Position numbers and translations under genes: made by a program | Assembly (NCBI GenBank): GCA_032718475.1 | Contig: JAUCBJ010007214.1 | Span: 1 to 64,000, forward strand | DNA from: Nemertoderma westbladi | Taxonomy: Eukaryota > Animalia > Xenacoelomorpha | Length of the DNA: 64,000 nucleotides | Reading direction: 5' to 3' | Shown here: piece after piece, positions 1 to 64,000 of the stretch | Numbering within the stretch: position 1 is the first letter of the stretch | How the letters are laid out: each line of letters begins with the position of its first letter | The notes under the pieces: generated by a model | What the model saw: the letters and a program-made list of their open reading frames with translations, nothing else | The model's database searches: none | Told to the model about the DNA's origin: nothing

Positions 1-834
1 ACCCACCAATACATAACCGCGACATCTACCACCCACGGAAGGTAGCACGAACTTATTTCCAATCGCACGTTCAATATGCGAAGCCAGGTGGTTTATAGGA
101 ATATAATCTACGCAGTACTAAATACAGTCGATGCAGTAATGAATGATATTCAAATAATTTATTTAATATACTGTTAATGCCTCTGAAAACTTAGACAATT
201 AAAATACACAGAAATCCCATCAAAAAATAATAAGCATAATATTTTGAGAAATAAACAATTTTGGATATAAGCCTTCTGCAGTGGTAATCTTATTGACTGA
301 CAATCATTAAATGAGATCTGTCTATTACCTGAGACTAAAGAACACAGACTCTATAGTGTAATAGGAGGTAGGGAATGCAGGTTTCAATCTCGTTAGGTCT
401 AGCTGGCAGCCGTGTGGCTAGTTACATACAACCCCCCTCCACTGGCATTCCCAGCAACTGGCTCCCTTACACACACATCCCCCATCTATGTACCAGCCAA
501 CTTGCAAGTTGGCCAATAAATGATCAGTATTTAATGAGAATCCATTTTTTATGCCGTTTTAATTACTTTAGATCAATTAAAGACACAATTATTAAAGCAA
601 ATCACTTGAACTAATTAAAAACTATAATAGAATGGCGTATGTGGATTACATCTGTATAATTTTTAATTATAATTATTTAAATCTTATACTGTAAAACAAT
701 TAATTTCCTTTAAAAGGCAGGTTGAAAATTGTGTTTTCACCGTAATCAACTTAATTAACTAATTAACTGCTATTATCTTAGCTTCTCGAAGGCCACACGG
801 AAATTCTACTTGGAAAATTTCTAAACTTTTGCCA

Positions 835-1006
835 AACAACATGTGTACCAAGTTTGGATAGATTTCATCAAAGATTGGCTGAGTTATTAACGTTTAAAAT
901 TGAACACGACAGAACGACAGAACGACAGAACGACAGAACGACAGAACGACAGGTTGATTAATGGTACCACTACGCTAAGGCTCACTCACTTCGTGGCTCG
1001 CCCCAC
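835..1006. mobile_element. Possible non-autonomous Helentron/HINE (DINE-1-like) remnant
   Basis: TGTGTACCAAGTTT core followed by an 8-bp ACGACAGA microsatellite and a GC-rich GGCTCACTCACTTCGTGGCTCGCCCC end; layout resembles HINE/DINE-1 elements. Boundaries uncertain. Confidence 0.35.
906..952. repeat. (ACGACAGA)n 8-bp tandem repeat, ~6 units
   Basis: Read directly from the sequence. Confidence 0.95.
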
Positions 1007-1463
1007 ATTGCTAAAAATGCACCAATCAGAGTCTTCGACCAACCACGTTCTTCTACAATAATTGGAAAGAATGTTTCCAGTAGATTTTGACACCATCCTG
1101 GTATCAATTGATACATGAGCAATATGGCCACCAACATGTAAAGTCGCCAGCCCTTTTGATGGCCATTCTGGTTCGTAATAATTTTATTTGTATTCTCACA
1201 TGATATAATGGAAGCTTCTCCTTCTGACATCTTATAATCAAACTTCAAATGGTGTTGTATTTTATCGTATACTAATTAATGATATTTACTTTATGGAAAA
1301 TGGTAAAGCCATTGGAATGCTAAATATATTATTAAGTATTCTAGTATAAATTATAAGAAAATCTGCTAAGGAATGGTCTTCTATTTTGATGAAATGTGCA
1401 TCAATACTACCTATCTTTCTACGTATCTTTCTGTTAGTTTATCTGAGATTTATAGTATCCTAT

Positions 1464-2593
1464 TGTTCGCGCTTTTAGACTTTTAGCAGTTTAACCTGCC
1501 AATTTTAGTTGTCCCCTTGTTTATAAATCGACTTTAGCCTATATCAATTACTTAGTGTACTGAAGTTACATCAGCCAAAGCCAGTCTGTGCGCGACCTTT
1601 CACCCACGGTTTTGGGAGACTGGATTCGGATTCCTTGAGAGTTATTGCAGTGTGGACCTACTGTATTATTCTATTGATATTTACGATATAATCTCTGACA
1701 ATATATTTACTTTCGGGGAAATATAAACAGTTCCTGTAGGACGTGGCGCTTTAAGTATAAAAACAGAGTTATGACTTATACTAATCACAACTAGATAGCC
1801 ACAGAGTTTCGTAAATAGCGCATTCTTTAGGAGATGCTTTATTAACCTTCACACTACTTCACACTGCTTCACACTACTTCACACTACTTCGCACTGATCT
1901 GCCGACCGTCACTGAATTTGATCATATATAAGGAGGATCGCAACTGACACATGTAGGGATTATGAAATAGCATTTAATTCACACAAAACAAATATTATGT
2001 AAGTCGCAGTTGCTACCGGTAAACCTGTTCCTCTTACCTCAGTAAGATTGGGGTGTTTATGATTATTTATCGGTATTCTCTAAATATAACAGCAATATCC
2101 ATTAATATAACAACAATTAATAACAGAAGTAAAATAATGCGGTGAACAGTCAGTATGTGTTACTTATGCAGGTAAAAACCGTAATGTTCAGTAGAATGAC
2201 AAGTAAGTAATAATCCAGGTAGGTGAGTTAAGTTAATAGATTTACGTTCTTATAATCAATGACATCTGATGTTTCCTAGGCCAAAGTCTGAAACTTCTAC
2301 ACCGAAGCACAGAAGATTCCGAGCTGGTTCTGATGCTCAGAAAAAAGTAAACAAAAACAGTAATGTATTGCGCGAGTTTCCATAGGACCTTGGTTAGACA
2401 TAAAGGGAAAATCGCTCTGATTGGCTGAATAGGCAGAACAAAGAACTTCCATATCCACAAGAAATCAGCTGACAGATTTCGTCATCTGGGCTCTAATTCC
2501 TTCCCGTCACGCAGTTGGATAAATTTAGGGCTATTTTAGAGTATTCTGCGCATTGTGGAAAAATGACTTGTTATGTCCGCAAAAGCTTTTACA
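1464..2593 (-). repeat. 3' LTR of element A
   Basis: Direct repeat of 20545-21633; starts TGTAAAAGC on the minus strand; contains a 10-bp CTTCACACTA tandem array (~1847-1896), a CCAAT box and AATAAA. Confidence 0.95.
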
Positions 2594-5500
2594 CTGCTCC
2601 CAGAAAATGGGATTTAAGTCTATAAAATATAAAAATCACAGTTTCTAAAATACAAAAATACTCTAAACTATTAGTCCTTCTTACGTGAACGGCCTTTACG
2701 AAGTTTTTGAGGCTAGTAAGAGTCCTTTTCTCTTTGGGGCGAGCCACTTTACTAGGAGGGCTATAACTCCTGGGTGAGGGGTGCAATGCAATTGCATCGG
2801 AAGGTTTAGGATTACGGTCGGTGTATCCGCCGGTCGAGGTACCCGGTTGATCGATATCAACCTCAGTGGAACGAGGTCGAACAACCTTTAGAGCGCGTTT
2901 CAGGACAGCAGCTCTTACTGGTCCCTGATGAGTCATTTGCACGAGAGCGGTAGGTGGACCGTGAGTAGTGAGAAATTTCCTCGGTTTGATGGTTCTTTCC
3001 AACTCGAGTTATTGGGCTCTATATTCATAGCGTCGTCTGTGAACTTCCTGTAGCTCTGGATGCGAGTTTATGAATAAGTCACCATATTCCGGATCTTGAC
3101 GGATGAAGTTGATCAAGTTATAGGAATTAATGTCGTTAGGATTAATATTCCTAAGGTACTTGCGAACAAATTTGGTCGAAATGTTCTCGCCAACACGCTT
3201 CATTACCTCGTAGATAGGGGTACGAGATTTTTGCTCAACGGAAGCAAAGAGATATGGGTGAAACGCATAGACTCCTTCATAGGCACGTCCAGGGTAGTAC
3301 CGATGGCGTGATTTGCAATGGAGATCCGCGTTAGCTTCCCAGGCTCGAATATAACGCAGGGCAACCATTTCGTCTATGCTTTCTAGATCTCGGTTGAAAG
3401 GGCAATCGAAACTTGCGTGTCCTTTAAACTGGCAATGATGACATTGAGTCATAAATTGAGGACAGACTGCGAAGATGTGTAGGTTATTGAGTTTACAATA
3501 CGCACAATAGATCTCCATGGAAGATTGATCTTTAAAGTAGGAGCAGGGTACGCTGGAGTCCACCGGGGTGAAGTGATCTCGCGATGCGCATAATCGGCAA
3601 TGTTTTCTAGAAACATAATTGGCATGCCAATAATCGTATGCGGTGAGACATTGTGGACCTTGATACCATTCCAGGACGTAGTCGTTGTCACTGCTCCTGG
3701 GCACTGTGGGTTGAATCTCCTCGGACTCTAAGCAAATTGGTTCGTCTTCCAATTGCATAGCTGAGGTAGGTGTAGCTGTCTCCTCAAGTGAACCCACTGT
3801 CTGAACTTCCACGATAGAATAACCTGTGGGAATTCGGGGTCTTTGTATAACAGAGGAATGTAAGTTCTGTATACAAACAGCCTTGAAAATGGCGAATCCA
3901 GCACTGTCTAACTTCTCAGCAGCTGAGTCTCTTAGGCTGAGCTTGGTCAGAGCGCGGTCCTTGAACTGACTATCAACGTTACGGAATAGAGTCAGAAAGC
4001 ACCCAAAGCATTCGAATCGGATGAATTTATTGTGTTCATCTAACTTGGCGAGTTTGGTTCCAAGTAACAAGGGATGGGCGTGTATAGTGTGACTGCACAC
4101 ATTGGCTAGCCAACCGGCAAGTGCGGCGTTCTCGAAGATAGTGTATATAGATAATGAGGGACGGAGTGGAACACTCATAAAGCTATAAACGACGCCAGGT
4201 GCGGTTAATGGTCCGTCAAAGTATAATCGAGAATAATGATCTCCATATACTTGTTGATAGCTGACAGGGTTTCCAACTTTGAAATTCCATCCATATTCTT
4301 GGAATTCTTGTCCGATAGAGGTTCATTGTACTTTATTGATGCTGCTGGATGTATTGGCATACATAGTTCGGAAGAAACCTTGGCCTTCTGCCCAGGGAGC
4401 AATCAGCTGAGTGTCTACGGAAGGGTATGGGATATTCTCCATGTTTCTGAAGTCATTTTGGAGATCTCCATAAACAGCTGAGCCGATTTTAAGGATTCTC
4501 TCGTTAAACAGCATCTCAAGCACTGGCTGGGGTAACATCGATCCATCTATACCCATGGCCGGTTTGCGCTCGGTATCGGTAACATAACACTGCACGAGTT
4601 CGAATTGTCCATGTCGGAGATTCTTTTGTATCTCGGTGAGAGTCTCAAAAGAATAATCGATCATGTCGGAACACGCACAACACATGGGTAGAACCAGCTA
4701 GTCCACGTAAGTGTATCATTCGCGTAGTTCCCAGCTCTCCAACTGGAATGCTACCTTCGTTATCGTAAGTGACAACTCCATACATTTCGATAACGTTAAG
4801 AGTCTCGTTCCACTCTTTGGTGGTGTTTTCTATAGTCATCTAGCGCGTAGGTTGACCTCGTGTACCATACGACGGACAAGATCCGCTCGATTGTCCGGAG
4901 GCTCAATGATATACCATCGACACGAGCAGCCTCGATTGGCGGACGTTGTAACATATGAGCGTCAGCGATAAAATCTTTAGATCTTAAGTTGATGTCAACC
5001 GGTTGGGGTTGTACCGTGGCGAAGAGTTTGTCTCCGAAATGGGGAACCATTGAAGGATGAATGATGGTTTTGGAATAGAGATCAGTCATAAGGATTTGAG
5101 CTTCTGGTTGGGCTAAAGCTGCTTCTTCTCTATCATCCATTTTGATGTGTTTCTCCTTGAGCTGATTTTCCTCCGCTTGTCGTTGGAAGTGTTCGTCCAA
5201 AAACTCTTGTAGAGAGTAGGTTCGTCCAAGTTCGATATCTTCTTCGAGATTCTGAATTTCCCGATCGAACTGAGGTAAAGCTAATTCTTTTACCGCTTGG
5301 ACTTGCTGTTGCAATTTACGTTTGTCTAAACAATCGTAAGTTCCTTTTCCGATCTTTTGTCGAATAGCATCTAGCTCGTTTCGTACAATGCTCCCCTCCA
5401 CCTCGGTGACAGGTTGTATCGGGGTTAAACCAGGATGATTATACGGGTTGAACGGCGATATTAGGTGTCCGCGTCCCAATCCGGCTAGGTAGGATGGGCG

Positions 5501-6502
5501 AATATCTAGGGAGCCCACAACCGGTGTGTCACCGACTAATTGTTCGGGTAACACTAGATCTTTAAACAATGAGTACAGTTCAGGAGGATCCGTCATACTA
5601 TTAGGATCAAGAGTCTGAGGTCTCACTAGGGAATGAGGAGGTCTGACCGAGTATTCTGGAACTCTGATCATAGGTTTATTTAAGGATCATTTGAGTCGAG
5701 CGAGCGTTGGTGATACATCGAACAAGTTTCGCTCGAAACCCCTGCAAGTATAGCAAGTAAAACCGTGTTTAGCGCAACGTCTCCGCGGATGTTTATGTCT
5801 TTCCGTTTGTTGGTTGGGTCTAGTGCATTCATCACAATAATACCAAAGACGCACGTCTTGTAGGGGAAACGCGGGTGATCTCTCTCCAGTTTTACAATAT
5901 TCCTCCATCTGTTCGAAGCTATCCGGCACAACAGGTAGTGGTTGATCGGCGGTAAGATACATCATAGTGAAATAGAGTCGTTTGAGTTCTATCATAGGGT
6001 TATGATGTGTACCTTGAGGATATCGAGTTTCTAGATTTTGTTGACTGGCTACATTGAGATATGTTTCTCTTAAGAATTCAAATATTTGTTGAAGTCATTG
6101 CGTTTATCCGGCTCTTCAACGTCTTCTCTTTCAAGTCGATTTCGAATAGAATTTTCGTGTTCGATTCTCAGTTTATCATTCCAACTCCGCTGGGTATGAT
6201 ATTTAAATAGAATCATTTCCCTTTTCGGTGTCTACATCGTCCTTATCGTGTAAATCGATAGGATAACCAGTAGTTAAGAAGTCCATATACGTACCATTAC
6301 GATGCGTATAGCGAGCGGTGAATTTTCTATAGTCCAATTCACGCGTGACCTGTTCCTTTGACATTGGCGGTTCGATATAACGGCCATCGTCCTTTGTAGT
6401 AGGTTAACTAGCGTTGCCGCTTATTAAACTATCAACAAACGCTTGCAATGGTAGGGTATATCGCTCCATGATACCAAGGTCTTCTTCTATTAACTCAGTC
6501 AT
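2589..6502 (-). pseudogene. Accessory ORF of element A: Cys/His finger + DEDDy-type 3'-5' exonuclease + three CCHC knuckles (frameshifted)
   Basis: Candidate ATG at 6502. Consecutive fragments: 5687-5995 (CDEC...HPRRRCAKHGFTCYTC), 4796-5671, 4645-4839 (ExoI-like VTYDNEG), 4323-4685 (ExoII-like LPQPVLEMLFNERILKIGSAVYGDL, VDTQLIA), 3009-4178 (CRLC..H..C, CAYC..H..CPQ, CHHCQFKGH..C) and 2589-3002. The stop at 3009 reads GAA in copy C, so the last two fragments were one frame. Confidence 0.8.
2594..2601 (-). promoter_or_regulatory. Short polypurine tract (GGGAGCAG) of element A
   Basis: Abuts the 3' LTR; the equivalent GGGAGTGG lies at 60326-60333 in element C. Confidence 0.6.
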
Positions 6503-7337
6503 AGCTGCTATATGAGTTTATCGATATTATAATTAATGATATGTAGGCCAGCGGTCGTCGCTGCCCCCCCCCCCCCCCTCAATGCCCCCGGACAGCGCAA
6601 GATCCTCAGCGCTGATTTAATGTCGTCGCTGTGCCTCTCGCCAACGTAGTAGCTACGTAACGACAACAATAACCAGCACGAGTCACTCCACTGTCTGTCC
6701 CAAGGGCTTAGATTTACTGGAGGTTCTTGCTACAGAGGCAGGGTAACTTTCACAACTGCGACTCGCTACTGTAAACACACTTTAGTAGTAACATTCACCT
6801 ATAAATACACAACTTCCACACTCCTGTCACAAATTTTACACATTCGGGCCATTTGTCCATTAGTCAAGTGCCTTCCAGAATGCCACGTTATTATTATGTA
6901 TCCCTGGATACTAGCAGGGTGCTATTTATACAGTATGCTATTCAATGGGGCAAGCTTTCTATTGTTCTTTTAACTCGCTTCTAATTCTAGCGTGGTTGTT
7001 GCTATGGTGACATTATGGAAAGCTAGAAGTAGAATTAGGGTAATTCTCATGCATACAGATCTGGGATGCTATTTAATAGTAATTCTTTAATTGTCAATAT
7101 TCCCCTTTATACATGATTTTATGAATTTTATCGGCTATTGACTATACATTGGAGATTCTCTTACACTAGTATACTTAATACGGTGAATCTCCACTCCCAT
7201 GATCTATTAATTAATGGAATTTTGGGAATGTTATAAATTGTATAAAATGACAATTTATCAAATTCATGAGAGGATATGAATTGAAAATTTATCCTCGTAG
7301 ATTTTATTATTTGATATTAAAATAGACACAATTTTAT

Positions 7338-7702
7338 TCCAGAACATGTCTGGGGACTAGGATCCTTAATTCTAGGAATTTTGTCCTTTTAAGAGTATCG
7401 GTAAGTGCTACGATATCTTAATCGACTAGAATTTTAAAGGATCTAAATTTTAACAGATTTTTGATTTACGGACTCTCCAGAGTTAATTTGTCCACATTTA
7501 CTCTATTTTAACATTTGTTTTAACAGATTTTATAAATATTTATTAAATATTTAATATTTAAGATGGGCACCGATTTAATCCAGAACATGTCTGGGGACGT
7601 TAACCACTGATTCTAGAATTTTGTCTTTCAAGTATATCGGTGGGTGCCGCGATATCTTAATCGACTAGAATTTCAGATGGTCAAAGGGTTTAACAGATTT
7701 AT
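7338..7702. repeat. Two-copy ~125-bp diverged direct repeat in the IN-accessory ORF spacer
   Basis: TCCAGAACATGTCTGGGGAC...CGATATCTTAATCGACTAGAATTT...TTAACAGATTTT at ~7338-7460 and ~7579-7702. Confidence 0.85.
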
Positions 7703-8229
7703 TTTGCATTTTAACGCTACTGTTAAATGGACATCATTCTACCTATATGTATTATTTAATATACGGTATGAGAGCAATATTGCAAGAAGCAATGACAGTG
7801 AGAAGAGGCAAGTCGTTTCCAAGGTATACCCAGAGCTTGGTTTAGCCGAGACACGAGGATCTGAACTTTGCATTCCTAATACTCTACTTACCAATAATAC
7901 TTGAGTATAGTAGGGGCGGTATTGTACTTTTAATAAGTACGGACATTTCATCTTACTGTAGTCACGTATTTATAGTATGATACGGACAGTAAGGAAAGAG
8001 AAAATGAATTATTTCTCGCCATTAATCGAAATATATAATGCTAATTAATTAAGTAATAAACATGAATAATATTGCACCAATCTACTGAATAATCGTTAAA
8101 ATAATATTCTACTAAATAAAATTAAAGAAAATGATTATAATAATAAAATTACGTAATAATACATACATAAATATAAAAATAATAAAAAAAACATAAAATA
8201 ATGTAGTCATACACCCACTCCAGATGCTC

Positions 8230-11200
8230 TTACGTTGGGGAGTCCCTAGATGTTTGTTGGATTAGGGAGGTGGTCGTGGGAAGAGTATCTTGCCTTCCAT
8301 ATTTTCCGGATAGCTCTCGGTCTCTTTCCAGTAAACATAAACGACCAACTGGGCGATTAAGTTGTTGTGTTTCGAATACAATTCCAGGTTTCTTAAAGTT
8401 ACGTCGCATGACGACAAGTTCTACCGATCGCACTAAACCATCATCGGATATATGAGTCTCGATGGTACGACCTGTCTGCCACCTCTGGCAGAGGTGGCAG
8501 ATCTGATTCCACGATAAGGACCATGTCTCCGGCGCTGACGTTTTCTTGCTGCGCAAACCACTTTGTTCGAAGTTGTAGTGTAGGAAGATAATGTTTTTCG
8601 AAATGGTCAGCGAAACGACGGGATAACAACAGCATAAGTTGCCAAGTTTGTCGGCAGTATTCGTCTCCGTCCGTGATTTCCGATTGCGGGAGCATGGCTA
8701 CAGGTTTCTTTAGTAGGAAATGCATGGGTGTTAGCGCTTCTAGGGAGTCGGGACTCGATGAGACTGGCCTAAGCGGTCTCTCGTTAAGATAGGCGGCGAT
8801 TTCTTCCATTAACGTCCGCAAAAGTTCGTCGGTGAGATACGCGCGGCATGGCACTATAAAGTGAAATGCGGTCTTCACGCTCCGTATTAATCTCTCCCAA
8901 CTTCATCCCCACCAAGGGGTGTCGGCGGCGTTGAAGGTCCAGCTAGATGCTGTTACCCTTAGCTGATCGTCCACCTGTCTTTGGTTCCAATCTTTCACGT
9001 AAGCTTTGATCTCATTATTGGTGCCAATGAAGTTCGTTCCTTTGTTGGATCTCATGGTGTTGCTAGTCCCAAAACGAGCAATCTGTCGGTGTAAACTCAG
9101 TATGAAGCTGTTGGTAGATAGATCGTTCACTATATCTAGATGGATCGCTCTACAAGTCATACAGACAAAGATTACACACCATCACTTAACTATAGTCCTA
9201 GCACGATATACTTCAATAGGGCCAAATAAATCCATACCAGTATTAGTAAAGGGTGGTTCATAGAAGCTTACTCTTTCCCTAGGTAATTCTGCCTCTCGCT
9301 CTTTCCTACAGGGTATACAGTTCCTAAGAACTTGGTTCAGAGCTCTACGGGGATTATTGAAATAATAGCGAGTTCGAATTTCGCTAAGAACTCGTTCTCT
9401 ACCAGCATGGTAAAGCCTACTGTGAACATCTACAATCATCTTGATTTGTATTTCAAGATTTCTAATGAGTATGGGAAACTTATCGGAATCTTCATAGCAT
9501 TGCAGGAGTCTCAGTATCTGCTTATTGGTATCCTCATGCTCTTGGTAACTGATCTTCTCCATCAGAAAACTTTCAGACACTTTATAGGCGGGAAGGCTTT
9601 AATAGCATGGACCTTTTTGGATATTATTGGAGCGATATCACTAGTGATCTTCGTCCTGGAATAGTGATGATAGAAACATCTTTTAAGATACACAACGGCA
9701 TTGCAAAGCCGATTAAAGGAGCTATAATGATTTATTGCTCTCTGCAGGAGAGGGGAGAGTCCTTGCGAGACATCTGGTGTTCCAGATTTCCAGTCTCTTT
9801 CCCTGATTTCAATAACAGATTTGTTCGTGGCGGGGAATTTAGATCCACAGCGTCGTCCCCGGAGATGTGTAGTACAGACAGATCTATCACGGGTTTAAAT
9901 AACTTTGATTTACTCGTCCGGGTTTTAGGTTTGACTTTCTCCGCTCCCTTGGCTAGTCCAATCTCTGCCGTGGTGGGATGAGGAGGCCATTCATCCTCTT
10001 CTTTACTTAGGAAGTCGGGTCTACCTAACCAGTCTGGAATATCTATCAGTTCTTGAGGAGTTGCTCCTCTGGAGGTGATGTTGGCTGGATTGATCGTCCC
10101 AGGGCAATGTCTCCATTTATCTACATTAGAGCGACTAAGTATAATGGCTACTCTGTTGGTAACGAAGACGCTAAATTGACAGACTTCATTTGTTATATAC
10201 TCCAGAACGAGTAAAGCATCGGTCCAATAGACAGTTTTCTCCAGTGGATAGTCGATCTGTTCTGTTACATTCTGGCCGATGGCTGTAGAGTATAGAGCCG
10301 CCTTTAACTCCGCTCGAGGAACTCGTAATTTGTTGTTTATCAAGGCCTTAGAGGTGACCAAGGCAACTTTAATTCCATCCGGAGTTTCAACCCTCAGGTA
10401 GGCTACTGTACCTATTCCCATATCGCTGGCGTCTCCAAACACATGGAGTTGATAGGAATACGTAGGGAGAACGTGACCAAAATATGAACGGGAAATCTTA
10501 AAGTTCTCTATGGATGGTAGAGAATCTTCCCATTTCATCCACTTCTTTAGCAGTTCTCCCTTAAGTGGATCATCCCACGAGTGGTTTTCGAGCCACATTT
10601 GTTGCACTAAGCTCCGAGCAACTAATATAACTGGGCTAATAAATCCCAATGGATCGAAATAAGTGCTCAGGATACTTAGACAAATCCGTTTAGTTCTAAC
10701 TGGATTATCTCACTGTTTTAACTGGAAAAACAAGATATCTCTCTCCGTGTCCCATTTTAAGCCAAGTGTTTTGGTTTCCGGAAGATCGTCCTTGATGAGG
10801 TCCAAATCTTTAATACCTCGGTCTTCTACCGGGATCGATTCCAGAAACTCAAGGGAGTTACTAGTGAATTTGGTTGGCCGAAATCCACCGCGTTGCAAGC
10901 ACTCTACCGTTCCCTTGGCAACATCAATGGCTTCTTCCACCAATAAGAGGGACTTTAAATTGTCGTCCATATATATATCCCGATTGATGTTGTCGATAAC
11001 CGCTTTAGAGAAGGCGTCTCGGTTGTCATCGGCAGTGGTACACACTACTGAACAAGCGTTCGAGGGGCTCGAGATGATCCCCAAAGCCTGGATGGTCATC
11101 CAGTACACCACCGGTTTTTGGTTGAGGTCTCTCCTTCAGGCCACCACAGAAATCGTAGGCTGTCTCGATCCCTTTCCAGCGCCTTGACTTGTAAGTACAT

Positions 11201-11755
11201 GCCTTCTATGTCCGAAGCGAATGCGATAGAATATTGCCGCAGTCTTAATAATATTCCCAACAAGGATTGGAGTAAGTTATGTCCCAGCAACAGTTCTGAG
11301 TTCAGGGATTGACCCATGTAAAGGGCGGAGCTGTCAAACACTACCTGGACTTCGTTGGGTTTACCGGGCGTGGGAACGTAATGATGTGTTAGATAATACG
11401 TTCTTTCCGTTATGGGTGTTTCTTCCGGAACTCACTCCGCGTATCCTTTATCAATGAATTTCTTCAGTTGGGTTTTATACATTTCCCTGGCTTGAACGTT
11501 GGCCGTAAGACGCCGATGTAGTTGCGCCATTCTCTTTTCCGCTAAAGGTCGGTTATTTATAAAGCTGGGTTCTCGCCATCGGAACGGAAGACCAATCTCA
11601 TAGCAACCTTCGTCCTTCAGATAACGTGTAGTCGTTTCCTGAATCTGCTTGGCTCTCTCCTCCTCGACAGACAAGGCTTTGTCGTAGGAATTAGGCTCCA
11701 CGGCTTCTTGAGTAAAGAATCGTACGGCGTGTTCATCGCAGATTTTGTTATTGTA
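8230..11755 (-). pseudogene. pol: pol of element A (RT, RNase H, integrase), fragmented
   Basis: RT ASDIEGMYLQV and YMDD; Pao RNase H HVFGDAS, PRAELKAA, WTDA, NPA.ITSRG; integrase H..LYHAG...CIPC, GMDLFGP, GTNF, PWWG. Multiple frameshifts. Confidence 0.95.
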
Positions 11756-14700
11756 TCAATCTATCACTTCATTTAATTCGTCATTATATGTGTATTTTCC
11801 GCCATGTTGATTGATAAGATGGCATAGGTTGGCTTGGTTTAACCAAGTCTGGTTCTCGGTGAGGAGATCGATTGTATTTTCCTCATCATACAGCTGATTG
11901 ATGTCGTCGTTGTCTGAGGAGTATGGTGTTCCCTCAGTTGTGGTTTCTCCCTCAATGTTTTCTTCTTCCCATTCACTCACCTGATGTATTCTCTCATTAG
12001 GGAGTCTTTCCATTAGGGTTCTACGGGAAGGTCCAGTGAAGTACCAACCTACTCTCGTTCTTTCCGCGTACGTTTGCAATGGTTGCGGTCGAGCAGGCCG
12101 TTTTTCCAATGTCTCAAGCGCTTCATGCGCATTTTGGCCGATTAATATCTGCACCCCTGTGTAATCGGTGTTGAATCTAGGTATATCATGTTGCTGGGTA
12201 AAATGGTCTTCATCCCAGTTGTAAGGTTCCACTTGGCTAGTAGCAAAGTTCTTTATAGCCACCATTTTGACCGACCTTACACTATGTTCTCCTAGTTCAT
12301 CCTGGGGAGTGGACAACGCACCCACATAGTAATCTGTAGCTACTGTGGATTTCCAAACCTGCATAAATCCGGAAAGATTCAACTTAGTTTGGAACTTGGG
12401 TTGTCCAGCAAAGATGTCTTCGGCTAGTTCTTTGTCAATGAAGATGCCTGTGCTGCCGGAGTCAAGGAGGGTGTTTACTATGAGGCGCTTCCCTAGCCCA
12501 TGAACCCTCAGTTGCACCACAGGAAATTCTCGGATACCGACGGAGGAAGTTGGCTCTTTCCAAGATGGTTGTCGGTCCGGAATAGTCAGTTGAGGATTTT
12601 CCGCTTCCGATTCAGTCTCGTACGTAAGTGCTCGATACACTGCGGTGTTTATCATATAACAGGATTCATTTTCGTCGGAGAATTTGTCCGTGTAGAATCC
12701 TTCCATATCAGAACTGTGGTCAGTGTCGTTCACATCACTGAATTGGACATGTAGTTCGGGCTCACTTACCTGACTCGTGCGGGTTCTGTCAAATTCGGTG
12801 TGCAGCAAGATGTGATGTTTCGCGCCGCACTTAGTACACCTCGCGTCTGAGTAGCAGGTTCGTCGTTGATGTCCTCGTCTGAGGCAATTATAACACAACC
12901 GCTTATCCCACATGACATCACGTCTATCCTTCAGGGATTTCTTCAAGAATTCATCACACCCACTCAAGCGATGTGGCCCGTCGCACAATACACATTTGGG
13001 TTTGATGTTACTTACTTTAACCTGTGTTGTGTTGTGCACACTGGTTCTTTCCTCAGGCTTTCTTCCATGAATTATCTTAGGAGACATAGGAGGAGTGGTT
13101 ACCTGTTCTCTCCTGTCACTGGTTCGAGACTTAGATTTACTTACGTCTTTCCTCGTTTTATTGACATAATAAGATCTTTCGGTGTCCTTACCGCTGTTCT
13201 CCTTGTATGAGGTTTGGCTTTCGCCATAATCCGTAAAACACACTGGTGTTATCTTTCTCCTAGAAACGGGTTTTTCACTCACCTTACTTTTCAGTGTCTT
13301 CTCTCTGGACTGCTTTAGGAGCTGTAATCTTACCTCTCCATTTAAGAACGACATGAGATCAGCCATGGTAGGGTCTCTTTGTTGCTGGTCCATCATATAG
13401 AGAACCTTTTTGTCCCAACGAGTACCTACTCCACCCTTTGGCAAAGTAGATGCTACGGCTCCAACAACCATAGAACTCTGGTATTCTTGAGACTTACCTA
13501 ACCAATCTAGCTGTATCTCCTGAATCTCATTGGAAAACTCTATAATCCCGCTGCTAAGAAACTTTCGGGGCGCTACTAATTTCGCATATAAATACCTAGC
13601 TAAGTTAGTCCTATTACCATACCTGATGTTTAGTGTATCCCAAACTTGTCTTAATCCATCTGGATGTCCAATAAACTTTAACGCCATTAACTTAGGAGGT
13701 CCTTCCAAGCACTCGATGAGGAATCTAAGTTTCTCTCCGTTAGATAGTACAGAGCTCTGTATGTTATCTTTATAATATTCATTAAAAGGTAACCATTTCA
13801 TCTCATCTCCATTGAACTTGACGACCTCTCCCACCTTTACCGCTTGACGGGCTTTGGTTCTAGCCATTTGACGTGTAAAACTTTCTTGAGCCATCGTATT
13901 ATTTAATATCGAGTTATCGGTATATAAATTTCTCGGATTATGATCAGATCGGTATGGGATATCATTATCAACGGATTTATAATTACCCTTAATAGGATTG
14001 ACTATAGGAGTTTCTACTTCACTAGCAGTATAGATGCGTGTAGGCTCCACACCTTGCGCATGAAATACTTCAGACCTAACGGGTTGACACATTATTACAG
14101 GGGGTGGTGGTATACCCATTCGTATATTTACTAATTTATCGCGCTCTAAAGTGATACTTTGTTGTACTTCTTGCAACTCTAACCTACTCTCTCTCACTGT
14201 TCCCTTTAACTGCTGAACAGTCCCTTCCAATTCTCGGACCTGCTGAGAAGACCTTTGTTTATGGTCTTCCAGCTGCCCGAGCAGCCGATTCATCCCCCGT
14301 TGTCCCTCATCCACCCACTCCACCGCTGAAGCGGGAGCCGCCAACATGGTAGTGGGGTGACGCGTAGGGACGACGGGAGACAAGTCATTTATGTCTTGCT
14401 CGGCGTCCAGGACTGGATGTGGTTCAGGGGCTTGTCTACTGGGCACAGGTAGTTTAGTACTGTGCAAAGGGAATTTAGAGTTAGGTTCGTGAAGTATAGG
14501 GGTCTCTATCACCGGAGTGGCTTCAATGACAGGCCTAATTATTTCAGGCTCATCTACTATAGTAGGGAGTCTGTCTACTCTAATAATTCGGTCTATAGGC
14601 TCCTGATTACTTACATCTACATTAGCTAGTTGCCTTCTCACAGCAGGAGGTAAATTAGGTAACTTCTGCCGATGTGGCGTTCTTCTACATCCGCTTGAAT

Positions 14701-15802
14701 GAGATTTATTACCTCCACCCTCGGGATCCGTTGTATCACCCTCATCGGAGGAGGTAAATACCTGTCTTCTGGGAGTTGATCGACTCAGTAGTTGCATCTG
14801 AGTAGCCGCTCTTTGTTTAGTTAAGTAATCTTGTTTCGCCTGAAGGTTCTCCAGCTCGAGTTGGTCTGTCGCTGCAGATGCTCTCTGTTCTGCTTCTGCT
14901 ACTGCCGCTGCCGCTACCGCCTTTCTTTTGGCCTCTGCTACTGCCACCTTTCTTTCAGCTTCTTCCGCTGCCGCTGCCGCTGCCGCTGCCGCCTCCACTG
15001 TTAACTTTCGGTCTTCTATTTGCCTTTTCTTTATTTTTACTTCTTGGTCCATTACGATGAGGATGCTTTCATCAAATTTAGCCTGCTCCGCAGCTAATAT
15101 TTCCGCATCTAAAGAGTCCAACACAAATTTGGCTCCCTCACTATTGGGGTGAAGTCCAGCTAGCCTTCTCCTTAGCTCTTTGTCATCTATAAATCGTTGA
15201 TAGTCCGACAGATAGATGTCAATAGCATCCTTCTTCTGAGGTTTCTCGGATGTAGCTTCGCCTTCCACCTGAGAAAAGGTAGCATCTGTTGATTCTCCGT
15301 GGGTCATGCGCTCAGTTAGCTGAGCTTTCCATTGTGTCGTTCCCTGGACTTTAAGACTCACCCGTTGGAACCAAGTCTTTACGGCCACTTGCAACGACGT
15401 GTCTTGGCTTCTCTTTGAGGCTTCCTCAAAGGCAGAAAGGATTAGTCTGATCCGTAAAATTCGTTCTCGCACTTGATAAAGCAGCTCTCCCTGCTCTTGA
15501 GGTCCTTGACGTTGTTGAAATAGGTGTTCTTCTAATCGCTCCAAAGAGCTGAAGAATCCCTGGACATATCCTGCTGCTGACCTCTTCCATACAGCTGGAT
15601 CGCGGGTTTCCCTTACTATTCCCATCCTGTATAAGTCTTCCCAGGCAGCTTCCGATAAGTTAAATGGGAGTCCGGGTCTGGGGAAGTTCCATTGCGTCTC
15701 GACAATAGACCTCAGTTCCTCCATCGTGTATCCCGCATAACTGTCCCTGGTCGATCGCTTATTTCTTGTCCAATCGGCTTGATGTTCCTCCACAGCAATC
15801 AA
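11756..15802 (-). CDS. gag: Gag (coiled coil, DUF1759-like capsid region, three Cys/His knuckles) + aspartic protease, element A
   Basis: 1348-aa ORF; KFNGDEMKWLPF...EKLRFLIECLEGPP; CVLCDGPH..C, CYNCLRRGH..C, CTKCGAKHH; protease LLDSGS. True start uncertain. Confidence 0.92.
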   Translation of the reverse strand: MIAVEEHQADWTRNKRSTRDSYAGYTMEELRSIVETQWNFPRPGLPFNLSEAAWEDLYRMGIVRETRDPAVWKRSAAGYVQGFFSSLERLEEHLFQQRQGPQEQGELLYQVRERILRIRLILSAFEEASKRSQDTSLQVAVKTWFQRVSLKVQGTTQWKAQLTERMTHGESTDATFSQVEGEATSEKPQKKDAIDIYLSDYQRFIDDKELRRRLAGLHPNSEGAKFVLDSLDAEILAAEQAKFDESILIVMDQEVKIKKRQIEDRKLTVEAAAAAAAAAEEAERKVAVAEAKRKAVAAAAVAEAEQRASAATDQLELENLQAKQDYLTKQRAATQMQLLSRSTPRRQVFTSSDEGDTTDPEGGGNKSHSSGCRRTPHRQKLPNLPPAVRRQLANVDVSNQEPIDRIIRVDRLPTIVDEPEIIRPVIEATPVIETPILHEPNSKFPLHSTKLPVPSRQAPEPHPVLDAEQDINDLSPVVPTRHPTTMLAAPASAVEWVDEGQRGMNRLLGQLEDHKQRSSQQVRELEGTVQQLKGTVRESRLELQEVQQSITLERDKLVNIRMGIPPPPVIMCQPVRSEVFHAQGVEPTRIYTASEVETPIVNPIKGNYKSVDNDIPYRSDHNPRNLYTDNSILNNTMAQESFTRQMARTKARQAVKVGEVVKFNGDEMKWLPFNEYYKDNIQSSVLSNGEKLRFLIECLEGPPKLMALKFIGHPDGLRQVWDTLNIRYGNRTNLARYLYAKLVAPRKFLSSGIIEFSNEIQEIQLDWLGKSQEYQSSMVVGAVASTLPKGGVGTRWDKKVLYMMDQQQRDPTMADLMSFLNGEVRLQLLKQSREKTLKSKVSEKPVSRRKITPVCFTDYGESQTSYKENSGKDTERSYYVNKTRKDVSKSKSRTSDRREQVTTPPMSPKIIHGRKPEERTSVHNTTQVKVSNIKPKCVLCDGPHRLSGCDEFLKKSLKDRRDVMWDKRLCYNCLRRGHQRRTCYSDARCTKCGAKHHILLHTEFDRTRTSQVSEPELHVQFSDVNDTDHSSDMEGFYTDKFSDENESCYMINTAVYRALTYETESEAENPQLTIPDRQPSWKEPTSSVGIREFPVVQLRVHGLGKRLIVNTLLDSGSTGIFIDKELAEDIFAGQPKFQTKLNLSGFMQVWKSTVATDYYVGALSTPQDELGEHSVRSVKMVAIKNFATSQVEPYNWDEDHFTQQHDIPRFNTDYTGVQILIGQNAHEALETLEKRPARPQPLQTYAERTRVGWYFTGPSRRTLMERLPNERIHQVSEWEEENIEGETTTEGTPYSSDNDDINQLYDEENTIDLLTENQTWLNQANLCHLINQHGGKYTYNDELNEVID

Positions 15803-16091
15803 TACTCTAGTGAGTACGGCCCAGGAAGAATTAGAAGTAGATCTGGATAAACCGCTTCTGCCATCCTTGCTCCGATCTTGGGTGTCAACTCTTCAGTGTC
15901 TGAACTACTAGAGTTATCGTGCCGTTGAGAAATAAGTTCTCGGCTCGGGTGCTGCTGCTGTTTAACAGCCGCTTCTTGGTCTCGCTTAGCTTGAGCCCTA
16001 GTGCCTATAATAGACCTATGGTGCTTTACTAGCCTAGGGTCTGATACTACTACTGTAGGGATGACCTTTCTTACAGTAGGAGGGGACTTGT

Positions 16092-18076
16092 ATGTTATCT
16101 TTATAATATTCATTAAAAGGTAACCATTTCATCTCATCTCCATTGAACTTGACGACCTCTCCCACCTTTACCGCTTGACGGGCTTTGGTTCTAGCCATTT
16201 GATGTGTAAAACTTTCTTGAGCCATCGTATTATTTAATATCGAGTTATCGGTATATAAATTTCTCGGATTATGATCAGATCGGTATGGGATATCATTATC
16301 AACGGATTTATAATTACCCTTAATAGGGTTGACTATAGGAGTTTCTACTTCACTAGCAGTATAGATGCGTGTAGGCTCCACACCTTGCGCATGAAATACT
16401 TCAGACCTAACGGGTTGACACATTATTACAGGGGGTGGTGGTATACCCATTCGTATATTTACTAATTTATCGCGCTCTAAAGCGATACTTTGTTGTACTT
16501 CTTGCAACTCTAACCTACTCTCTCTCACTGTTCCCTTTAACTGCTGAACAGTCCCTTCCAATTCTCAGACCTGCTGAAAAGACCTTTGATTATGGTCTTC
16601 CAGCTGCCCGAACAGCCGATTCATCCCCCGTTGTCCCTCGTCCACCCACTCCACCGCTGAAGCGGGAGCCGCCAACATGGTAGTGGGGTGACGCATAGGG
16701 ACGATGGGAGACAAGTCATTTATGTCTTGCTCGGCGTCCAGGACTGGATGTGGTTCAGGGGCTTGTCTACTGGGCACAGGTAGTTTAGTACTGTGCAAAG
16801 GGAATTTAGAATTAGGTTCGGGAAGTACAGGGGTCTCTATCACCGGAGTGGCTTCAATGACAGGCCTAATTATTTCAGGCTCATCTACTATAGTAGGGAG
16901 TCTGTCTACTCTAATAATTCGGTCTATAGGCTCCTGATTACTTACATCTACATTAGCTAGTTGCCTTCTCACCGCAGGAGGTAAATTAGGTAACTTCTGC
17001 CGGTGTGGCGTTCTTCTACGTCCGCTTGAATGAGATTTATTACCTCCACCCTTGGGATCCGTTGTATCACCCTCATCGGAAGAGGTAAATACCTGTCTTC
17101 TGGGAGTTGATCGACTCAGTAGTTGCATCTGAGTAGCAGCTCTTTGTTTAGTTAAGTAATCTTGTTTCGCCTGAAGGTTCTCTAGCTCGAGTTGGTCTGT
17201 CGCTTCAGATGCTCTCCGTTCTGCTTCTGCTACTGCCGCTGCCGCTACCGCCTTTCTTTCGGCCTCTGCTACTGCCGCCTTTCTTTCAGCTTCTTCCGCT
17301 GCCGCTGCCGCTGCCGCTGCCGCTGCCGCCTCCACTGCTAACTTTCGGTCTTCTATTTGCCTTTTCTTTATTTTTTCTTCTTGGTCCATTACGATGAGGA
17401 TGCTTTCATCAAATTTAGCCTGCTCCGCAGCTAATATTTCCGCATCTAAAGAGTCCAACACAAATTTGGCTCCCTCACTATTGGGGTGAAGTCCAGCTAG
17501 CCTTCTCCTTAGCTCTTTGTCACCTATAAATCGTTGATAGTCCGACAGATAGATGTCAATAGCATCCTTCTTCTGAGGTTTCTCGGATGTAGCTTCGCCT
17601 TCCACCTGAGAAAAGGTAGCGTCTGTTGATTCTCCGTGGGTCATGCGCTCAGTTAGCTGAACTTTCCATTGTGTCGTTCCCTGGACTTTAAGACTCACCT
17701 GTTGGAACCAAGTCTTTACGGTACTTGGTTTCTCTTTGAGGCTTCCTCAAAGGCTGAAAGGATTAGTCTGATCCGTAAAATTCGTTCTCGCACTTGATAA
17801 AGCAGCTCTCCCTGCTCTTGAGGTCCTTGACGTTGTTGAAATAGGTGTTCTTCTAATCGCTCCAAAGAGCTGAAGAATCCCTGGACATATCCTACTGCCG
17901 ACCTCTTCCATACAGCTGGATCGCGGGTGTCCCTTACTATTCCCATCCTGTATAAGTCTTCCCAGGCAGCTTCCGATAAGTTGATCGGGAGTCCGGGTCT
18001 GGGGAAGTTCCATTGCGTCTCGACAATAGACCTCAGTTCCTCCATTGTGTATCCTGCATAACTGTCCCTGGTCGAT
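16092..18076 (-). pseudogene. gag: Second, partial tandem copy of gag in element A
   Basis: ORFs 17716-18138, 16565-17698 and 16034-16561 repeat the N-terminal half of the 11756-15802 Gag; junctions at ~16092 and ~18076. Confidence 0.92.
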
Positions 18077-18800
18077 CCGCTTATACCATTACTCAGTGTA
18101 ACGTGATATATAATTAATATTAAAATACCGGTATACACTTATAGTATATATAAGTATTATTTACAGACTATGATCGGTCACAGAATACCGGTATATAATT
18201 TCAGCCTAAATTTATATAAATAAATATAATAAGCCTACCGTAAATACCGGTAATTTCAATTATTTAACAATAACTGAATTTCTGAATTTTAGGGTTACTT
18301 CCCTTCACTTTAGTACTGATATTAAGCAGTAGTTCAACTGATATTAAGACCTAATTGATGTATAACAGGCCTACTATTTTATAAATCTGTTTGAGTTGAT
18401 TTATAAATATGTATATACCCGTACAATGGGTTTTGACAATGTTTGAAATAAATGTTATTATTTCTAGATAAGGAGTCACTACACAGAAGCTGAACGCTCT
18501 CAGTGGAGTGCTACTTGCTGGACACTAATACAGATATTTATACTTTACTAAGTTACTTATCACTACAATTTACTTGCAATTACTAACGGGTTGAGATTAC
18601 AATCTCTAAATAAACAATAAACAGGTTACACGTACAATTTTTAGGGTAATTTTACAAGAAATCTACAAACCAGCCTAACAAGGAGTTAGAATTTCTGGTT
18701 CTTACAAACTGACAGGAAACTACGGTATTTGAAAACAATAAAGCAGTAGTAAGTAAGTTGCGTTGTCCAGATAAGGAAATACCACCGTCTGACTACTTAT

Positions 18801-19740
18801 TTTTTATTTTTTAAACTATAGCCGTATATTTATTATTAAAGCTTGTAAAAACAGCTGATGCACATCAGATCGCATAGCAACCACCACCAACAACCAGACA
18901 AATATACACTGTTAAATTAATACTACAGTTAGTATATGATACTGTCTGACTGTCCTCCAAACTTGGAGGGTTGTTATCCACAGTCACCTACGCTGGGTTG
19001 CAGTCGGCATTGCTGTGGATGATCGACTCCACGTCGCACCGAACCGGACGCCGCTTAGCTGATCGACAGCCGCGAAGGCACAGGAGGGCTGACTGCAAAA
19101 GGGCGAAACTCAACCTCCTGCGAACCCACACAACACACTCTGAATAGCGGACCTCGCGTTTGTCAGCTAGTTTCAACGCGAGACGCTTGATAAACTGTGT
19201 GGCTGACGGTGAAGCTCCACCAAACGCAGAGAATATAAGGGGAGTGAAGCTGGCGTGCTCCACCTCCCTCAACCGCTCTTCGTATTTGAGCCTCTTGCGA
19301 GACTCATGGTGTAGGTGGGATGCCGGAAGGGACATCGCGGCGTTGGTGTCCGCCAGCGGGTTGAAGACAGACACGTCGATGAACGTTTTCCGGAAACGGT
19401 TTCCCCAGAATCCGCTCACCGACACATCCAGCCTCGCCTGCTGGTCCGTCGATGTCGACCGATGGCTGAACATCTCGCCCGATAGTGGCTGCAGAAGCGG
19501 TTCCACCCCGACATTGTGTGCCACTTCCGTCAGGGTATCGGCGACGAAATCGCGAATCTCGTTGTGCCGTATGGAGGGGAACCCTCCGGTGGGGCACGAC
19601 AGCACGTGGGACGAAGTAAATCGCACCCCACAGGCACAACGAGACGGTAAATTTCGCGGCGTCCACCCGTAGCGGAGGCACAGGGAATCATGGAACCCTT
19701 CCTTGTCGAGGTGAGTATCCTGTAAGGTCATCGGCTTATA
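18801..19740 (-). mobile_element. 5'-truncated RLE-type (CRE-clade-like) non-LTR retrotransposon inserted in the leader of A
   Basis: 12-bp TSD CTGACTACTTAT at 18789-18800 and 19741-19752; A-rich tail at 18801-18812; empty site in element C at ~46242-46253. Confidence 0.9.
18988..19731 (-). CDS. C-terminal CCHC knuckle + restriction-like endonuclease domain of the non-LTR element
   Basis: CACG....SSHVLSC, RHNEIRD, RLDV...FIDVSV, KRLKY, FTPLIFSAFGG motifs typical of RLE domains. Confidence 0.88.
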   Translation of the reverse strand: MTLQDTHLDKEGFHDSLCLRYGWTPRNLPSRCACGVRFTSSHVLSCPTGGFPSIRHNEIRDFVADTLTEVAHNVGVEPLLQPLSGEMFSHRSTSTDQQARLDVSVSGFWGNRFRKTFIDVSVFNPLADTNAAMSLPASHLHHESRKRLKYEERLREVEHASFTPLIFSAFGGASPSATQFIKRLALKLADKREVRYSECVVWVRRRLSFALLQSALLCLRGCRSAKRRPVRCDVESIIHSNADCNPA

Positions 19741-20544
19741 CTGACTACTTATAGTCTTAGCTCTATAAGTACTACGTTATGTACCCGGAGTTTCCTTACC
19801 TAGAGGTTAATTACCGAAGCCAACCAGAGCTAACGTGCCTATTAACCACGTTACAACACAAATATACTGCCGACACACTAAATTACTTTCGGAAAGCACT
19901 GTACTCTAAACCCTAAATTAGGTACAAGTACTTATACAACAAATAACCAGCAGTTAAATATACTTGAACAGCCAAAAGAACCACAGTATCTGCTGGATTG
20001 ACCGGAGCACAAAATCACCAGTCTTTACCTACGCCAAGCAGCCCTGATGTAGTACCGGGGTTAATTTAACTATAATGGTATGTATAACAAGCACTATTAC
20101 TGTAGGAATAAACTTGGGGAGTTGGAGGTTGCGAATACTCGCATAGACTCTGAATAATAAATATTACGCTACCCTTGCAGACTATTTAAACAAAACACAG
20201 ACCAAATGCTGGCAGACTACTGTCAAGCCTAAATAAACTACAGTATATGCAGACTCCGAAATGGTTAGTTAGTAGGCGTTCTAACTGAGTAGTACGACTT
20301 ATTCTTTCGGGGGGGGATTTACCTTACAGCACTGGATGCCCCCACCTTACTAACTAGCACTTTATCGGACAGACACTCTACACACACTGCAATCGCCTCA
20401 GACCCAACAACAGTTAGACAACAATCCGGCCTACAAATTATTTATACAATCTGAGCAGGCTTACACGCCTTCTGCTCAATATTACACTTACAGATAAATA
20501 TAACTGACAGAAATAAGTAAAATCTCAATAAAAACCAGGGCTGC

Positions 20545-21633
20545 TTAGTTGGCCTCTTGTTTATAAATCGACTTTAGCCTATATCAATTACTTAGTGTAC
20601 TGAAGTTACATCAGCCGAAGCCAGTCTGTGCGCGACCTTTCACCCACGGTTTTGGGAGACTGGATTCGGATTCCTTGAGAGTTATTGCAGTGTAGACCTA
20701 CTGTATTATTCGATTGATATTTACGATATAATCTCTGACAATATATTTACTTTCGGGGAAATATTAACAGTTCCTTTAGGACGTGGCGCTTTAAGTATAA
20801 AAACAGAGTTATGACTTATACTAATCACAACTAGATGGCCACTAAGTTTCGTAATTAGGTTTAGGAGATGCTTTATTAACCTTCACACTACTTCACACTG
20901 CTTCACACTACTTCACACTACTTCGCACTGATCTGCCGACCCTCACTGAATTTGATCATATATAAGGTGGATCGCAACTGACACATGTAGGGATTATGAA
21001 ATAGCATTTAATTCACACAAAACCAATATTATGTAAGTTGCAGTTGCTACCGGTAAACCTGTTCCTCTTACCTCAGTAATCAATAAGATTGGGGGGTTTA
21101 TGATTATTTATCAGTATTCTCCAAATATAACAGCAATATCCATTAATATAACAACAATTAATAACAGAAGTAAAATAATGCGGTGAACAGTCAGTATGTG
21201 TTACTTATGCAGGTAAAAACCGTAATGTTCAGTAGAATGACAAGTAAGTAATAATCCAGGTAGGTGAGTTAAGTTAATAGATTTACGTTCTTATAATCAG
21301 GGCCATCTGATGTTTCCTAGGCCAAAGTCTGAAACTTCTACACCGAAGCACAGAATATTCCGAGCCGGTTCTGATGCTCAGAAAAAAGTAAACAAAGACT
21401 GTAATGCATTGCGCGAGTTTCCATAGGCCTCTGTTAGACATAAAGGGAAAATCGCTCTGATTGGCTGAATAGGCAGAACAAAGAGGTTCCACGTCCACAA
21501 GAAATCAGCTGACAGATTTCGTCATCTGGGCTCTAATTCCTTCCCGTCACGCAGTTGGATAAATTTAGGGCTATTTTAGAGTATTCTGCGCATTGCGGAA
21601 AAATTACTTGTTATGTCCGCAAAAGCTTTTACA
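20545..21633 (-). repeat. 5' LTR of element A (last ~40 bp of U5 and PBS region deleted)
   Basis: Matches 1505-2593; the sequence matching 1464-1504 is absent, and the leader resumes at the equivalent of C ~45474. Confidence 0.92.
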
Positions 21634-21934
21634 CCTATCCTAGCTTTGAATTTCATGGCTGAGCCCACCCCTTGTTTGTTGCATTTAAAGCATGATACTA
21701 AATACACAAGATTGTTGCGTCAAATGTCATGTTACATCTAATTAATTGTACACTGTTTATTTTATCCCTAGTATTTTATAGGTATATAGGTTTATTTATA
21801 GGTAACATCGCCTTACATAGTACACATGTAGATCTTTTGCAGTTTGTTGCTTCCCCTATTGTGTACAGTTTATTGTAATGATTCTCTTTATATTTTGAAG
21901 GCGCTAGTATGATGTGTAAAGTTGGTGTAAACGC

Positions 21935-22015
21935 TGTGCCGACAGTGTCAGCATAACATTGTGCTGACAGTGTGCAGCTAATGTGCTGTCAATTTGCCGA
22001 CAGTGTTGGCAATAC
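21935..22015. repeat. ~25-bp palindromic tandem repeat (TGTGCCGACAGTGTTGGCA...), left part, interrupted by element C
   Basis: The same unit resumes at 60726-60781. Confidence 0.8.
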
Positions 22016-23214
22016 TGTAAAAGCTTTTGCGGACATAACAAGTCATTTTTCCCAGCAATGCGCAGTGTAGGTGCTTTAGCAGACATAATCAGTCATTTTT
22101 GCCGCAATGCGCATAATACTCTAAAAGATTGGAGCTCAGATGACGAAATCTGTCAGCTGGTTTCCTGTAAACGTGGAACTTTTCTTTGTTCTGCCTAATC
22201 AGCCAATCAGAGCGATTTTCACTTTATTTCTGATAGAGGCCTATGGAAAACCACGCAATGCATTATGGTCTTTGTTTACCTTTCTGAGCCTAAGAACTGG
22301 CTTGGAATTCTTCTGTGCTTCTGTTTTGGAAGTTTCAGACTTTGGCCTAAACATCTGATGGCTTTGATTACAAGAACGTAAATCTATTATCTGCATATAC
22401 TGGAGCACTATTTCCTGAAACTCATGGAACATTACTGAACAACTTGCCTCCTCAACTATTTCCTGGCTGCATTTACCTGACGAACTGATTAAACTCAATG
22501 CATTACGTAACACATACTGACTGTTCATCGCATTATTTTACTTCTGTTATTAATTGTTATTGTATTGATGTATATTGCTGATATATTTGGAGAATACCGA
22601 TGAATAATCATAAAACCCCCAATCTTCTTGATTACTGAAGGTGAGAGGAACAGGTTACCGGTAGCAACTGCGACTTACATTATAGTGGTTTTGTGTGAAT
22701 TAAATGCTATTTCATAATCTCTACAAGTGTCAGTTGCAATCTTCCTTATATATGATCAAATTCAGTGACGGTCGGCAGATCAGTGTGCAGTAGTGTGAAG
22801 TAGTGTGAAGTCGTGTGAAGTAGTGTAACAGATAATAAATCATCTCCTAAAGAATGCGCTATTTACGAAACTCAGTAGCCATCTAGTTGTGATTAGTATA
22901 AGTTATAACTCTATTTTTATACTTAAAGCGCCATGTCCTAAAGGAACTGTTAATATTTCCCCGAAAGTAAATATATTTGTCAGGGATTATATAGTAACGA
23001 TCAATCAAATAATACAGTAGGTCTACACCGCAATAACTTTCAAAGCACCCGAATCCAGTCTCCCTTAACTGTGGGTGAATGATCGCGCACAGACTGGCTT
23101 CGGCGGATGTAACTTCAGTACATTAAATAAACGATATAGGCTAAAGTCGATTTATAAACAAGAGGACAACTAAAATTGGCAGGTTAAACTGCTAAAGGTC
23201 TAAAAGCGCAAACA
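22016..23214 (+). repeat. 5' LTR of element C
   Basis: Reverse-complement homolog of the A LTRs, with a ~50-bp tandem duplication near its start that is shared with the 3' LTR. Confidence 0.93.
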
Positions 23215-23225
23215 ATAATAGATTT
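23215..23225 (+). promoter_or_regulatory. Non-tRNA primer-binding site of C (ATAATAGATTT), complementary to LTR 22380-22390
   Basis: Directly follows the LTR CA; no TGG; perfect 11-nt complement AAATCTATTAT inside the LTR. Function inferred. Confidence 0.65.
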
Positions 23226-23329
23226 TGTTCTTTATTGCACAGTAGGCAATAAATATAGTTGTCTATTGTTCTGGTAAGAACATTAATAGTTTTAAACTCT
23301 TGATTGCACAGTAGGCAATGAATATTTTG

Positions 23330-23890
23330 TGTGACGGGATCTAAGAAGGATCCCGGTTTATCCGCGGTTATTGTATTTACGCGTCCCCACCGTGTGTGTG
23401 TGTGAAAAGAGTCTGGGAATTCTGACGTTATTGATCCTCCGATATGTATAATGCGATAGATAGTATAAAATGGATATAGTATAAAATGGTTGAAACCCAA
23501 ATGATGTAATACAGTAGTGTACAGGTAAATGGTGGTAGGCGAGGACGGTAATAGAAGTCACCGCTCTACCCTAGCTAACCGACTAACATAAATGAGATAA
23601 CTGAACCGAATACTGATACCTAATAATATATATTGCACGGTTTGGCCGTTGTTACAGTACCTAGCCGGTGCCTTCCTCCCATTGGCTAATATCCCTGTTG
23701 GCACCCTTTGGAGTGTTTCCCCTCACTCCTGCTATTCTCTCTCGGTCAGGGGTATGGCCCCTGACCCCTATTGTGTGTTTCTCCTTCCCACTCTGTTGGG
23801 GTGGCACGAGGTTGGGTAATTAAGCTCGTGCTCCCAATATTGCTTAACGGCTTACTTTGTGGGGTGTTAGCGGAATTGAATAAGCTAACA
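23330..23890 (-). repeat. 3' LTR of element B
   Basis: Near-identical to 44701-45259. Confidence 0.96.
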
Positions 23891-23899
23891 CTCCCCCCC
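23891..23899 (-). promoter_or_regulatory. Polypurine tract of B (GGGGGGGAG)
   Basis: Immediately precedes the 3' LTR on the minus strand. Confidence 0.9.
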
Positions 23900-24616
23900 A
23901 TGCTATCTTCCCGGTGAGAAGACTTTAGACTTTAGGCATCCACCTAAAGTGCGCTCAATTCCGCTGGATCCCGATCTATTATCAGGTGTGGGGTGGAACT
24001 ATTTTTTCAGAGCCGGTTTTCCAGACCGCCCCCTATGGGTATGATATCGCTACCCGGTTCGCCTGGCGTCCCATGTCGGGCCGATCGTACGCTCCTCTCA
24101 CACGACTTTTGTTTCCCCAACACTTTCGCCACTTTAACTCCACTCTGTTCTCACCCTGACTCTCCTCTACTTCTCCTCACTTCAGCTCTAACTCTCGGAC
24201 TTCCCTGTCCCTCACTCAGCCTCTTATTCCTCCCACACACTTGAATTGCATTCGCACTCTCTCCGCACTCCACACTATCACCTTTACTCGAACCCTCTTT
24301 GACTACCTTATTCCCTCTGACGAGTCTCACCCCCCCCCCCCCCCCCCCCTCCTGTGCCGTCGCACTCAAGAAGTGTGAAATCGTCTGGTGTCTCGTCCAT
24401 AGTACCATAGTCAGTTAGCCCCACAGTCCCAGTAGCTAATTGAGAAAGGTTGTATGACTATAGTACTTACTTCGAACGTATATTTCATTACTAAACTACT
24501 GATTGCTACGTACGTACATACAAATTGCACTTATTTGATTATTTAGATTACTTAAATTTGTACTTAATAGTTCGCACGTCCCATGTGGCGCCTTCCAGGC
24601 GTACCACATCGAAGCC

Positions 24617-25915
24617 TCAGTTTATCCCTCCTGACTTCGGGAACCACCTCAAGTCTTTCCCTCTGCCGTCCTCTTCCCTGGGTCGTTTCCTGGTCACTAC
24701 CGCTCCTCTGGGATCCGCTTTCTGTCCTCGGACCCTCGCCGCCACCTCCTTACTGATCCCGGTTGTCGGCTCCTTGGGCGCTGCTGTTATCAGTGCCCGG
24801 TAACGCTCTGCGGGTGGCCCCTCCGAATGGCCTTGCTGTCTCCCCCTGGTGGCGTCCCATAAGATCATCTTCATCGCCCGCGGCACATGCTCCGCCAAGA
24901 AATCCCTAAACTCCCCTCGGTTCTGTGGCGTCCACCTGTCCAAATACCTTTGCGTATTTATCACCCCGGCATACAACGCCGCCGTTGCTACCTCTTGATA
25001 GGTAAACGGTAACCTCCGCTTTATGATCTCCAAGTGGGCCTCCTGATTGATAAGGAACAAACCCCACTTGAACTCATGGGCCTTCATGCGTTGCCGCGTC
25101 ATGGCCCCAACGTCGGCCCACTCCTCGAAGGTTCTGAACTTCTCTTCATCGTCCATCCAGTCGCACTGGCATCCGTAGTGTCCCCGAAAGTTACACTTCG
25201 AGCATCGGTTATGCAACTGTGGACATGCTCCCATCCTGTGGCTCGTCTCGTGGCAGTAGAGACATCTGGTCCCTCTCTGGAACCAGAACTGGCCTGTGTT
25301 CTCCACTACTCCCAACTCGTCCGGTGCTGTCATAGCCATGAAGACCACCTGCATGTCCAGAAGGTTGGGGGTGTCCGGACCGATGATTCTCTCCGTGTCT
25401 TCGCGAATCGCCGATCCCACCTTCGTCGTCGACTTCTCTCTTACCAGGACTTGCACCGCTTTCGGCAACCGGTTTAATTTCGGCCCGTCCTTGTTCCCAT
25501 ACGTTCCTAGGTCGAATAAGAAAATGTCTCCATTTGGTGCGGCCAAATGTAGGAGTATGGTCCTGGCCGACCCCGCTGATCCTCGTCTCGAACCCTCCTC
25601 ATCTTCCACGGTTCCCTCGTCGTCTAGGATCATATATCCTCCCCTGTTGATGGACTCTATGAACCTCTTCCAATCTTTCTTCGGCGACTCCCTCGCGTAC
25701 TTCGGAATCCCGAACTTCGCCTCGTCCCCTTTCACCACGTAGTGGAAATGTTGGAAGATCGCATTGTCCAGCGACGGCATCCCGTAGGTCCCGACCAGCC
25801 GCTGTTCGTGCATCTCCCTGAAGTGGTCCTGCAGCGCTCGTGCCGCGTGACCCTTTTCCAACCGCTCGTAGTTTCCTCTCATCTTCTCTTCCGGATGCCT
25901 CTTGGTGAAATCCAC
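24617..25915 (-). CDS. Accessory protein of element B: DEDDy/RNase D-WRN-like exonuclease (ExoI, ExoII) + two CCHC knuckles
   Basis: MILDDEG, LLHLAAPNGDIFLFDL, LPKAVQVLVREKSTTKVGSAIRED, LLDMQV; CLYCHETSHRMGACPQ, CSKCNFRGHYGCQC, FEEWAD. In-frame ATG at 25972 lies upstream of a single TAA. Confidence 0.82.
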   Translation of the reverse strand: MDFTKRHPEEKMRGNYERLEKGHAARALQDHFREMHEQRLVGTYGMPSLDNAIFQHFHYVVKGDEAKFGIPKYARESPKKDWKRFIESINRGGYMILDDEGTVEDEEGSRRGSAGSARTILLHLAAPNGDIFLFDLGTYGNKDGPKLNRLPKAVQVLVREKSTTKVGSAIREDTERIIGPDTPNLLDMQVVFMAMTAPDELGVVENTGQFWFQRGTRCLYCHETSHRMGACPQLHNRCSKCNFRGHYGCQCDWMDDEEKFRTFEEWADVGAMTRQRMKAHEFKWGLFLINQEAHLEIIKRRLPFTYQEVATAALYAGVINTQRYLDRWTPQNRGEFRDFLAEHVPRAMKMILWDATRGRQQGHSEGPPAERYRALITAAPKEPTTGISKEVAARVRGQKADPRGAVVTRKRPREEDGRGKDLRWFPKSGGIN

Positions 25916-26377
25916 CAGTATCTCCTTTCCTCCTTATTCCGCCTTTCTCTTTCTGATCAGTTTTCCCGCCATTCTGAACACTCTCACTCGCTCACCTGTA
26001 AGGTGGTGCCTTACCAAGGCGCAATACAGATGAGTGATAAGTTTATGATGGTCTGTACAGTTTGAGAATGGCCCATTTCTACTTAGCTCTGAGTTATAGC
26101 CTAAATTTTCTTACTACTGTTACCATGATTTGTTCTCTTTTAGCCCTATTCTTATTTAATTTTAATTTAATTTTAATTTAATCCTACTGCTTACTGTTTA
26201 TGGATTATTCTATTTCATAATCCACATTCTGACCTACTCTGTGGGCCTGTGCAGTACAGCAGTATATGTCGTGTGGCCTACACGATTTATCCAACTGTAC
26301 TCATATGCCCCCCTCTCGCTACTAACTGCTAACTAATATCCATATTATACATATCCCTTCTACCCCTATTACTAATC

Positions 26378-27054
26378 GGTACTACGTACCCTCCTACTAA
26401 CCTCTAACTAACTAGCGGTACTACGTACCCTCTAACTCTTACTCTCTCTAACTAACTAACTAGCGGTACTACGTACCCTCTAACTCTTACTCTCTCTCTC
26501 TCTAACTAGCGGTACTACGTACCCTCTAACTACTCTAACTCTACTAACTAATGGTACTACGTACCCTCTAACTCTTACTCTCTCTCTCTCTAACTAGCGG
26601 TACTATGTACCCTCTAACTACTCTAACTCCACTAACTAGCGGTACTACGTACCCTCTAACTCTTACTCTCTCTCTCTCTAACTAGCGGTACTACGTACCC
26701 TCTAACTACTCTAACTCCACTAATGGTACTACGTACCCTCTTACTACTCTCTAACTAACGGTACTACGTACCCTCTAACTACTCCACTAACTAACGGTAC
26801 TACGTACCCTCTTACCACTCTTACTCCACTAACTAACGGTACTACGTACCCTCTTACTACTCTGACTCTACTAACCACCGGTACTACGTACCCTCTTACT
26901 ACTTCTCTAACACCTCTAACTAACTAACTCCTATCTCTCGGTACTACGTACCTCCTAACTAACTAACTGACTAACTAACTCTCACTCTCGGTACTACGTA
27001 CCTCCTAACTAACTAACTAGCTAACTAACTCTCACTCTCGGTACTACGTACCTC
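26378..27054. repeat. Minisatellite: 16 copies of the hairpin motif GGTACTACGTACC with variable CTAA/CTCT-rich spacers
   Basis: Counted by eye; one copy reads GGTACTATGTACC. Confidence 0.92.
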
Positions 27055-36022
<8,968 letters not shown>

Positions 36023-36123
36023 TTTTTTTATTTTTATTTTATGTGTGGGAAGGGCTTCTCGCCCTCAATCCCACCCCCCTCAGTCCAAAACTTGGACGAC
36101 TAAACACCTCTCTAACAACCAAT

Positions 36124-39100
36124 CTAAGGTGCCCCTTCTAATAGACAGCATTTCCCTACAGCTCTCCTGTAGGTTTTTCTGTCCTTCGCACCTATCCTGC
36201 CACCTATCCGCACTTCTACCGATCGGACTCTTCCGTCCTCATCGGAGTAAGTGCCTACAACTCTCACCAACCGCCACTGGTTGTTGATGATAGTATCATC
36301 CGTAACGATTACGAGATCTCCTTCTCTTAACTCCCTATTCGACTTCCTCCACTTGCTTCTTTTGTGAAGCGTGGGTAGGTATTCCTCAACCCACCTCCTC
36401 CAATACTCTGCGCTTATTGCTTTAGCGACTTTCCAACTCTGGCGGGAGTGTATGTCATCTGGGTCTACACCCCGCATATCGATGGTCGCTGGCCTTTCCA
36501 TTAGAAAATGGCTGGGTGTCAGCACATCTAATGACTCAGGGTCATCATTCTCCGGATATAGCAGTCTGCTATTAATGCACTTCGCAAGTACTGTTCTCAA
36601 GACGTCCTCCGTGACCATGTGGGTGTTCATTAACTTCGTCATGAGACGCTTCGAACTGCCCACCAGTCTCTCGACGCATCCTAGTGTATGTGGTGCATAC
36701 GGCGTCCTTCTCTCCCACTTTACCTGTCGTCGTCTCATGGCTGCCCTGACTTCCTCCCCTTCCAAGATGTCCAAGGCCTCTGCCATCTCGTTCTCTGCTC
36801 CCACAAAGTTGGTTCCGCTGTCGGAGTACATTACTGCGATCGTCCCACCTTTGTGGTCTCTGAGCCCTTCTAATGCATTAATGAATGCTGATGCGGTTGC
36901 ATCTTGGGCGAGTTCTATCCCTACCGCCCGCGTGTTGTTGCATACGAAGATAATACCGTAGCGTTTCTCCGTGTGCCGCATCACCTTGATCTTTATCGGC
37001 CCGAACATGTCCACACCACAATGCGTAAATGGCGGGTCGTGCTGTCTTACCCTACTCGCTGGTAGTGGTGCCATCTCCTGTATGGTTCGCTCCTTCTTCG
37101 CTCGTCGGCAGGTCTGGCACTGCCCCACTACCGCTTTTACCTTCTTCCTCAACTGCTTGACCCAAAAGGTCCTCCGTATCTCCGTAAGGGTTCGGTTGGT
37201 GCCCCCGTGCAATATCGACTTGTGGGAGTCCCAGATAATCTGGTGGATTATTGGCGATCCTGTGGGAATGATGATGGGTTTCGGTGGTATGACTATGCTG
37301 TTGTTGTATCCCACCCTGGAGTTCATTACTAGAATCCCGTCGTCATTAAGTTGTGGTGACAGCGTGATCAGCTCGCTGTCCCGTCGGATATGCTGTTGTT
37401 TACCGACGCATTCCACCTCGTCGCCATAGCTCTTCCGTTGTTCATAGCGGATTACTGCTTTGGCCGCTCCTTCCAGATCTGTTGTTGTCCTGATCTTCTT
37501 GCATTTGCCAACTCCCGCGAGGAAATTCCCGAAGGCTCTCCAGTACGCCACTAATTTCTTGGTATTATACCAACTAGAGCTGTAGCTGAGGAGTTTATCC
37601 GTCGGGTTATCGCACAGTTCTACTGGTTTAGGTTGCACGTCCCTTATCTCCCTCACCATCTGGGAGTATATCTCTTCTCCCTTTGAATCTCCCTCTTCTC
37701 CCTCTGATACTGCTTCTCCCGAGCCCGGGTCCACCTTTCTCATCGGCGGCCAGGCCTCCTTGTCGCTCAGAAACTGTGGCCCATGTTGCCACAATTCTTC
37801 CTTTTTTAAGAAAGAGTGACGTGCCACGCCCCTCGATAACAAGTCCGCTGGATTCTCGTCCGTAGGGCAGTAGTGCCACCTTCCTAACTCTGTGGTCGCC
37901 CTTATTTCGTCCACTCTATTTGCGACGAATATAGGGTATCTCATCCTCTCATTGTGTAACCAGCCAAGCACTACCATGGAATCCGTCCAGTAGTGTGTCT
38001 CCACTATGTTGGGAATAGCGTCCATTATGTAGGCTGTGGCCCTAACTCCTAGGCTCGCTGCTGTTAACTCTAGTTTGGGAACCGATGCCGAATCTGGTGG
38101 CGTTGACTTCGCCTTGCTGAAGGCAAGTCTGGGCTTATGAGGCCCCTCTTGTTGTACTAAATAGAGTGCCGCTCCGTATGCCTCTAGTGACGCATCGGAG
38201 AACATGTGCAGATCCAGGTTCGTCATGTCCCCATCCGGGAAATACACTCGCGGCATGCTGTATGTTCCCATCTTCTCCAAGCCTTCTGTCCACTTACAGC
38301 ACTGTTTCTTGATCTCTTCTGGTACCTCTATGTCCCACTCATCCTTCAGTTTGTATACTCTCTTGAGTATCTGTTTCCCCGTGACTAATAGTGGGGATGC
38401 TAGGCCTAGGGGATCGTATATTCTCGCTATGTATGATACATAGCCTCTCTTTGTGTGGATGTCTGCGCCCTCCTGGCTCAGCTGGTACTTCAGTTCATCT
38501 GTCTCTCTGTTCCGCACGATTCACAGTGCCTTCTGTTGAGACTCTGTCCTCTTATTCGCCATGTCCTGCCCTTTTGCTGTTGTGGGATTATCCATGGTCG
38601 ATTCTGGTCTCTCATCCTCCATCGCCTTGATAAATTCCTCCGAATTGGATTGGAATTTGGTCAGGTTAAAGCCGGATCCTTTTAGGATGTCACGAACCTC
38701 GCGCCCTGTGTCCAGTATCTCCTTAACCGTGTTCCCAGAATCCATTCCGTCGTCTACGTAGAAGCCGCGTCAAATCATATCGACGGCCCTAGTGCTGTAT
38801 TTATCCTCCTTTCCCTTCACTGTATCTCTTACTGCCATAGTCGTCGTAAATGAAGACGACTTGGCTCCCATGTTCTGTACTATCATCTTGTACGTCGGTA
38901 CAATCGACGGTTCTTCATCGCCGTTGTACCATAAGAAGCGTTGGCTATCGCTATCTTCTTCCGTTATACGGACTTGGTTGAACATGCCCTCTATATCACA
39001 GGTGAAGGCGTGTTTCCCATTCCTGAATCTAAGTAGGACCTCGATCCCCGAGTTGTAGATATTGGGACCCTCCCGCAGATAGTCGTTTAGGCATTTTCCG

Positions 39101-40272
39101 TTAGTCTTGGCCGATGCGTCAACTACCATCCGCAGTTTACCTTTCTTCGGATCTAAAGCCACGTGGAGTGGCAGGTAATATGTCCTGTCCGTATTTGGTT
39201 CGTCGACCGGCAACTCCACGGCCCATCCTTTCTCGACGTACTTCTTAATCGTTCTGTGGATGTACTCATTCTTCTTGGGGCTCCGTTTTAGTGTCTGCTT
39301 CAGCTTGCGGAGCCTCGTGAGTACCATCCCTCTATTATCGGGCAGTGGTAGCTTCGGTAGCTTCCATACCATTCCTATGGTGTACCGCCCCTCGTCGCAT
39401 TTCATAGACTCCTCTACGCTCTGTTGAGCCTGTTTGTCTTCCACCGAGGTCCCGACCCCGGTCTCCTTTAATCCTTCAAAATCCTGTCTGAGCAGTCTTT
39501 TAAGCTGCTCCTCTGCTCTCTCATCACTCATTTCCTGCATAGTTCCCGCGAACATGCATCCTGATGTCTCCGACATCCTAAATGGTATCTTGCTCTTGAT
39601 TGGGCCGCTCAGCGTCCACCCGAATGGTGTTAGTATTGCCACCTGGTCACACTGTCTGTCTTCGCCGAAGACCGTTTGCATTCTTTCGTGGGCTGTCGGG
39701 CAGTCCATTCCTACTATGATGGATACCTTCCTAACGTCCACCTCTGGGATTGAGAAGTCGATATCATCCAGAAATTTGTATTGTTCGACCTCGATGTTGG
39801 TTGGCCGTCTGGCATTGATGTTTATTGATTCTATCACTTGGATGTGGTCGATGGTCGCCCCGTAGTCACATCCTGGTGCCACCGCTGCAATTGCGCACCG
39901 TCCGGTTCTCATCTCCAGGATCTCATCTTTGCTAGAGATGGTTGTTACCGCCATTCTACTCGGCCTCGTTCTCAATCCTATCTCTTCGGCCACCCAATCC
40001 TCGATTAATGTGAAGGCAGCTCCACTATCAACCAGCATCAGTGTGGTTACTGATCGATTGCCTTCTCCAATCACTCGCACCGGTAGTACCCCAAGTAGCA
40101 CTGTTCCTCTCTTCTTCGCCCCTACTGTGCTCATTGCCATTGTTTGGCCTTTCCTTTGACCGAACTTGACTGGCGTCTCCTTGCATTGCCTAGCTCTATG
40201 TCCACTCATCACACATCGCGAGCAGATCTCATTTCTCGCCGCATATTCTACCTGATCTTCTCTGGGTAGCAC
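36124..40272 (-). pseudogene. pol: pol of element B (protease, RT, RNase H, integrase), with in-frame stops
   Basis: LVDSGA; YYLPLH, RMVVDAS, DIEGMFNQV; YVDD at ~38749-38760 just past a stop; HMFSDAS, PKLELTAA, WTDS, NPADLLSRG; H..LHGG..CQTC, GVDMFGP, SDSGTNF, VERLV. Confidence 0.95.
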
Positions 40273-40355
40273 TTGCTATCCTATAGTTTGGCATTAACCG
40301 TTCTAGCAGTTGTTCCTACTATTGTTATTTTAGACAAGGCGTGCTTCGAGGGACA

Positions 40356-43300
40356 CTATCCTCTTTTCTTTGCCCCTACGGTGCTCGTTGCCATCGTCTG
40401 CCCTTTGCCCTGACCGAACTTAATTGGCGTTTCTTCGCATTGGTCGGCTCTGTGTCCACCCATCACACATCGAGAACAAATTTCATATCTCCTCGCGTAT
40501 TCTACCTGATCTTCCCTGGGTAGCGCTCGCCAGTACCTGCAGTTCATGGTTTGATGAAGCGCATTTGTATGTAGCTGGCATTTGCTCTTTGGGTTGTAGC
40601 CGTCCTTATACAGTGCATTGCGTATCGCAGCTGCGTTTGTACCAAAGTCCCTACTATTCTTATTGTTTGGGTTCGGCCTACTGGACGTACTGGGGTTATA
40701 TTTATTTGTGTTGTTATTGTTCCCCTGTCCGTTCCATGGTGTGGTCTTACCTTCGGCTACCTGTGGACTTGCAGTCCCCTGCGTCGCTGCGTATGGCAAT
40801 GAGTGCCTGAGCTTTGGTAATGCGTTTGACGTGTTGTGCTCTGGCCTCGGTCTATGGTAATCCGTCTTCGGTCCCTTTCCCAGGCTATCTTCGCTATAGA
40901 CTGGGTCGGTTATTAGTTCAGCTTCGTAGTTTAAGAAACTTGACATTTCCTCCAGACCCGGTTCCGCACCCTTCCTATCTCGAGTGGAGAAAGCGATTTT
41001 CCTCCACTTGTTGCGCAGCCAGATCGGTAGTGCCTGCGCTATCGTGGTGATGTTGTTGGACGCGTTGAGCTCGTATGGCGCGTCTAGCGTCTTTAGTACG
41101 ATTAGCGCCTTTTCGACTTTGTTAGCGAACGTCTTAATGCTAACGGGGTTATCCTGCAGGCCACCCGAAGTTATGCCTCTCAGGGTTTGCCTGATGATCT
41201 TGGCCGGGTGCCCGTATTCCCTGTCCAGTGCCCGCCATGCCGTCGTGAAGCCGCCCTCTATGCCCTGGTATTGCCTCACGATGTCGTATGCTGGGCCTCC
41301 TGTGTATACTTGCAGATATTTTAGGCACTCCGCCTGCGTCAAGTTCTTTGTTAGTATTTCGTTACTATACATACGCCGAAACTGGAGATACTCCTCCGGC
41401 CTACTCCCATCGAATTTGAATGGTTCCATGGGTGGTAACTCGATCCTCGTTTTTAACGCATCGATCAACGTGGCCATCCCCATCGCCTGCGCTTCCAATG
41501 GGTTCGATGGATGTTGTATAGTTTCTCCCGCTGGGTGTGTTCCGTCCGTCCTGCTTTCTGCCTTCCTTTGGCTTGGGTATATCATTGGGGGTAGCGGCCC
41601 CCTCCATATTTCTGTGTCGCATGATCTATTTTCATCCAACGGTCTCGTTGATCTTGCTCCTATCGGGGTATATTGTTGATATTGTGATGGGGGAATGTCA
41701 CCCTGCCCCCCCCCCCACCGGTATGTTTGGTACTGGGGTTGATGTTAATATATTGGGGCCCATCCACCTATCCGCAATAAATCCCCCCTCCCCTGGGTAT
41801 ATGTTATGTCCTTGCATGCTGTAGTCATACTGCTGTACTGGTACCGGTATAGGCCTATCATCTTCTGGCCTACCTGCCGGTATGTACTCTGTGACTTCCG
41901 GGTTTAATCCCGTCGACCGCGCTATCCTATCGCCTACACGATTCCTGTCAGCATGGCCTATGGTATGTGCAGTAAGGCCTACAGTATGTCCTACAGTCTG
42001 TATGTGTCGCTCGGGATCGAAGTTTATTCTTCTCGAATAATCCTCCCCGCGGCTACCGTATTCTCGATCGGTAGGTATATCCCGTCGGAAAGTTTCTCTT
42101 CGACCCCCTCTACTGCTCTCGTCTTCGTACCGGTACATCGTGTACCCCTCTCTCGACGCGTGATGCGCCTCGTCAGGTCGCGTCTCTCCAGGACGACGGC
42201 AATCTCCCGAAGTTCGACCCCACCAACACTCTCTTTCCATCTCGACTACCAACGGCTCGCTATCCGTCCTCGCTCTCCTGTCGTTCGCGGCGATACTTCT
42301 CCTGCTGTCTTCTCTTCTTCTCCTTTCAGTGCAGTATTCCGGCTCGTGAGATCTCTCGTCGACCTCCCGGTTAAACCCCACTGTTCTTCTTCCCTCTTCT
42401 GATCGGGCTCGACGCTTCGTCCGCCCTCTCGTGACGTCAATCTGCCTCTCTCTGCTCGATCGCACGCTGCTGGGGATACTCGCAATCCCCCTATCACTCT
42501 CCGTCGCCGGGAGTTGCGGTTTACCTATTTCGGCCCGCGCATTATCCACCGACGCCTGTGGGACACTCTCTGCCCCCCCCTCTCGCCACTAACTTCTCGC
42601 TGTGGGGCTCTTGTAGCCCCCCCCCCCCCCCCCCCCGCTCGCCACATATCACACCACTACCTCTTACTTCTCTTCTACACCCCTCTCCAGTCAACACAAT
42701 GTTTCTACTGCGGCTGGGTTCGCTTACCCCTGCCTCTCTCCCCACTACTACTTGGCCTATCGGGCCTACTCCGGGTTGGCTCAACCCCGCCACCCCCTGC
42801 CTACTAACTACGTGGCCTACCAGGCCGCCGTTGGCTCGACTCAACCCCGCCACCTCCTGCCTACTAACTACATGGCCTACCAGGCCGCTGTCGGGTCGAC
42901 TCAGCCCCGCCACTTCCTGCCTACTAACTACATGGCCTACCTGGCCGCCACCTGTCGGGTTATACACTTCCGACGCGTTCACGTTAATAGCACCTATATT
43001 AGAAACGGAATTATTTTGTTCGTTTGAAATAAAATCATTTGAATTATTTTGCGCGACTACACTATTTGAATTATTTTGTAAATTCGGGTTTGGATCATTA
43101 TTTAAATTATTTGAGTTATTATTATTTTCTAAATTTAAATTACTATTCGGGTTATTTTGCACGTTTAAATTGAAATTATTATTTAGGTTATTTGTATTTA
43201 AATTTAAATTACTACTACTAGGTAAAGTATTTCCTGCAATAAAAGCTTGGTTAGGATCATCCAATACGGTACTATTAATATTAACGTCGTCTGCTGTAGT

Positions 43301-44399
43301 ATTATTATTACCCCCCCCCCCCCCCACCCGTACGGTCACACCAGTTACGGGTCTGTCGTGCGGTCCCTGTAAGTGGGGTATTAATAAATGTATCCACGGC
43401 CCTTGGCTCCTCGAAAATCTTCGAGTCAGCCTCGCCCTCTGACACCCCCACCCGCGCCAGTTCCAGTTCGCGCGTGCGCCTAATTTTGCACTATACAAGC
43501 TCGCTTAGGTGTTTTTCCAACTCTTTTCGCTCACGCTCGTCTCTTGCCATTCTCTCCCGACCCTCCCGTGCGTTCTGGTCGGCCAATTCCGCCTCTCTCC
43601 TAGCTCCCTCCCTTCGTCTCGCCTCACGCTCTTTGCGTTTACTTTCCTCCCTCGCCTCACGCTCCCTACGTTCACTCTGCTCTCTCGCCTCATACTCTTC
43701 TTGTTCCTTCCTCCCTATTTCCTCACACTCCCTAAGGCTTTTCGCGGCCCTTTCGGCCCTCTCTCCGGTTTCTCTAATCAGTTCCATTTCCCTCTCTAGT
43801 AGCATTCTCCTCTCCTCTAACCGTCTCTCTACTTCTCTCTGACTTTGCGCTATCAGATCGAGATGGTACGTCGCATTTATCTCTCTCACCCGTCTTTCTT
43901 TTACGGAGGATGTAGCAGACTTATCGGTTGCGACAGATTCCTTCCGCCTTCCTGACCTACTAACTTTCCCCCTCCTCCCAGAACTTCCTCCGACCAACGA
44001 GACCGAATCCTCGGGGTTAACCTCGGATTCGCCCTCGTCAGGTCTCCTCCAACCCACTAATTGTATAACCTGGGCATCGACTAAGTATGGCCCTATGTAC
44101 ACTGCACTAGGTTGCATACCCCCACACCGCCATAAATCACACAGTTCCTCGGCAACCCCTCTCGCTCTCTCTTTGGCCAGTTCTCTCTGCCCGAAGCGCA
44201 TTAGATAACTAAAATGTCTATCCGACTCACCTAGTCCTGTTGTCAACTTTACCTCATCTATCTTCGCCCCCTCCTTGGCCTCCTTAAGTAGCTTCCGGGT
44301 CGCGTTGTAGGCCCGTCGAAGTCGATCAGAAACCCCGACGTCCTCGTCGCCGACCTCTCCTCCGTCTCTCCGGGTCCGACGTCGTACCGGCGGCCCCAC
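40356..44399 (-). pseudogene. gag: gag of element B, frameshifted (coiled coil, Asn-rich region, capsid region, knuckles)
   Basis: ORFs 43491-44399, 42542-43498, 41698-42549 and 40356-41639 (ELPPMEPFKFDGS...YLQVYTGGPA; CQLH..H..C; CSRCVMGGH..C). Confidence 0.88.
42725..42960 (-). repeat. 60-bp tandem repeat (~4 units) encoding GHVVSRQEVAGLSRP-like 20-mers
   Basis: TCAACCCCGCCAC.CCTGCCTACTAACTAC.TGGCCTACC repeats at 60-bp period. Confidence 0.9.
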
Positions 44400-44689
44400 C
44401 GTCGCCGTTCCGGTGGGCTGTCGGCCTGTGGCTGGCCGGCGACATTGGTACGTCGACCAATGTGTGTCGACTCGTCTCTTTCTCCTTCCATCTCGCTCTC
44501 TCCTTCTCTCAACTCGACTTCCGGCTCCAGACGGCCCCCCTCATCTTGAACTGCCGGATGACCCGTTACTGATGGGTCCGGCGTCGTAGGCCTATACCGT
44601 CTGGGCACGAATCGTTAGTTCTTCGTCCGGGGTCCGCGTTGGCGTAGCGTCACTCATCTCTCGCTTTAGGTCGGTTGCTGACAGAGTCT

Positions 44690-44700
44690 ACTTCTATTAC
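44690..44700 (-). promoter_or_regulatory. Non-tRNA primer-binding site of B (GTAATAGAAGT), complementary to LTR 44917-44927
   Basis: Directly follows the LTR CA on the minus strand; no TGG; perfect 11-nt complement inside the LTR. Function inferred. Confidence 0.68.
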
Positions 44701-45259
44701 TGTGACGGGATCTAAGAAGGATCCCGGTTTATCCGCGGTTATTGTATTTACGCGTCCCCGCCATGTGTGTGTGAAAAGAGTCTGGGAATTCTGACGTTAT
44801 TGATCCTCCGATATGTATAATGCGATAGATAGTATAAAATGGATATAGTATAAAATGGTTGAAACCCAAATGATGTAATACAGTAGTGTACAGGTAAATG
44901 GTGGTAGGCGAGGATGGTAATAGAAGTCTCCGCTCTACCCTAGCTAACCGACTAACATAAATGAGATAACTGAACTGAATACTGATACCTAATAATATAT
45001 ATTGCACGGTTTGGCCATTGTTACAGTACCTAGCCGGTGCCTTCCTCCCATTGGCTAATATCCCTGTTGGCGCCCTTTGGAGTGTTTCCCCTCACTCCTG
45101 CTATTTTCTCTCGGTCAGGGGTATGGCCCCTGACCCCTATAATGTGTTTCTCCTTCCCACTCTGTTGGGGTGGCACGAGGTTGGGTAATTAACCTCGTGC
45201 TCCCAATATTGCTTAACGGATTACTTTGTGGGGTGTTAGCGGAATTGAATAAGCTAACA
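44701..45259 (-). repeat. 5' LTR of element B
   Basis: TATA-like ATATATATTA (~44993-45002) with a TCAGTT initiator-like motif ~25 nt downstream (44973-44978) on the minus strand. Confidence 0.96.
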
Positions 45260-47427
45260 TTTTGTCTATTGTTCTGGTAAGAACAATAATAGATTTTAGT
45301 TTCTTTATTGCACCGTAGGCAATAAAATCGAATGTACCGGTCGGACGGTGAACTGTAGGCCTAACTACCCGAACCGGTACTTACAGGTATCAGTATTATT
45401 TCGATTGTGAAATATTGTATATTGTAGGCTGTTAGGGGATAAGGGATTGATCACCCCTTATTCCTTTGTATGGTTTACTTATTTCTGTCAGTTTTATTTA
45501 TCTGTAAGTGTAATATTGAGCAGAAGGCGTGTAAGCCTGCTCAGATTGTACAAATAATTTGTAGGCCGGATTGTTGTCTAGCTGTTGTTAGGTCTGAAGC
45601 GATTGCAGTATGTGTGGAGTGTCTGTCCGATAAAGTACTAGTTAGGAAGGTGGGGGCATCCAGTGTTGTAAGGTAAATCCCCCCCGAAAGAATAAGTCGT
45701 ACTACTCGGTTAGAACGCCTACTAACTAACCATTTCGGAGTCTGCATATACTGTAGTTTATTTAGGCTTGACAGTAGTCTGCCAGCATTTGGTCTGTGTT
45801 TTGTTTGTATAGTCTGCACGGGTAGTGCAATATTTATTAGTCAGAGTCTATGCGAGTATTCGCAACCACCAACTCCCCAAGTTTATTCCTACAGTAATTG
45901 TGCTTGTTATACATACCGTTATAGTTGAATTAACCCCGGTACTACATCAGGGCTGCTTAGCATAGGTAAAGACTGGTGATTTTGTGCTCCGGTCACTCCA
46001 GCAGATACCGTAGTTCTTTTGACTGTTCAAGTATATTTAACTGCTGGTTATTTGTTGTATAAGTACTTGTACCTAATTTAGGGTTTAGTGTACAGTGCTT
46101 TCCGAAAGTAATTTGGTGTGTAGGCAGTATATTTGTGTTGTAAAGTGGTTAATAGGCACGTTAGCTCTGGTTGGCTGCGGTAATTAACTTCTAGGTAAGG
46201 ACACTCCGGGTACATAACGTAGTACTTATAGAGCTAAGACTATAAGTCGTCAGACGGTGGTATTTCCTTATCTGGACAACGCAATTTACTTACTACTGCT
46301 TTATTGTTTTCAAATACCGTAGATTCCTGTCAGTTTGTAAGAACCAGAAATTCTAACTCCTTGTTAGGCTGGTTTGTAGATTTCTTGTAAAATTACCCTA
46401 AAAAATTGTATGTGTAACTTTTTAGTGTTTATTTAGAGATTGTAATCTCAAACTGTAATTGTAAGTAATTTGTAGTGATAAGTAACTTAGTAAAGTAGAA
46501 TTATTCGTTTTAGTATCCAACAAGTAGCACTCCACTGAGAGCGTTCAGCTTCTGTGTAGTGACTCCTTACCCAGAAATAATAACATTTATTTCAAATATT
46601 GTCAAAAACCCATTGTACGGGTATATATATATATTATAAATCAACTCAACCGATTTATAAAATAGTAGGCCTGTTATACATCAATTAGGTCTTAATATCA
46701 GTTGGACTACTGCTTAATAACAGTAACAAGTAAAAGGGAAATAACCCTTAAAATTCAGAAATTCAGTTATTATAAAATAATTTACATTACCGGTATTTAC
46801 GGTAGGCTTATTATATATATTTATATGAATTTAGGCTGAAATTATATACCAGTATTCTGTGACTAAACCTAGTCTGTAATAATACTTATATATATACTAT
46901 AAGTGTATACCGGTATTTTAATATATTATATATATATCACATTACACTGAGTAACGGTATCGGTAATTAATCACTAGGCTTACAGTTGATACTGAATTAC
47001 TAGACTTACTTTAACTGTCGTTATAGTAGTAGGCATTCAACTGTAATATAAATCATGGCTGACACAAAACAAACACTGTCAGATAGTCTCCTAGGAAGAA
47101 CAGTCTGTGACTCAGATAGGAGTATAGAAAATCTGAGTCCAAGTCCCCTCCTACTGTAAGAAAGGTCATCCCTACAGTAGTAGTATCAGACCCTAGGCTA
47201 GTAAAGCACCATAGGTCTATCATAGGCACTAGGGCTCAAGTCAAGCGGGACCAAGAGGCAGCTGTTAAACAGCAGCAGCACCCTAACCGGGAACTTATTT
47301 CTCAGCGGCCCGATAACTCCAGTAGTTCAGACACTGTAGAGTTGACACCCGAAATCGGAGCAAGGATGGCAGAAGCAGTTTATCCGGATCCACTTCTAAT
47401 TCTTCTGGGGCCGTACTCACTAGAGTA

Positions 47428-49137
47428 TTGATCGCTGTGGAAGAACATCAAATCGATTGGGCGAGAAGTAAGCGATCGACCAGGGACAGTTATGCGGGAT
47501 ACACGATGGAGGAACTGAAGTCTATTGTCGAGACGCAATGGAACTTCCCCAGACCCGGACTCCCGTTTAACTTATCAGAAGCTGCCTGGGAGGACTTATA
47601 CAGGATGGGAGTAGTAAAGGACACTCGAGATCTAGCTGTGTGGAAGAGGTTGGTAGCAGGATATGTCCAGGGATTCTTCAGCTCTTTGGAGCGATTAGAG
47701 GAACACCTGTTTCAACAACATCAAGGGCCTCAAGAGCAGGGAGAGCTGCTTTATCAAGTGCGAGAACGAATTTTACGGATCAGACTAATCCTTTCGGCCT
47801 TTGAGGAAGCCTCGAAGAGAAGCCAAGACACGTCGTTGCAAGTGACTGTAAAGACTTGGTTCCAACGGGTGAGTCTTAAAGTCCAGGGAACGACACAATG
47901 GAAAGCTCAGCTAACCGAGCGCATGACCCACGGAGAATCAACAGATGCTACCTTTTTTCAGGTGGAAGGCGAAGTTACATCCGAGAAACCTCAGAAGAAG
48001 GATGCTATTGACATCTATCTGTCGGACTATCAACGATTTATAGGTGACAAAGAGTTAAGGAGACGGCTAGCTGGACTTCACCCTAATAGTGAGGGAGCCA
48101 AATTTGTGTTGGACTCGTTAGATGCGGAAATATTAGCCGCGGAGCAGGCTAAATTTGATGAAAGTGTCCTCATGGCAATGGATCAAGAAGAACAATTAAA
48201 GAAACGGCAAATAGAAGACCGAAGGTCAGCGGCAGCGGCAGAATCTGAGAGGAAGGCGTCAGCTGCAGAGGCTGAAAGAAAAGCGGCAGCAGCAGCAGCA
48301 GCAGCAGAATCTGAGAGGAAGGCATTAGCTGCAGAGGCTGAAAGAAAGGCGGCAGTGGCAGAAGCAGAACTGAAGGCGTCTGAAGCGACTACCCAACTAG
48401 AACTGGAGAACCTTCAGGCGAAACAAGATTACTTGAAGAAACAGAGAACAGCTACTCAGATACAGCTGCTAAGTCGATCTACTCCCAGGAGACAGGGATT
48501 TACATCCTCTGATGAAGGCGATACAACAAATCCTGAAGGTAGAGGAAATAAATCTCGTTCAAGAGGACGTAGAAGAGCGCCACACCGTCAGAAGTTACCT
48601 AATTTACCTCCGCGGTGAGAAGGCAACTGGCTAGTGTAGACTTAGGTAATCCTGAACCCACAGACCAAATTATTAGAGTAGAAAGACTCCATACTATAGT
48701 AGATGAGCCTGAAATAATTAGGCCTGTTCTCAAAGCAACTCCCTCTGTGATAGAGACACCTGTACTTCCAAAACCTAACTCTAAATTCCCTTTGCACAGT
48801 ACTAAACTACCTGTGCCCAGTTGAACAGCCCCTGAATCACTCCCGGTCCTGGACGCCGAGCAAGACATAAACGATTTGTCGCCCGTCGTCCTTACTCGTC
48901 AACCCGCTACTATGTTGGCGGCTCCCGCTTCGGCGGTGGATTGGGTAGACGAGGGACGGCGGGGGATGAATCTCCTGCTCAGGCAGCTGGAAGACCATAA
49001 TCAAAGGTCTTTTCAGCAGGTCTGAGAATTGGAAGGGACTGTTCAGCAGTTAAAGGGAACAGTAAGAGAGAGTAGGTTAGAGTTGCAAGAAGTGCAGCAG
49101 AGTATTGCTTTAGAGCGAGATAAATTAGTAATTATGA
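47428..49137 (+). pseudogene. gag: First, partial gag copy in element C
   Basis: ORFs 47428-48618 and 48615-48824 are homologous to the Gag N-terminus of A. Confidence 0.9.
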
Positions 49138-49147
49138 TAAATTAGTG

Positions 49148-52100
49148 AGGAAGCCTCAAAGAGAAACCAAGTACCGTAAAGACTTGGTTCCAACAGGTGA
49201 GTCTTAAAGTCCAGGGAACGACACAATGGAAAGTTCAGCTAACTGAGCGCATGACCCACGGAGAATCAACAGACGCTACCTTTTCTCAGGTGGAAGGCGA
49301 AGCTACATCCGAGAAACCTCAGAAGAAGGATGCTATTGACATCTATCTGTCGGACTATCAACGATTTATAGGTGACAAAGAGCTAAGGAGAAGGCTAGCT
49401 GGACTTCACCCCAATAGTGAGGGAGCCAAATTTGTGTTGGACTCTTTAGATGCGGAAATATTAGCTGCGGAGCAGGCTAAATTTGATGAAAGCATCCTCA
49501 TCGTAATGGACCAAGAAGAAAAAATAAAGAAAAGGCAAATAGAAGACCGAAAGTTAGCAGTGGAGGCGGCAGCGGCAGCGGCAGCGGCAGCGGCAGCGGA
49601 AGAAGCTGAAAGAAAGGCGGCAGTAGCAGAGGCCGAAAGAAAGGCGGTAGCGGCAGCGGCAGTAGCAGAAGCAGAACGGAGAGCATCTGAAGCGACAGAC
49701 CAACTCGAGCTAGAGAACCTTCAGGCGAAACAAGATTACTTAACTAAACAAAGAGCTGCTACTCAGATGCAACTACTGAGTCGATCAACTCCCAGAAGAC
49801 AGGTATTTACCTCTTCCGATGAGGGTGATACAACGGATCCCAAGGGTGGAGGTAATAAATCTCATTCAAGCGGACGTAGAAGAACGCCACACCGGCAGAA
49901 GTTACCTAATTTACCTCCTGCGGTGAGAAGGCAACTAGCTAATGTAGATGTAAGTAATCAGGAGCCTATAGACCGAATTATTAGAGTAGACAGACTCCCT
50001 ACTATAGTAGATGAGCCTGAAATAATTAGGCCTGTCATTGAAGCCACTCCGGTGATAGAGACCCCTGTACTTCCCGAACCTAATTCTAAATTCCCTTTGC
50101 ACAGTACTAAACTACCTGTGCCCAGTAGACAAGCCCCTGAACCACATCCAGTCCTGGACGCCGAGCAAGACATAAATGACTTGTCTCCCATCGTCCCTAT
50201 GCGTCACCCCACTACCATGTTGGCGGCTCCCGCTTCAGCGGTGGAGTGGGTGGACGAGGGACAACGGGGGATGAATCGGCTGTTCGGGCAGCTGGAAGAC
50301 CATAATCAAAGGTCTTTTCAGCAGGTCTGAGAATTGGAAGGGACTGTTCAGCAGTTAAAGGGAACAGTAAGAGAGAGTAGGTTAGAGTTGCAAGAAGTGC
50401 AGCAGAGTATTGCTTTAGAGCGAGATAAATTAGTAAATATACAAATGGGTATACCACCACCCTGTAACAATGTGTCAACCTGTTAGGTCTGAAGTATTTC
50501 ATGCGCAAGGTGTAGAGCCTACACGCATCTATACTGCTAGTGAAGTAGAAACTCCTATAGTAAACCCTATTAAGGGTAATTATTATAAACCTGTTGATAA
50601 TGATATTCCATATAGACCTGATCATAATCCGAGAAATTTATATACTGATAACTCGATATTAAATAATACGATGGCCCAAGAAAGTCTTACGCGTCAAATG
50701 GCTAGAACCGAAGCCCGTCAAGAGGTAAAGCTGGGAGAGGTCGTCAAGTTCAATGGAGATGAGATGAAATGGTTACCTTTTAATGAATATTATAAAGATA
50801 ACATACAGAACTCTGTACTATCTAACGGAGAGAAACTTAGATTCCTCATCGACTGCTTGGAAGGACCTCCCAAGTTAATGGCGTTAAAGTTTATTGGACA
50901 TCCAGATGGATTAAGACAAGTTTGGGATACACTAAACATCAGGTATGGTAATAGGACTAACATAGCTAGGTATTTGTATGTAAAATTAATGGCGCCCCGA
51001 AAGTTTCTTAGCAGGGGGATTATAGAGTTTTCCGACGAGATTCAGGAGATCTGTAGACAGTTAGACTGGTTGGGTAAGTCTCATGAATCCCAGAATTCTA
51101 TGGTTGTAGGAGCCTTAGCATCAACTTTGCCAAAGGGTGGAGTAGGTACTCGCTGGGACAAAGGTAACACCAGTGTGTTGTACAGACGATGGCGAAAGCC
51201 AAACCTCATACGAGGAAAACAGCGGTAAAGACACCGAAAGATCTTATTATGTCAATAAAACTAGGAAAGACGTAAGTAAATCTAAGTCTCGAAGCAGTGA
51301 CACGAGAGAACAGGTAACAACTCCTCCTACGTCTCCTAAGAGATTTCATGGAAGAAAGCCCGAGGAAAGAACCAGTATGCACCACACAGCACAGGTTAAA
51401 GTAAGTAACATCAAGCCCAAATGTGTATTGTGCGACGGGCCACATCGCTTGAGTGGGTGTGATGAATTCTTGAAGAAATCACTGAAGGATAGACATGATG
51501 TCATGTGGGATAAGCAGTTGTGTTATAATTGCCTCAGACGAGGACACCAATGGTGGACCTGTTACTCAGATGCTAGGTGTGCTAAGTGCGGCGCGAAGCA
51601 TCATATCTTGCTGCACACAGAATTTGACGGAACCCGCACGAGTCAGGTAGTGAGCCCGAACTACATGTCCAATTCGGTGATATGAACGACACTGACCACA
51701 GCTCTGAGATGGAAGGATTCTACACGGACGAATTCTCCGACGAAAACGAATCCTGTTATATGATAAACACCGCAGTGTATCGAGCAATTACGTATGAGAC
51801 TGAAACGAGAGAAGAAGATCCTCAACTGACTAATCCGGACCAGCAACCATCTTGGAAAGTGCCGACTTCCAACGTCGGAATCCGGGAATTCCCTGTGGTG
51901 CAGCTGAGAGTCCACGGACTAGAGAAAAGTTTGATAGTAAACGCCCTCCTTGACTCCGGCAGCACAGGTACATTCATCGACAAAGAACTAGCCGAAGACT
52001 TCTTTGCTGGACAACCCAAGTTCCAAACTAAGTTGAACCTTTCAGGAATTATGCAGGTTTGGAAATCCACACTAGCTACCGATTACTATGTGGGTGCGTT

Positions 52101-52449
52101 GTCCACTCCCCAGGATGAACTAGGAGAACATAGCATAATGTCAGTAAAAATGGTGGCGATAAAGAACTTTGCTAACAGCCAAGTGGAACCTTACAACTGT
52201 GATGAAGACCATTTTACCCAGCAGCATGATATCCCTAGATTCAACACCAACTACCCAGGGGTGCAGATATTAATCGGCCAAAATGCGCACAAGGCGCTTG
52301 AGACATTAGAAAAACGGCCTGCTCGACCGCAACCATTACAAGCGTACGCGGGAAGAACGAGAGTAGGTTGGTACTTCACTGGACCTTCCCATAGAACACT
52401 AATGGAAAGACTCCCTCGTGAAAGGATACATCAGGTGAGTGAATGGTAA
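49148..52449 (+). pseudogene. gag: Second gag copy + protease in element C
   Basis: ORFs 49197-50330, 50470-51228, 51173-51685 (knuckles) and 51682-52449 (LLDSGS). Confidence 0.92.
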
Positions 52450-52737
52450 GAAGAAATCAGTGAGGGAGAAACCACAACTGAGGGAACACCATACTCCTCA
52501 GATAATGACGATATTAACCAATTATACGATGAGGAAAATACAATTGACCTCCTCACCGAAAATGAAACTTGGTTAAACCAAGTAAATCTGTGCCATCTCA
52601 TCAATCATGGCGGACAATTCAACTACAACGACGAATTGAACGAAGTGGTAGAGTGATACAACAATAAAATTCGCGATGAACACGCCGTATGATTCTTTAC
52701 TCAAGAAGCCGTAGAGCCTAATTCCTACGACAAGGCC

Positions 52738-54369
52738 TTGTCCGTTGTGGAAGCGATTCAGGAAATGACTACCCGTTTTCTTAAGGATGAAGGTTGCTAT
52801 GAGATTGGACTTCCGTTCCGACGGCGAGAACCCAACTTTATAAATAACCGACCTTTAGCGGAAAAGAGAATCGCGCAACTACATCGGCGTCTTACGGCCA
52901 ATGTTTCAGCTAGGGAAATGTATAAAACCCAGCTGAAGAAATTTATCAACAAGGGATACGCGGAGCGAGTACTGGAAGAAACACCCATAACTGAGAGAAC
53001 GTATTATCTAAAACATCATTACGTTTCCAAACCCGGTAAACCCAATGAAGACCGGGTAGTGTTCGACGGCTTCGCCCTTTACATGGGCCAATCCCTGAAC
53101 TCCGAATTGTTGCCGGGACCCAACTTACTCCAATCCTTGTTGGGAATACTATTAAGATTACGGCAATATTCTATCGCTTTCGCTTCGGATATAGAAGGCA
53201 TGTTCTTACAAGTCAAGGTGCTGGATAGGGATCGAGACAGCCTACGATTTCTGTGGTGGCCTGAAGGAGACCTCAACCAAAAATTGGTGGAGTACTGGAT
53301 GACCATCCAGGCTTTTGGGATCATCTCGAGCTCCTTGAATGCTTGTTCAGTAGTGCGTACCACTGCTGATGACAACCGAGACGCCTTCTCTAAAGCGGTT
53401 ATCGACAACATCAAATGGGATATATACATGGACGACAATTTAAAGTCCCTCCCATCGGTGGAAGAAGCCATTGATGTTGCCAAGGGAACAGTGGAGTGCT
53501 TGCAATGCGGTGGATTTCGACTAACCAAATTCACTAGTAACTCCCGTGAGTTTCTGGAATTGATCCCGGTAGAAGACCGAGGTGTTAAAGATCTGGACCT
53601 CATCAAGGACGATCTTCCGGAAACCAAAACCCTTGGTTTAAAATGGGACATGGACAGAGATATCTTGTTTTTCCAGTTAAAACAGCGCGATAATCCAGTT
53701 AGAACTAAACGGATTTGTCTAAGTATCCTGAGCACTTATTTCGATCCATTGGGATTTATTAGTCCAGTTATATTGGTTGCTCGGAGCTTAGTGCAACAAA
53801 TGTGGCTTGAAAACCACTCGTGGGATGATCCACTTAAGGGAGAACTACTAAAGAAGTGGATGAAATGGGAAGATCCTCTACCATCCATCGAGAACTTTAC
53901 GATTTCCTGTTCATATTTTGGTCACGTTCTCCCCACGTATTCCTATCAACTCCATGTGTTTGGAGACGCCAGCGATATGGGAATAGGTATAGTAGCCTAC
54001 CTGAGGGTTGAAACTCCAGATGGAATTAAAGTTGCCTTGGTCACCTCTAAGGCCTTGATAAACAACAAACTACGAGTTCCTCGAGCGGAGTTAAAGGCGG
54101 CTCTGTACGCTACAGCCATCGGCCGGAATGTAACAGAACAGATTGACTATCCACTGGAGAAAACTGTCTATTGGACTGATGCTTTACTCGTTTTGGAGTA
54201 TATAACAAATGAAGTCTGTCAGTTCAGCGTCTTCGTTACCAACAGAGTAGCCATTATACTTAGTCGCTCTAATGTAGATCAATGGAGACATTGCCCTGGG
54301 ACGATTAATCCAGCCGACATCGCCTCTAGAGGAGCAACCCCGCAAGAACTGATAGATACTCCAGACTAG
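52738..54369 (+). pseudogene. pol: RT + RNase H of element C
   Basis: ASDIEGMFLQV, YMDD, FDPLGF, HVFGDAS, NPADIASRG. Confidence 0.95.
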
Positions 54370-54765
54370 TTAGGTGGACCCGACTTCCTAAGTAAAGAAG
54401 AGGATGAATGGCCTCCTCATCTCACCACAGCTGAGATTAGACAAGCCAAGGGAGTGGAGAAAGTCAAACCTAAAACCCGGACGAGTAAATCAAAGTTATT
54501 TAAACCCGTGATAGATCTGTCTGTACTACACATTTCCAGGGACAATGCTGTGGATCTAAACCCCCCCCCCCCCCCACAACGAACAAATCTGTTATAGACA
54601 TCAGAGAAAGAGACTGGAAATCTGGAACACCAGACATCTCGCAGGGACTCTCACCTCTCCTGCAGAGAGCGATAAATCATTATAGCTCCTGGAATCGGCT
54701 TTGTAAGGCTGTCGTGTATCTGAAAAGATGCTTCCACCATCACTATTCCAGGACAAAGATTGCTA

Positions 54766-57569
54766 CACTGAAAAAATTGTTCGGCGGTTCTTTTTTTAAC
54801 CTCTGGTATAAAATTTTCAACCGATGGTTGCTCTTTTAAAACCGCTGGTTACAAATTGGCATATGCTAAAACGGTGGTTTAAATTTTCCCAAAGTGCAGT
54901 GTTACATTGAAACGGTGGTTTAAATTTTCCCAAACTGCAGTGTTACATTGAAACGGTGGTTTAAATTTTCCCAAACTGCAGTGTTACATTGAAACGGTGG
55001 TTTTCTGGATTGTAGTTGCTATCATAAAACAGAAACAGTGTTTGACTTAGGAATAAACGGCGGTTCATATTATTTGATACAAAGTAACCGGTGGTTTAAA
55101 ACTTACATTAATCGATTGGTTGAAAAATACATATAACCGTTGATTTAAAACACAGTAAACGGTGGTTGAAAACTTAGAATAACCGGTGGTTTACAAAAAT
55201 TCAAATCACAGTTTGTTTACAACACAGTAAACGGTAGTGATCAATAACATAATATCCAATCATGTAAACAATCTTAATACGTTTGTTAAGTACGTTTTTA
55301 TGTAACATTTATCAGGTAAATATTTAACAATTGTTTAACATGATTTACATGTTTTACATTATTTATAACATAAATCAAGCATTCCCTTATATTTGTTGAA
55401 TGCTACTATATCATGTTGAACAAAAATGTGTTATAAATTACAATGTATGTCTTAGGGATGTTTGAATAAACCGCCATAAGTTGACCGCTAATTCTGCAAT
55501 TTGTTCATACTGTCATAGGCCTATCATAATTCAGTCATTTTTTGTGAAAGTGCCATTGCCATCCTGCGCTGTCCTGCAATCGCAGAATCGGTACCGGTAC
55601 AATCCTGAAATTTGATTATAGTGATGCAGTGTATCACTGGCACTGGTACAGTAGTGGTACCGGTTGCCGGTAGTACAGAACAGTACAGCAGTAGTACAGT
55701 ACTGCTGTAGTAGGGCTGTGTAGGGTAGTGTACTCTTTTTGTTTTGTAGTTGTACCGGTACTATTTCTGTATTTCTTGGATTGTAGCTATATCTGTGTGT
55801 ATATTACTGTATTATGAGTACGGTACCTGAGTACGGTATATTATATTTCTGTATTTGGTTTATTATTTTGGTTTGGTTAGGCCTATGCAGGAATGCAGCT
55901 ATGCGGTTGGTTAGTTCTGTAGTTCAGTAGTTGGCCAGGCCTTAACCCTAATTAAAACTGTCACATAGGCCAGTAGGCGTAACCGGGTGGTGAATTTTTA
56001 GGGGGGTCAGGGGTGGAAATTCTCTGCTACACCAGTACCTACCGGTGTACCTACCAGTATGCCGAGACCCGACACAACTTTAGGAGTAGGAAGGCCAATA
56101 AACGAAAGTTGTCCTCAACCACCTGTCAACACCATCAACAGCTGCTAACGATAAAGCCGGTACTGAGGTACAGTCTGACAGTTGCCTAGTAAAAGTTTAG
56201 ATCAGGTTTCAGACATATCGCCATTGGATATAGCTAAAGTTAATCTCAAGGAGCCAGATGCAAAAGTGACCAAACGGAAAGTAATAAATCGTCCCCCTTT
56301 GCTCTGCTTATCGGATGATGATAATATAGCTGAGGGATTGGAGATAGTCCCACATCCACGAGGTGCAAAGAGGAAAGTAAGCATTTTTGATTCTTCTTCT
56401 GATGATGAATCCTCGGAATTATCTTATGGATCTAAATCGTCTAGTACCTGCAGTGGTCCATCTGATAGTCGAGATGAGGGTGACTATGTTGGTGAGTTGG
56501 TTTGGGCGCGGCAACGTATAACAAAACCATTCTGGCCTGCCCGAACTGAAAGAGCTCCAGAGGGTTCCGCAATGCCCAAGCCAAAGCATCCAGGGGACAA
56601 CTTCAAGTGGATTTACTTCTTTGGTTCTAACAATTTCTCATGGATTAAAGACACTGCGGAATACATTGTTCCATATTTTGAAAATCGCGAGCAGCATGGG
56701 AAAAGGAAGGCTTCGTCTACAGTCAAATTTCTAAAGGGAATTGATGACATTGATGAAGAATATACCGCAATGTCTGTTAGGAAAAATGATTGTCCATATC
56801 AGGAAGAGTGAATGGTTCAATACATTATCATTTAAGATTTAGGAAACTGTAAATTCATTTATTCAATAATTTGATTATCATTTATATTTGATAAACATAT
56901 TTGATATTTGATATTATATTTGATATTCAATAAACCATTTATTTGAAATCTAAAACACCGACTTGATCCTCATTTGAAACCTGAAACACCGGTTGATCTT
57001 AAATTAACCACAGGTTAAACCATGTATTTGAAACCCGAAACACCGGTTGATCTTAAATTAACCACAGGTTAAACCATATATTTGAAACCTGAAACAACGG
57101 TTGATCCACATTAAACGCAGGTTTAATCATTTATTTTGAAAAAAACACCGGTTGATCTTAAATTAACCACAGGTTAAACCATATATTTGAAACCCGAAAC
57201 ACCGGTTGATCTTAAATTAACCACAGGTTAAACCATATATTTGAAACCTGAAACAACGGTTGATCCACATTAAACGCAGGTTTATCCATTTATTTTGAAA
57301 CCTAAACACCTGTTTACCTTAAATTAACCACAGGTTAAATCATTTATTTGAAACCTGAAACACCATTGAACTTAAGCACAACCACTGGTTGTTATACGAA
57401 AAACAACCTGAGGTTTAATTTATAAAATTTAACCACAGGTTATCTTTGAATCGATAAACCTCTGGTTCCTCGAATTAACCGCAGGTCAAAAATTCACCAA
57501 ATTAACCTGGGGTTATTTTCGAAAACCAGAGGTTTTTTAAAAAAGAACCACTGGTACGATTTTTCAGTG
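54766..57569. mobile_element. Non-autonomous CMC/EnSpm-like DNA transposon (CACTG...CAGTG, TA TSD) inserted in pol of C
   Basis: Imperfect TIRs CACTGAAAAA..GGTTCTTTTTT..AACCTCTGGT; TA duplicated at 54764-65 and 57570-71 (single TA in A at ~9642); dense subterminal repeats at 54800-55240 and 56940-57540; no transposase seen. Confidence 0.85.
56182..56811 (+). CDS. PWWP-domain protein (HDGF/LEDGF-type fold) carried by the DNA transposon
   Basis: GELVWARQRITKPFWPAR...WIYFFGSNNFSWI...IVPYFENREQHGK...KFLKGIDDI follows the PWWP pattern; Ser/Asp-rich N-terminal part; AATAAA at 56929. Start probably frameshifted. Confidence 0.85.
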   Translation: MPSKSLDQVSDISPLDIAKVNLKEPDAKVTKRKVINRPPLLCLSDDDNIAEGLEIVPHPRGAKRKVSIFDSSSDDESSELSYGSKSSSTCSGPSDSRDEGDYVGELVWARQRITKPFWPARTERAPEGSAMPKPKHPGDNFKWIYFFGSNNFSWIKDTAEYIVPYFENREQHGKRKASSTVKFLKGIDDIDEEYTAMSVRKNDCPYQEE

Positions 57570-57633
57570 TAGTGATACCGCTTCACTGACATCCGAGCAG
57601 GTCCATGCTATTAAAGATCTTCCCACATACAGA

Positions 57634-59124
57634 GTGTCGGATAGGTTTCTGACAGAGAAGATCAGTTATCAAGAGCATGAAGAAACCAATAAGCAGATAC
57701 TGAGACTCCTGCAATGCTATGAAGATCCCAATAAGTATTTCCTGTTGTTGAGAAATCCACAGATGCGCTTAAGGGATCGTTTCTCTAGCACCATGATAGA
57801 TGGCTTAATACGTGTTGGAGGGAGACTAACTAATGCTCCATTATCCTTTGACACTAAGTTTCCCACACTCATTAGAAATCTTGAAATACAAATCAAGATG
57901 ATTGTAGATGTTCACGGTAGGCTTTACCATGCTGGTAGAGAACGAGTTCTTAGCGAAATTCGAACTCGCTATTATTTCCATAAGCCCCGTAGAGCTCTGA
58001 ACCAAGTTCTTAGGAACTGTATACCCTGTAGGAAAGCATTCAGTAGGCCTTTAACACAGCGAGAGGCAGAATTACCTAGGGAATGAGTAAGCTTCTATGA
58101 ACCACCCTTTACTAATACTGGTGTGGATTTATTTGGCCCTATTGAAGTATATCGTGCTAGGACTATAGTCAAGCGATGGTGTGTCAACTTTGTCTGTATG
58201 ACTTGTAGAGCGATCCATCTAGATATGGTGAACGATCTATCTACCAACAGCTTCATACTGAGTTTACGCCGACAGATCGCTCGCTTTGGAACTAGCAACA
58301 CGATGAGATCTGATAAGGGAACGAACTTTATTGGCACCAATAACGAGATCAAAGCTTACGTTAAAGATTGGAACCAAAGACAGGTGGACGATCAGCTAAG
58401 AGTAACAGCATCTAGCTGGACCTTCAACGCCGCCGACGCCCCTTGGTGGGGAGGAAGTTGGGAGAGAGTAATAAGAAGCGTGAAGACCGCATTTCACTTT
58501 ATAGTGCCATGCCGCGCGTATCTCACCAACAACCTTTTGTGGACGTTAATGGAAGAAATCGCCGCCTATCTTAACGAGAGACCGCTTATGCCAGTCTCAT
58601 CGAGTCCCGACTCCCTAGAAGCGCTAACACCCGCGCATTTCCTACTGAAGAAACCTGTAGCCATGCTCCCACAATCGGAAATCACGGACGGAGACGCATA
58701 CTGCCGACAAACTTGGCAACTCATGCAGTTATTATCCCGTCGTTTCGCTGACCATTTCGAAAAACATTATCTGCCTACGCTACAACTTCGAACCAAGTGG
58801 TTTGCGCAGCAAGAAAACGTCAGCGCCGGAGACATGGTCCTTATTGTGGAATCAGATCTTCCACGTAAGCGATGGCAGACAGGTCGTATCATCGAGACTC
58901 ATATATCCAATGATGGTTTAGTGCGATCGGTAGAACTCGTCCTCATGCGACGTAACTTTAAGAAACCTGGAATTGTATTCGAAACACAACAACTCAATCG
59001 CCCAGTTGGTCGTTTATGTTTACTGGAAAGAGACAGAGAACTATCCGGAAACTTTGGAAGGCAAGATACCCTTCCCACGACCACCTCCCTAATCCAACAA
59101 ACATCTAGGGACTCCCCAACGTAA
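57634..59124 (+). pseudogene. pol: Integrase of element C
   Basis: GLIRVGGRL, H..LYHAG..CIPC, DLFGP, SDKGTNF, APWWGGSWERVI. Confidence 0.95.
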
Positions 59125-59645
59125 CAGCGTCTGGAGTGGGTGTGTGACTACATTATTTCATATCTGTTTTTTATTATTTTATATTTATGTATGTATTATT
59201 ATGTAATTTTATTATAATCGTTTTCTTTTATTTTATTTAGTAGAATATTATTTTAGCGATTATTCAGTAGATTAGTGCAATATATATTCATGTTTATTAC
59301 TTAATTACTTAGCATTATATTTAGTGTAACGGCGAGAAATAATTCTTTTTCTCTTTCCTTACTGTCCGATCATGTTATAAATACGTAACTACAGTAAGAT
59401 GAAATGTCCGTACTTATTAAAGTACAATACCGCTCCTACTATACTCAAGTATTATTGGTAAGTAGAGTATTAGGAGTGCAAAGTTCAGATCCTCGTGTCT
59501 CGGCTAAACCAAGCTCTGGGTAGACCTTGGAAACGACTTGCCTCTTCTCACTGACATTGCTTCTTGCAATATTGCTCTCATACAGTATAATAAATAATAC
59601 TTATAGTAGAATGATGTCCATTTAACAAAAACGCAAAATAAATCT

Positions 59646-60255
59646 TTGAACCTCCGGACAATCGAGCGGATCTTGTCCGTCGTATGGTACACCGGTCGGT
59701 CAACCTACGCGCTAGACCTTTACCGAACTCATTTTATGGGATTAAAGACCACCCCTATTATGTCAATTTAACTCAATATTATATGGTGAAACAGGAAGAT
59801 CCTACATACAGTTTCAAGTTTCTACCATTGATAAATCCCATGGTGACTTATTCATAAACTCACATCCAGAGCTACAGGAAGTTCATAGACAACCCTATGA
59901 ATATAGAGCCCGAGAACGCGAGTTAGAAAGAACCATCAAACCGAGGAAATTTCTCACTACTCACGGTCCACCTACCGCTCTAGTGCAAACGACCCGTCAG
60001 GGACCAGTAAGAGCTGCTGTCTTGAAACGCGCTCTAAAGGTTGTTCGACCTCGTTCCGCTGAGGTTGATATCAATCAACCGGGTACCTCGACCGGCGGAT
60101 ACACCGACCGTAACCCTAAACCTTCCGATGCAATTGTATTGCACCCCTCACCCAGGAGTTATAGCCCTCCTAGTAAAGTGGCTCGCCCCAAAGAGAAAAG
60201 GACTCTTGCTAGCCTCAAAAAACTTCGTAAACACCGTTCACGTAAGAAGGACTAA
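59646..60255 (+). pseudogene. Deletion remnants of the accessory exonuclease ORF in element C
   Basis: 59646-59717 matches A ~4838-4907; ~59840-60330 matches A ~2597-3087; the intervening exonuclease and knuckle coding region is missing. Confidence 0.85.
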
Positions 60256-60333
60256 TTGTTTAGAGTATTTTTATATTTTAGAAACTGTGATTTTTTATAT
60301 TTTATAGAATTAAATCCCATTTTCTGGGAGTGG

Positions 60334-60725
60334 TGTAAAATCTTTTGTGGACATAACAAGTCATTTTTCCCAGCAATGCGCAGTGTAGGTGCTTTAGCGG
60401 ACATAATCAGTCATTTTTGCCGCAATGCGCATAATACTCTAAAAGATTTGAGCTCAGATGATGAAATCTGTCAGCTGGTTTCCTGTAAACGTGGAACTTT
60501 TCTTTGTTCTGCCTAATCAGCCAATCAGAGCGATTTTCACTTTATTTCTGATAGAGGCCTATGGAAAACCGCGCAATGCATTACGGTCTTTGTTTACCTT
60601 TCAGACGCTTACGGCGGATGTAACTTCAGTACATTAAATAATCGATATAGGCTAAAGTCGATTTATAAACAAGAGGACAACTAAAATTGGCAGGTTAAAC
60701 TGCTAAAGGTCTAAAAGCGTGAACA
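60334..60725 (+). repeat. 3' LTR of element C with ~800-bp internal deletion
   Basis: Matches 22016-~22283, then jumps at ~60603 to ~23090-23214. Confidence 0.92.
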
Positions 60726-60829
60726 AATGTTGTGCCGACAGTGTTGGCATTACGTTATACTGACAGTGTCGGCGTTGCATTACCCCCCCCCCCCCCCCCT
60801 CTCAAAATGATCGAACAAATGTTTCCAAG

Positions 60830-60950
60830 ATGCTGAGCGAATTCGGCATAAAGTCCAACTCTATCGATGTTTTCCATCGTTTTGGTCCTGTTAAGGGCCT
60901 TGGCACTCACCCTATTATCGTGAAATTCTTGGGTCACGCTCATCACATCA
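60830..60950 (+). pseudogene. Possible fragment of a LINE (CR1/L2/L1-type) ORF1 RRM region
   Basis: SIDVFHRFG...HPIIVKF resembles the IDxAHRxG...RPIIVKF motif of LINE ORF1p. Confidence 0.5.
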
Positions 60951-61804
60951 CTATCATCACATCACGCTCCTCGCAACCATGCTCAATTGACCTCATACCT
61001 AACAACAGGTTCGCCTCTCTTGTTAATCCTGATGATAGCAATGAGTAGCTTTCTGTGATTTGAACTGTGTCAATATTCTGCGACATTGCAATTTTTTTCT
61101 AAGGATTTGTTTTTTCCTTGCTCAGTTTAGTGAGTTTTATTTTCGTTCGGTTTGTTGGTTTTGGAGGAGCGAGATAGAGAAGGAAGGCTTGCGAGCCTAC
61201 CGTTAGCGATTAGCGCTCAGGAGAAGATATCCAGACCAGCAGGACGAACTTTTAAGCTCGTCAGGAGGACACTTTAAAACTTATTTGGAAGTTATTAGCG
61301 TATTATGTTTATTTTATATTTAGACTGATTTAATTTGGTGGAAGTTTATTATGTATATTTGTAATATATAAAGATTTATTGAAAGATTTGAAATTATTTG
61401 TTCTAATTTGTTTTGATCTAATTTGTTTAATTTGTTTATCTTGATAACCGAAAGCTTTTTTTGTATTTTAGGCACTAAAGTTAATTGGTAAATTTGTATT
61501 TTGTATGTATGATAGATTGTATTTACGCCGTACCTGCAATATTAAGTATGCAATAATTAGATAGTGATTATTTTATATTTTAGGCCCTACCAGTAGATTT
61601 AGAAGTATTTTGTAAATAGCTTATATTTCGATTGGTGAAAACAGTCTTACTTACTGTTTTCATGGAGCGGTGATGAATTATTTCACTATAAGATAGCATT
61701 TGTAGTTTAACTTTAACGTAAAAACTTTCGAAAATCCGACGCATTTTGATTAAGTTACAGTAATGTAATATGCCTATTAATATTTGTACACATAAAACCC
61801 CTAG

Positions 61805-61886
61805 TTCCTCTCGTGGCGTAGTGGTCAGATGGTTAAGGCGTTGGTTGCATTATGGATAGGTTACGAGTTCGAATCCCAGTCGGGAA
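61805..61886 (+). other. tRNA-derived (SINE-head-like) sequence with Pol III A and B boxes
   Basis: TGGCGTAGTGG at 61814-61824 and GAGTTCGAATCC at 61865-61876; does not fold into a clean cloverleaf. Confidence 0.65.
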
Positions 61887-61933
61887 ATTTGTATTTTGGG
61901 GCAATTTATTTTCATTTGGTATAAATTGGTAAG

Positions 61934-62097
61934 CCAATGAGGTGCGTACAACAGATCGAACGATGAGTTGGGCCAATCATAGGGCATAGAACATCTTATT
62001 GCTCCAATGTGAGGCCATGGAATACTCTAGAAGGTTCTAGTGGATTCTATGTCCCAGATTTAGTATATAAAGGCTGGTTTGCCTTTGGTTATCATTC
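61934..62097 (+). promoter_or_regulatory. LTR-like Pol II promoter (3x CCAAT, TATATAAA, TCATTC initiator)
   Basis: CCAAT at 61934, 61973 and 62004; TATATAAA at 62064-62071; TCATTC at 62092-62097. Confidence 0.4.
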
Positions 62098-64000
62098 ACA
62101 ATTATCACAGGCCACTGTTATTCTTGCTTAGTTATTTGTTTCTTGTTGAAACTATTTGGTAAATATGTTTTGATAAATCTTTGCTAAACTGTAAAATACA
62201 CTGTAAACTTCTGAACATGCCTTTTTCTGAACGTCCAACTTTGGGATAGCCAAGCATCGGAAAGATGGCCACCTAGACCGTTAGGCCGTCAGCAACGCAG
62301 GGAAAGGATGTCCACAACACGCTAAGCGCCCACATTAGATTAGACCGCGCACCCCCTTCGCCCTACGAAATACTCTACCTTGCCATGCAGCGTCCGACTT
62401 CCGAGGAAGGTAAGACTTTGTTCGACGCCCTTGCCCGACGTAAGACCTATAGATCAGGGTAAGCGTGACGCCGTCCTGGGACGCCGCAAATTTAGTATCA
62501 AATAATTATATTTTACGCAGAAACCCCCTTTGTCAGTCCTGCAAACCCCTGGGCTACCTGTATATCTCACAGGTAGAAGCGAGCTATTGCCATCCGTCAG
62601 TACGCGAGTACATATTAGGTGCAGACAGCATATGTTCCATAATTTAGTAATTCGCAAACTGACCGTTTGGTACCGGTTCGCTTTGTAGAATATACATTAG
62701 TACACCCCCCCCCCCTGCCTGAAGTTAGTTATTTGATCAGGCAAGGAGTATTTCTGCTACCGGCACACCGCTTGGCCTAGGGAGGTTTTATTAATATCCT
62801 ACCGCGCCTTGCCACGTACTGATAGGTATTTGCTGCTAACTACCGCAGCAACAAAGTTCTAGAATCAAATTTGTATACCAGATCAGCTAACGTACGGTAG
62901 CAATTAACCCCTATTTCTTATCTTACAACCAGAATCTGGGATTAGTGCCGATCACGGGTGTAGTTACTAACACCGTGGTTGCCCAGTTGAGTTGTGGATA
63001 GGAAGGAGAGAGCTTTGACGTCATTTGTAAGTATAAAGTTCTACAAAACGCGACTAGCTTATTTTAGTAGCTAGCGCACAGTATTGTTTTGGTCAGAAAA
63101 TTACTAAAACCTAGTAAAATGGTATACACCAAAATTGTTTTATTGTAACACACCCACACACACACGCCCTAAAACATATTTACCCTTAGAGTTCCTACTA
63201 GATAGCGCAATTTAGATTTAGGCAGAATTTATCTGTATTTGTAAAATTAGGATCTGATATTTAGTTACGGCAAAAAGGAGTATTTCATTTTCGTTATTAA
63301 ACTGTTGTTTTCTGCGCAGCAGTATTGTTACATTAGGCACGACCCTCTTTAGACTGATTAAGGACTGAGATCAGTATTGTAACGCTAGGGCCGTAAACCA
63401 CCTAGCTCGTATATAAACCATATAAATCACACCGCGGCAAGTTACGGTATTTAGGACTGTCAGCGATAGTTAGGATTCGCTGCGCAGGGATTGTTTTCCC
63501 GTGAGTTTGGTCTGTTACTGTAACTGTACATCTGCCATACCGGTTAGAGGACAGGTATCCTTTTGTCTAGTTCGTAGGCATTAGACCCGCTCACGTACAT
63601 AGAATAGACACCAGGCTCTGCTCCTCGCCAGTAGTAGTTTGTGTATTGTATCTGTTTGTTTAGATATCCTGGACTGGGATTTGTTGTCAGATACTGTACG
63701 AGCCCGTTTCATTACTAGAGTCTTACAGTAAGATACATCGTTACTAGGATCTGGTAAGCGGTATACTACTGGACTTTACGGTTAGAGATATTCTATAGCT
63801 TCGTATTAGTAGATTTGTAGGCCGTAGGGTAGTCCCTACCGTAGAGGACACAACAATATATATATTATCTTTATAAACATATGAACACATGTCATGTTCG
63901 CAACAGTGCAGGTTTGGGCAGATTTACCAAGAATATATTAAAGTATAATATTGAAATTAATTATGATTTTGTTGCAGCATTATTTCTGATATAATTTATA

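Follow-up and report, generated by a model that had tools for sequence, protein, structure and literature searches.

What does a BEL/Pao retrotransposon carry in the position where some of its relatives have an envelope-like gene? The question is raised by a 64,000-nucleotide stretch of the genome of Nemertoderma westbladi (contig JAUCBJ010007214.1; hereafter the window), in which such an element has an extra gene between its integrase and its 3' LTR. A sequence-only reading of this DNA had proposed that the gene encodes a DEDDy 3'-5' exonuclease followed by zinc knuckles. Our analysis supports that interpretation: at a probability of roughly 0.68, we hold that profile comparison matches the product to 3'-5' exonuclease domains of the DEDDy type, that it continues into CCHC knuckles, and that it would likely hold single-stranded RNA or cDNA and trim 3' ends.

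The extra gene and the element that carries it

Element A spans about 20 kb (1505-21634), and both the element and its extra gene are encoded on the minus strand of the window. Its 3' LTR (1505-2594) and 5' LTR (20545-21634) are direct repeats of each other, 95.5% identical over 1097 aligned columns. Pfam matches and the list of open reading frames place gag-pol, in several frames, at 8230-15892, including a 1378-codon ORF (15892-11756) that contains a DUF1759 gag domain (E 1.1e-7). Peptidase_A17 (E 1.6e-37), Integrase_H2C2 (E 1e-8) and DUF5641 (E 8.5e-9) follow in this order between the LTRs, and element A is thus a BEL/Pao LTR retrotransposon. The integrase/DUF5641 region ends at about 8230 and is followed by an AT-rich spacer (6095-8229) in which a long open frame is absent. 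Inside the spacer lies a 240-nt tandem pair (7317-7446 and 7558-7685).

The window holds two further elements. Element B, a copy of A's family, consists of an internal part with a 3' LTR remnant on the plus strand (45330-60726) and a 5' LTR at 22016-23217. Element C (23330-45259, minus strand) is a nested BEL/Pao sister, recognized by its gag-pol (44540-36124) and by its LTRs (23330-23890 and 44701-45259), which are 97.5% identical. On the same strand it has an intact extra ORF of 438 codons (24617-25933), a short relative of the A gene as judged from alignments to A and to P0004, a protein described below. A (CTAA)n tract occupies 27055-36021, between the integrase of element C and this ORF.

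Does the extra region belong to element A, or is it foreign, a captured fragment of a host gene or an unrelated insertion in this copy? Element B lacks the regions matching A 3086-4838 and 4914-7686, and two word-index protein searches gave no close relatives of the extra-ORF protein, as a foreign origin would suggest. Both gap flanks are in register in B, however, which points to deletions in B, and terminal repeats flanking the region were not found. The absence from other full-length copies that the sequence-only reading had raised as a threat to its claim is not borne out. In four DNA runs of the organism, the stretch 2604-6600 shows depth in 30, 30, 30 and 29 of 30 bins, with 17095, 13092, 6314 and 237 matched contigs of graded likeness; three of the runs thus cover every bin with thousands of contigs. 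The diverged relative in element C has the same place and strand. Another BEL/Pao element, on a metagenome contig unrelated to element A (L002), also shows pol (Peptidase_A17, E 2.1e-44, with DUF5641 and RVT_1) and then, 1.7 kb beyond it, a 929-codon post-integrase ORF with the same knuckle module. A foreign origin is therefore highly improbable.

The position would also suit an envelope-like gene, and such third ORFs are named for BEL/Pao elements in the available text of PMC13524379, with F-like glycoproteins in Roo and chuvirus-like ones in mosquitoes. They share their position with the A gene and differ from it in their domains. None of the extra-ORF pieces has a membrane segment (19-residue hydropathy means peak at 1.22, which is not membrane-like), so the extra gene is not an envelope gene; N-glycosylation sequons number 0 to 2 per piece, and domains of a nucleic-acid type are present instead. 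We regard an envelope as barely credible here.

Reading frames and damage in copy A

The sequence-only reading had described a single frameshifted ORF running from 6502 to 2589. The segment 6502-6095 contains 8 in-frame stops and the frame is open only from 6094. The reading falls into three pieces in three frames (6094-4796, 4839-4648 and 4697-2592). An ATG at 4837-4839 lies directly behind the stop with which the second frame opens, so that the first of the supposed frameshifts may mark a boundary between two overlapping ORFs. In the MAFFT alignment, the first residues from this ATG fall on the first RNase D strand, and the exonuclease-like domain is N-terminal in P0004, in a second related protein, P0002, and in the element C ORF. 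We conclude that the exonuclease-knuckle gene is probably a separate ORF of roughly 720 codons, from the ATG at 4839 to about 2671, which would overlap the end of the upstream ORF and whose expression would rely on a subgenomic or re-initiated message. The upstream ORF itself (4796-6094; 432 codons, interrupted by a single in-frame stop, 5687-5689) encodes a Cys/His cluster (5836-5744) and a charged helical stretch, and has no family match in Pfam.

Within the exonuclease-like domain, a one-base frame change lies at 4648-4697. Among the other copies listed (12/14 rows, contigs of the DNA runs) no indel appears at this place. The break may be common to many copies, which may have spread with the gene already broken. 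The third-frame piece has an in-frame stop at 4323-4325, also within the domain, and another at 3009-3011. At position 4325 nearly all other covering contigs have a different letter (15 contigs in DNA run X1), and at the place matching 3009-3011 copy B has a sense codon. B stays open as far as a stop matching A 2673-2671, which makes 2671-3008 a probable C-terminal extension and means that the end proposed at 2589 falls inside the LTR; compared with B, A has a further frame change near 2700-2712. Because of the two stops and the two frame changes, copy A is unable to make the exonuclease-knuckle protein.

An exonuclease-like domain joined to zinc knuckles

The motifs quoted in the sequence-only reading, including the Cys/His cluster of the upstream ORF, are all present where it had placed them. 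The second-frame piece contains the ExoI-like YDNEG (4753-4767), whose D and E, aligned by hhalign, fall in columns invariant over 32 rows; ExoI D-x-E is thus retained in the alignment with PF01612 (DNA_pol_A_exo1) domains. The ExoII-like segment LP..VLEML..ILKIGSAVYGD (4464-4535) ends in K-I-G-S-A-V-Y-G-D, and in the profile alignment its acidic residue, D at 4466-4464, lies opposite the invariant D83 of the reference. VDTQ (4407-4418) is aligned by hhalign with the reference DTQ. The ExoIII-like segment, PLRPSLSIYTIFEN (4128-4169), has Y-x3-E-N replacing Y-x3-D and aligns with the Y-x3-E-N of P0004, which in turn aligns with the reference W..RPL...Q..Y-x3-D, although the hhalign extension there is of low confidence. 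Both proteins thus have E where the reference D153 is invariant in 30/30 rows. All four acidic positions are nevertheless carboxylates in A and P0004, and the tyrosine is kept too.

Relatives outside the window come from an exhaustive HMMER search of 1.84 billion representatives, which returned 3 matches with E <= 1e-3; of these, P0004 (E 4.5e-4) spans the exonuclease part, whereas the match to P0002 (E 1.1e-5) lies in the knuckle part. In BLASTP, the window read-through and P0004 are 29% identical over 112 residues (E 5e-11). A, P0004, P0002 and the element C ORF have a common build of an exonuclease-like domain, two to three knuckles and a conserved tail. The element C ORF has ExoI D-x-E, an ExoII K-V-G-S-x4-D, a DMQ motif, two knuckles and the tail, and its alignment lacks an ExoIII segment; it matches P0004 at 34% over 160 residues (E 2e-16) and 24% over 117 residues (E 1e-6), and the ExoI piece of A at 29% over 51 residues (E 0.004). 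P0002 has lost both the ExoI E and the ExoII D.

We compared the family with 30 proteobacterial PF01612 domains, all of which match the Pfam model at E <= 2.0e-40. The three-member family matched them in hhalign with a probability of 90.2% (E 1.5e-6, 97 columns), and the four-member family, with element C added, with 94.8% (E 5e-8, 102 columns). The ExoI D-x-E, the ExoII D and the DTQ of the family land on invariant reference columns, and motif order and spacing are common to the four members. The observed score was 46.5, whereas reversed rows gave 12 and 100 column shuffles gave 21.0 at best; the window read-through alone scored 33.9 with a PF01612 profile, and 100 residue shuffles of it never exceeded 22.5. 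On its own, the 64-residue ExoI piece gave no significant match to the PF01612 profile (P 0.11), with a language-model atlas score of 0.82. In the same atlas, the 124-residue ExoII piece adjoins PF01612 clusters (score 0.93, 180/256 features, 27/30 hits); its best cluster is commonest in Rotifera, a lead towards kinship with the rotifer ORFs discussed below. At the level of sequence profiles, these comparisons show that the ExoI-ExoII-DTQ part is homologous to PF01612 domains.

PF01612 itself, the Pfam model to which the sequence-only reading had pointed, gave no match to the window pieces, the read-through or P0001 at the gathering cut-off of 23.6 bits, and P0004 reached 11.9 bits (E 0.2), under that cut-off. 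No exonuclease was found in the PDB by sequence or profile search. Folding from the three rows of the family itself failed (mean pLDDT 30). With the 30 PF01612 rows added to the alignment, residues 1-299 of P0004 folded with a pLDDT of 72.8, and Foldseek matched that model to Egalitarian, EXD2, RNase D, EXD1, RRP6 and Nibbler (59 matches with E <= 1e-3). This last comparison is circular, because the DnaQ-like shape of the model is largely inherited from the added rows.

Downstream of the domain lie three Cys-His units (3402-3599), recognized by their spacing and aligned with the knuckles of P0004, P0002, L002 and L004. The sequence-only reading had counted three CCHC knuckles. Two of these are canonical, at 3506-3462 (C-x2-C-x5-H-x4-C) and at 3443-3402 (C-x2-C-x4-H-x4-C, the only exact unit of the three); the third, at 3599-3543, is a variant with a long last spacer (C-x2-C-x4-H-x9-C). 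Pfam zf-CCHC_3 matched the element A knuckles at E 0.024 and 14.9 bits, under its cut-off of 27. The P0004 knuckle pair matches HIV-1 nucleocapsid with E 1.1e-4, which supports the knuckles as genuine. They resemble retroviral and retrotransposon nucleocapsid knuckles in spacing (C-x2-C-x4-H-x4-C) but lie outside gag; the gag of element A has two knuckles of its own (12994 and 12895), which are otherwise unlike those of the extra ORF. Behind the knuckles, a tail of the form W-E-x-x-A ... S-R-x-R ... G-V-Y-x-F (3261-3341) is common to A, P0004, P0002 and element C. L002 and L004 keep the knuckle-tail module only, so knuckles and tail are the conserved core.

Possible activity and known relatives

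The gene probably specifies an accessory factor for the binding or trimming of nucleic acid. The knuckles would hold single-stranded RNA or cDNA and the exonuclease-like domain is predicted to trim 3' ends, with the D, E, D, Y and E forming the putative active site; the substrate may come from the element itself, as RNA or cDNA, or be small RNA of the host.

Might the exonuclease motifs instead match by chance, in a fast-evolving ORF whose fold is a different one? The missing Pfam and PDB sequence matches and the failed fold from the family's own rows would fit, but hhalign probabilities of 90-95% with far lower shuffle and reversal controls, the motif order and spacing that four members have in common and the atlas lead to PF01612 clusters make chance very unlikely. 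A weightier alternative is that the domain derives from an exonuclease but is now a catalytically dead module that binds RNA, as in Egalitarian, EXD1 or Maelstrom, and that the protein acts as an adaptor or a second nucleic-acid-binding protein for packaging, localisation or shielding of element RNA. The E for the invariant D of ExoIII in A and P0004, the missing ExoIII segment in the intact ORF of element C and the two acidic residues lost in P0002 all fit this idea and indicate that nuclease activity is not conserved across the family; the knuckle-tail module standing alone in L002 and L004 also fits. Egalitarian and EXD1 are among the top structural neighbours of the P0004 model, but that ranking is biased by the added PF01612 rows. 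Against a dead module, A and P0004 have carboxylates at all four positions plus the tyrosine, a full set that inactive relatives usually do not keep. We consider a dead module possible but doubtful, and continue to favour a DEDDy-type domain that would bind and trim.

How does the A gene compare with known systems? The ExoI D-x-E, ExoII D and DTQ of its family align by profile with those of cellular DEDDy proteins (RNase D, WRN, EXD2, Mut-7, Nibbler, RRP6, EXD1 and Egalitarian), but the match is under the Pfam threshold, ExoIII in A has E for D, and the family has an insert of roughly 50 residues between ExoI and ExoII and another before ExoIII. Unlike the cellular domains, that of A is retrotransposon-encoded and fused to CCHC knuckles. 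Closer in setting are the DEDDy ORF3s published for Juno/Vesta LTR retrotransposons and Athena/Terminon Penelope-like elements of bdelloid rotifers (Rodriguez, Kenefick and Arkhipova 2017, PMC5408684; Arkhipova and Yushenova 2019, PMC6431247). As the available text of PMC5408684 describes them, Juno/Vesta have an RNase D-like DEDDy exonuclease ORF behind pol, membrane or coiled-coil envelope features are absent, one catalytic acid is altered (DEDD to DEED), and some members have a Cys-His-Cys motif; the same text raises for the rotifer ORFs the idea of a dead module, which lends that alternative some support here. Compared by description, the two differ in their hosts, Juno/Vesta LTR and Penelope-like elements in rotifers and BEL/Pao here, and in that the domain of A is followed by two to three retrovirus-type CCHC knuckles and a conserved tail.

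The sequence-only reading knew of no earlier account of this cargo in BEL/Pao, and our literature search likewise found no published description of a DEDDy ORF3 in these elements. Since similar cargo is already described for rotifer LTR elements of another class in the available text of PMC5408684, it is new only for BEL/Pao; in the literature covered, rotifer elements outside this class were the sole ones described with such cargo. A broader and rather unlikely proposal is that BEL/Pao elements encode their own Nibbler/Mut-7/Egalitarian-like factor, in which nucleocapsid-type knuckles tie a DEDDy domain to RNA. This factor would either trim host piRNAs or siRNAs or steer element RNA into the germ line, and its gene would be one of a stock of exonuclease genes that LTR, BEL/Pao and Penelope-like retroelements exchange across animal phyla. 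If the trimming of host piRNAs or siRNAs were true, the factor would be a transposon-borne suppressor of silencing.

The window and its extra gene

Three nested BEL/Pao elements together occupy nearly the whole 64 kb. Element A, on the minus strand, is bounded by LTRs at 1505-2594 and 20545-21634 (95.5% identity across 1097 columns). In descending coordinates, its Pfam matches on that strand are the DUF1759 gag family (E 1.1e-7), inside a 1378-codon ORF that comes first, then Peptidase_A17 (E 1.6e-37), Integrase_H2C2 (E 1e-8) and, last of pol and ending near 8230, DUF5641 (E 8.5e-9). Element B, a plus-strand copy of the same family, has its 5' LTR at 22016-23217, separated from A by about 400 bases, its internal part at 45330-60300 and a 3' LTR remnant at 60324-60726. 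Directly past B's 5' LTR, on the opposite (minus) strand, sits the inserted element C, with LTRs at 23330-23890 and 44701-45259 (97.5% identical over 561 bases) and matches to DUF1759, aspartyl protease, Peptidase_A17, Integrase_H2C2 and DUF5641.

About 690 residues upstream of DUF1759 in the 1378-codon ORF of A (13800-15892, minus strand) have no Pfam match, an N-terminal gag extension that is unusually long for BEL/Pao. The gag-side region also carries a 2.3-kb tandem duplication (13758-15702 and 16089-18023, 97-99% identical), at which, as B's matches suggest, the family varies. The spacer that separates integrase from the extra ORFs contains a 240-nt tandem pair (7317-7446 and 7558-7685, 74-80% identical). 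Element C has, between its integrase and its extra ORF, a satellite of 42/88 nt (26371-26922) that precedes a (CTAA)n array at 27055-36021 with 2241.8 copies, 100% matches and 0 indels; an unbroken 9-kb array of this kind would be unusual for a genuine microsatellite and may have arisen in assembly.

The sequence-only reading had placed a single frameshifted ORF, encoding a DEDDy exonuclease and zinc knuckles, after the integrase of element A. Every motif it quoted can be found on the window's minus strand: a Cys/His cluster (5836-5744), the ExoI-like YDNEG (4767-4753), an ExoII-like stretch ending in K-I-G-S-A-V-Y-G-D (4535-4464), VDTQ (4418-4407) and the ExoIII-like segment PLRPSLSIYTIFEN (4169-4128). 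Two of the three CCHC knuckles it counted are canonical (3506-3462 and 3443-3402), but the third (3599-3543) is a variant Cys-His unit only. The limits it assigned had to be changed: a single ORF from ATG 6502 is rejected because eight in-frame stops interrupt 6502-6095, the frame being open from 6094, and the proposed end at 2589 falls within the LTR.

Three minus-strand frames are read. The first (6094-4796) has one stop, at 5687-5689; the second (4839-4648) starts with ATG 4839 directly after its opening stop; and the third runs from 4697 onward, with stops at 4323-4325 and 3009-3011. At the place of this last stop B has a sense codon, and it stays open for about 110 codons more, to a stop corresponding to A 2673-2671; the frame of A shifts relative to B near 2700-2712. 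Over the roughly 100 codons past 3009, A and B differ by five synonymous and seven non-synonymous codons, too few to show constraint.

Rather than one ORF, element A probably contained two overlapping ORFs, 6094-4796 followed by an exonuclease-knuckle ORF from 4839 to about 2671. This reading follows from the position of ATG 4839 after a stop and from the N-terminal placement of the exonuclease-like domain in three relatives: P0004 (648 residues), P0002 (633 residues, with a stop in contig L001 that closes its frame 15 codons ahead of the first Met) and the extra ORF of element C. It also draws on a MAFFT alignment of the first residues of A's exonuclease ORF to the first strand of RNase D domains, and on the upstream frame, which remains in register in copy B up to A 4845. 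A single frameshifted ORF may be what existed instead. The upstream ORF (6094-4796) comprises the Cys/His cluster and a charged helical stretch; it has no family match in Pfam and no match to P0002, P0004 or the ORFs of metagenome contigs L002 and L004. The gene is dead in copy A: the exonuclease-knuckle ORF is broken by two stops and two frame changes, and the upstream ORF by one stop.

Comparison with DEDDy exonucleases

A Pfam search of the gene pieces and read-through gave no match to DNA_pol_A_exo1 (PF01612), the family to which the gene had been likened, and scans of seven pieces, four read-throughs and the protein P0001 gave no exonuclease family. A phmmer search of PDB sequences with the read-through returned four weak matches, all unrelated, and a PDB profile search with A1 returned none. 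Word-index protein searches found no relative among 6741 candidates of near length or 3345 longer proteins; the same search with P0004 found itself alone among 7989 candidates, and viral contigs searched with element C's ORF gave no match. An exhaustive HMMER search at E <= 1e-3 yielded three proteins: P0004, matching the exonuclease part, P0002, matching the knuckle part, and P0003, an acidic repeat protein that was dropped as spurious and kept out of every alignment. The window read-through is 29% identical to P0004 over 112 residues (E 5e-11), and P0004 itself has a sub-threshold match to PF01612 (11.9 bits, E 0.2).

For profile comparison, the reference was a set of 30 bona fide PF01612 domains, each with E <= 2.0e-40, from the loci of best matches in 61 proteobacterial genomes, 61/61 of which have a match over the cut-off. 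With hhalign, the three-member family alignment matched this reference at a probability of 90.2% (E 1.5e-6, 97 columns), rising to 94.8% (E 5e-8, 102 columns) when element C's ORF was added; the reference motifs coincide with the family's ExoI D-x-E, ExoII D and DTQ. The three-member score of 46.5 compares with 12 for reversed rows and 21.0 for the best of 100 column shuffles, and the window read-through alone scored 33.9 (P 1.3e-4) against 22.5 for the best of 100 residue shuffles. The N-terminus of P0002 alone reached a probability of 1.4%. With controls far below the observed scores, these data support the reading of the gene as a DEDDy exonuclease with knuckles, within the corrected limits.

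In a language-model atlas, the 124-residue ExoII piece falls among PF01612 clusters (score 0.93, 180/256 features, 27/30 hits). The 64-residue ExoI piece alone is not significant against the PF01612 profile and does no better there than the other two frames (P 0.11), and its best atlas score, 0.82, is to no family; it matches the intact ORF of element C (29% over 51 residues, E 0.004), and its D and E are located in invariant columns. ExoIII aligns to the reference at low confidence only, with Y-x3-E in A and P0004 whereas 30/30 references have D.

From the three family rows alone, fold prediction reached a mean pLDDT of 30, too low to be usable; P0004 1-299 with 30 PF01612 rows added to the alignment gave pLDDT 72.8 and pTM 0.71, a result that is no independent proof, since the fold came in with the alignment. 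At E <= 1e-3, a Foldseek search with this model returned 59 PDB matches, headed by Egalitarian (1.8e-6) and EXD2 (3.9e-6), with T. brucei RNase D, EXD1, RRP6, NrnC and Nibbler as next neighbours. The P0004 sequence is thus compatible with the DnaQ-like fold of the PF01612 rows.

Copies and relatives of the gene

The gene stretch is not absent from other copies. B lacks A 4914-7686 and 3086-4838, and these gaps are deletions in B, since both flanks are retained in register. Alignment of contigs from four DNA runs of the organism to 2604-6600 gave 17095, 13092, 6314 and 237 contigs, with depth in 30, 30, 30 and 29 of 30 bins. Run X1 has 2703 contigs that are at least 99% alike, 5386 at 95-99%, 6824 at 90-95% and 2182 below 90%. 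Together with a relative in element C and the lack of repeats flanking the region in A, the deletions in B and the contig coverage lead us to reject a nested foreign insertion. At the first bases of stops 4323-4325 and 5687-5689 nearly all covering contigs have another letter, so these stops are private to copy A. At the frame change 4648-4697, no insertion or deletion occurs among the rows listed (12 of 14), and therefore this break may be common in the family. Summed contig depth within 2604-6600 is highest in the bin 6222-6355, and at 6223, 36, 29 and 15 contigs from three runs break off into common unlike sequence; the spacer may derive partly from a more abundant repeat or subfamily.

Between its integrase and 3' LTR, element C has an intact extra ORF of 438 codons (25933-24617, minus, the same strand as C). 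It has ExoI D-x-E, an ExoII-like K-V-G-S-x4-D, DMQ, two knuckles and the tail, with no ExoIII segment in the ORF, and it matches P0004 at 34% over 160 residues (E 2e-16) and 24% over 117 residues (E 1e-6). In contig L002, a BEL/Pao pol (Peptidase_A17, E 2.1e-44) is followed 1.7 kb on by a 929-codon ORF (5423-8212) with the knuckle-tail module and without a visible exonuclease domain; L004 has a similar ORF of 904 codons (615-3329; 25% identity to that of L002 over 778 residues, E 6e-54). These ORFs, which have just the knuckle-tail module in common with the window's gene, are a second, exonuclease-less form of the BEL/Pao third ORF.

Possible function and significance

By sequence comparison, the family combines an exonuclease-derived N-terminal domain with nucleocapsid-type knuckles and a conserved tail, and its genes follow pol in BEL/Pao elements. 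An envelope was rejected (highest 19-residue hydropathy mean, 1.22), as was an origin from element A's own gag knuckles; the knuckles of P0004 match HIV-1 NC at E 1.1e-4. The knuckles would hold single-stranded nucleic acid while the putative DEDDy site (D, E, D, Y, E in A and P0004) would trim 3' ends of element RNA or cDNA or, alternatively, host small RNAs. The chief alternative is an exonuclease-derived RNA-binding adaptor that is inactive. This reading is strengthened by the losses in element C and P0002 and by the knuckle-tail module being the only part common to all members.

RNase D-like DEDDy ORF3s are described for the bdelloid Juno and Vesta LTR retrotransposons and Athena Penelope-like elements; one of the catalytic acids is altered, and Vesta2 and Vesta5 carry a Cys-His-Cys motif (Rodriguez, Kenefick and Arkhipova 2017, PMC5408684). 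The authors called DEDDy exonucleases in retrotransposons previously unreported, and a paper on Terminons repeats the observation (PMC6431247). By title and abstract, no exonuclease ORF in BEL/Pao appears among the literature matches listed, all of them from outside subscription journals, Repbase entries and supplements. The words 'nuclease' and 'ORF3' occur 0 times in PMC3118150 and 'exonuclease' 0 times in PMC13524379; the matches joining DNA_pol_A_exo1 with retrotransposons are superfamily surveys, and the one joining Belpaoviridae with exonucleases is, by its listing, a piRNA review. The window's build, an exonuclease-like domain with nucleocapsid-type knuckles and a tail, is distinct from that of the rotifer elements and is the first BEL/Pao case in the searches made, with putative nuclease activity.

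To our knowledge, retrotransposon accessory genes other than envelope are few. The cellular relatives Nibbler, Mut-7, EXD1 and Egalitarian work in small-RNA pathways and in the transport of RNA, by which transposon RNA is policed or carried, and this makes the function worth an experiment; P0004 and element C's ORF are natural intact proteins suited to testing activity. The build is seen in a genomic family of high copy number, in a nested sister element and in environmental contigs, a spread that suggests repeated or ancient recruitment of the DEDDy class by retroelements.

Follow-up and report, generated by a model that had tools for sequence, protein, structure and literature searches.

The question raised by this locus is which primer starts reverse transcription in two BEL/Pao retrotransposons whose 5′ LTRs are followed, from the very first base, by a sequence complementary to their own LTR. 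A passage of the ICTV description presents the Belpaoviridae as tRNA-primed, with an 18-nt site that pairs with the 3′ end of a host tRNA, and part of the account of Achilles, a BEL/Pao element, gives it a tRNA-Tyr primer site. In the window (the whole stretch of 64,000 nt of animal DNA analysed here), three BEL/Pao LTR retrotransposons, A, B and C, were delimited by self-BLAST and by reading of their ends, and all their LTRs carry TG..CA ends. Element A (1464-21633, minus strand) is bordered on both sides by a perfect 5-bp TSD (CCTAT) and belongs to the same family as C, the LTRs of the two being 82% identical by self-BLAST. Its 3′ LTR lies at 1464-2593 and its 5′ LTR at about 20545-21633 (both minus strand, from self-BLAST and end reading), and, compared with C, the inner end of its 5′ LTR is absent, as are the primer site and some 330 nt of leader.

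Element C runs on the plus strand from a 5′ LTR of 1199 bp (22016-23214), which starts with TGTAAAAG, ends with GCAAACA and matches by self-BLAST both 60334-60726 and, reversed, the LTRs of A. The stretch at 60334-60726 is the plus-strand 3′ LTR of C, from which an internal deletion of ~800 bp has removed the 11-mer discussed below, and the TSD of C is imperfect (AATAC versus AATGT). The plus-strand leader of C is broken off after its first part (23213-23329) by the insertion of B and resumes in a second part at 45260-45350. Element B (23330-45259, minus strand) is thus nested in the C leader, with the TSD TTTTG found at 45260-45264, and its minus-strand LTRs (3′ at 23330-23890, 5′ at 44701-45259) are 97.5% identical to each other and unrelated to the A/C LTRs. 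Some features of size and content stand apart. At 20.2 kb for A and, with B left out, about 16.8 kb for C, both lengths far exceed the 4-10 kb stated for the family; an internal tandem duplication of ~2 kb occupies the gag region of both (13758-18084 and 47140-51162). In C, ~2.8 kb at 54760-57570 that are absent from A include an ORF (56179-56811) encoding a PWWP domain (E = 4e-10) as well as short tandem repeats (56972-57390), and B contains ~9.6 kb of pure (AACT)n at 26360-36021.

The Pfam domains Peptidase_A17 (E = 1e-35 to 2e-39), DUF1759 and DUF5641 were detected in A, B and C, and Integrase_H2C2 in B only among the three. The pol products of B and C share 31% identity over 226 residues. 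No close relative of the B pol was found among 5.8 billion proteins, in which the best matches are 32-34% identical, and its named homologues are of BEL/Pao type and come from fishes, a brittle star, a nemertean and insects. On these Pfam domains, the homologues, the LTR ends and the short TSD, A, B and C are assigned to BEL/Pao (Belpaoviridae). Membership in the Tf1/sushi group (Ty3/gypsy chromoviruses) was considered and rejected, as the Pfam domains are those of BEL/Pao and none is of gypsy type.

In C, the candidate primer-binding site (23215-23232, plus strand) begins at the first base after the CA of the LTR and reads ATAATAGATTTTGTTCTT, that is, ATAATAGATTT followed by the extension TGTTCTT. 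Its first 11 bases (23215-23225) are the exact reverse complement of AAATCTATTAT, located on the same strand within the LTR at 22380-22390 and putatively the 3′ end of a self-primer. The pairing extends back to 22372 (22372-22390 reads AAGAACGTAAATCTATTAT), AAGAACG facing TGTTCTT in seven pairs, one of them G-U, with U22379 bulged out as a single nucleotide. The same arrangement is found on the minus strand in B, where the site GTAATAGAAGT (44700-44690) starts at the first base after the CA of the 5′ LTR (45259-44701) and its complement ACTTCTATTAC lies at 44927-44917, positions 333-343 of the 559 in the LTR, and is present again in the 3′ LTR (23548-23558). The pairing partners are 227 nt apart in B and 835 nt apart in C. 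Both LTR copies of A carry AAATCTATTAA (2243-2233 and 21284-21274, minus strand), which differs from the 11-mer of C in its last base.

The two primer sites have 8 of 11 positions and a TAATAGA core in common, and each of the three differences is compensated in the element's own LTR; indeed, the match of a primer site is 11 nt long with the LTR of its own family and 4-6 nt long with the others. The relation that characterises Tf1, a primer site able to pair with LTR-derived RNA of the same element, is therefore found in B and C with 11 of 11 pairs, and no TGG-type sequence of the kind that a tRNA primer site as described by ICTV would show follows either LTR. These observations bear out what the first-pass annotation had described: an LTR-complementary 11-mer directly after the CA at 23214, 11 perfect pairs with more past a bulge and G-U (seven by our count), dissimilar B and C LTRs whose primer sites share TAATAGA while each differing flank matches its own LTR alone, and the A 11-mer at 2243-2233. 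TGG-type sites, which it had set against its own reading, were searched for in the first 50 nt of both leaders and found in neither, and no tRNA gene or Rfam family was detected within the window. Read by eye, the C leader is made of three tandem units of ~68 nt, each with a primer-site-like motif at its start and an ATTGC..GCAAT hairpin; unit 2 is interrupted by B, and the third unit, after B, contains a second exact copy of ATAATAGATTT (45286-45296).

The RNA of each element was folded from just upstream of the 11-mer through just past the primer site. The B fold (261 nt, -56.4 kcal/mol) has a z of -2.76, and 1 of 200 shuffles was as good; the C fold covers 875 nt and reaches -198.2 kcal/mol. 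In the MFE and the centroid folds of both elements, the predicted closing helix is the duplex between the 11-mer and the primer site, lengthened in B by 6 pairs past a 3-nt bulge and in C by 7 (one G-U) past a 1-nt bulge.

Self-priming of reverse transcription in the manner of Tf1 is in our opinion the best explanation for B and C, and we consider it probable from the layout of the two elements. The RNA of the element would fold back, or pair with a second RNA copy, at the 11-mer and the primer site. The 11-mer of the LTR would lie in R and so belong to the 5′ end of the transcript; the element's own RNase H is predicted to cut the RNA after the 11-mer, which would leave the 3′ end of a primer, and extension from this 3′-OH would copy U5 and R in minus-strand DNA synthesis. 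The primer site would in this way be rewritten from the primer at every cycle, as the Tf1 literature would lead one to expect. Such copying would keep the two sides in agreement, so that under self-priming a change on one side of the pairing should be matched on the other, and pairing at the first base after the LTR fits the requirement for a minus-strand primer site. Upstream of the B 11-mer there is a TATA-like box at ~75 nt and an initiator-like motif, TCAGTT, at ~47 nt, and TATA-like boxes stand 35-75 nt upstream of the LTR-side motif in several of the metagenome loci described below. Because the start predicted from these motifs is upstream, the B 11-mer may sit ~47 nt inside the RNA, unlike in Tf1, and the primer may come from within the 5′ leader instead of being nucleotides 1-11 of the RNA.

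Other copies in the same species were surveyed in six sequencing runs (DNA contigs or contigs of unrecorded kind, ~100-150 nt long), and the A/C family is highly repeated, with thousands of short contigs in the runs. Among contigs mapped on 23160-23300, 23215 A>T accounts for 29-33% of the depth (X1, 35 contigs, 13,885/47,217; X2, 35 contigs, 31,380/95,785; X3, 27 contigs, 10,596/31,786), and the other primer-site variants are 23222 A>T (24-31%) and 23219 T>C (about 5-8%). The T at 23215 is the letter predicted for A-type copies (TTAATAGATTT), in contigs too short to link the site with an LTR. It may also stem from internal leader units, since the share of 23222 A>T is similar and the second leader unit of C reads ATTAATAGTTTT after GAACA. 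The primer site and the LTR 11-mer may vary independently among copies, as the short contigs leave the variants unlinked. Note that the leader units of C differ among other genomic copies, and that the stretch right after the LTR 11-mer (22391-22507) is replaced by other sequence in many copies, with joints starting at 22389-22393. The depth is 0 at 22412-22455 in the DNA contigs, and A and C also differ across 22391-22507. Summed depth over the C LTR is uneven in the DNA contig sets, its right half (22588-23203) reaching 5-10 times the value of the left, so the two halves may circulate separately.

Relatives of these elements were sought in larger collections. A search of viral_contigs with a DNA pattern gave 0 matches, and a search of the same collection with a 19-sequence protein profile matched 46 stretches, 0 of which were relatives. 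Of 582 candidate stretches in metagenome contigs, 549 encode relatives, and 79 loci were kept. A direct-repeat pair is present in 25 of the 79, with both LTR 3′ ends inside the contig in 10; the other 15 repeat pairs were terminal overlaps or cut by contig ends and were left out. The ten loci form, with B and C, a set of 12 elements whose LTR ends are set by two copies. In 5 of the 12 (B, C, L004, L005 and L017), an uninterrupted complement of 10-12 nt starts 0-4 nt past the end of the LTR (shuffle p of 0.001-0.017 per element); in three others (L008, L036 and L037), the complement forms only when a GT..AG intron of the LTR is bridged. Among the remainder, L045 is the one element of the 12 with a TGG-type site, which we take to be tRNA-like; in L022 the complement is confined to the mapped start of the 3′ copy, and no split (intron-spanning) match was found; and no complement was found in L052 and L070.

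Ten more loci in which two LTR copies are not available (L001, L009, L013, L016, L023, L026, L030, L056, L057 and L062) show pairs of 11-21 nt beside CA/TA, with letters that differ per locus, although these were picked by eye from noisy lists. Their partners are 63-267 nt apart, and the primer site lies 3.2-4.5 kb upstream of the pol match in nine of them and ~6.1 kb upstream in L016. An unbiased count over 75 loci (4 duplicates dropped) gave 13 pairs of at least 11 nt in the expected zone against 6.8 expected from the rest (P = 0.02) and a block-shuffle mean of 3.75, a modest enrichment for which the ‘outside’ control is imperfect, as the LTR and primer site fall downstream of pol in circularly permuted contigs. 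By eye count, 19 elements have differing primer-site sequences, each matched in its own LTR; 13 of the 19 LTR-side motifs end in AC, hence primer sites starting with GT, and a C follows in the LTR after 8 of the 18 motifs listed. The AC ending and the following C may represent a conserved cut-site context.

Intron-spanning complements were searched in the loci lacking a contiguous one, with 300 shuffled junction sequences for each. As an example, in L037 (7046-7224) a 168-nt intron separates AATCG|GTAAGC from TTTTAG|TTTGAC, and the joint is the exact complement of GTCAAACGATT (9/300 shuffles). In L008 (6286-6426), a 123-nt intron between AATTTG|GTAAGC and ACAG|AAAACT yields a 12-nt match (2/300), and in L036 (6920-7116), with AGAG|GT... 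and TTTCAG|TTTTTAC, an intron of 175 or 186 nt yields an 11-nt match (8/300). In addition, the LTR of L030 (1-60, 7040-7206) reads GAGAGGACAATCGTTTGACGGTTTTGG, which is that of L037 minus exactly the intron; this relation was read by eye, and MAFFT left the first exon of L030 unplaced against L037. The 11-mers of B and C in the window are contiguous. A splice reading of the bulged GT in C and of the deletion in its 3′ LTR was tried and rejected, as no GT..AG fits.

Three other explanations must be weighed against self-priming. That the matches are chance inverted repeats is suggested by the A/T-richness of the sequences and by a background of 0.13-0.4 pairs of at least 10 nt per kb across the regions of the loci that encode pol. 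In 20,000 first-order Markov shuffles per LTR with the offset fixed at 0, however, an 11-nt match arose at frequencies of 0.00145 for C and 0.00025 for B, in line with the earlier expectation that chance was unlikely, and at 0.01 (C) and 0.001 (B) when 11 offsets were allowed. The joint probability for B and C at the fixed offset is about 4e-7 and the layout recurs in other elements, and we give chance almost no credence. A host small RNA carrying UCUAUUA, such as a tRNA fragment, might prime both B and C, the LTR copies being incidental; the TAATAGA core and the 8 of 11 common positions would agree with this, and half-tRNA primers are known for copia-type elements, according to part of a survey (PMC6317226). 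Yet one shared RNA cannot match both B and C, because the three positions at which they differ are each compensated in their own LTR, which speaks against the possibility that the first-pass annotation had itself raised. The own-LTR matches of the 19 elements counted by eye and the lack of any tRNA or Rfam match within the window likewise oppose a host RNA, which appears very improbable.

The pairing could also be a long-range RNA structure for packaging, dimerisation, translation control or strand transfer, with a different primer. Retroviral leaders do use long-range pairings, the helix closes the entire R-U5 region in the folds of B and C, and the 835 nt in C are long for a fold-back primer. 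Against this, the pairing begins in both elements at the first base after CA, the spot fixed by the end of a minus-strand primer, their leaders offer no alternative TGG site in the first 50 nt, and the same placement recurs in other elements. We regard a purely structural role as unlikely, if less so than a host RNA. Some observations count against self-priming itself, namely the 835-nt loop of C, the deleted primer site of A, the C 3′ LTR that lacks the 11-mer, the exceptions L052, L070, L045 and L022, and the modest locus-wide enrichment. Self-priming may also reach beyond the window: a broad and old animal BEL/Pao clade could be primed by an internal piece of its own 5′ leader, cut after a conserved ..AC, with some members needing splicing of an LTR intron and the 11-mers of B and C being the intron-less state. 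We propose this wider reading tentatively, at slightly less than even confidence.

The comparison with known systems places B and C between two groups. As reported in passages of the Tf1 work (PMC7175516), the initial 11 bases in the Tf1 RNA anneal to the primer site and RNase H cleaves between bases 11 and 12, and part of another study (PMC4600332) reads Tj1 as self-primed like Tf1. Like Tf1 and Tf2 of S. pombe and Tj1 of S. japonicus, B and C have no tRNA site and a primer site complementary to their own 5′ LTR/R, and like Tf1 they show an 11-nt duplex. Unlike these three Ty3/gypsy elements, they are BEL/Pao; also unlike Tf1, the B 11-mer is predicted from sequence motifs to be internal to the RNA, and the helix continues past a bulge. 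With the tRNA-primed BEL/Pao elements they share TG..CA LTRs, a 5-bp TSD and a gag-pol in which Peptidase_A17, DUF1759 and DUF5641 occur, but they lack the TGG-type site. The best reading of this comparison is a mechanism resembling that of Tf1 in elements that stand outside its group.

Self-priming has been predicted for the Tf1/sushi and Tcn1 (gypsy) and TAR/Houba (copia) groups, in the relevant part of PMC6317226, and several fungal gypsy elements are listed as self-primed in part of PMC6934838. Such predictions, like ours, were made from the complementarity of primer site and LTR alone, and none concerns BEL/Pao. A full-text search, covering papers outside subscription, found no link between BEL/Pao and self-priming; the BEL/Pao survey of de la Chaux and Wagner makes no mention of primer sites, and the Sinbad paper uses ‘primer’ for PCR only. 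Against the papers searched, what is new is the self-priming signature in BEL/Pao, self-priming being already known in gypsy and predicted in copia.

The window provides a clean natural experiment, with two diverged families, B nested in C, in which the paired segments have changed in step. If self-priming holds for a large part of the family, it would contradict the reference description of the Belpaoviridae, in which the primer is a host tRNA. Annotation tools that seek tRNA sites would then miss such BEL/Pao elements or set their boundaries wrongly, and host defences based on tRNA fragments would not affect them. Self-priming would, moreover, have arisen or persisted in a second LTR superfamily, which is relevant to the long-standing idea of self-priming in the earliest LTR elements.

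Follow-up and report, generated by a model that had tools for sequence, protein, structure and literature searches.

How do LTR retrotransposons start reverse transcription when the primer-binding site (PBS) pairs with their own LTR, and does an exonuclease-like gene carried by the same elements take part? This question is raised by two families, A and B, in a 64-kb window (the whole stretch of DNA analysed, 64,000 nucleotides). The sequence-only reading had linked the two traits, proposing that the exonuclease trims an LTR-derived RNA annealed to the PBS. With moderate confidence, we favour a different answer: A and B would prime reverse transcription with their own RNA, via an 11-base PBS complementary to their own LTR, and the exonuclease-like ORF would be a separate RNA-binding accessory, dispensable for priming. 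DNA copying likely starts with the elements' own RNA because the PBS matches their own terminal repeat and not a host tRNA; the exonuclease-like gene is probably not a priming tool, since every relative that carries it with a readable site has a tRNA-type PBS.

Organization of the two families

As listed in Table 1, family A is present in the window in two copies (A1 and A2), and the single copy of family B is nested in A. Peptidase_A17, DUF1759 and DUF5641 Pfam domains place both families in BEL/Pao. The coding regions follow the gag-PR-RT-RH-IN order, and RNase H motifs (DAS, E and D) were found in A and B; the pol domains are BEL-specific and not of the Ty3/gypsy type of the Tf1/sushi group. 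The LTRs of B are identical at 547 of 559 aligned bases. Matching 5-bp target duplications are present in B and A1, and purine runs precede the 3′ LTR; the flanks of A2 have no matching duplication. The 8964-base length of the (CTAA)n array is possibly an assembly artefact.

The Belpaoviridae of the ICTV have in common with A and B the LTRs, the gag-pol order, the three Pfam domains and the 5-bp target duplication. Different from the ICTV Belpaoviridae, whose description gives a host-tRNA PBS of 18 nt and no third gene other than env, A and B have a self-complementary PBS, and their third ORF encodes a DEDDy-knuckle protein. The PBSs of A2 and B have no TGG and thus do not complement the 3′ end of a host tRNA; despite this, both families were assigned to BEL/Pao as a variant, on protein features.

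Table 1. Positions of the A and B elements and their parts within the 64-kb window
Feature	Position	Strand	Remarks
B 5′ LTR	44701..45259	-	559 bp, TG...CA
B 3′ LTR	23330..23890	-	identical 11-mer at 23548-23558
B LTR-internal 11-mer, candidate self-primer	44917..44927	-	exact complement of B PBS
B PBS, GTAATAGAAGT	44690..44700	-	without TGG; adjoins LTR
B gag-pol	36124..44540	-	six ORF pieces: gag DUF1759, protease, RT, RNase H, integrase
(CTAA)n array	27055..36018		unbroken, 8964 bases; separates B pol from extra ORF
B extra ORF	24617..25972	-	ExoI and ExoII followed by CCHC knuckles; stop near the start; internal deletion near 25290 that keeps the frame
A2 5′ LTR	22016..23214	+	1199 bp
A2 LTR-internal 11-mer	22380..22390	+	exact complement of A2 PBS; ~120-nt subfamily-variable segment directly after
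A2 PBS, ATAATAGATTT	23215..23225	+	without TGG; first base T in ~30% of contig depth
A 5′ leader	23215..23329, resuming 45260-45330	+	tandem ~67-nt units, each headed by a PBS-like stretch; split by B insertion
A2 gag-pol pieces	47326..59124	+	extra ORF mostly deleted (gap between 59652 and 59840)
A2 3′ LTR	60334-60725	+	internal deletion
A1 5′ LTR	20545..21633	-	3′ end and PBS deleted; 10/11 match at 21275-21284
A1 extra ORF	3009..4790	-	ExoI (by eye), ExoII, Y-x3-E ExoIII, knuckles; broken by frameshift and stop
A1 3′ LTR	1464..2593	-	10/11 match at 2234-2243; target duplication ATAGG

Primer sites and their LTR complements

In A2 and B, which hold the two readable PBS copies of these families in the window, the 11 nt directly 3′ of the 5′ LTR can pair without mismatch with an LTR-internal 11-mer, the arrangement typical of Tf1. 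The B PBS complements LTR nt 333–343 in both B LTRs (11/11), and the A2 PBS complements LTR nt 365–375 (11/11); the distances of the 11-mer from the LTR start (333 and 365) are similar. Both LTRs of A1, whose own PBS is deleted, match the A PBS at 10 of 11 positions. The PBSs of A and B have a 7-base core in common and differ at 3 of 11 positions, where each family's LTR 11-mer changes to match its own PBS. The match begins at the first base after the LTR and ends sharply on the 3′ side in both families, and two shared motifs lie downstream of the 11-mer in the same order. Among Markov-shuffled LTRs, such a match was given by 6 of 5000 for B and by 13 of 5000 for A, the latter valid to an order of magnitude only, owing to an LTR end set 3 bases too far; internal 11-mers with a counterpart in the LTR numbered 24 of 82,600 (B) and 41 of 82,600 (A). 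No tRNA gene was found anywhere in the window, and ARAGORN and Rfam gave no tRNA-like RNA or Rfam match near the B LTR. The earlier claim of tRNA-independent priming by an LTR-derived RNA thus gains support, at the level of sequence, from the PBS–LTR complementarity and the lack of TGG.

The 11-mer of A1-type LTRs ends in A, which predicts a T at base 1 of the PBS. Contigs with this T numbered 33, 33 and 27 in three runs (~30% of depth); the variant is unlinked and stems from at most two samples, and LTR flanks or the second leader repeat may account for part of it. PBS positions 23219 and 23222 also vary in the contig reads; matching variants of their LTR partners were not seen.

The LTR–PBS helix of B has a pairing probability of 0.8–1.0 in 18 of 18 folds. 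For A, 3 of 6 folds reach this level and 2 of 6 lack the helix, which is weak in this family (−8.0 kcal/mol) and spans 824 nt. We infer a Tf1-like course of self-priming in BEL/Pao, in which the LTR 11-mer would lie at or near the 5′ end of the genomic RNA and fold onto the PBS, and the RT/RNase H of the element would cut at the duplex edge, as in Tf1, freeing a 3′-OH. In Tf1, the self-primer is described as 11 bases long and as released by RNase H cleavage. Upstream of the B 11-mer lie a TATA-like word at 74 nt and initiator-like words at 46–58 nt, so that the RNA of B may begin ~45 nt earlier than that of Tf1. The clearest TATA/initiator/AATAAA set of A is located 367–454 nt downstream of the 11-mer, which would assign the 11-mer to U3 and confine it to the 3′ end of the RNA.

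These promoter-like words put the start at the 11-mer in neither family, and this favours self-priming by a route other than that of Tf1, also without an exonuclease: the 11-mer might end a separate short LTR transcript, or an endonuclease might free it from the 3′ LTR copy. The subfamily sequence of A switches abruptly, with a drop in identity, just after the 11-mer (joints 22389–22393), and the pairing can run 5–6 bases further on the primer 5′ side. However, this extension is within chance, equalled by 33 of 520 and 176 of 1160 control 16-mers; no convincing splice junction was found that could build such a primer (the best gives 13 nt for B, with the acceptor lost in the other LTR, and none exists for A2), and the surroundings of the B LTR yielded no tRNA-like RNA and no Rfam hit. 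We regard this route as unlikely.

A similarly small chance is given to a helix that acts as a structural switch or shield, while a half-tRNA or another host RNA that lacks a CCA end serves as the true primer. The common 7-base core would suit such a primer, half-tRNA priming is known in copia lineages, and the A leader repeats the PBS (a second perfect copy lies at 45286–45296) and offers a local partner for the LTR end and PBS. Yet a fixed host RNA leaves unexplained why each LTR follows its own PBS, both at the 3 of 11 positions that differ between the families and within family A.

The exonuclease-like ORF and its relatives

Located after pol in A and B, the extra ORF encodes an EXD2/Nibbler-like DEDDy-fold domain and CCHC zinc knuckles; it is broken in every window copy. 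In A1, the reading frame shifts near 4630 and meets a stop at 4323–4325. In B, a stop lies near the start (25934–25936), and the ExoII region joins the knuckles directly, so that this copy has lost ExoIII, the linker and the first knuckle. A1 retains all four acidic positions, and B retains those of ExoI and ExoII; ExoI D-x-E, ExoII D and ExoIII Y-x3-D do not stand in one frame in any window copy, and in A1, besides the broken frame, E replaces the last D of ExoIII. Both families had been credited with a PBS complementary to the LTR and a 3′-5′ exonuclease with knuckles: the complementary PBS (11/11) and the DEDDy-fold/knuckle ORF are borne out, the working exonuclease is not, as all copies are broken. 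Tf1 is not known to carry an exonuclease ORF.

Pfam detected no exonuclease domain in the window ORFs; a profile of the ORF family recovers both (iE 2e-11 and 9e-9), whereas the single-sequence AlphaFold model of the B ORF gave no usable structure (pLDDT 32). The family profile and the AlphaFold model of one homologue (P0002, not a window protein) show a DnaQ-like fold. By profile, the family matches EXD2 (E 3e-11), TbRND (9e-7) and Egalitarian (1.6e-4); Foldseek with the P0002 model gave EXD2 (E 2.4e-7) and a Nibbler target (TM 0.67). In profile or fold, the family is thus like EXD2, Nibbler/Mut-7, WRN-exo, Egalitarian and Trypanosoma RNase D, and it is a predicted exonuclease, but its identity to these proteins is 12–19%. 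Of the 14 invariant columns in the family alignment, 12 fall within the knuckle module. A word-index search gave no match with the B ORF and the seed only with the alignment, and scans of viral contigs and a phage collection gave no match. Nematode Cer elements carry an exonuclease domain.

A motif scan yielded 132 loci, 25 of which have both the ORF and a readable primer site. All 25 carriers, which come from one record series and were found by TGG motifs upstream of gag, have a TGG tRNA-type PBS; an LTR pair fixes the LTR end in just two of them (L013 and L023). The PBS is exactly TGGCGCCCAAC in 16 of them, which is the tRNA-Lys2 PBS described for Drosophila Gypsy, and its self-complement is at most 8 nt in the 24 tested; the ORF and a self-complementary PBS co-occur in 0 of 25. 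The DEDDy motifs are all present in 10 carriers, lost in 10, partly seen in 4 and outside the contig in 1. The catalytically dead domains have dN/dS values of 0.04–0.34 in 8/8 pairs; the clade with dead domains is still under purifying selection. Besides these carriers, the PBS is unreadable in L022 and L079 and in L018, L028, L042, L047, L059, L124 and L128, which start inside gag or pol; the L079 clade would have added a second host group to the comparison. L067, with a TGG motif but no gag ORF, was left out of the count. Six of the 132 loci (L071, L121, L122, L125, L126 and L131) were set aside as chance matches, since the exonuclease domain and BEL genes are both absent from them; 40 of 120 metagenome loci had no flanks and were excluded from the extension. 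Three self-pairing candidates from a separate 51-locus screen (L040, L048 and L072) were rejected, one lying inside the gag ORF and two away from LTR ends.

The carriers speak against exonuclease-assisted priming, as their sites are of the TGG type throughout and 10 of 25 have no catalytic residues. Carriers with a tRNA PBS had been set beforehand as the refuting outcome of a co-occurrence check across BEL/Pao, and each of the 25 is of this kind. The reverse case is also in print: Tf1/Tf2 self-prime by RNase H cleavage.

RNase H and integrase trees were built with FastTree; 233 BEL-type polyproteins passed E ≤ 1e-30. The tRNA-primed carriers form a clade separate from A and B (support 0.984), so the 25 carriers do not show the role of the ORF in A and B themselves. 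A and B are sisters in the first trees (0.963 and 0.732); the grouping is weakly supported after addition of 120 other BEL proteins (0.662 and not recovered). A and B may represent one event.

Since the carriers are a separate clade from one record series, co-option in the A and B lineages keeps a low probability. The DEDDy-knuckle protein might there trim an LTR-derived RNA to the edge of the PBS duplex, with the knuckles holding the substrate; this RNA could be a short transcript or come from the 3′ end of another genome copy. A and B each carry both traits, acidic residues are retained wherever the gene survives, the A 11-mer may sit in U3, and Trypanosoma RNase D (profile E 9e-7), an enzyme that trims guide RNAs, is built from this pair of domain types. 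However, tRNA-type sites in all readable carriers, 10 of them dead, deprive the co-occurrence in A and B of its weight; A and B may be one event, known self-primers do without such a gene, and trimming from U3 would need the removal of hundreds of template bases. Co-option is therefore quite improbable. Chance, or an old functionless local inverted duplication, can be dismissed almost entirely: the 11-mers are AT-rich and just two PBS copies are readable, but controls give ~0.1% or less per family, the position is equal in both families and the changes are matched.

As to the accessory protein of our preferred reading, it may bind RNA through its knuckle module and EXD-like domain. By analogy with the catalytically dead EXD-type proteins EXD1 and Egalitarian, it would most likely counter host small-RNA silencing or escort the RNA of the element, and its own catalysis would be optional. 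The alternative offered in the sequence-only reading, a candidate protein that binds RNA or opposes silencing in the manner of Mut-7/Nibbler/EXD1, accounts for the data better than exonuclease-assisted priming.

Known systems and implications

Tf1/Tf2, the Tf1/sushi group (Ty3/gypsy), plant Tcn1 and TAR likewise have a PBS that adjoins the LTR, matches no tRNA and is complementary to 11 LTR bases. Compared to the Tf1 group, A and B belong to BEL/Pao, their loop is 216 or 824 nt, and the 11-mer is a putative 5′ end of the RNA. The extra ORF is similar, by description, to ORF3 of the bdelloid rotifer Juno/Vesta LTR elements and Athena/Terminons, an RNase D-like DEDDy ORF after pol that is likened to Maelstrom/EXD1 in Rodriguez et al. 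2017 (PMC5408684). Different from those elements, which are not described there as BEL/Pao, the ORF family has a triple CCHC fusion, and a whole clade is catalytically dead. Our literature searches, with subscription papers, Repbase and GyDB outside their scope, returned no report of self-priming or of a DEDDy-knuckle ORF in BEL/Pao.

Self-priming has been described for Tf1/sushi, Tcn1 and TAR, whereas BEL/Pao is defined as tRNA-primed. A self-complementary PBS in animal BEL/Pao would therefore be a further origin of tRNA-free priming, and priming of this kind would put the elements beyond silencing by tRNA fragments. Were the improbable co-option true, two deep BEL/Pao lineages would have given up tRNA priming for a fourth way to make a primer for reverse transcription, using a gene that relatives employ for something else. 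A large BEL/Pao clade carries an unannotated gene of the EXD-like and zinc-knuckle type, which is still kept by selection after the loss of catalysis; this gene is a candidate transposon-encoded suppressor of small-RNA defence, or an RNA escort.

Primer-binding sites and their LTR complements

[quoted passage not shown] B is inserted 115 bases into the A2 leader, and its LTRs are identical at 547 of 559 positions. No matching target duplication was found at the A2 flanks. In A1, the 5' LTR end is deleted, as is the primer-binding site (PBS); the coding regions of all three copies are disrupted by stops, frameshifts or insertions.

Coordinates of elements and associated features in the window
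Feature	Position	Strand	Target duplication
Copy A1 (family A), LTRs	21633-20545 and 2593-1464	minus	ATAGG
Copy A2 (family A), 5' LTR and 3' LTR	22016-23214 and 60334-60725	plus	
Family B copy, LTRs	45259-44701 and 23890-23330	minus	TTTTG
Family A leader units	23215-23329 and 45260-45330		
Segment directly after the A 11-mer	22391-22510		
Broken frames 5' of the A1 exonuclease ORF	4796-6503		
Partial gag tandem duplication, A1 and A2	13409-18084 and 47140-51162		
(CTAA)n array in B	27055-36018		
Degenerate minisatellite in B	26360-27055		
Insertion in A1 leader	18801-19776		
Insertion in A2 pol	54760-57570		
PWWP domain ORF in A2 pol insertion	56179-56811		

Part of gag is tandemly duplicated in A1 and A2. 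The (CTAA)n array of B runs for 8964 bases without one interruption and grows out of a degenerate minisatellite; its purity suggests that its length is an assembly artefact. The A1 leader insertion carries one 262-codon ORF with no Pfam match above cut-off, which looks like a non-LTR element's C-terminal restriction-like endonuclease. The A2 pol insertion contains the PWWP domain ORF (Pfam E 4e-10) and a 53-54-nt minisatellite.

Directly after the 5' LTR, the PBS is GTAATAGAAGT in B and ATAATAGATTT in A2; neither begins with TGG. As the sequence-only reading had claimed, each PBS is complementary to its own LTR. The B PBS is exactly complementary to LTR nt 333-343, an 11-mer present in both B LTRs, and the A2 PBS likewise to the 11-mer at nt 365-375 of its own LTR; in both, the match ends at the LTR end. 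Three of the 11 positions distinguish the two PBSs, and each family's LTR tracks its own PBS. By chance, such a match is expected in ∼0.1% of cases or fewer for either family: among 5000 shuffled B LTRs, 6 gave one (the shuffle control for A was run with the LTR end set 3 bases off), and 24 (B) and 41 (A) of 82,600 internal 11-mers have an LTR counterpart.

In both A1 LTRs the last base of the 11-mer is A, not T, on which basis some members of family A should have T as the first base of the PBS. This T, at 23215, is carried by 33, 33 and 27 contigs (∼30% of depth) in three public runs from two samples, in which the PBS and LTR arms are unlinked and LTR flanks or a second leader repeat may contribute to the signal. 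Two PBS core bases, 23219 (5-12 contigs) and 23222 (3-12), vary as well, with their LTR partners out of view. The LTR-PBS helix has a probability of 0.8-1.0 in 18 of 18 folds for B but in only three of six for A. The A leader is composed of three ∼67-nt units, each with a PBS-like start and an LTR-end-like finish; a local hairpin in it could compete with the helix. tRNA and Rfam searches identified no tRNA gene in the window and no tRNA-like or Rfam match near the B LTR.

In B, a TATA-like word and initiator-like words lie upstream of the 11-mer, at 74 nt and 46-58 nt respectively; the best TATA/initiator/AATAAA set of A is placed 367-454 nt downstream. That the 11-mer occupies a homologous place in both LTRs is suggested by its similar distance from the start of the LTR and by two motifs, TTTACCTG and CGCATTAT, which both families share, in unchanged order, downstream of it. 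The ∼120 nt directly after the A 11-mer is unrelated replacement sequence in different subfamilies; donor- and acceptor-like words bound this segment on the opposite strand. A splice-built primer is not supported here: the best junction match is 13 nt in B, with its acceptor absent from the other LTR, and A2 has none. The 11-mer is ready-made in the LTR of A2 and B, and splicing adds no convincing match.

The exonuclease-knuckle ORF

The extra ORF after pol, with its DEDDy exonuclease domain and CCHC zinc knuckles, was missed by Pfam. A full-library search gave 52 relatives, many 620-840 residues in length, with an N-terminal domain, then an acidic linker and then a triple CCHC module. A profile built from these relatives hits EXD2 (E 3e-11), Trypanosoma RNase D, Egalitarian and WRN. 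The AlphaFold model of one homologue, P0002 (mean pLDDT 61; two domains mostly 70-90), resembles EXD2, Nibbler, Egalitarian and WRN in structure comparison. The N-terminal domain profile detects the extra ORFs of both A and B. Nematode Cer elements also have an exonuclease domain.

The knuckle module holds 12 of the 14 invariant columns of the family alignment, and in 8 of 16 long homologues one or more of the ExoI acidic residues are missing. The frame of A1 is broken but shows ExoI (read by eye), ExoII and an ExoIII of the form Y-x3-E. B keeps ExoI and ExoII, then passes straight into the second knuckle, the intervening part having been deleted in frame near 25290. At that point two contig pieces lose fit, a hint that other copies of the B ORF are whole. 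The earlier claim of an encoded 3'-5' exonuclease with knuckles thus stands for the profile and fold family and for the knuckles, but the ORFs are broken and B is without ExoIII. The broken frames 5' of the A1 ORF, which include a Cys-rich stretch, are perhaps a long N-terminal extension. Versions of 1550-1590 codons are found at two scanned loci, L005 and L051.

Primer sites and phylogeny of the relatives

Scanning at the DNA level for the knuckle motif recovered at least 120 metagenome loci (80 with flanks) and 12 genome loci. Among the matches listed, 44 of 132 loci are preceded on the same strand by BEL gag or pol, or have these genes beyond the LTR where the contig is circularly permuted; four of the BEL polyproteins were confirmed by Pfam. 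At L008, L032, L072, L103 and L048 the ORF is seen with neither a BEL gene nor an LTR in view, and other elements may therefore also carry it. L123, L124, L127, L128, L130 and L132 are in contigs of bacterial metagenome-assembled genomes (two with BEL pol), likely through eukaryotic contamination.

The primer site was readable in 25 loci among the matches listed, including L068, and unreadable in nine more. The PBS begins with TGG in all 25. These come from one series of records, their sites were located via TGG motifs, and only in L013 and L023 does an LTR pair define where the LTR ends. Among these matches, TGG is ≤3 bases from CA in 22, the start is TGGCGCC in 22, and 16 have TGGCGCCCAAC, which in Drosophila Gypsy is the tRNA-Lys2 site according to the available text of PMC1635307. 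The longest PBS self-complement in the 24 tested among the matches listed, whose LTR is partial in about half, is 8 nt. The DEDDy motifs of the 25 listed matches are all kept in 10, lost in 10, partly seen in 4 and outside the contig in 1. An independent screen covered 51 loci and looked for CA with at least 10 self-complementary bases after it; of its three hits, none lay at an LTR end ahead of gag. The TGG-type sites and the ten carriers without DEDDy motifs speak against the proposed coupling of exonuclease and self-complementary PBS.

The catalytically dead forms constitute one clade (L002, L007, L021, L031, L033, L037, L038, L060, L062, L065, L066, L068, L069 and L080; integrase tree support 1.0) under purifying selection (dN/dS 0.04-0.34, eight non-independent pairs). 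Catalytic residues are absent from every exonuclease domain read in it, and many of its ORFs are open over 870-1280 codons.

A and B are 31% identical. In FastTree trees of the loci alone they are sisters, with support of 0.963 (integrase) and 0.732 (RNase H). With 120 more BEL proteins, the integrase support falls to 0.662 and the RNase H tree no longer contains the pair; self-priming in A and B may therefore be one event or two. In this larger set, the 37 loci with the ORF group in a separate clade (0.984), with A and B outside. Given these trees, presence of the extra ORF does not imply self-priming.

Priming in A and B

Judged from sequence, the LTR 11-mer most likely pairs with the PBS by folding, and the RT/RNase H of the element itself, whose RNase H motifs are found in A and B, would most likely cut at the duplex edge. 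This step is modeled on Tf1/Tf2, where RT/RNase H cleaves at the duplex edge of a folded primer (available text of PMC7175516 and PMC5341516). Most simply, the extra protein would be an RNA-binding accessory with optional catalysis; by its likeness to EXD1, Nibbler and Egalitarian, it may counter small-RNA silencing or escort RNA. The sequence-only reading instead had the exonuclease trim LTR-derived RNA to the PBS duplex edge. Every readable ORF carrier among the matches listed has a TGG-type PBS, which makes this assistance unlikely; a small chance is kept because the relatives, a clade apart, cannot show the protein's role in A and B. On present evidence, exonuclease and self-complementary PBS are not a new coupled system.

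Self-priming has been published for Tf1/sushi, Tcn1 and TAR (available text of PMC6317226). The ICTV profile gives tRNA as the BEL/Pao primer (PMC8742986), whereas A2 and B have self-complementary sites without TGG. In the text available, rotifer elements have DEDDy third ORFs (PMC5408684, PMC6431247) and Trypanosoma RNase D is joined to a zinc-finger domain (PMC7797062). Term look-ups in the accessible portions of PMC3118150, PMC554778 and PMC13524379 gave no mention of an exonuclease, nor did those of PMC3601003 mention BEL self-priming. Our literature searches returned no report of self-priming or of an exonuclease-knuckle ORF in BEL/Pao. What is new here for BEL/Pao is the self-complementary primer sites and a widespread exonuclease-knuckle accessory gene.

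Follow-up and report, generated by a model that had tools for sequence, protein, structure and literature searches.

Which gene lies between pol and the 3' LTR of a retroelement in Nemertoderma westbladi, and is it a heritable part of the retroelement lineage or the product of a single capture? The question is raised by the window analysed here (the whole stretch of 64,000 nucleotides from contig JAUCBJ010007214.1), in which two diverged elements, A and B, each carry an additional reading frame, ORF3. An earlier sequence-only reading had proposed that the frame in element B is an exonuclease-knuckle gene homologous to that in element A. We consider it probable that ORF3 of element B is the third gene of a Bel/Pao element, in the position of env, and that it belongs to an exonuclease-knuckle family, this copy being likely deleted internally and predicted to be catalytically dead.

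Element B and its third gene

Element B is a complete Bel/Pao LTR retrotransposon. Its LTRs are 97.5% identical, have TG..CA ends and are bounded by a TTTTG duplication; the gag carries DUF1759 and the pol Peptidase_A17 and DUF5641. Pfam matches to these three domains were found on both element B and element A. The features of element B are as follows.

23330..23890, minus strand: 3' LTR with ends TG..CA and, next to it at 23891-23899, a purine run
44701..45259, minus strand: 5' LTR, paired with the 3' LTR
23325-23329 and 45260-45264: 5-bp target duplication TTTTG
36124..41744, minus strand: gag and pol, with Pfam matches to DUF1759 (gag) and to aspartyl protease, Peptidase_A17, integrase zinc-binding domain and DUF5641 (pol)
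36124-40275: pol
27056..36019, no strand: perfect (TAAC)n array, 8,964 bp long, lying between pol and ORF3
26369-27095: minisatellite with a 35-60-bp unit, flanking the (TAAC)n array
24617..25933, minus strand: ORF3, 438 codons from stop to stop; first ATG at 25882 (421 aa), stop codon at 24617-24619
25331..25678, minus strand: first, N-terminal half of a 3'-5' exonuclease domain of DEDD type (positions 75-183 of a family HMM built without B, 33.2 bits)
25613..25630, minus strand: ExoI motif I-L-D-D-E-G, with D87-x-E89 in the numbering of the 421-aa protein, aligned with the D-x-E of EXD2 in the family profile
25397..25423, minus strand: ExoII motif K-V-G-S-A-I-R-E-D, with Asp162, from the profile alignment and motif table
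25264..25301, minus strand: likely in-frame deletion junction, where HMM positions 184-536 are reduced to ~20 residues
25163..25264, minus strand: two CCHC zinc knuckles, C207-x2-C-x4-H-x4-C220 and C227-x2-C-x4-H-x4-C240
24923..25129, minus strand: conserved helical C-terminal domain (FExxADxG..T..R....WGFF, then LPF.Y.E), from the HMM built without B

The frame lies between pol and the 3' LTR; the upper limit of 25972 given to it previously overshoots its end by 39 nt. The motifs quoted for B (LDDEG, LLHL, LPKAV..KVGSAIRED, two C-x2-C-x4-H-x4-C knuckles and FEEWAD) are all present. In element A, where ORF3 is broken, their counterparts were found spread over three pieces.

3009..4839, minus strand: ORF3 of element A, with a frameshift within 4645-4697 and a stop at 4323-4325, keeping an ExoIII-like Y-x3-E and the knuckles
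4839-4645, minus strand: piece with YDNEG and MIHL
4697-4323, minus strand: piece with LPQPV..KIGSAVYGD
4322-3009, minus strand: piece with the knuckles and WEANAD

The ORF3 of A is placed between the integrase (about 8230-9600) and the 3' LTR of that element (1505-2594), so that the two frames agree in strand and in lying between pol or integrase and the 3' LTR, just as the sequence-only reading had it. The high divergence that it had noted between the elements also holds, the pol proteins being 30-36% identical over 220-315 residues and the LTRs showing no similarity by blastn. The Gag of A has Cys/His motifs of its own.

A DEDD-type exonuclease fold in a family outside Pfam

The ORF3 frames of A and B are homologous, as judged from pairwise comparison and from the profile built without B. 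Aligning the two proteins, the check suggested at the outset, gave collinear BLASTP matches, the knuckle block having an E-value of 3e-7, the ExoI piece one of 5e-4 and the ExoII piece one of 0.06; identity is ~30% over 69 residues. The piece of A at 5686-4796 showed no similarity to B by BLASTP, and when an N-terminal extension was sought by comparing the upstream pieces of A (6094-4796) with all relatives the best match had an E-value of only 0.11. Against the HMM built without B, the B protein scores 141.8 bits in two collinear domains, the second of which, comprising the knuckles and C-terminal domain, accounts for 104.6 bits. The A piece at 4322-3009 reaches 25.3 bits in all, 24.5 of them from the knuckle stretch.

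Library-wide, phmmer found 54 relatives at E<=1e-3 among 1.84 billion representatives, the best at 1.1e-11. Pfam gave no significant match on B and no ORF3 match on A (read through with X); on 20 relatives it gave nothing beyond weak knuckle matches. Neither B, A nor these 20 reach the gathering threshold of PF01612, which places the family at superfamily level only. A search of PDB sequences by phmmer gave no match for B alone and only chance-level matches for A (read through; E 0.15 or worse). The word-indexed protein search returned nothing for B or A and, with alignment A2, only P0037, which was already in A2. Metagenome scans with B and P0054 yielded no confirmed locus, and there was no match in viral-contig scans with P0026, P0054 and a degenerate knuckle pattern. 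Two proteins, P0018 (a multi-knuckle protein) and P0022 (1,546 aa, with 32 residues matched), were judged unrelated and entered none of the alignments, and L037, which matched 20 profile positions at 18.4 bits, was kept out of the family count.

Because Pfam is silent and B alone has no match among PDB sequences, the exonuclease assignment rests on the family profile and on predicted structure. Compared with the PDB, the profile matches EXD2 (6k17_A, E 1.3e-11), Trypanosoma brucei RNase D (TbRND; 7c45_A, 2.3e-7), Egalitarian (1.3e-3) and WRN (0.014). Both parts of TbRND are covered in the alignment to 7c45_A/7c42_A, exonuclease positions 71-197 falling on 32-153 and knuckle positions 472-534 on 254-317. 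The knuckles also match those of Lin28 (E 1.7e-4), several Gag/NC chains (0.007-0.05) and the TbRND zinc-finger domain. In the Atlas, a kinetoplastid PF01612+zf-CCHC cluster leads with scores of 0.80 and 0.86.

An AlphaFold model of B made from 56 sequences has a pLDDT of 82-90 in the N-domain and 83-91 in the C-terminal domain; the model from the single sequence (pLDDT 32.8) was unusable. When residues 44-186 of the model were compared by VIA, EXD2 came out at the top with a Z of 10.1 and an rmsd of 4.0 over 116 aligned residues, the next match having a Z of 6.6, and at ranks 2-32 all chains carry a DEDD-type exonuclease domain except 1vk0_A (rank 6). Foldseek similarly placed DEDD-type exonuclease domains at 49 of 50 ranks, with 1vk0_A at rank 45 as the exception and EXD2, TbRND and Egalitarian among the matches to the N-domain. 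Its probability for the fold is 0.99-1.0; over the ranks the values run from 1.00 down to 0.18, only three matches having E<=0.001, and the E-values of the top matches are moderate (1.7e-4 to 1e-3) with coverage of ~120 residues only. The part of the RNase H-like alpha/beta exonuclease fold that is present in B is thus recognisable in the model, and profile and predicted structure together indicate that the N-terminal part of ORF3 is a DEDD-type exonuclease fold. For the C-terminal domain the structural search, which barely probed that part, gave no clear match (Z 3.6-4.0), and we do not present its fold as new.

Could it be that only the CCHC knuckle block is truly common to A and B, the exonuclease motifs being chance look-alikes? 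The N-terminal pieces are indeed weak in the pairwise comparison (E 5e-4 and 0.06), Pfam does not see B, and the ExoI piece of A is marginal against the family HMM at -0.7 bits. However, the HMM built without B aligns residues 86-201 of B at 33.2 bits and A 4697-4323 at 22.3 bits, while 200 shuffles of B gave at most 1.0 bit. With the matches of profile and model to EXD2 in addition, chance resemblance is already contradicted and exceedingly improbable.

By profile and model, members of the family combine a DEDDy exonuclease domain resembling those of RNase D and EXD2 with CCHC knuckles and a conserved helical tail. This three-part architecture (nuclease, knuckles, FExxAD tail) is common to A, B, L016, L041 and L006, none of which is detected by Pfam. 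The spacing C-x2-C-x4-H-x4-C is conserved at residues 207-220 and 227-240 of B. In a 20-sequence alignment C207, C210, H215, C220, C227, C230 and H235 are invariant and C240 falls in the class of 90% or more; with 56 sequences H215, C220, C227 and C230 remain invariant, and C207, C210, H235 and C240 are in the 90%-or-more class. The catalytic residues vary more widely. B keeps the D-D-E of ExoI and the Asp of ExoII. Of the 19 relatives in A2, 17 cover ExoI and nine of these show the D-x-E; 10 of the 19 have the ExoII Asp and at least 11 an ExoIII-type Y/F-x3-D/E, while element A has Y-x3-E.

The missing segment and the inheritance of ORF3

B lacks about 350 profile positions (HMM 184-536), which comprise the second half of the nuclease with ExoIII (Y-x3-D, the Tyr and the fourth acidic residue), the linker and the first knuckle. 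The absence of a segment with ExoIII had been pointed out previously; the size of ~250 aa then given was too small, and the loss of the first knuckle had not been included. The segment is present in all the other relatives examined (19 in A2, plus A, L016, L041 and L006). Contigs of the same species from runs X1, X2, X3 and X5 end loosely at 25264/25284 behind the junction and at 25290/25293 before it, diverging from the window on both sides; none of those listed from these four runs bridges 25284-25290. Since same-species contigs break away at the junction and the other relatives carry the segment, an in-frame deletion specific to this copy is favoured. The short form of B is therefore likely to reflect such a deletion, though loose ends of this kind could also arise from a hypervariable stretch and none of the short same-species contigs was seen to contain the undeleted form from end to end. 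Read depth drops at 25263-25301; the deletion argument rests on the loose ends instead.

The earlier description had left two options, an in-frame deletion or a catalytically dead RNA-binding form, and the loose ends at the junction tip the balance towards deletion in a single copy without proving it. Were the short form instead the normal state of the B lineage, it would be a natural pseudo-nuclease that has kept ExoI, ExoII and the knuckles as an RNA-binding module, comparable to EXD1 or Egalitarian. The frame is open for 438 codons across the junction, where some read depth persists, and in line with such a state catalytic residues are lost in many relatives (D-x-E is absent in eight of the 17 covering ExoI) and two of the structural neighbours, Egalitarian and EXD1, are inactive RNA binders. 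On the other hand every other relative examined has the segment, contigs from all four runs diverge at both sides, and an alpha/beta fold reduced to one half would probably not be stable; in the model, residues 177-203 have a pLDDT below 50. We therefore regard a normal short form as unlikely and prefer the copy-specific deletion. In either case the B copy is predicted to be catalytically dead.

Whether ORF3 was captured once or belongs to the lineage was addressed at loci elsewhere. Six of the 57 pattern-matched loci were strong family members, and the only two with upstream sequence, L016 and L041 on unrelated contigs, are both immediately preceded by a Bel/Pao pol of the same strand. ORF3 thus follows a Bel/Pao pol in all four elements whose context is known (A, B, L016 and L041), the extra-ORF position being occupied by a DEDDy-like gene in each. 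Among these four L016 and L041 are the closest pair both in pol (44%) and in ORF3 (E 5e-33); the ORF3 of L016 is closer still to those of L006 and L057 (29%, E about 6e-62), two loci without a known pol. Because the same gene is found directly behind a Bel/Pao pol in L016 and L041, we conclude that it is a gene of the lineage rather than a one-off capture, which bears out the original proposal, and the data are consistent with long retention of ORF3. A and B might nevertheless have gained ORF3 separately, either out of host genes or through exchange among retroelements, the position being merely where extra genes are tolerated. There is a precedent in bdelloid rotifers, whose DEDDy ORF3s were inferred to have been gained at least twice and to be common to different element classes (PMC5408684), and ORF3 is much more diverged between A and B than pol is (~30% over 69 residues compared with 30-36% over 220-315). 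Set against this are the shared three-part architecture of A, B, L016, L041 and L006, undetected by Pfam in every case, the constant position behind a Bel/Pao pol, and the pairing of L016 with L041 in both genes, which fits co-divergence. Separate gain would seem distinctly improbable, more so than a normal short form of B, and inheritance within the lineage remains our preferred explanation.

Known relatives and possible function

DEDDy-type ORF3s are carried by the bdelloid LTR elements Juno and Vesta and by Athena/Terminon Penelope-like elements (Rodriguez et al. 2017, PMC5408684). They share with the family here an RNase D-like DEDDy gene, the extra-ORF position in LTR retroelements and the lack of transmembrane or env features; both show altered catalytic residues, DEED in the bdelloid ORF3 and Y-x3-E in several members here, and a Cys/His zinc motif is noted in Vesta2 and Vesta5 (PMC5408684). 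A DEDDy ORF3 is therefore already known in bdelloid LTR elements, and what is new is the Bel/Pao carrier, the knuckles and the extra C-terminal domain. The carrier here, with Peptidase_A17, DUF1759 and DUF5641, is unlike Juno and Vesta, which we take not to be Bel/Pao elements. The family here is further set apart by two or more canonical CCHC knuckles, the FExxAD helical tail and its escape from PF01612. Our search of the literature found no report of a DEDDy exonuclease ORF3 in Bel/Pao elements.

Amongst cellular proteins TbRND, the nearest Atlas cluster, agrees with the family in domain order, its C-terminal CCHC domain coming after a DEDDy exonuclease; it has neither a retroelement context nor the long linker and FExxAD tail. 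TbRND is a mitochondrial enzyme that trims the U tails of guide RNAs and prefers uridine in single-stranded RNA, and its CCHC domain enhances RNA binding and cleavage (PMC7797062; PDB 7C42-7C4C). EXD2 (6K17), the best match to both profile and model, aligns at the ExoI D-x-E and ExoII Asp, but is a host DNA-repair/RNA nuclease without knuckles, with ~20% identity to the family, and B lacks its ExoIII half. The structural neighbours EXD1 and Egalitarian have no catalytic residues, as is the case for many family members and the truncated B, and Maelstrom is named as a further inactive RNA binder with an exonuclease fold (PMC5408684). All three work for the host, in piRNA biogenesis or mRNA transport, and the kinship seen with the family does not reach beyond the superfamily. 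Retroviral nucleocapsid and Lin28 knuckles have the same spacing as those here, which belong to ORF3, where they follow a nuclease domain, instead of to Gag.

By analogy with TbRND, full-length members that have D-x-E, the ExoII Asp and Y-x3-D/E could act as knuckle-guided 3'-to-5' exonucleases on the 3' ends of single-stranded RNA; the ORF3 of L041 and P0024 are intact members with all these motifs. Likely substrates would be small RNAs of the host or the RNA of the element itself, for instance through removal of 3' tails added by the host. Where the catalytic residues are degenerate, and in the truncated B, the protein would at most bind RNA through the knuckles. We assume that a spliced subgenomic RNA serves to express ORF3, as it does for env genes. 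Given that eight of the 17 relatives covering ExoI are without D-x-E, selection may act on something other than nuclease activity. A more far-reaching idea, which we put forward tentatively and think unlikely, is that a whole Bel/Pao clade uses its own TbRND-like, knuckle-guided 3'-5' exoribonuclease as a counter-defence, stripping 3' uridine tails that the host adds to the RNA of the element, or trimming or destroying host piRNAs or siRNAs, with the degenerate members serving as RNA decoys or adaptors. If this were so, post-transcriptional restriction of the element would be blunted.

Extra genes other than env are rare in LTR retroelements and mostly unexplained. Here a gene of the kind described from bdelloids, joined to nucleocapsid-like knuckles and a new C-terminal domain, is conserved in diverged Bel/Pao elements of at least two hosts, and its domain order, matching that of an RNA-tail-trimming enzyme, offers a concrete and testable idea of how it could benefit a retroelement. 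The family, with 50 or more sequence clusters, escapes Pfam; a profile for it would improve the annotation of invertebrate repeats and flag eukaryotic contigs that have been mis-binned into bacterial MAGs.

ORF3 shows signs of purifying selection. Three pairs of near-identical copies gave dN/dS values of 0.50, 0.12 and 0.23, and the differences among copies of the B family fall at third codon positions in 32 of 55 listed sites (P 1.4e-4). The copy number is high, with 6,056, 3,818 and 3,658 contig pieces from runs X1-X3, respectively, on 23300-26400 at an identity of at least 80%.

ORF3 in elements A and B

The boundaries of element B, one of two diverged retroelements in the window, were set by self-comparison of the window and alignment of the LTRs, which are 97.5% identical with TG..CA ends. 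A 5-bp TTTTG duplication flanks the element. Its gag contains DUF1759 and its pol an aspartyl protease, Peptidase_A17, an integrase zinc-binding domain and DUF5641 (Pfam), a domain set that identifies it as a Bel/Pao element. Element A is also Bel/Pao by Pfam and is present in two copies, one of which contains the insertion of B.

Features of elements A and B and of ORF3, the exonuclease-knuckle frame 3' of pol
23330-45259, minus: element B, from LTR pair and target duplication
23330-23890 and 44701-45259, minus: LTRs of B
27056-36019: perfect (TAAC)n array in B between pol and ORF3, 8,964 bp (2,241 units)
25933 to 24617, minus: B ORF3, stop to stop, 438 codons
25882, minus: first ATG of B ORF3, product 421 aa
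about 1505-21634, minus: A copy 1, ORF3 between integrase and 3' LTR
22016-23217 (5' LTR) and 45474-60324 (internal part), plus: A copy 2, in which B is inserted
4839-4645, minus: A ORF3 piece with YDNEG and MIHL
4697-4323, minus: A ORF3 piece with LPQPV..KIGSAVYGD
4322-3009, minus: A ORF3 piece with an ExoIII-like Y-x3-E, the knuckles and WEANAD, behind a stop codon

After pol, B continues with the (TAAC)n array and a minisatellite, then ORF3, a purine run and the 3' LTR. ORF3 thus lies between pol/integrase and the 3' LTR in both B and the minus-strand A, so the sequence-only reading was correct in giving the two frames the same position and strand. Every motif it quoted is present in the B frame, and the frame reaches only to 25933, 39 nt short of the limit it gave (25972). 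The counterpart in A exists, but is split into pieces. The plus-strand A has lost about 4.6 kb (59652-59840 compared with 3085-7687), including nearly all of ORF3, and retains only the last ~25 codons, in the frame 59746-60255. No ORF3 copy in the window is both full-length and intact.

BLASTP of B against the A pieces gave collinear matches to the knuckle block (E 3e-7), the ExoI piece (5e-4) and the ExoII piece (0.06), with no similarity to the far-upstream A piece. An exhaustive phmmer search of 1.84 billion representatives with B as query returned 54 proteins at E<=1e-3 (best 1.1e-11), from which P0018 and P0022 were dropped as unrelated. Most matches span B residues 202-321, comprising the knuckles and a conserved FExxADxG..T..R..WGFF tail, and the long relatives (620-970 aa) also align with the N-terminal part. 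A profile built from 19 relatives with B omitted scored B at 141.8 bits in two collinear stretches, residues 86-201 (33.2 bits, profile positions 75-183) and residues 222-367 (104.6 bits, positions 537-657); 200 shuffles of B reached at most 1.0 bit. With the same profile A 4697-4323 scored 22.3 bits (positions 134-190) and A 4322-3009 25.3 bits in all, 24.5 of them in the knuckle stretch (positions 505-579), the ExoI piece being marginal at -0.7 bits (positions 77-117). The proposed homology is borne out by the pairwise and profile scores: as judged from these alignments, the ORF3s of A and B are one family.

Exonuclease fold and the segment missing from B

Pfam gave no significant match on B, on A or on any of 20 relatives, and B ORF3 alone had no match among PDB sequences. 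The family profile, on the other hand, matched the exonuclease domain of the host protein EXD2 (E 1.3e-11), where the D-x-E of ExoI and the Asp of ExoII line up, and Trypanosoma brucei RNase D (TbRND; E 2.3e-7), with both the exonuclease and CCHC parts aligned. Further PDB matches were to the Lin28 knuckles (1.7e-4), Egalitarian (1.3e-3) and WRN (0.014). A structural model of B (56 sequences) had pLDDT of 82-90 at residues 70-170 and 83-91 at residues 220-350. Using this model in Foldseek, 49 of the 50 listed ranks were DEDD-type exonuclease domains, among them EXD2, TbRND, Egalitarian, EXD1, Rrp6, Nibbler and WRN; the exception was 1vk0_A at rank 45. Only three matches had E<=0.001, with probabilities of 1.00 at the top of the ranking and 0.18 at the bottom. 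An independent structure search placed EXD2 at Z 10.1 (rmsd 4.0, 116 residues aligned; next row 6.6), and ranks 2-32 were all chains with a DEDD-type exonuclease domain except 1vk0_A (rank 6). Atlas look-ups, taken as leads only, pointed to a kinetoplastid PF01612+zf-CCHC cluster (0.80 and 0.86). With EXD2 matched by both family profile and B model, the label 'exonuclease' holds at superfamily level.

Conservation of the catalytic motifs is uneven. Of 19 aligned relatives, 17 cover ExoI and 9 of these retain D-x-E; the ExoII Asp is found in 10 and Y/F-x3-D/E in at least 11 of the 19. All three occur together in eight, and another eight have clearly degenerate sites.

Only about 20 residues of B correspond to profile positions 184-536, so that its nuclease fold is reduced to the first half, without ExoIII, and neither the low-complexity linker nor the first of the knuckles is present. 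ExoIII had been noted as absent, but the gap is larger than the ~250 aa then estimated. The short form could belong to the B family as a whole or to this copy. Contigs from four same-species sequencing runs were aligned to the region, and at 80-100% identity gave 6,056, 3,818 and 3,658 pieces in three of them (X1, X2 and X3), numbers that mark the B family as high-copy. In X1, X2, X3 and the fourth run, X5, loose ends of contigs fall at precisely 25264/25284 (behind) and 25290/25293 (before), and none among the matches listed bridges this point in B. The segment is also present in every other relative examined. These observations make a lineage-wide short form unlikely and favour a copy-specific, frame-preserving deletion, which is probably what B carries. 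Of the two options raised earlier, in-frame deletion or a catalytically dead form, the deletion is therefore favoured, and without ExoIII the copy is also expected to lack nuclease activity.

ORF3 as a gene of Bel/Pao elements

A degenerate knuckle-block pattern had 57 matches in genome bins of prokaryotes, of which the family HMM confirmed six, in two bins evidently holding eukaryotic contigs; L037, at 18.4 bits, was left out. The six loci are near-identical in pairs (L016/L044, L041/L030 and L006/L057) and lie on eukaryotic Bel/Pao fragments in two 'bacterial' MAGs, and their 98-99% identity between bins indicates contamination of both by one eukaryote. Both loci with upstream sequence, L016 and L041, have a Bel/Pao pol (RVT_1, Peptidase_A17, integrase, DUF5641) on the same strand, 318 nt from ORF3 in L016 and directly abutting it in L041. 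In pol, A and B share 30-36% identity and L016 and L041 share 44%, whereas comparison of a window element with either locus gives 23-32%. Among these four elements ORF3 is more diverged than pol but in the same order, a pattern that may reflect vertical descent with pol or exchange among elements. The L016 ORF3 is closer still to L006/L057, which have no pol sequence, than to L041.

The three near-identical pairs gave dN/dS of 0.50, 0.12 and 0.23, and among B-family copies 32 of the 55 differences listed fall at third codon positions (P 1.4e-4); by these codon comparisons, selection acts on the ORF3 protein. With the gene order at L016 and L041 and the signs of selection, ORF3 is shown to be conserved as the third gene across diverged Bel/Pao elements from two or more hosts. 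The observation of a homologous frame in B is thus confirmed, and its interpretation as a lineage gene and not a one-off capture is supported.

DEDDy ORF3s were described in 2017 from the bdelloid LTR elements Juno and Vesta and from Athena elements, two having a Cys-His-Cys motif (PMC5408684), and are listed elsewhere among the known accessory domains (PMC6338049, PMC6431247). A DEDDy ORF3 in LTR retroelements was therefore already known; what differs here is the Bel/Pao carrier, the canonical knuckles and the conserved C-terminal domain. These set the family apart, by the descriptions, from the bdelloid ORF3s, Juno and Vesta not being known as Bel/Pao elements, and unlike the known kind it is not seen by Pfam. 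No report of such a gene in Bel/Pao elements was found among the openly searchable papers.

Among proteins that share the order exonuclease then CCHC, TbRND comes nearest; its CCHC domain, at the C terminus, strengthens both the binding and the cleavage of RNA, with a preference for uridine (PMC7797062). By analogy, intact members would grip single-stranded RNA with their knuckles and present the 3' end to the DEDDy site, acting as RNA 3'-end exonucleases. They might remove host-added 3' tails from element RNA (TUT4/7 uridylation restricts LINE-1; PMC6191937), trim or destroy host small RNAs, or process 3' ends during reverse transcription; similar roles were raised, as ideas, for the bdelloid proteins (PMC5408684). 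For degenerate members and the B copy, RNA binding like that of EXD1 and Egalitarian is the most that would be expected.

Other features of the carrier elements

The (TAAC)n array of B grades into the minisatellite (26369-27095), which has a 35-60-bp unit rich in TAAC; the purity of this 9-kb array may mean that it expanded very recently or that it is an artefact of assembly. Upstream of B gag are long low-complexity open frames (Asn-rich, Arg/Glu-rich; 41698-44540, minus), without a Pfam family and including 60-bp tandem repeats at 42747-42949. The unusual length of A, about 20 kb, is due to gag-region tandem duplications (minus-strand copy, 13758-15762 and 16089-18084, 96.8% identity; plus-strand copy, 47839-49135 and 49168-50440, 86.8%). 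Each A copy has an insertion missing from the other. That in the minus-strand copy (~940 bp, 18800-19741) carries an intact 247-aa frame (ORF 18988-19776, minus), Cys/His-rich near its start and without a Pfam family. The other, of 2.8 kb in pol of the plus-strand copy (54760-57570), contains an ORF (56179-56811, plus) with a PWWP domain (PF00855, E 4.1e-10). Upstream of RT, the L016 pol (3539-9538, minus) includes a deoxynucleoside kinase domain (PF01712, E 6e-46), which this element carries as another accessory domain besides its exonuclease-knuckle ORF3.

Follow-up and report, generated by a model that had tools for sequence, protein, structure and literature searches.

The stretch of DNA analysed here (the window; 64 kb) contains element B, which is inserted in the leader of another element, C, as well as element A, which belongs to the same family as C (Table 1). 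Element B is a BEL/Pao (Belpaoviridae) retrotransposon, an assignment that rests on its proteins. Its Pol has the order PR-RT-RH-INT with a Pao-type RNase H and its Gag contains DUF1759, as in other BEL/Pao elements. The Pfam matches are PF03564, PF13650, PF05380 (E 2e-39), PF17921 and PF18701, and the homologues listed contain the same families. These are BEL/Pao families rather than those of a Ty3/gypsy chromovirus Pol, and no chromodomain was found in the Pfam search of B. The gag-pol frames are broken by stops and frame changes. As the LTR pair is 97.5% identical and is flanked by a 5-bp target duplication (CAAAA), the LTR ends of B are fixed independently. The LTR length falls within the 0.2–1.2 kb of BEL/Pao elements, and the target duplication and the polypurine tract are likewise those of this group. 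The best protein matches listed are 32–38% identical, and B and C form long branches in a tree without named references; the named BEL/Pao clades that we considered were Sinbad, Suzu, Dan, Flow, Sparrow, Surcouf, Tas, BEL and Pao. No tRNA gene was found in the window, and a search of Rfam gave no meaningful match.

Table 1. Positions of the features discussed in the text, numbered along the window.
Feature	Position	Strand	Remarks
Element B	23330-45259	-	21.9 kb in all
5' LTR of B	44701..45259	-	559 nt, TG...CA; CAAAA duplication at 45260-45264
3' LTR of B	23330..23890	-	561 nt; CAAAA duplication at 23325-23329
Polypurine tract of B	23891..23899	-	just before 3' LTR
gag-pol of B	36124..44657	-	DUF1759, aspartic protease, RT, Pao RNase H, integrase, DUF5641
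Extra ORF of B	24617..25933	-	437 aa, after integrase; two CCHC knuckles
(CTAA)n array within B	27055..36021		perfect; ~9 kb, 2,242 copies
Hairpin closing U5 of B	44706..44726	-	7 bp; 5 nt ahead of PBS
PBS position of B	44690..44700	-	11-mer GTAATAGAAGT straight after LTR CA; start not TGG
LTR 11-mer of B	44917..44927	-	exactly complementary to PBS; LTR position 333-343
Predicted primer 3' end of B	44917	-	AC/C context
Leader arm of extended helix in B	44650..44689	-	includes first ATG 44657-44655; varies among other copies
LTR arm of imperfect leader pairing in B	44928..44977	-	ends at predicted initiator
Predicted core promoter of B	44968..45001	-	TATATA 45001-44996; initiator-like A 44976, 44971; motif scan
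CCAAT upstream of predicted promoter in B	45054-45050	-	motif scan
5' LTR of C	22016..23214	+	1,199 nt; second BEL/Pao family
PBS position of C	23215..23225	+	ATAATAGATTT straight after CA
LTR 11-mer of C	22380..22390	+	exact complement of PBS
Extra 3' ORFs of A	3009-4322, 4796-5686	-	

Two further parts of B lie downstream of its gag-pol. The (CTAA)n array, which is preceded by a satellite of 42–50 nt (26371–27084), may be a genuine expansion or an assembly artefact. Searches with the extra ORF matched no family in Pfam or NCBIfam, nothing in the PDB and no homologue of comparable length, and a single-sequence model (pLDDT 32) was unusable. It contains motifs that we take to resemble ExoI and ExoII of a DEDDy 3'-5' exonuclease, and the nearest atlas cluster, which we treat as a lead only, combines PF01612 with zf-CCHC (score 0.82). 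A 3'-5' exonuclease-like domain in this ORF is thus possible. One of the extra ORFs of element A shares a zinc-knuckle block with that of B (30% over 69 aa, E 3e-7), and the two elements have this block in common although their Pol proteins are only 31–36% identical.

An earlier note on this DNA had claimed that B lacks a tRNA-type PBS, that the sequence at the PBS position has an exact complement in the LTR of B itself, and that this pairing primes reverse transcription. The first two claims were borne out. The CA at the end of the LTR adjoins GTAATAGAAGT and not TGG, and its exact complement lies at 44927–44917 and again in the 3' LTR at 23558–23548, with no further complement found elsewhere in the window. 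When the LTR was shuffled 20,000 times with dinucleotides preserved, an 11-nt match that begins at the first base after CA arose 3 times, and of 8,531 interior 11-mers, 1 has a complement in the LTR. Folding of the LTR and leader RNA, which the note had proposed as a check, agrees with this: under five assumed transcription starts, the 11-nt duplex formed with pair probabilities of 0.87–1.0.

Element C, of the second BEL/Pao family in the window, shows the same arrangement. Its LTR end was fixed by means of element A, which has the target duplication ATAGG. Directly after CA, C contains ATAATAGATTT, the complement of an 11-mer within its LTR; a match of this length was found in 22/10,000 shuffles. 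Between B and C, three of the 11 base pairs are changed, each of them on both sides. The LTRs of the two elements are unalignable (score 21; 136/200 shuffles as good), and their Pol proteins share 31–36% identity. Counting against self-priming, the duplex of C is improbable in folds of 946–1,046 nt (0–0.23). In element A, the 11-mer occurs in both LTRs (2242–2232 and 21283–21273, minus strand) and its last base is unlike that of C. The LTRs of A and C diverge directly after the 11-mer, and the LTR end and PBS of A itself are deleted. Within the leader of C (23215–23329 and 45260–45330), the LTR-end/PBS region is repeated in tandem as two to three degenerate copies, and it is into this leader that B inserted. 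The pol region of C carries a 3-kb insertion with a PWWP-domain ORF (56179–56811, plus strand, E 4e-10) and tandem arrays of 41, 24 and 54 nt (54869–57375); this insertion may represent a further element or part of a captured gene.

Other copies of B in the host were surveyed via Logan contigs, selected for similarity, that came from four runs of DNA sequencing representing at most two samples. The joints where these copies depart from the leader of B lie at or near the edge of the PBS, at 44690 (3/4 runs), 44692 and 44697, and the deletions at the U5 hairpin lie in its loop (44715–44717). Among the variants listed, none falls within the LTR 11-mer, while 44929, 44933 and 44958 do vary. Breaks in contigs at 44925–44928 might be read as a variant in the 11-mer; this reading was rejected, as a divergence at 44897 together with the word length of 31 letters explains them. 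PBS position 10 (44691) varies in some host contigs, with 55 of 191 depth units in X1, and no partner change at 44926 is listed, in contigs that are too short to link both sites. This variant counts against strict pairing unless the copies are dead or have other LTRs.

We fetched 100 relative loci, with an alignment of 20 Pol proteins; the metagenome scan retained the best 80 of 572, and viral contigs yielded nothing useful. Nineteen of the BEL/Pao loci (L082–L100) come from genome bins of bacteria and archaea, where they most likely reflect host contamination. Both LTR copies, diverging at their ends, are visible in 10 of the 100 loci. Four of these relatives have a tRNA-type PBS, with TGG 2–5 nt after CA and a self-complement of at most 5 nt. 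TGG is missing from the remaining six, each of which has a self-complement of 10–14 nt (0/300 leader shuffles in every case) that begins 1–9 nt beyond the LTR end. The tRNA-type and the self-complementary PBS are mutually exclusive in all 10 relatives (Fisher p 0.005).

The self-complement is contiguous in L041 (10 nt) and L007 (12 nt), and in four relatives it is found only if a GT-AG intron within the LTR is bridged: L082 and L091 (both 8+3), L089 (7+7) and L098 (6+6). The rules for splice donors and acceptors were set after viewing L082, L091 and L098, the last of which has an uncertain LTR end; L089 is a blind match. These LTR introns measure 77–451 nt, and exon 1 contributes only 3–9 paired letters. 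The letters before the donor differ between L082 (CAC) and L091 (TAA), and their PBSs match accordingly (GTG and TTA). TATA and initiator motifs, spaced 29–32 nt apart, occur 65–92 nt upstream in L082, L091 and L094. For B and C, a splice-made primer was considered and rejected: it is not needed, as the match is contiguous, and no spliced alternative gave a score.

A first blind scan for CA followed by a complement of at least 11 nt found 13 cases at 3,739 positions, which is no better than the 118 found at 54,650 positions with other dinucleotides. We therefore counted only loci with known LTR ends or with matches above those of shuffles. The blind scan of 47 further loci gave 11 matches above all 12 shuffles, eight at plausible PBS positions (L001, L012, L015, L025, L045, L077, L090 and L094; 11–16 nt) and three not; a further five or six loci have tRNA-type PBSs and about 30 were unclassifiable. 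L009, L081, L087 and L100 were excluded from the scans. In the LTR, the paired segment ends in AC in 9/13 robust cases and is followed by C in 9/13, a motif (AC/C) that was spotted after the fact and in relatives that are not independent. At ~333–341, locus L043 contains a tRNA-type PBS that also finds a 9-nt complement in its LTR, which lies within the range of shuffles but has the form expected of an intermediate.

In a tree of RNase H and integrase sequences (70 rows, after a coverage filter had removed L045, L079, L091, L098 and L099), 13 self-type and 8 tRNA-type labels need a single change, against a mean of 6.6 changes when labels were shuffled (0/500 as good). Weak candidates that did not rise above the shuffles (L014, L020, L036, L085, L086 and L095) were labelled at first and dropped from the second count. 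The split between the two types has a support of 27, while B sits on a long branch and has tRNA-type elements among its nearest rows. The tree allows a single origin of the self-type PBS.

Beyond the 11-nt duplex, the earlier note described an imperfect pairing of about 40 nt that continues almost to a predicted start at ~44976. For B itself this stood up: the leader/LTR duplex has −41.5 kcal/mol compared with a shuffle mean of −26.2 (0/300 as good), the extension alone has −32.7 kcal/mol (0/300 leader shuffles as good), and the energy gain ceases at 44977. The result for the duplex is tempered by 3/172 GC-rich interior 50-mers that pair equally well with the LTR, and the entire 361-nt fold has a z of only −1.96. 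As a general feature, the pairing did not hold, as the extension is significant in 3/21 elements, and C (62/300 shuffles) is not among them. The leader differences in the other copies of B give a mixed picture, with 8/14 neutral or stabilising for the helix compared with 38% of all single changes. The 50-nt extension, which we do not consider a core feature, might act as a helper helix or have been left behind by read-through into the primer. At the predicted promoter, the A residues of the initiator-like TCAGTT motifs sit 25 and 30 nt past the start of TATATA; the A at 44976 in the 5' LTR is a G in the 3' LTR.

We take the pairing to mark the primer, as it occupies the place of the tRNA PBS and excludes it, as its letters vary freely between families yet stay matched, and as it is exact over a short stretch beyond which it decays. 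The paired end probably lies inside the RNA, in B 55–60 nt after the predicted start, since exon 1 of the intron-type relatives gives only 3–9 letters and TATA and initiator motifs lie 65–121 nt upstream in three intron-type elements. An internal paired end would need a cut 3' of the duplex. Our preferred reading, to which we give moderate confidence, is that B primes with its own RNA, cut just 3' of the internal 11-mer, and not from the 5' end; that its primer is self-derived in one form or another appears highly likely. The claim of self-priming gains support from the matched changes in C and the exclusive PBS classes of the 10 relatives. The longer-than-Tf1 primer that the earlier note proposed fits the short first exons and the extension that ends at the predicted initiator, with the length of ~60 nt itself being a prediction.

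If B primes in this way, transcription would begin at ~44976–44971, the predicted start. The 11-mer would then pair with the PBS, assisted in B by the 50-nt imperfect extension, and a nuclease would cut between 44917 and 44916 (AC/C). This nuclease might be the RT/RNase H of the element, which is suggested solely by analogy with Tf1. The product would be a capped primer of 55–60 nt with its 3'-OH abutting the CA of the LTR. From this primer, RT would copy ~216 nt (44701–44916) and then jump to the 3' R, so that for the LTR sequence upstream of the cut, the 3' LTR copy would serve as template. As strong-stop DNA would span only the sequence downstream of the cut, an LTR intron could survive via the 3' copy. 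Plus-strand synthesis would copy the last 10–16 nt of the primer into the PBS and thereby keep both sites matched, which would account for a pairing that is exact over 10–16 nt and then decays. We give an even chance to a wider proposal: that a wide branch of animal BEL/Pao elements, so far undescribed, has abandoned tRNA priming and uses an internal position of its own RNA, with a cut at a preferred AC/C sequence, and that in many members host splicing joins two LTR exons into the primer. Only the spliced 5' copy would then prime, the unspliced 3' copy would transmit the intron, and B and C would be intron-less members.

The primer could also derive from the element by another route: a 3' R copy or a second RNA might be shortened as far as the duplex, a task that a 3'-5' exonuclease could perform, or host nucleases might cut a small RNA from transcripts of the element. 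The 11-mer is indeed present in both LTRs of B, a polyadenylation hexamer lies 0–1 nt past the paired segment in L082, L091 and L014, and the extra ORF of B resembles the exonuclease and zinc-knuckle cluster mentioned above. However, neither AATAAA nor ATTAAA was found in the LTR of B, and the relatives of the extra ORF in the 100 loci amount to one knuckle-sized match (E 0.048). Moreover, LTR introns that last would require an unspliced 3' template copy. We regard such a route as unlikely.

As the extension in B spans the first ATG (44657) and many of the self-type PBSs begin with GTAA, which is splice-donor-like, the pairing might instead be a regulatory RNA structure that masks the gag AUG or a splice-donor-like GTAA, or that acts as a packaging switch. 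The primer would then be an RNA of the host, for instance an internal piece of a tRNA, and half-tRNA primers are known in Ty1/copia elements (PMC6317226, excerpt). This is difficult to reconcile with a perfect pairing that starts at the PBS position, supplants the tRNA PBS in 6/6 relatives and is missing in 4/4 tRNA-type relatives, or with PBS letters that vary freely between families, which a fixed RNA would be unable to follow. We consider a regulatory structure with such a primer quite unlikely, and a host-RNA primer for B is on the whole improbable.

A strict Tf1 mechanism would place the start at 44927 with the first 11 nt as primer, the upstream pairing in B being a relic or a coincidence at the DNA level. 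In B and C alike, the match measures exactly 11 nt, like that of Tf1 (PMC7175516, excerpt), the duplex of B also forms when the start is set at the 11-mer (probability 0.87–0.99), and the extension is missing in most relatives. Yet TATA precedes the 11-mer by 74 nt and the initiators precede it by 44–49 nt, the extension stops at the initiator, and the intron-type relatives would require a first exon of 3–9 nt. The side duplexes of the pretzel, the three-duplex structure within which Tf1 priming is set (PMC10085805, excerpt), are not predicted either: in folds of B, the 3' flank of the PBS pairs upstream of the primer or with itself, and one predicted downstream helix pairs ~60 nt from the PBS. 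A strict Tf1 mechanism therefore seems rather improbable for B. Retron RT begins synthesis at the 2'-OH of a nucleotide within the RNA, and such priming at the duplex end would need no cut and would fit an internal primer end with a preferred sequence context, but we know of no LTR-element RT that primes from an internal 2'-OH, and as the precedent of Tf1 is RNase H cleavage, we regard this as highly improbable.

Self-priming has so far been demonstrated in Tf1; for its Ty3/gypsy relatives and a single plant copia lineage it is a prediction. In Tf1 the primer is the RNA's first 11 bases, with RNase H cutting between bases 11 and 12 (PMC7175516, excerpt). Tj1 has been proposed to self-prime like Tf1 (PMC4600332, excerpt), and self-priming has been predicted for the plant Tcn1 and TAR lineages (PMC6317226, excerpt). 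For Belpaoviridae, the ICTV describes an 18-nt PBS complementary to the 3' end of a host tRNA and priming by this tRNA, while calling their replication 'poorly understood' (PMC8742986). In the main texts of four papers on BEL/Pao clades (PMC554778, PMC3118150, PMC6238403 and PMC8556966) the terms 'PBS' and 'tRNA' are absent, and a link between BEL/Pao and self-priming was not found in excerpts of PMC3601003, PMC13524379, PMC8220671, PMC3286476 and PMC6934838. Full-text searches of the literature did not turn up BEL/Pao self-priming, with supplements, Repbase, GyDB and subscription journals outside their scope. If our reading is correct, each of the three LTR superfamilies includes self-priming elements, a point of relevance to the proposal that self-priming preceded tRNA priming (PMC3601003, excerpt). 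It would also account for the many BEL/Pao elements of aquatic animals that receive no PBS call. Such priming requires that the RNA be cut internally and, for relatives, that splicing be a step of replication. The model yields exact coordinates for the start, the cut and the length of strong-stop DNA.

Compared with known systems, B agrees with the Belpaoviridae of the ICTV in its LTRs, gag-pol domain order, polypurine tract and metazoan-type relatives. It differs in the extra 3' ORF and the 9-kb microsatellite, and the tRNA PBS described for the family is present in neither B nor C, as TGG is absent from the first bases after CA in both. The TAR lineage (Houba and Osr-1; plant Ty1/copia) is similar in that self-priming outside Tf1/sushi was predicted from sequence (PMC6317226, excerpt), but it belongs to another superfamily and kingdom, and neither an internal nor a splice-made primer was found in that excerpt. 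With Tf1, Tf2 and Tj1 of the Tf1/sushi group, as described in these excerpts, B shares the lack of a tRNA PBS and an 11-nt PBS after the CA of the LTR that is complementary to ~11 nt of its own LTR. However, Tf1/sushi elements are Ty3/gypsy chromoviruses, whereas the Pao RNase H, DUF1759 and DUF5641 of B place it in another superfamily. The primer of Tf1 is the first 11 nt, whereas the primer end of B is probably internal. In the Tf1 pretzel, as excerpted, both PBS flanks pair downstream of the primer, whereas the leader of B pairs upstream of it. Unlike Tf1/sushi elements, relatives of B can match across a splice junction. What would be new relative to known self-priming is thus its likely occurrence in another superfamily, a probable internal primer end and, in relatives, a putative splice-made primer. 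B resembles Tf1 in its self-complementary PBS without being a member of Tf1/sushi, and it departs from the priming described for BEL/Pao elements.
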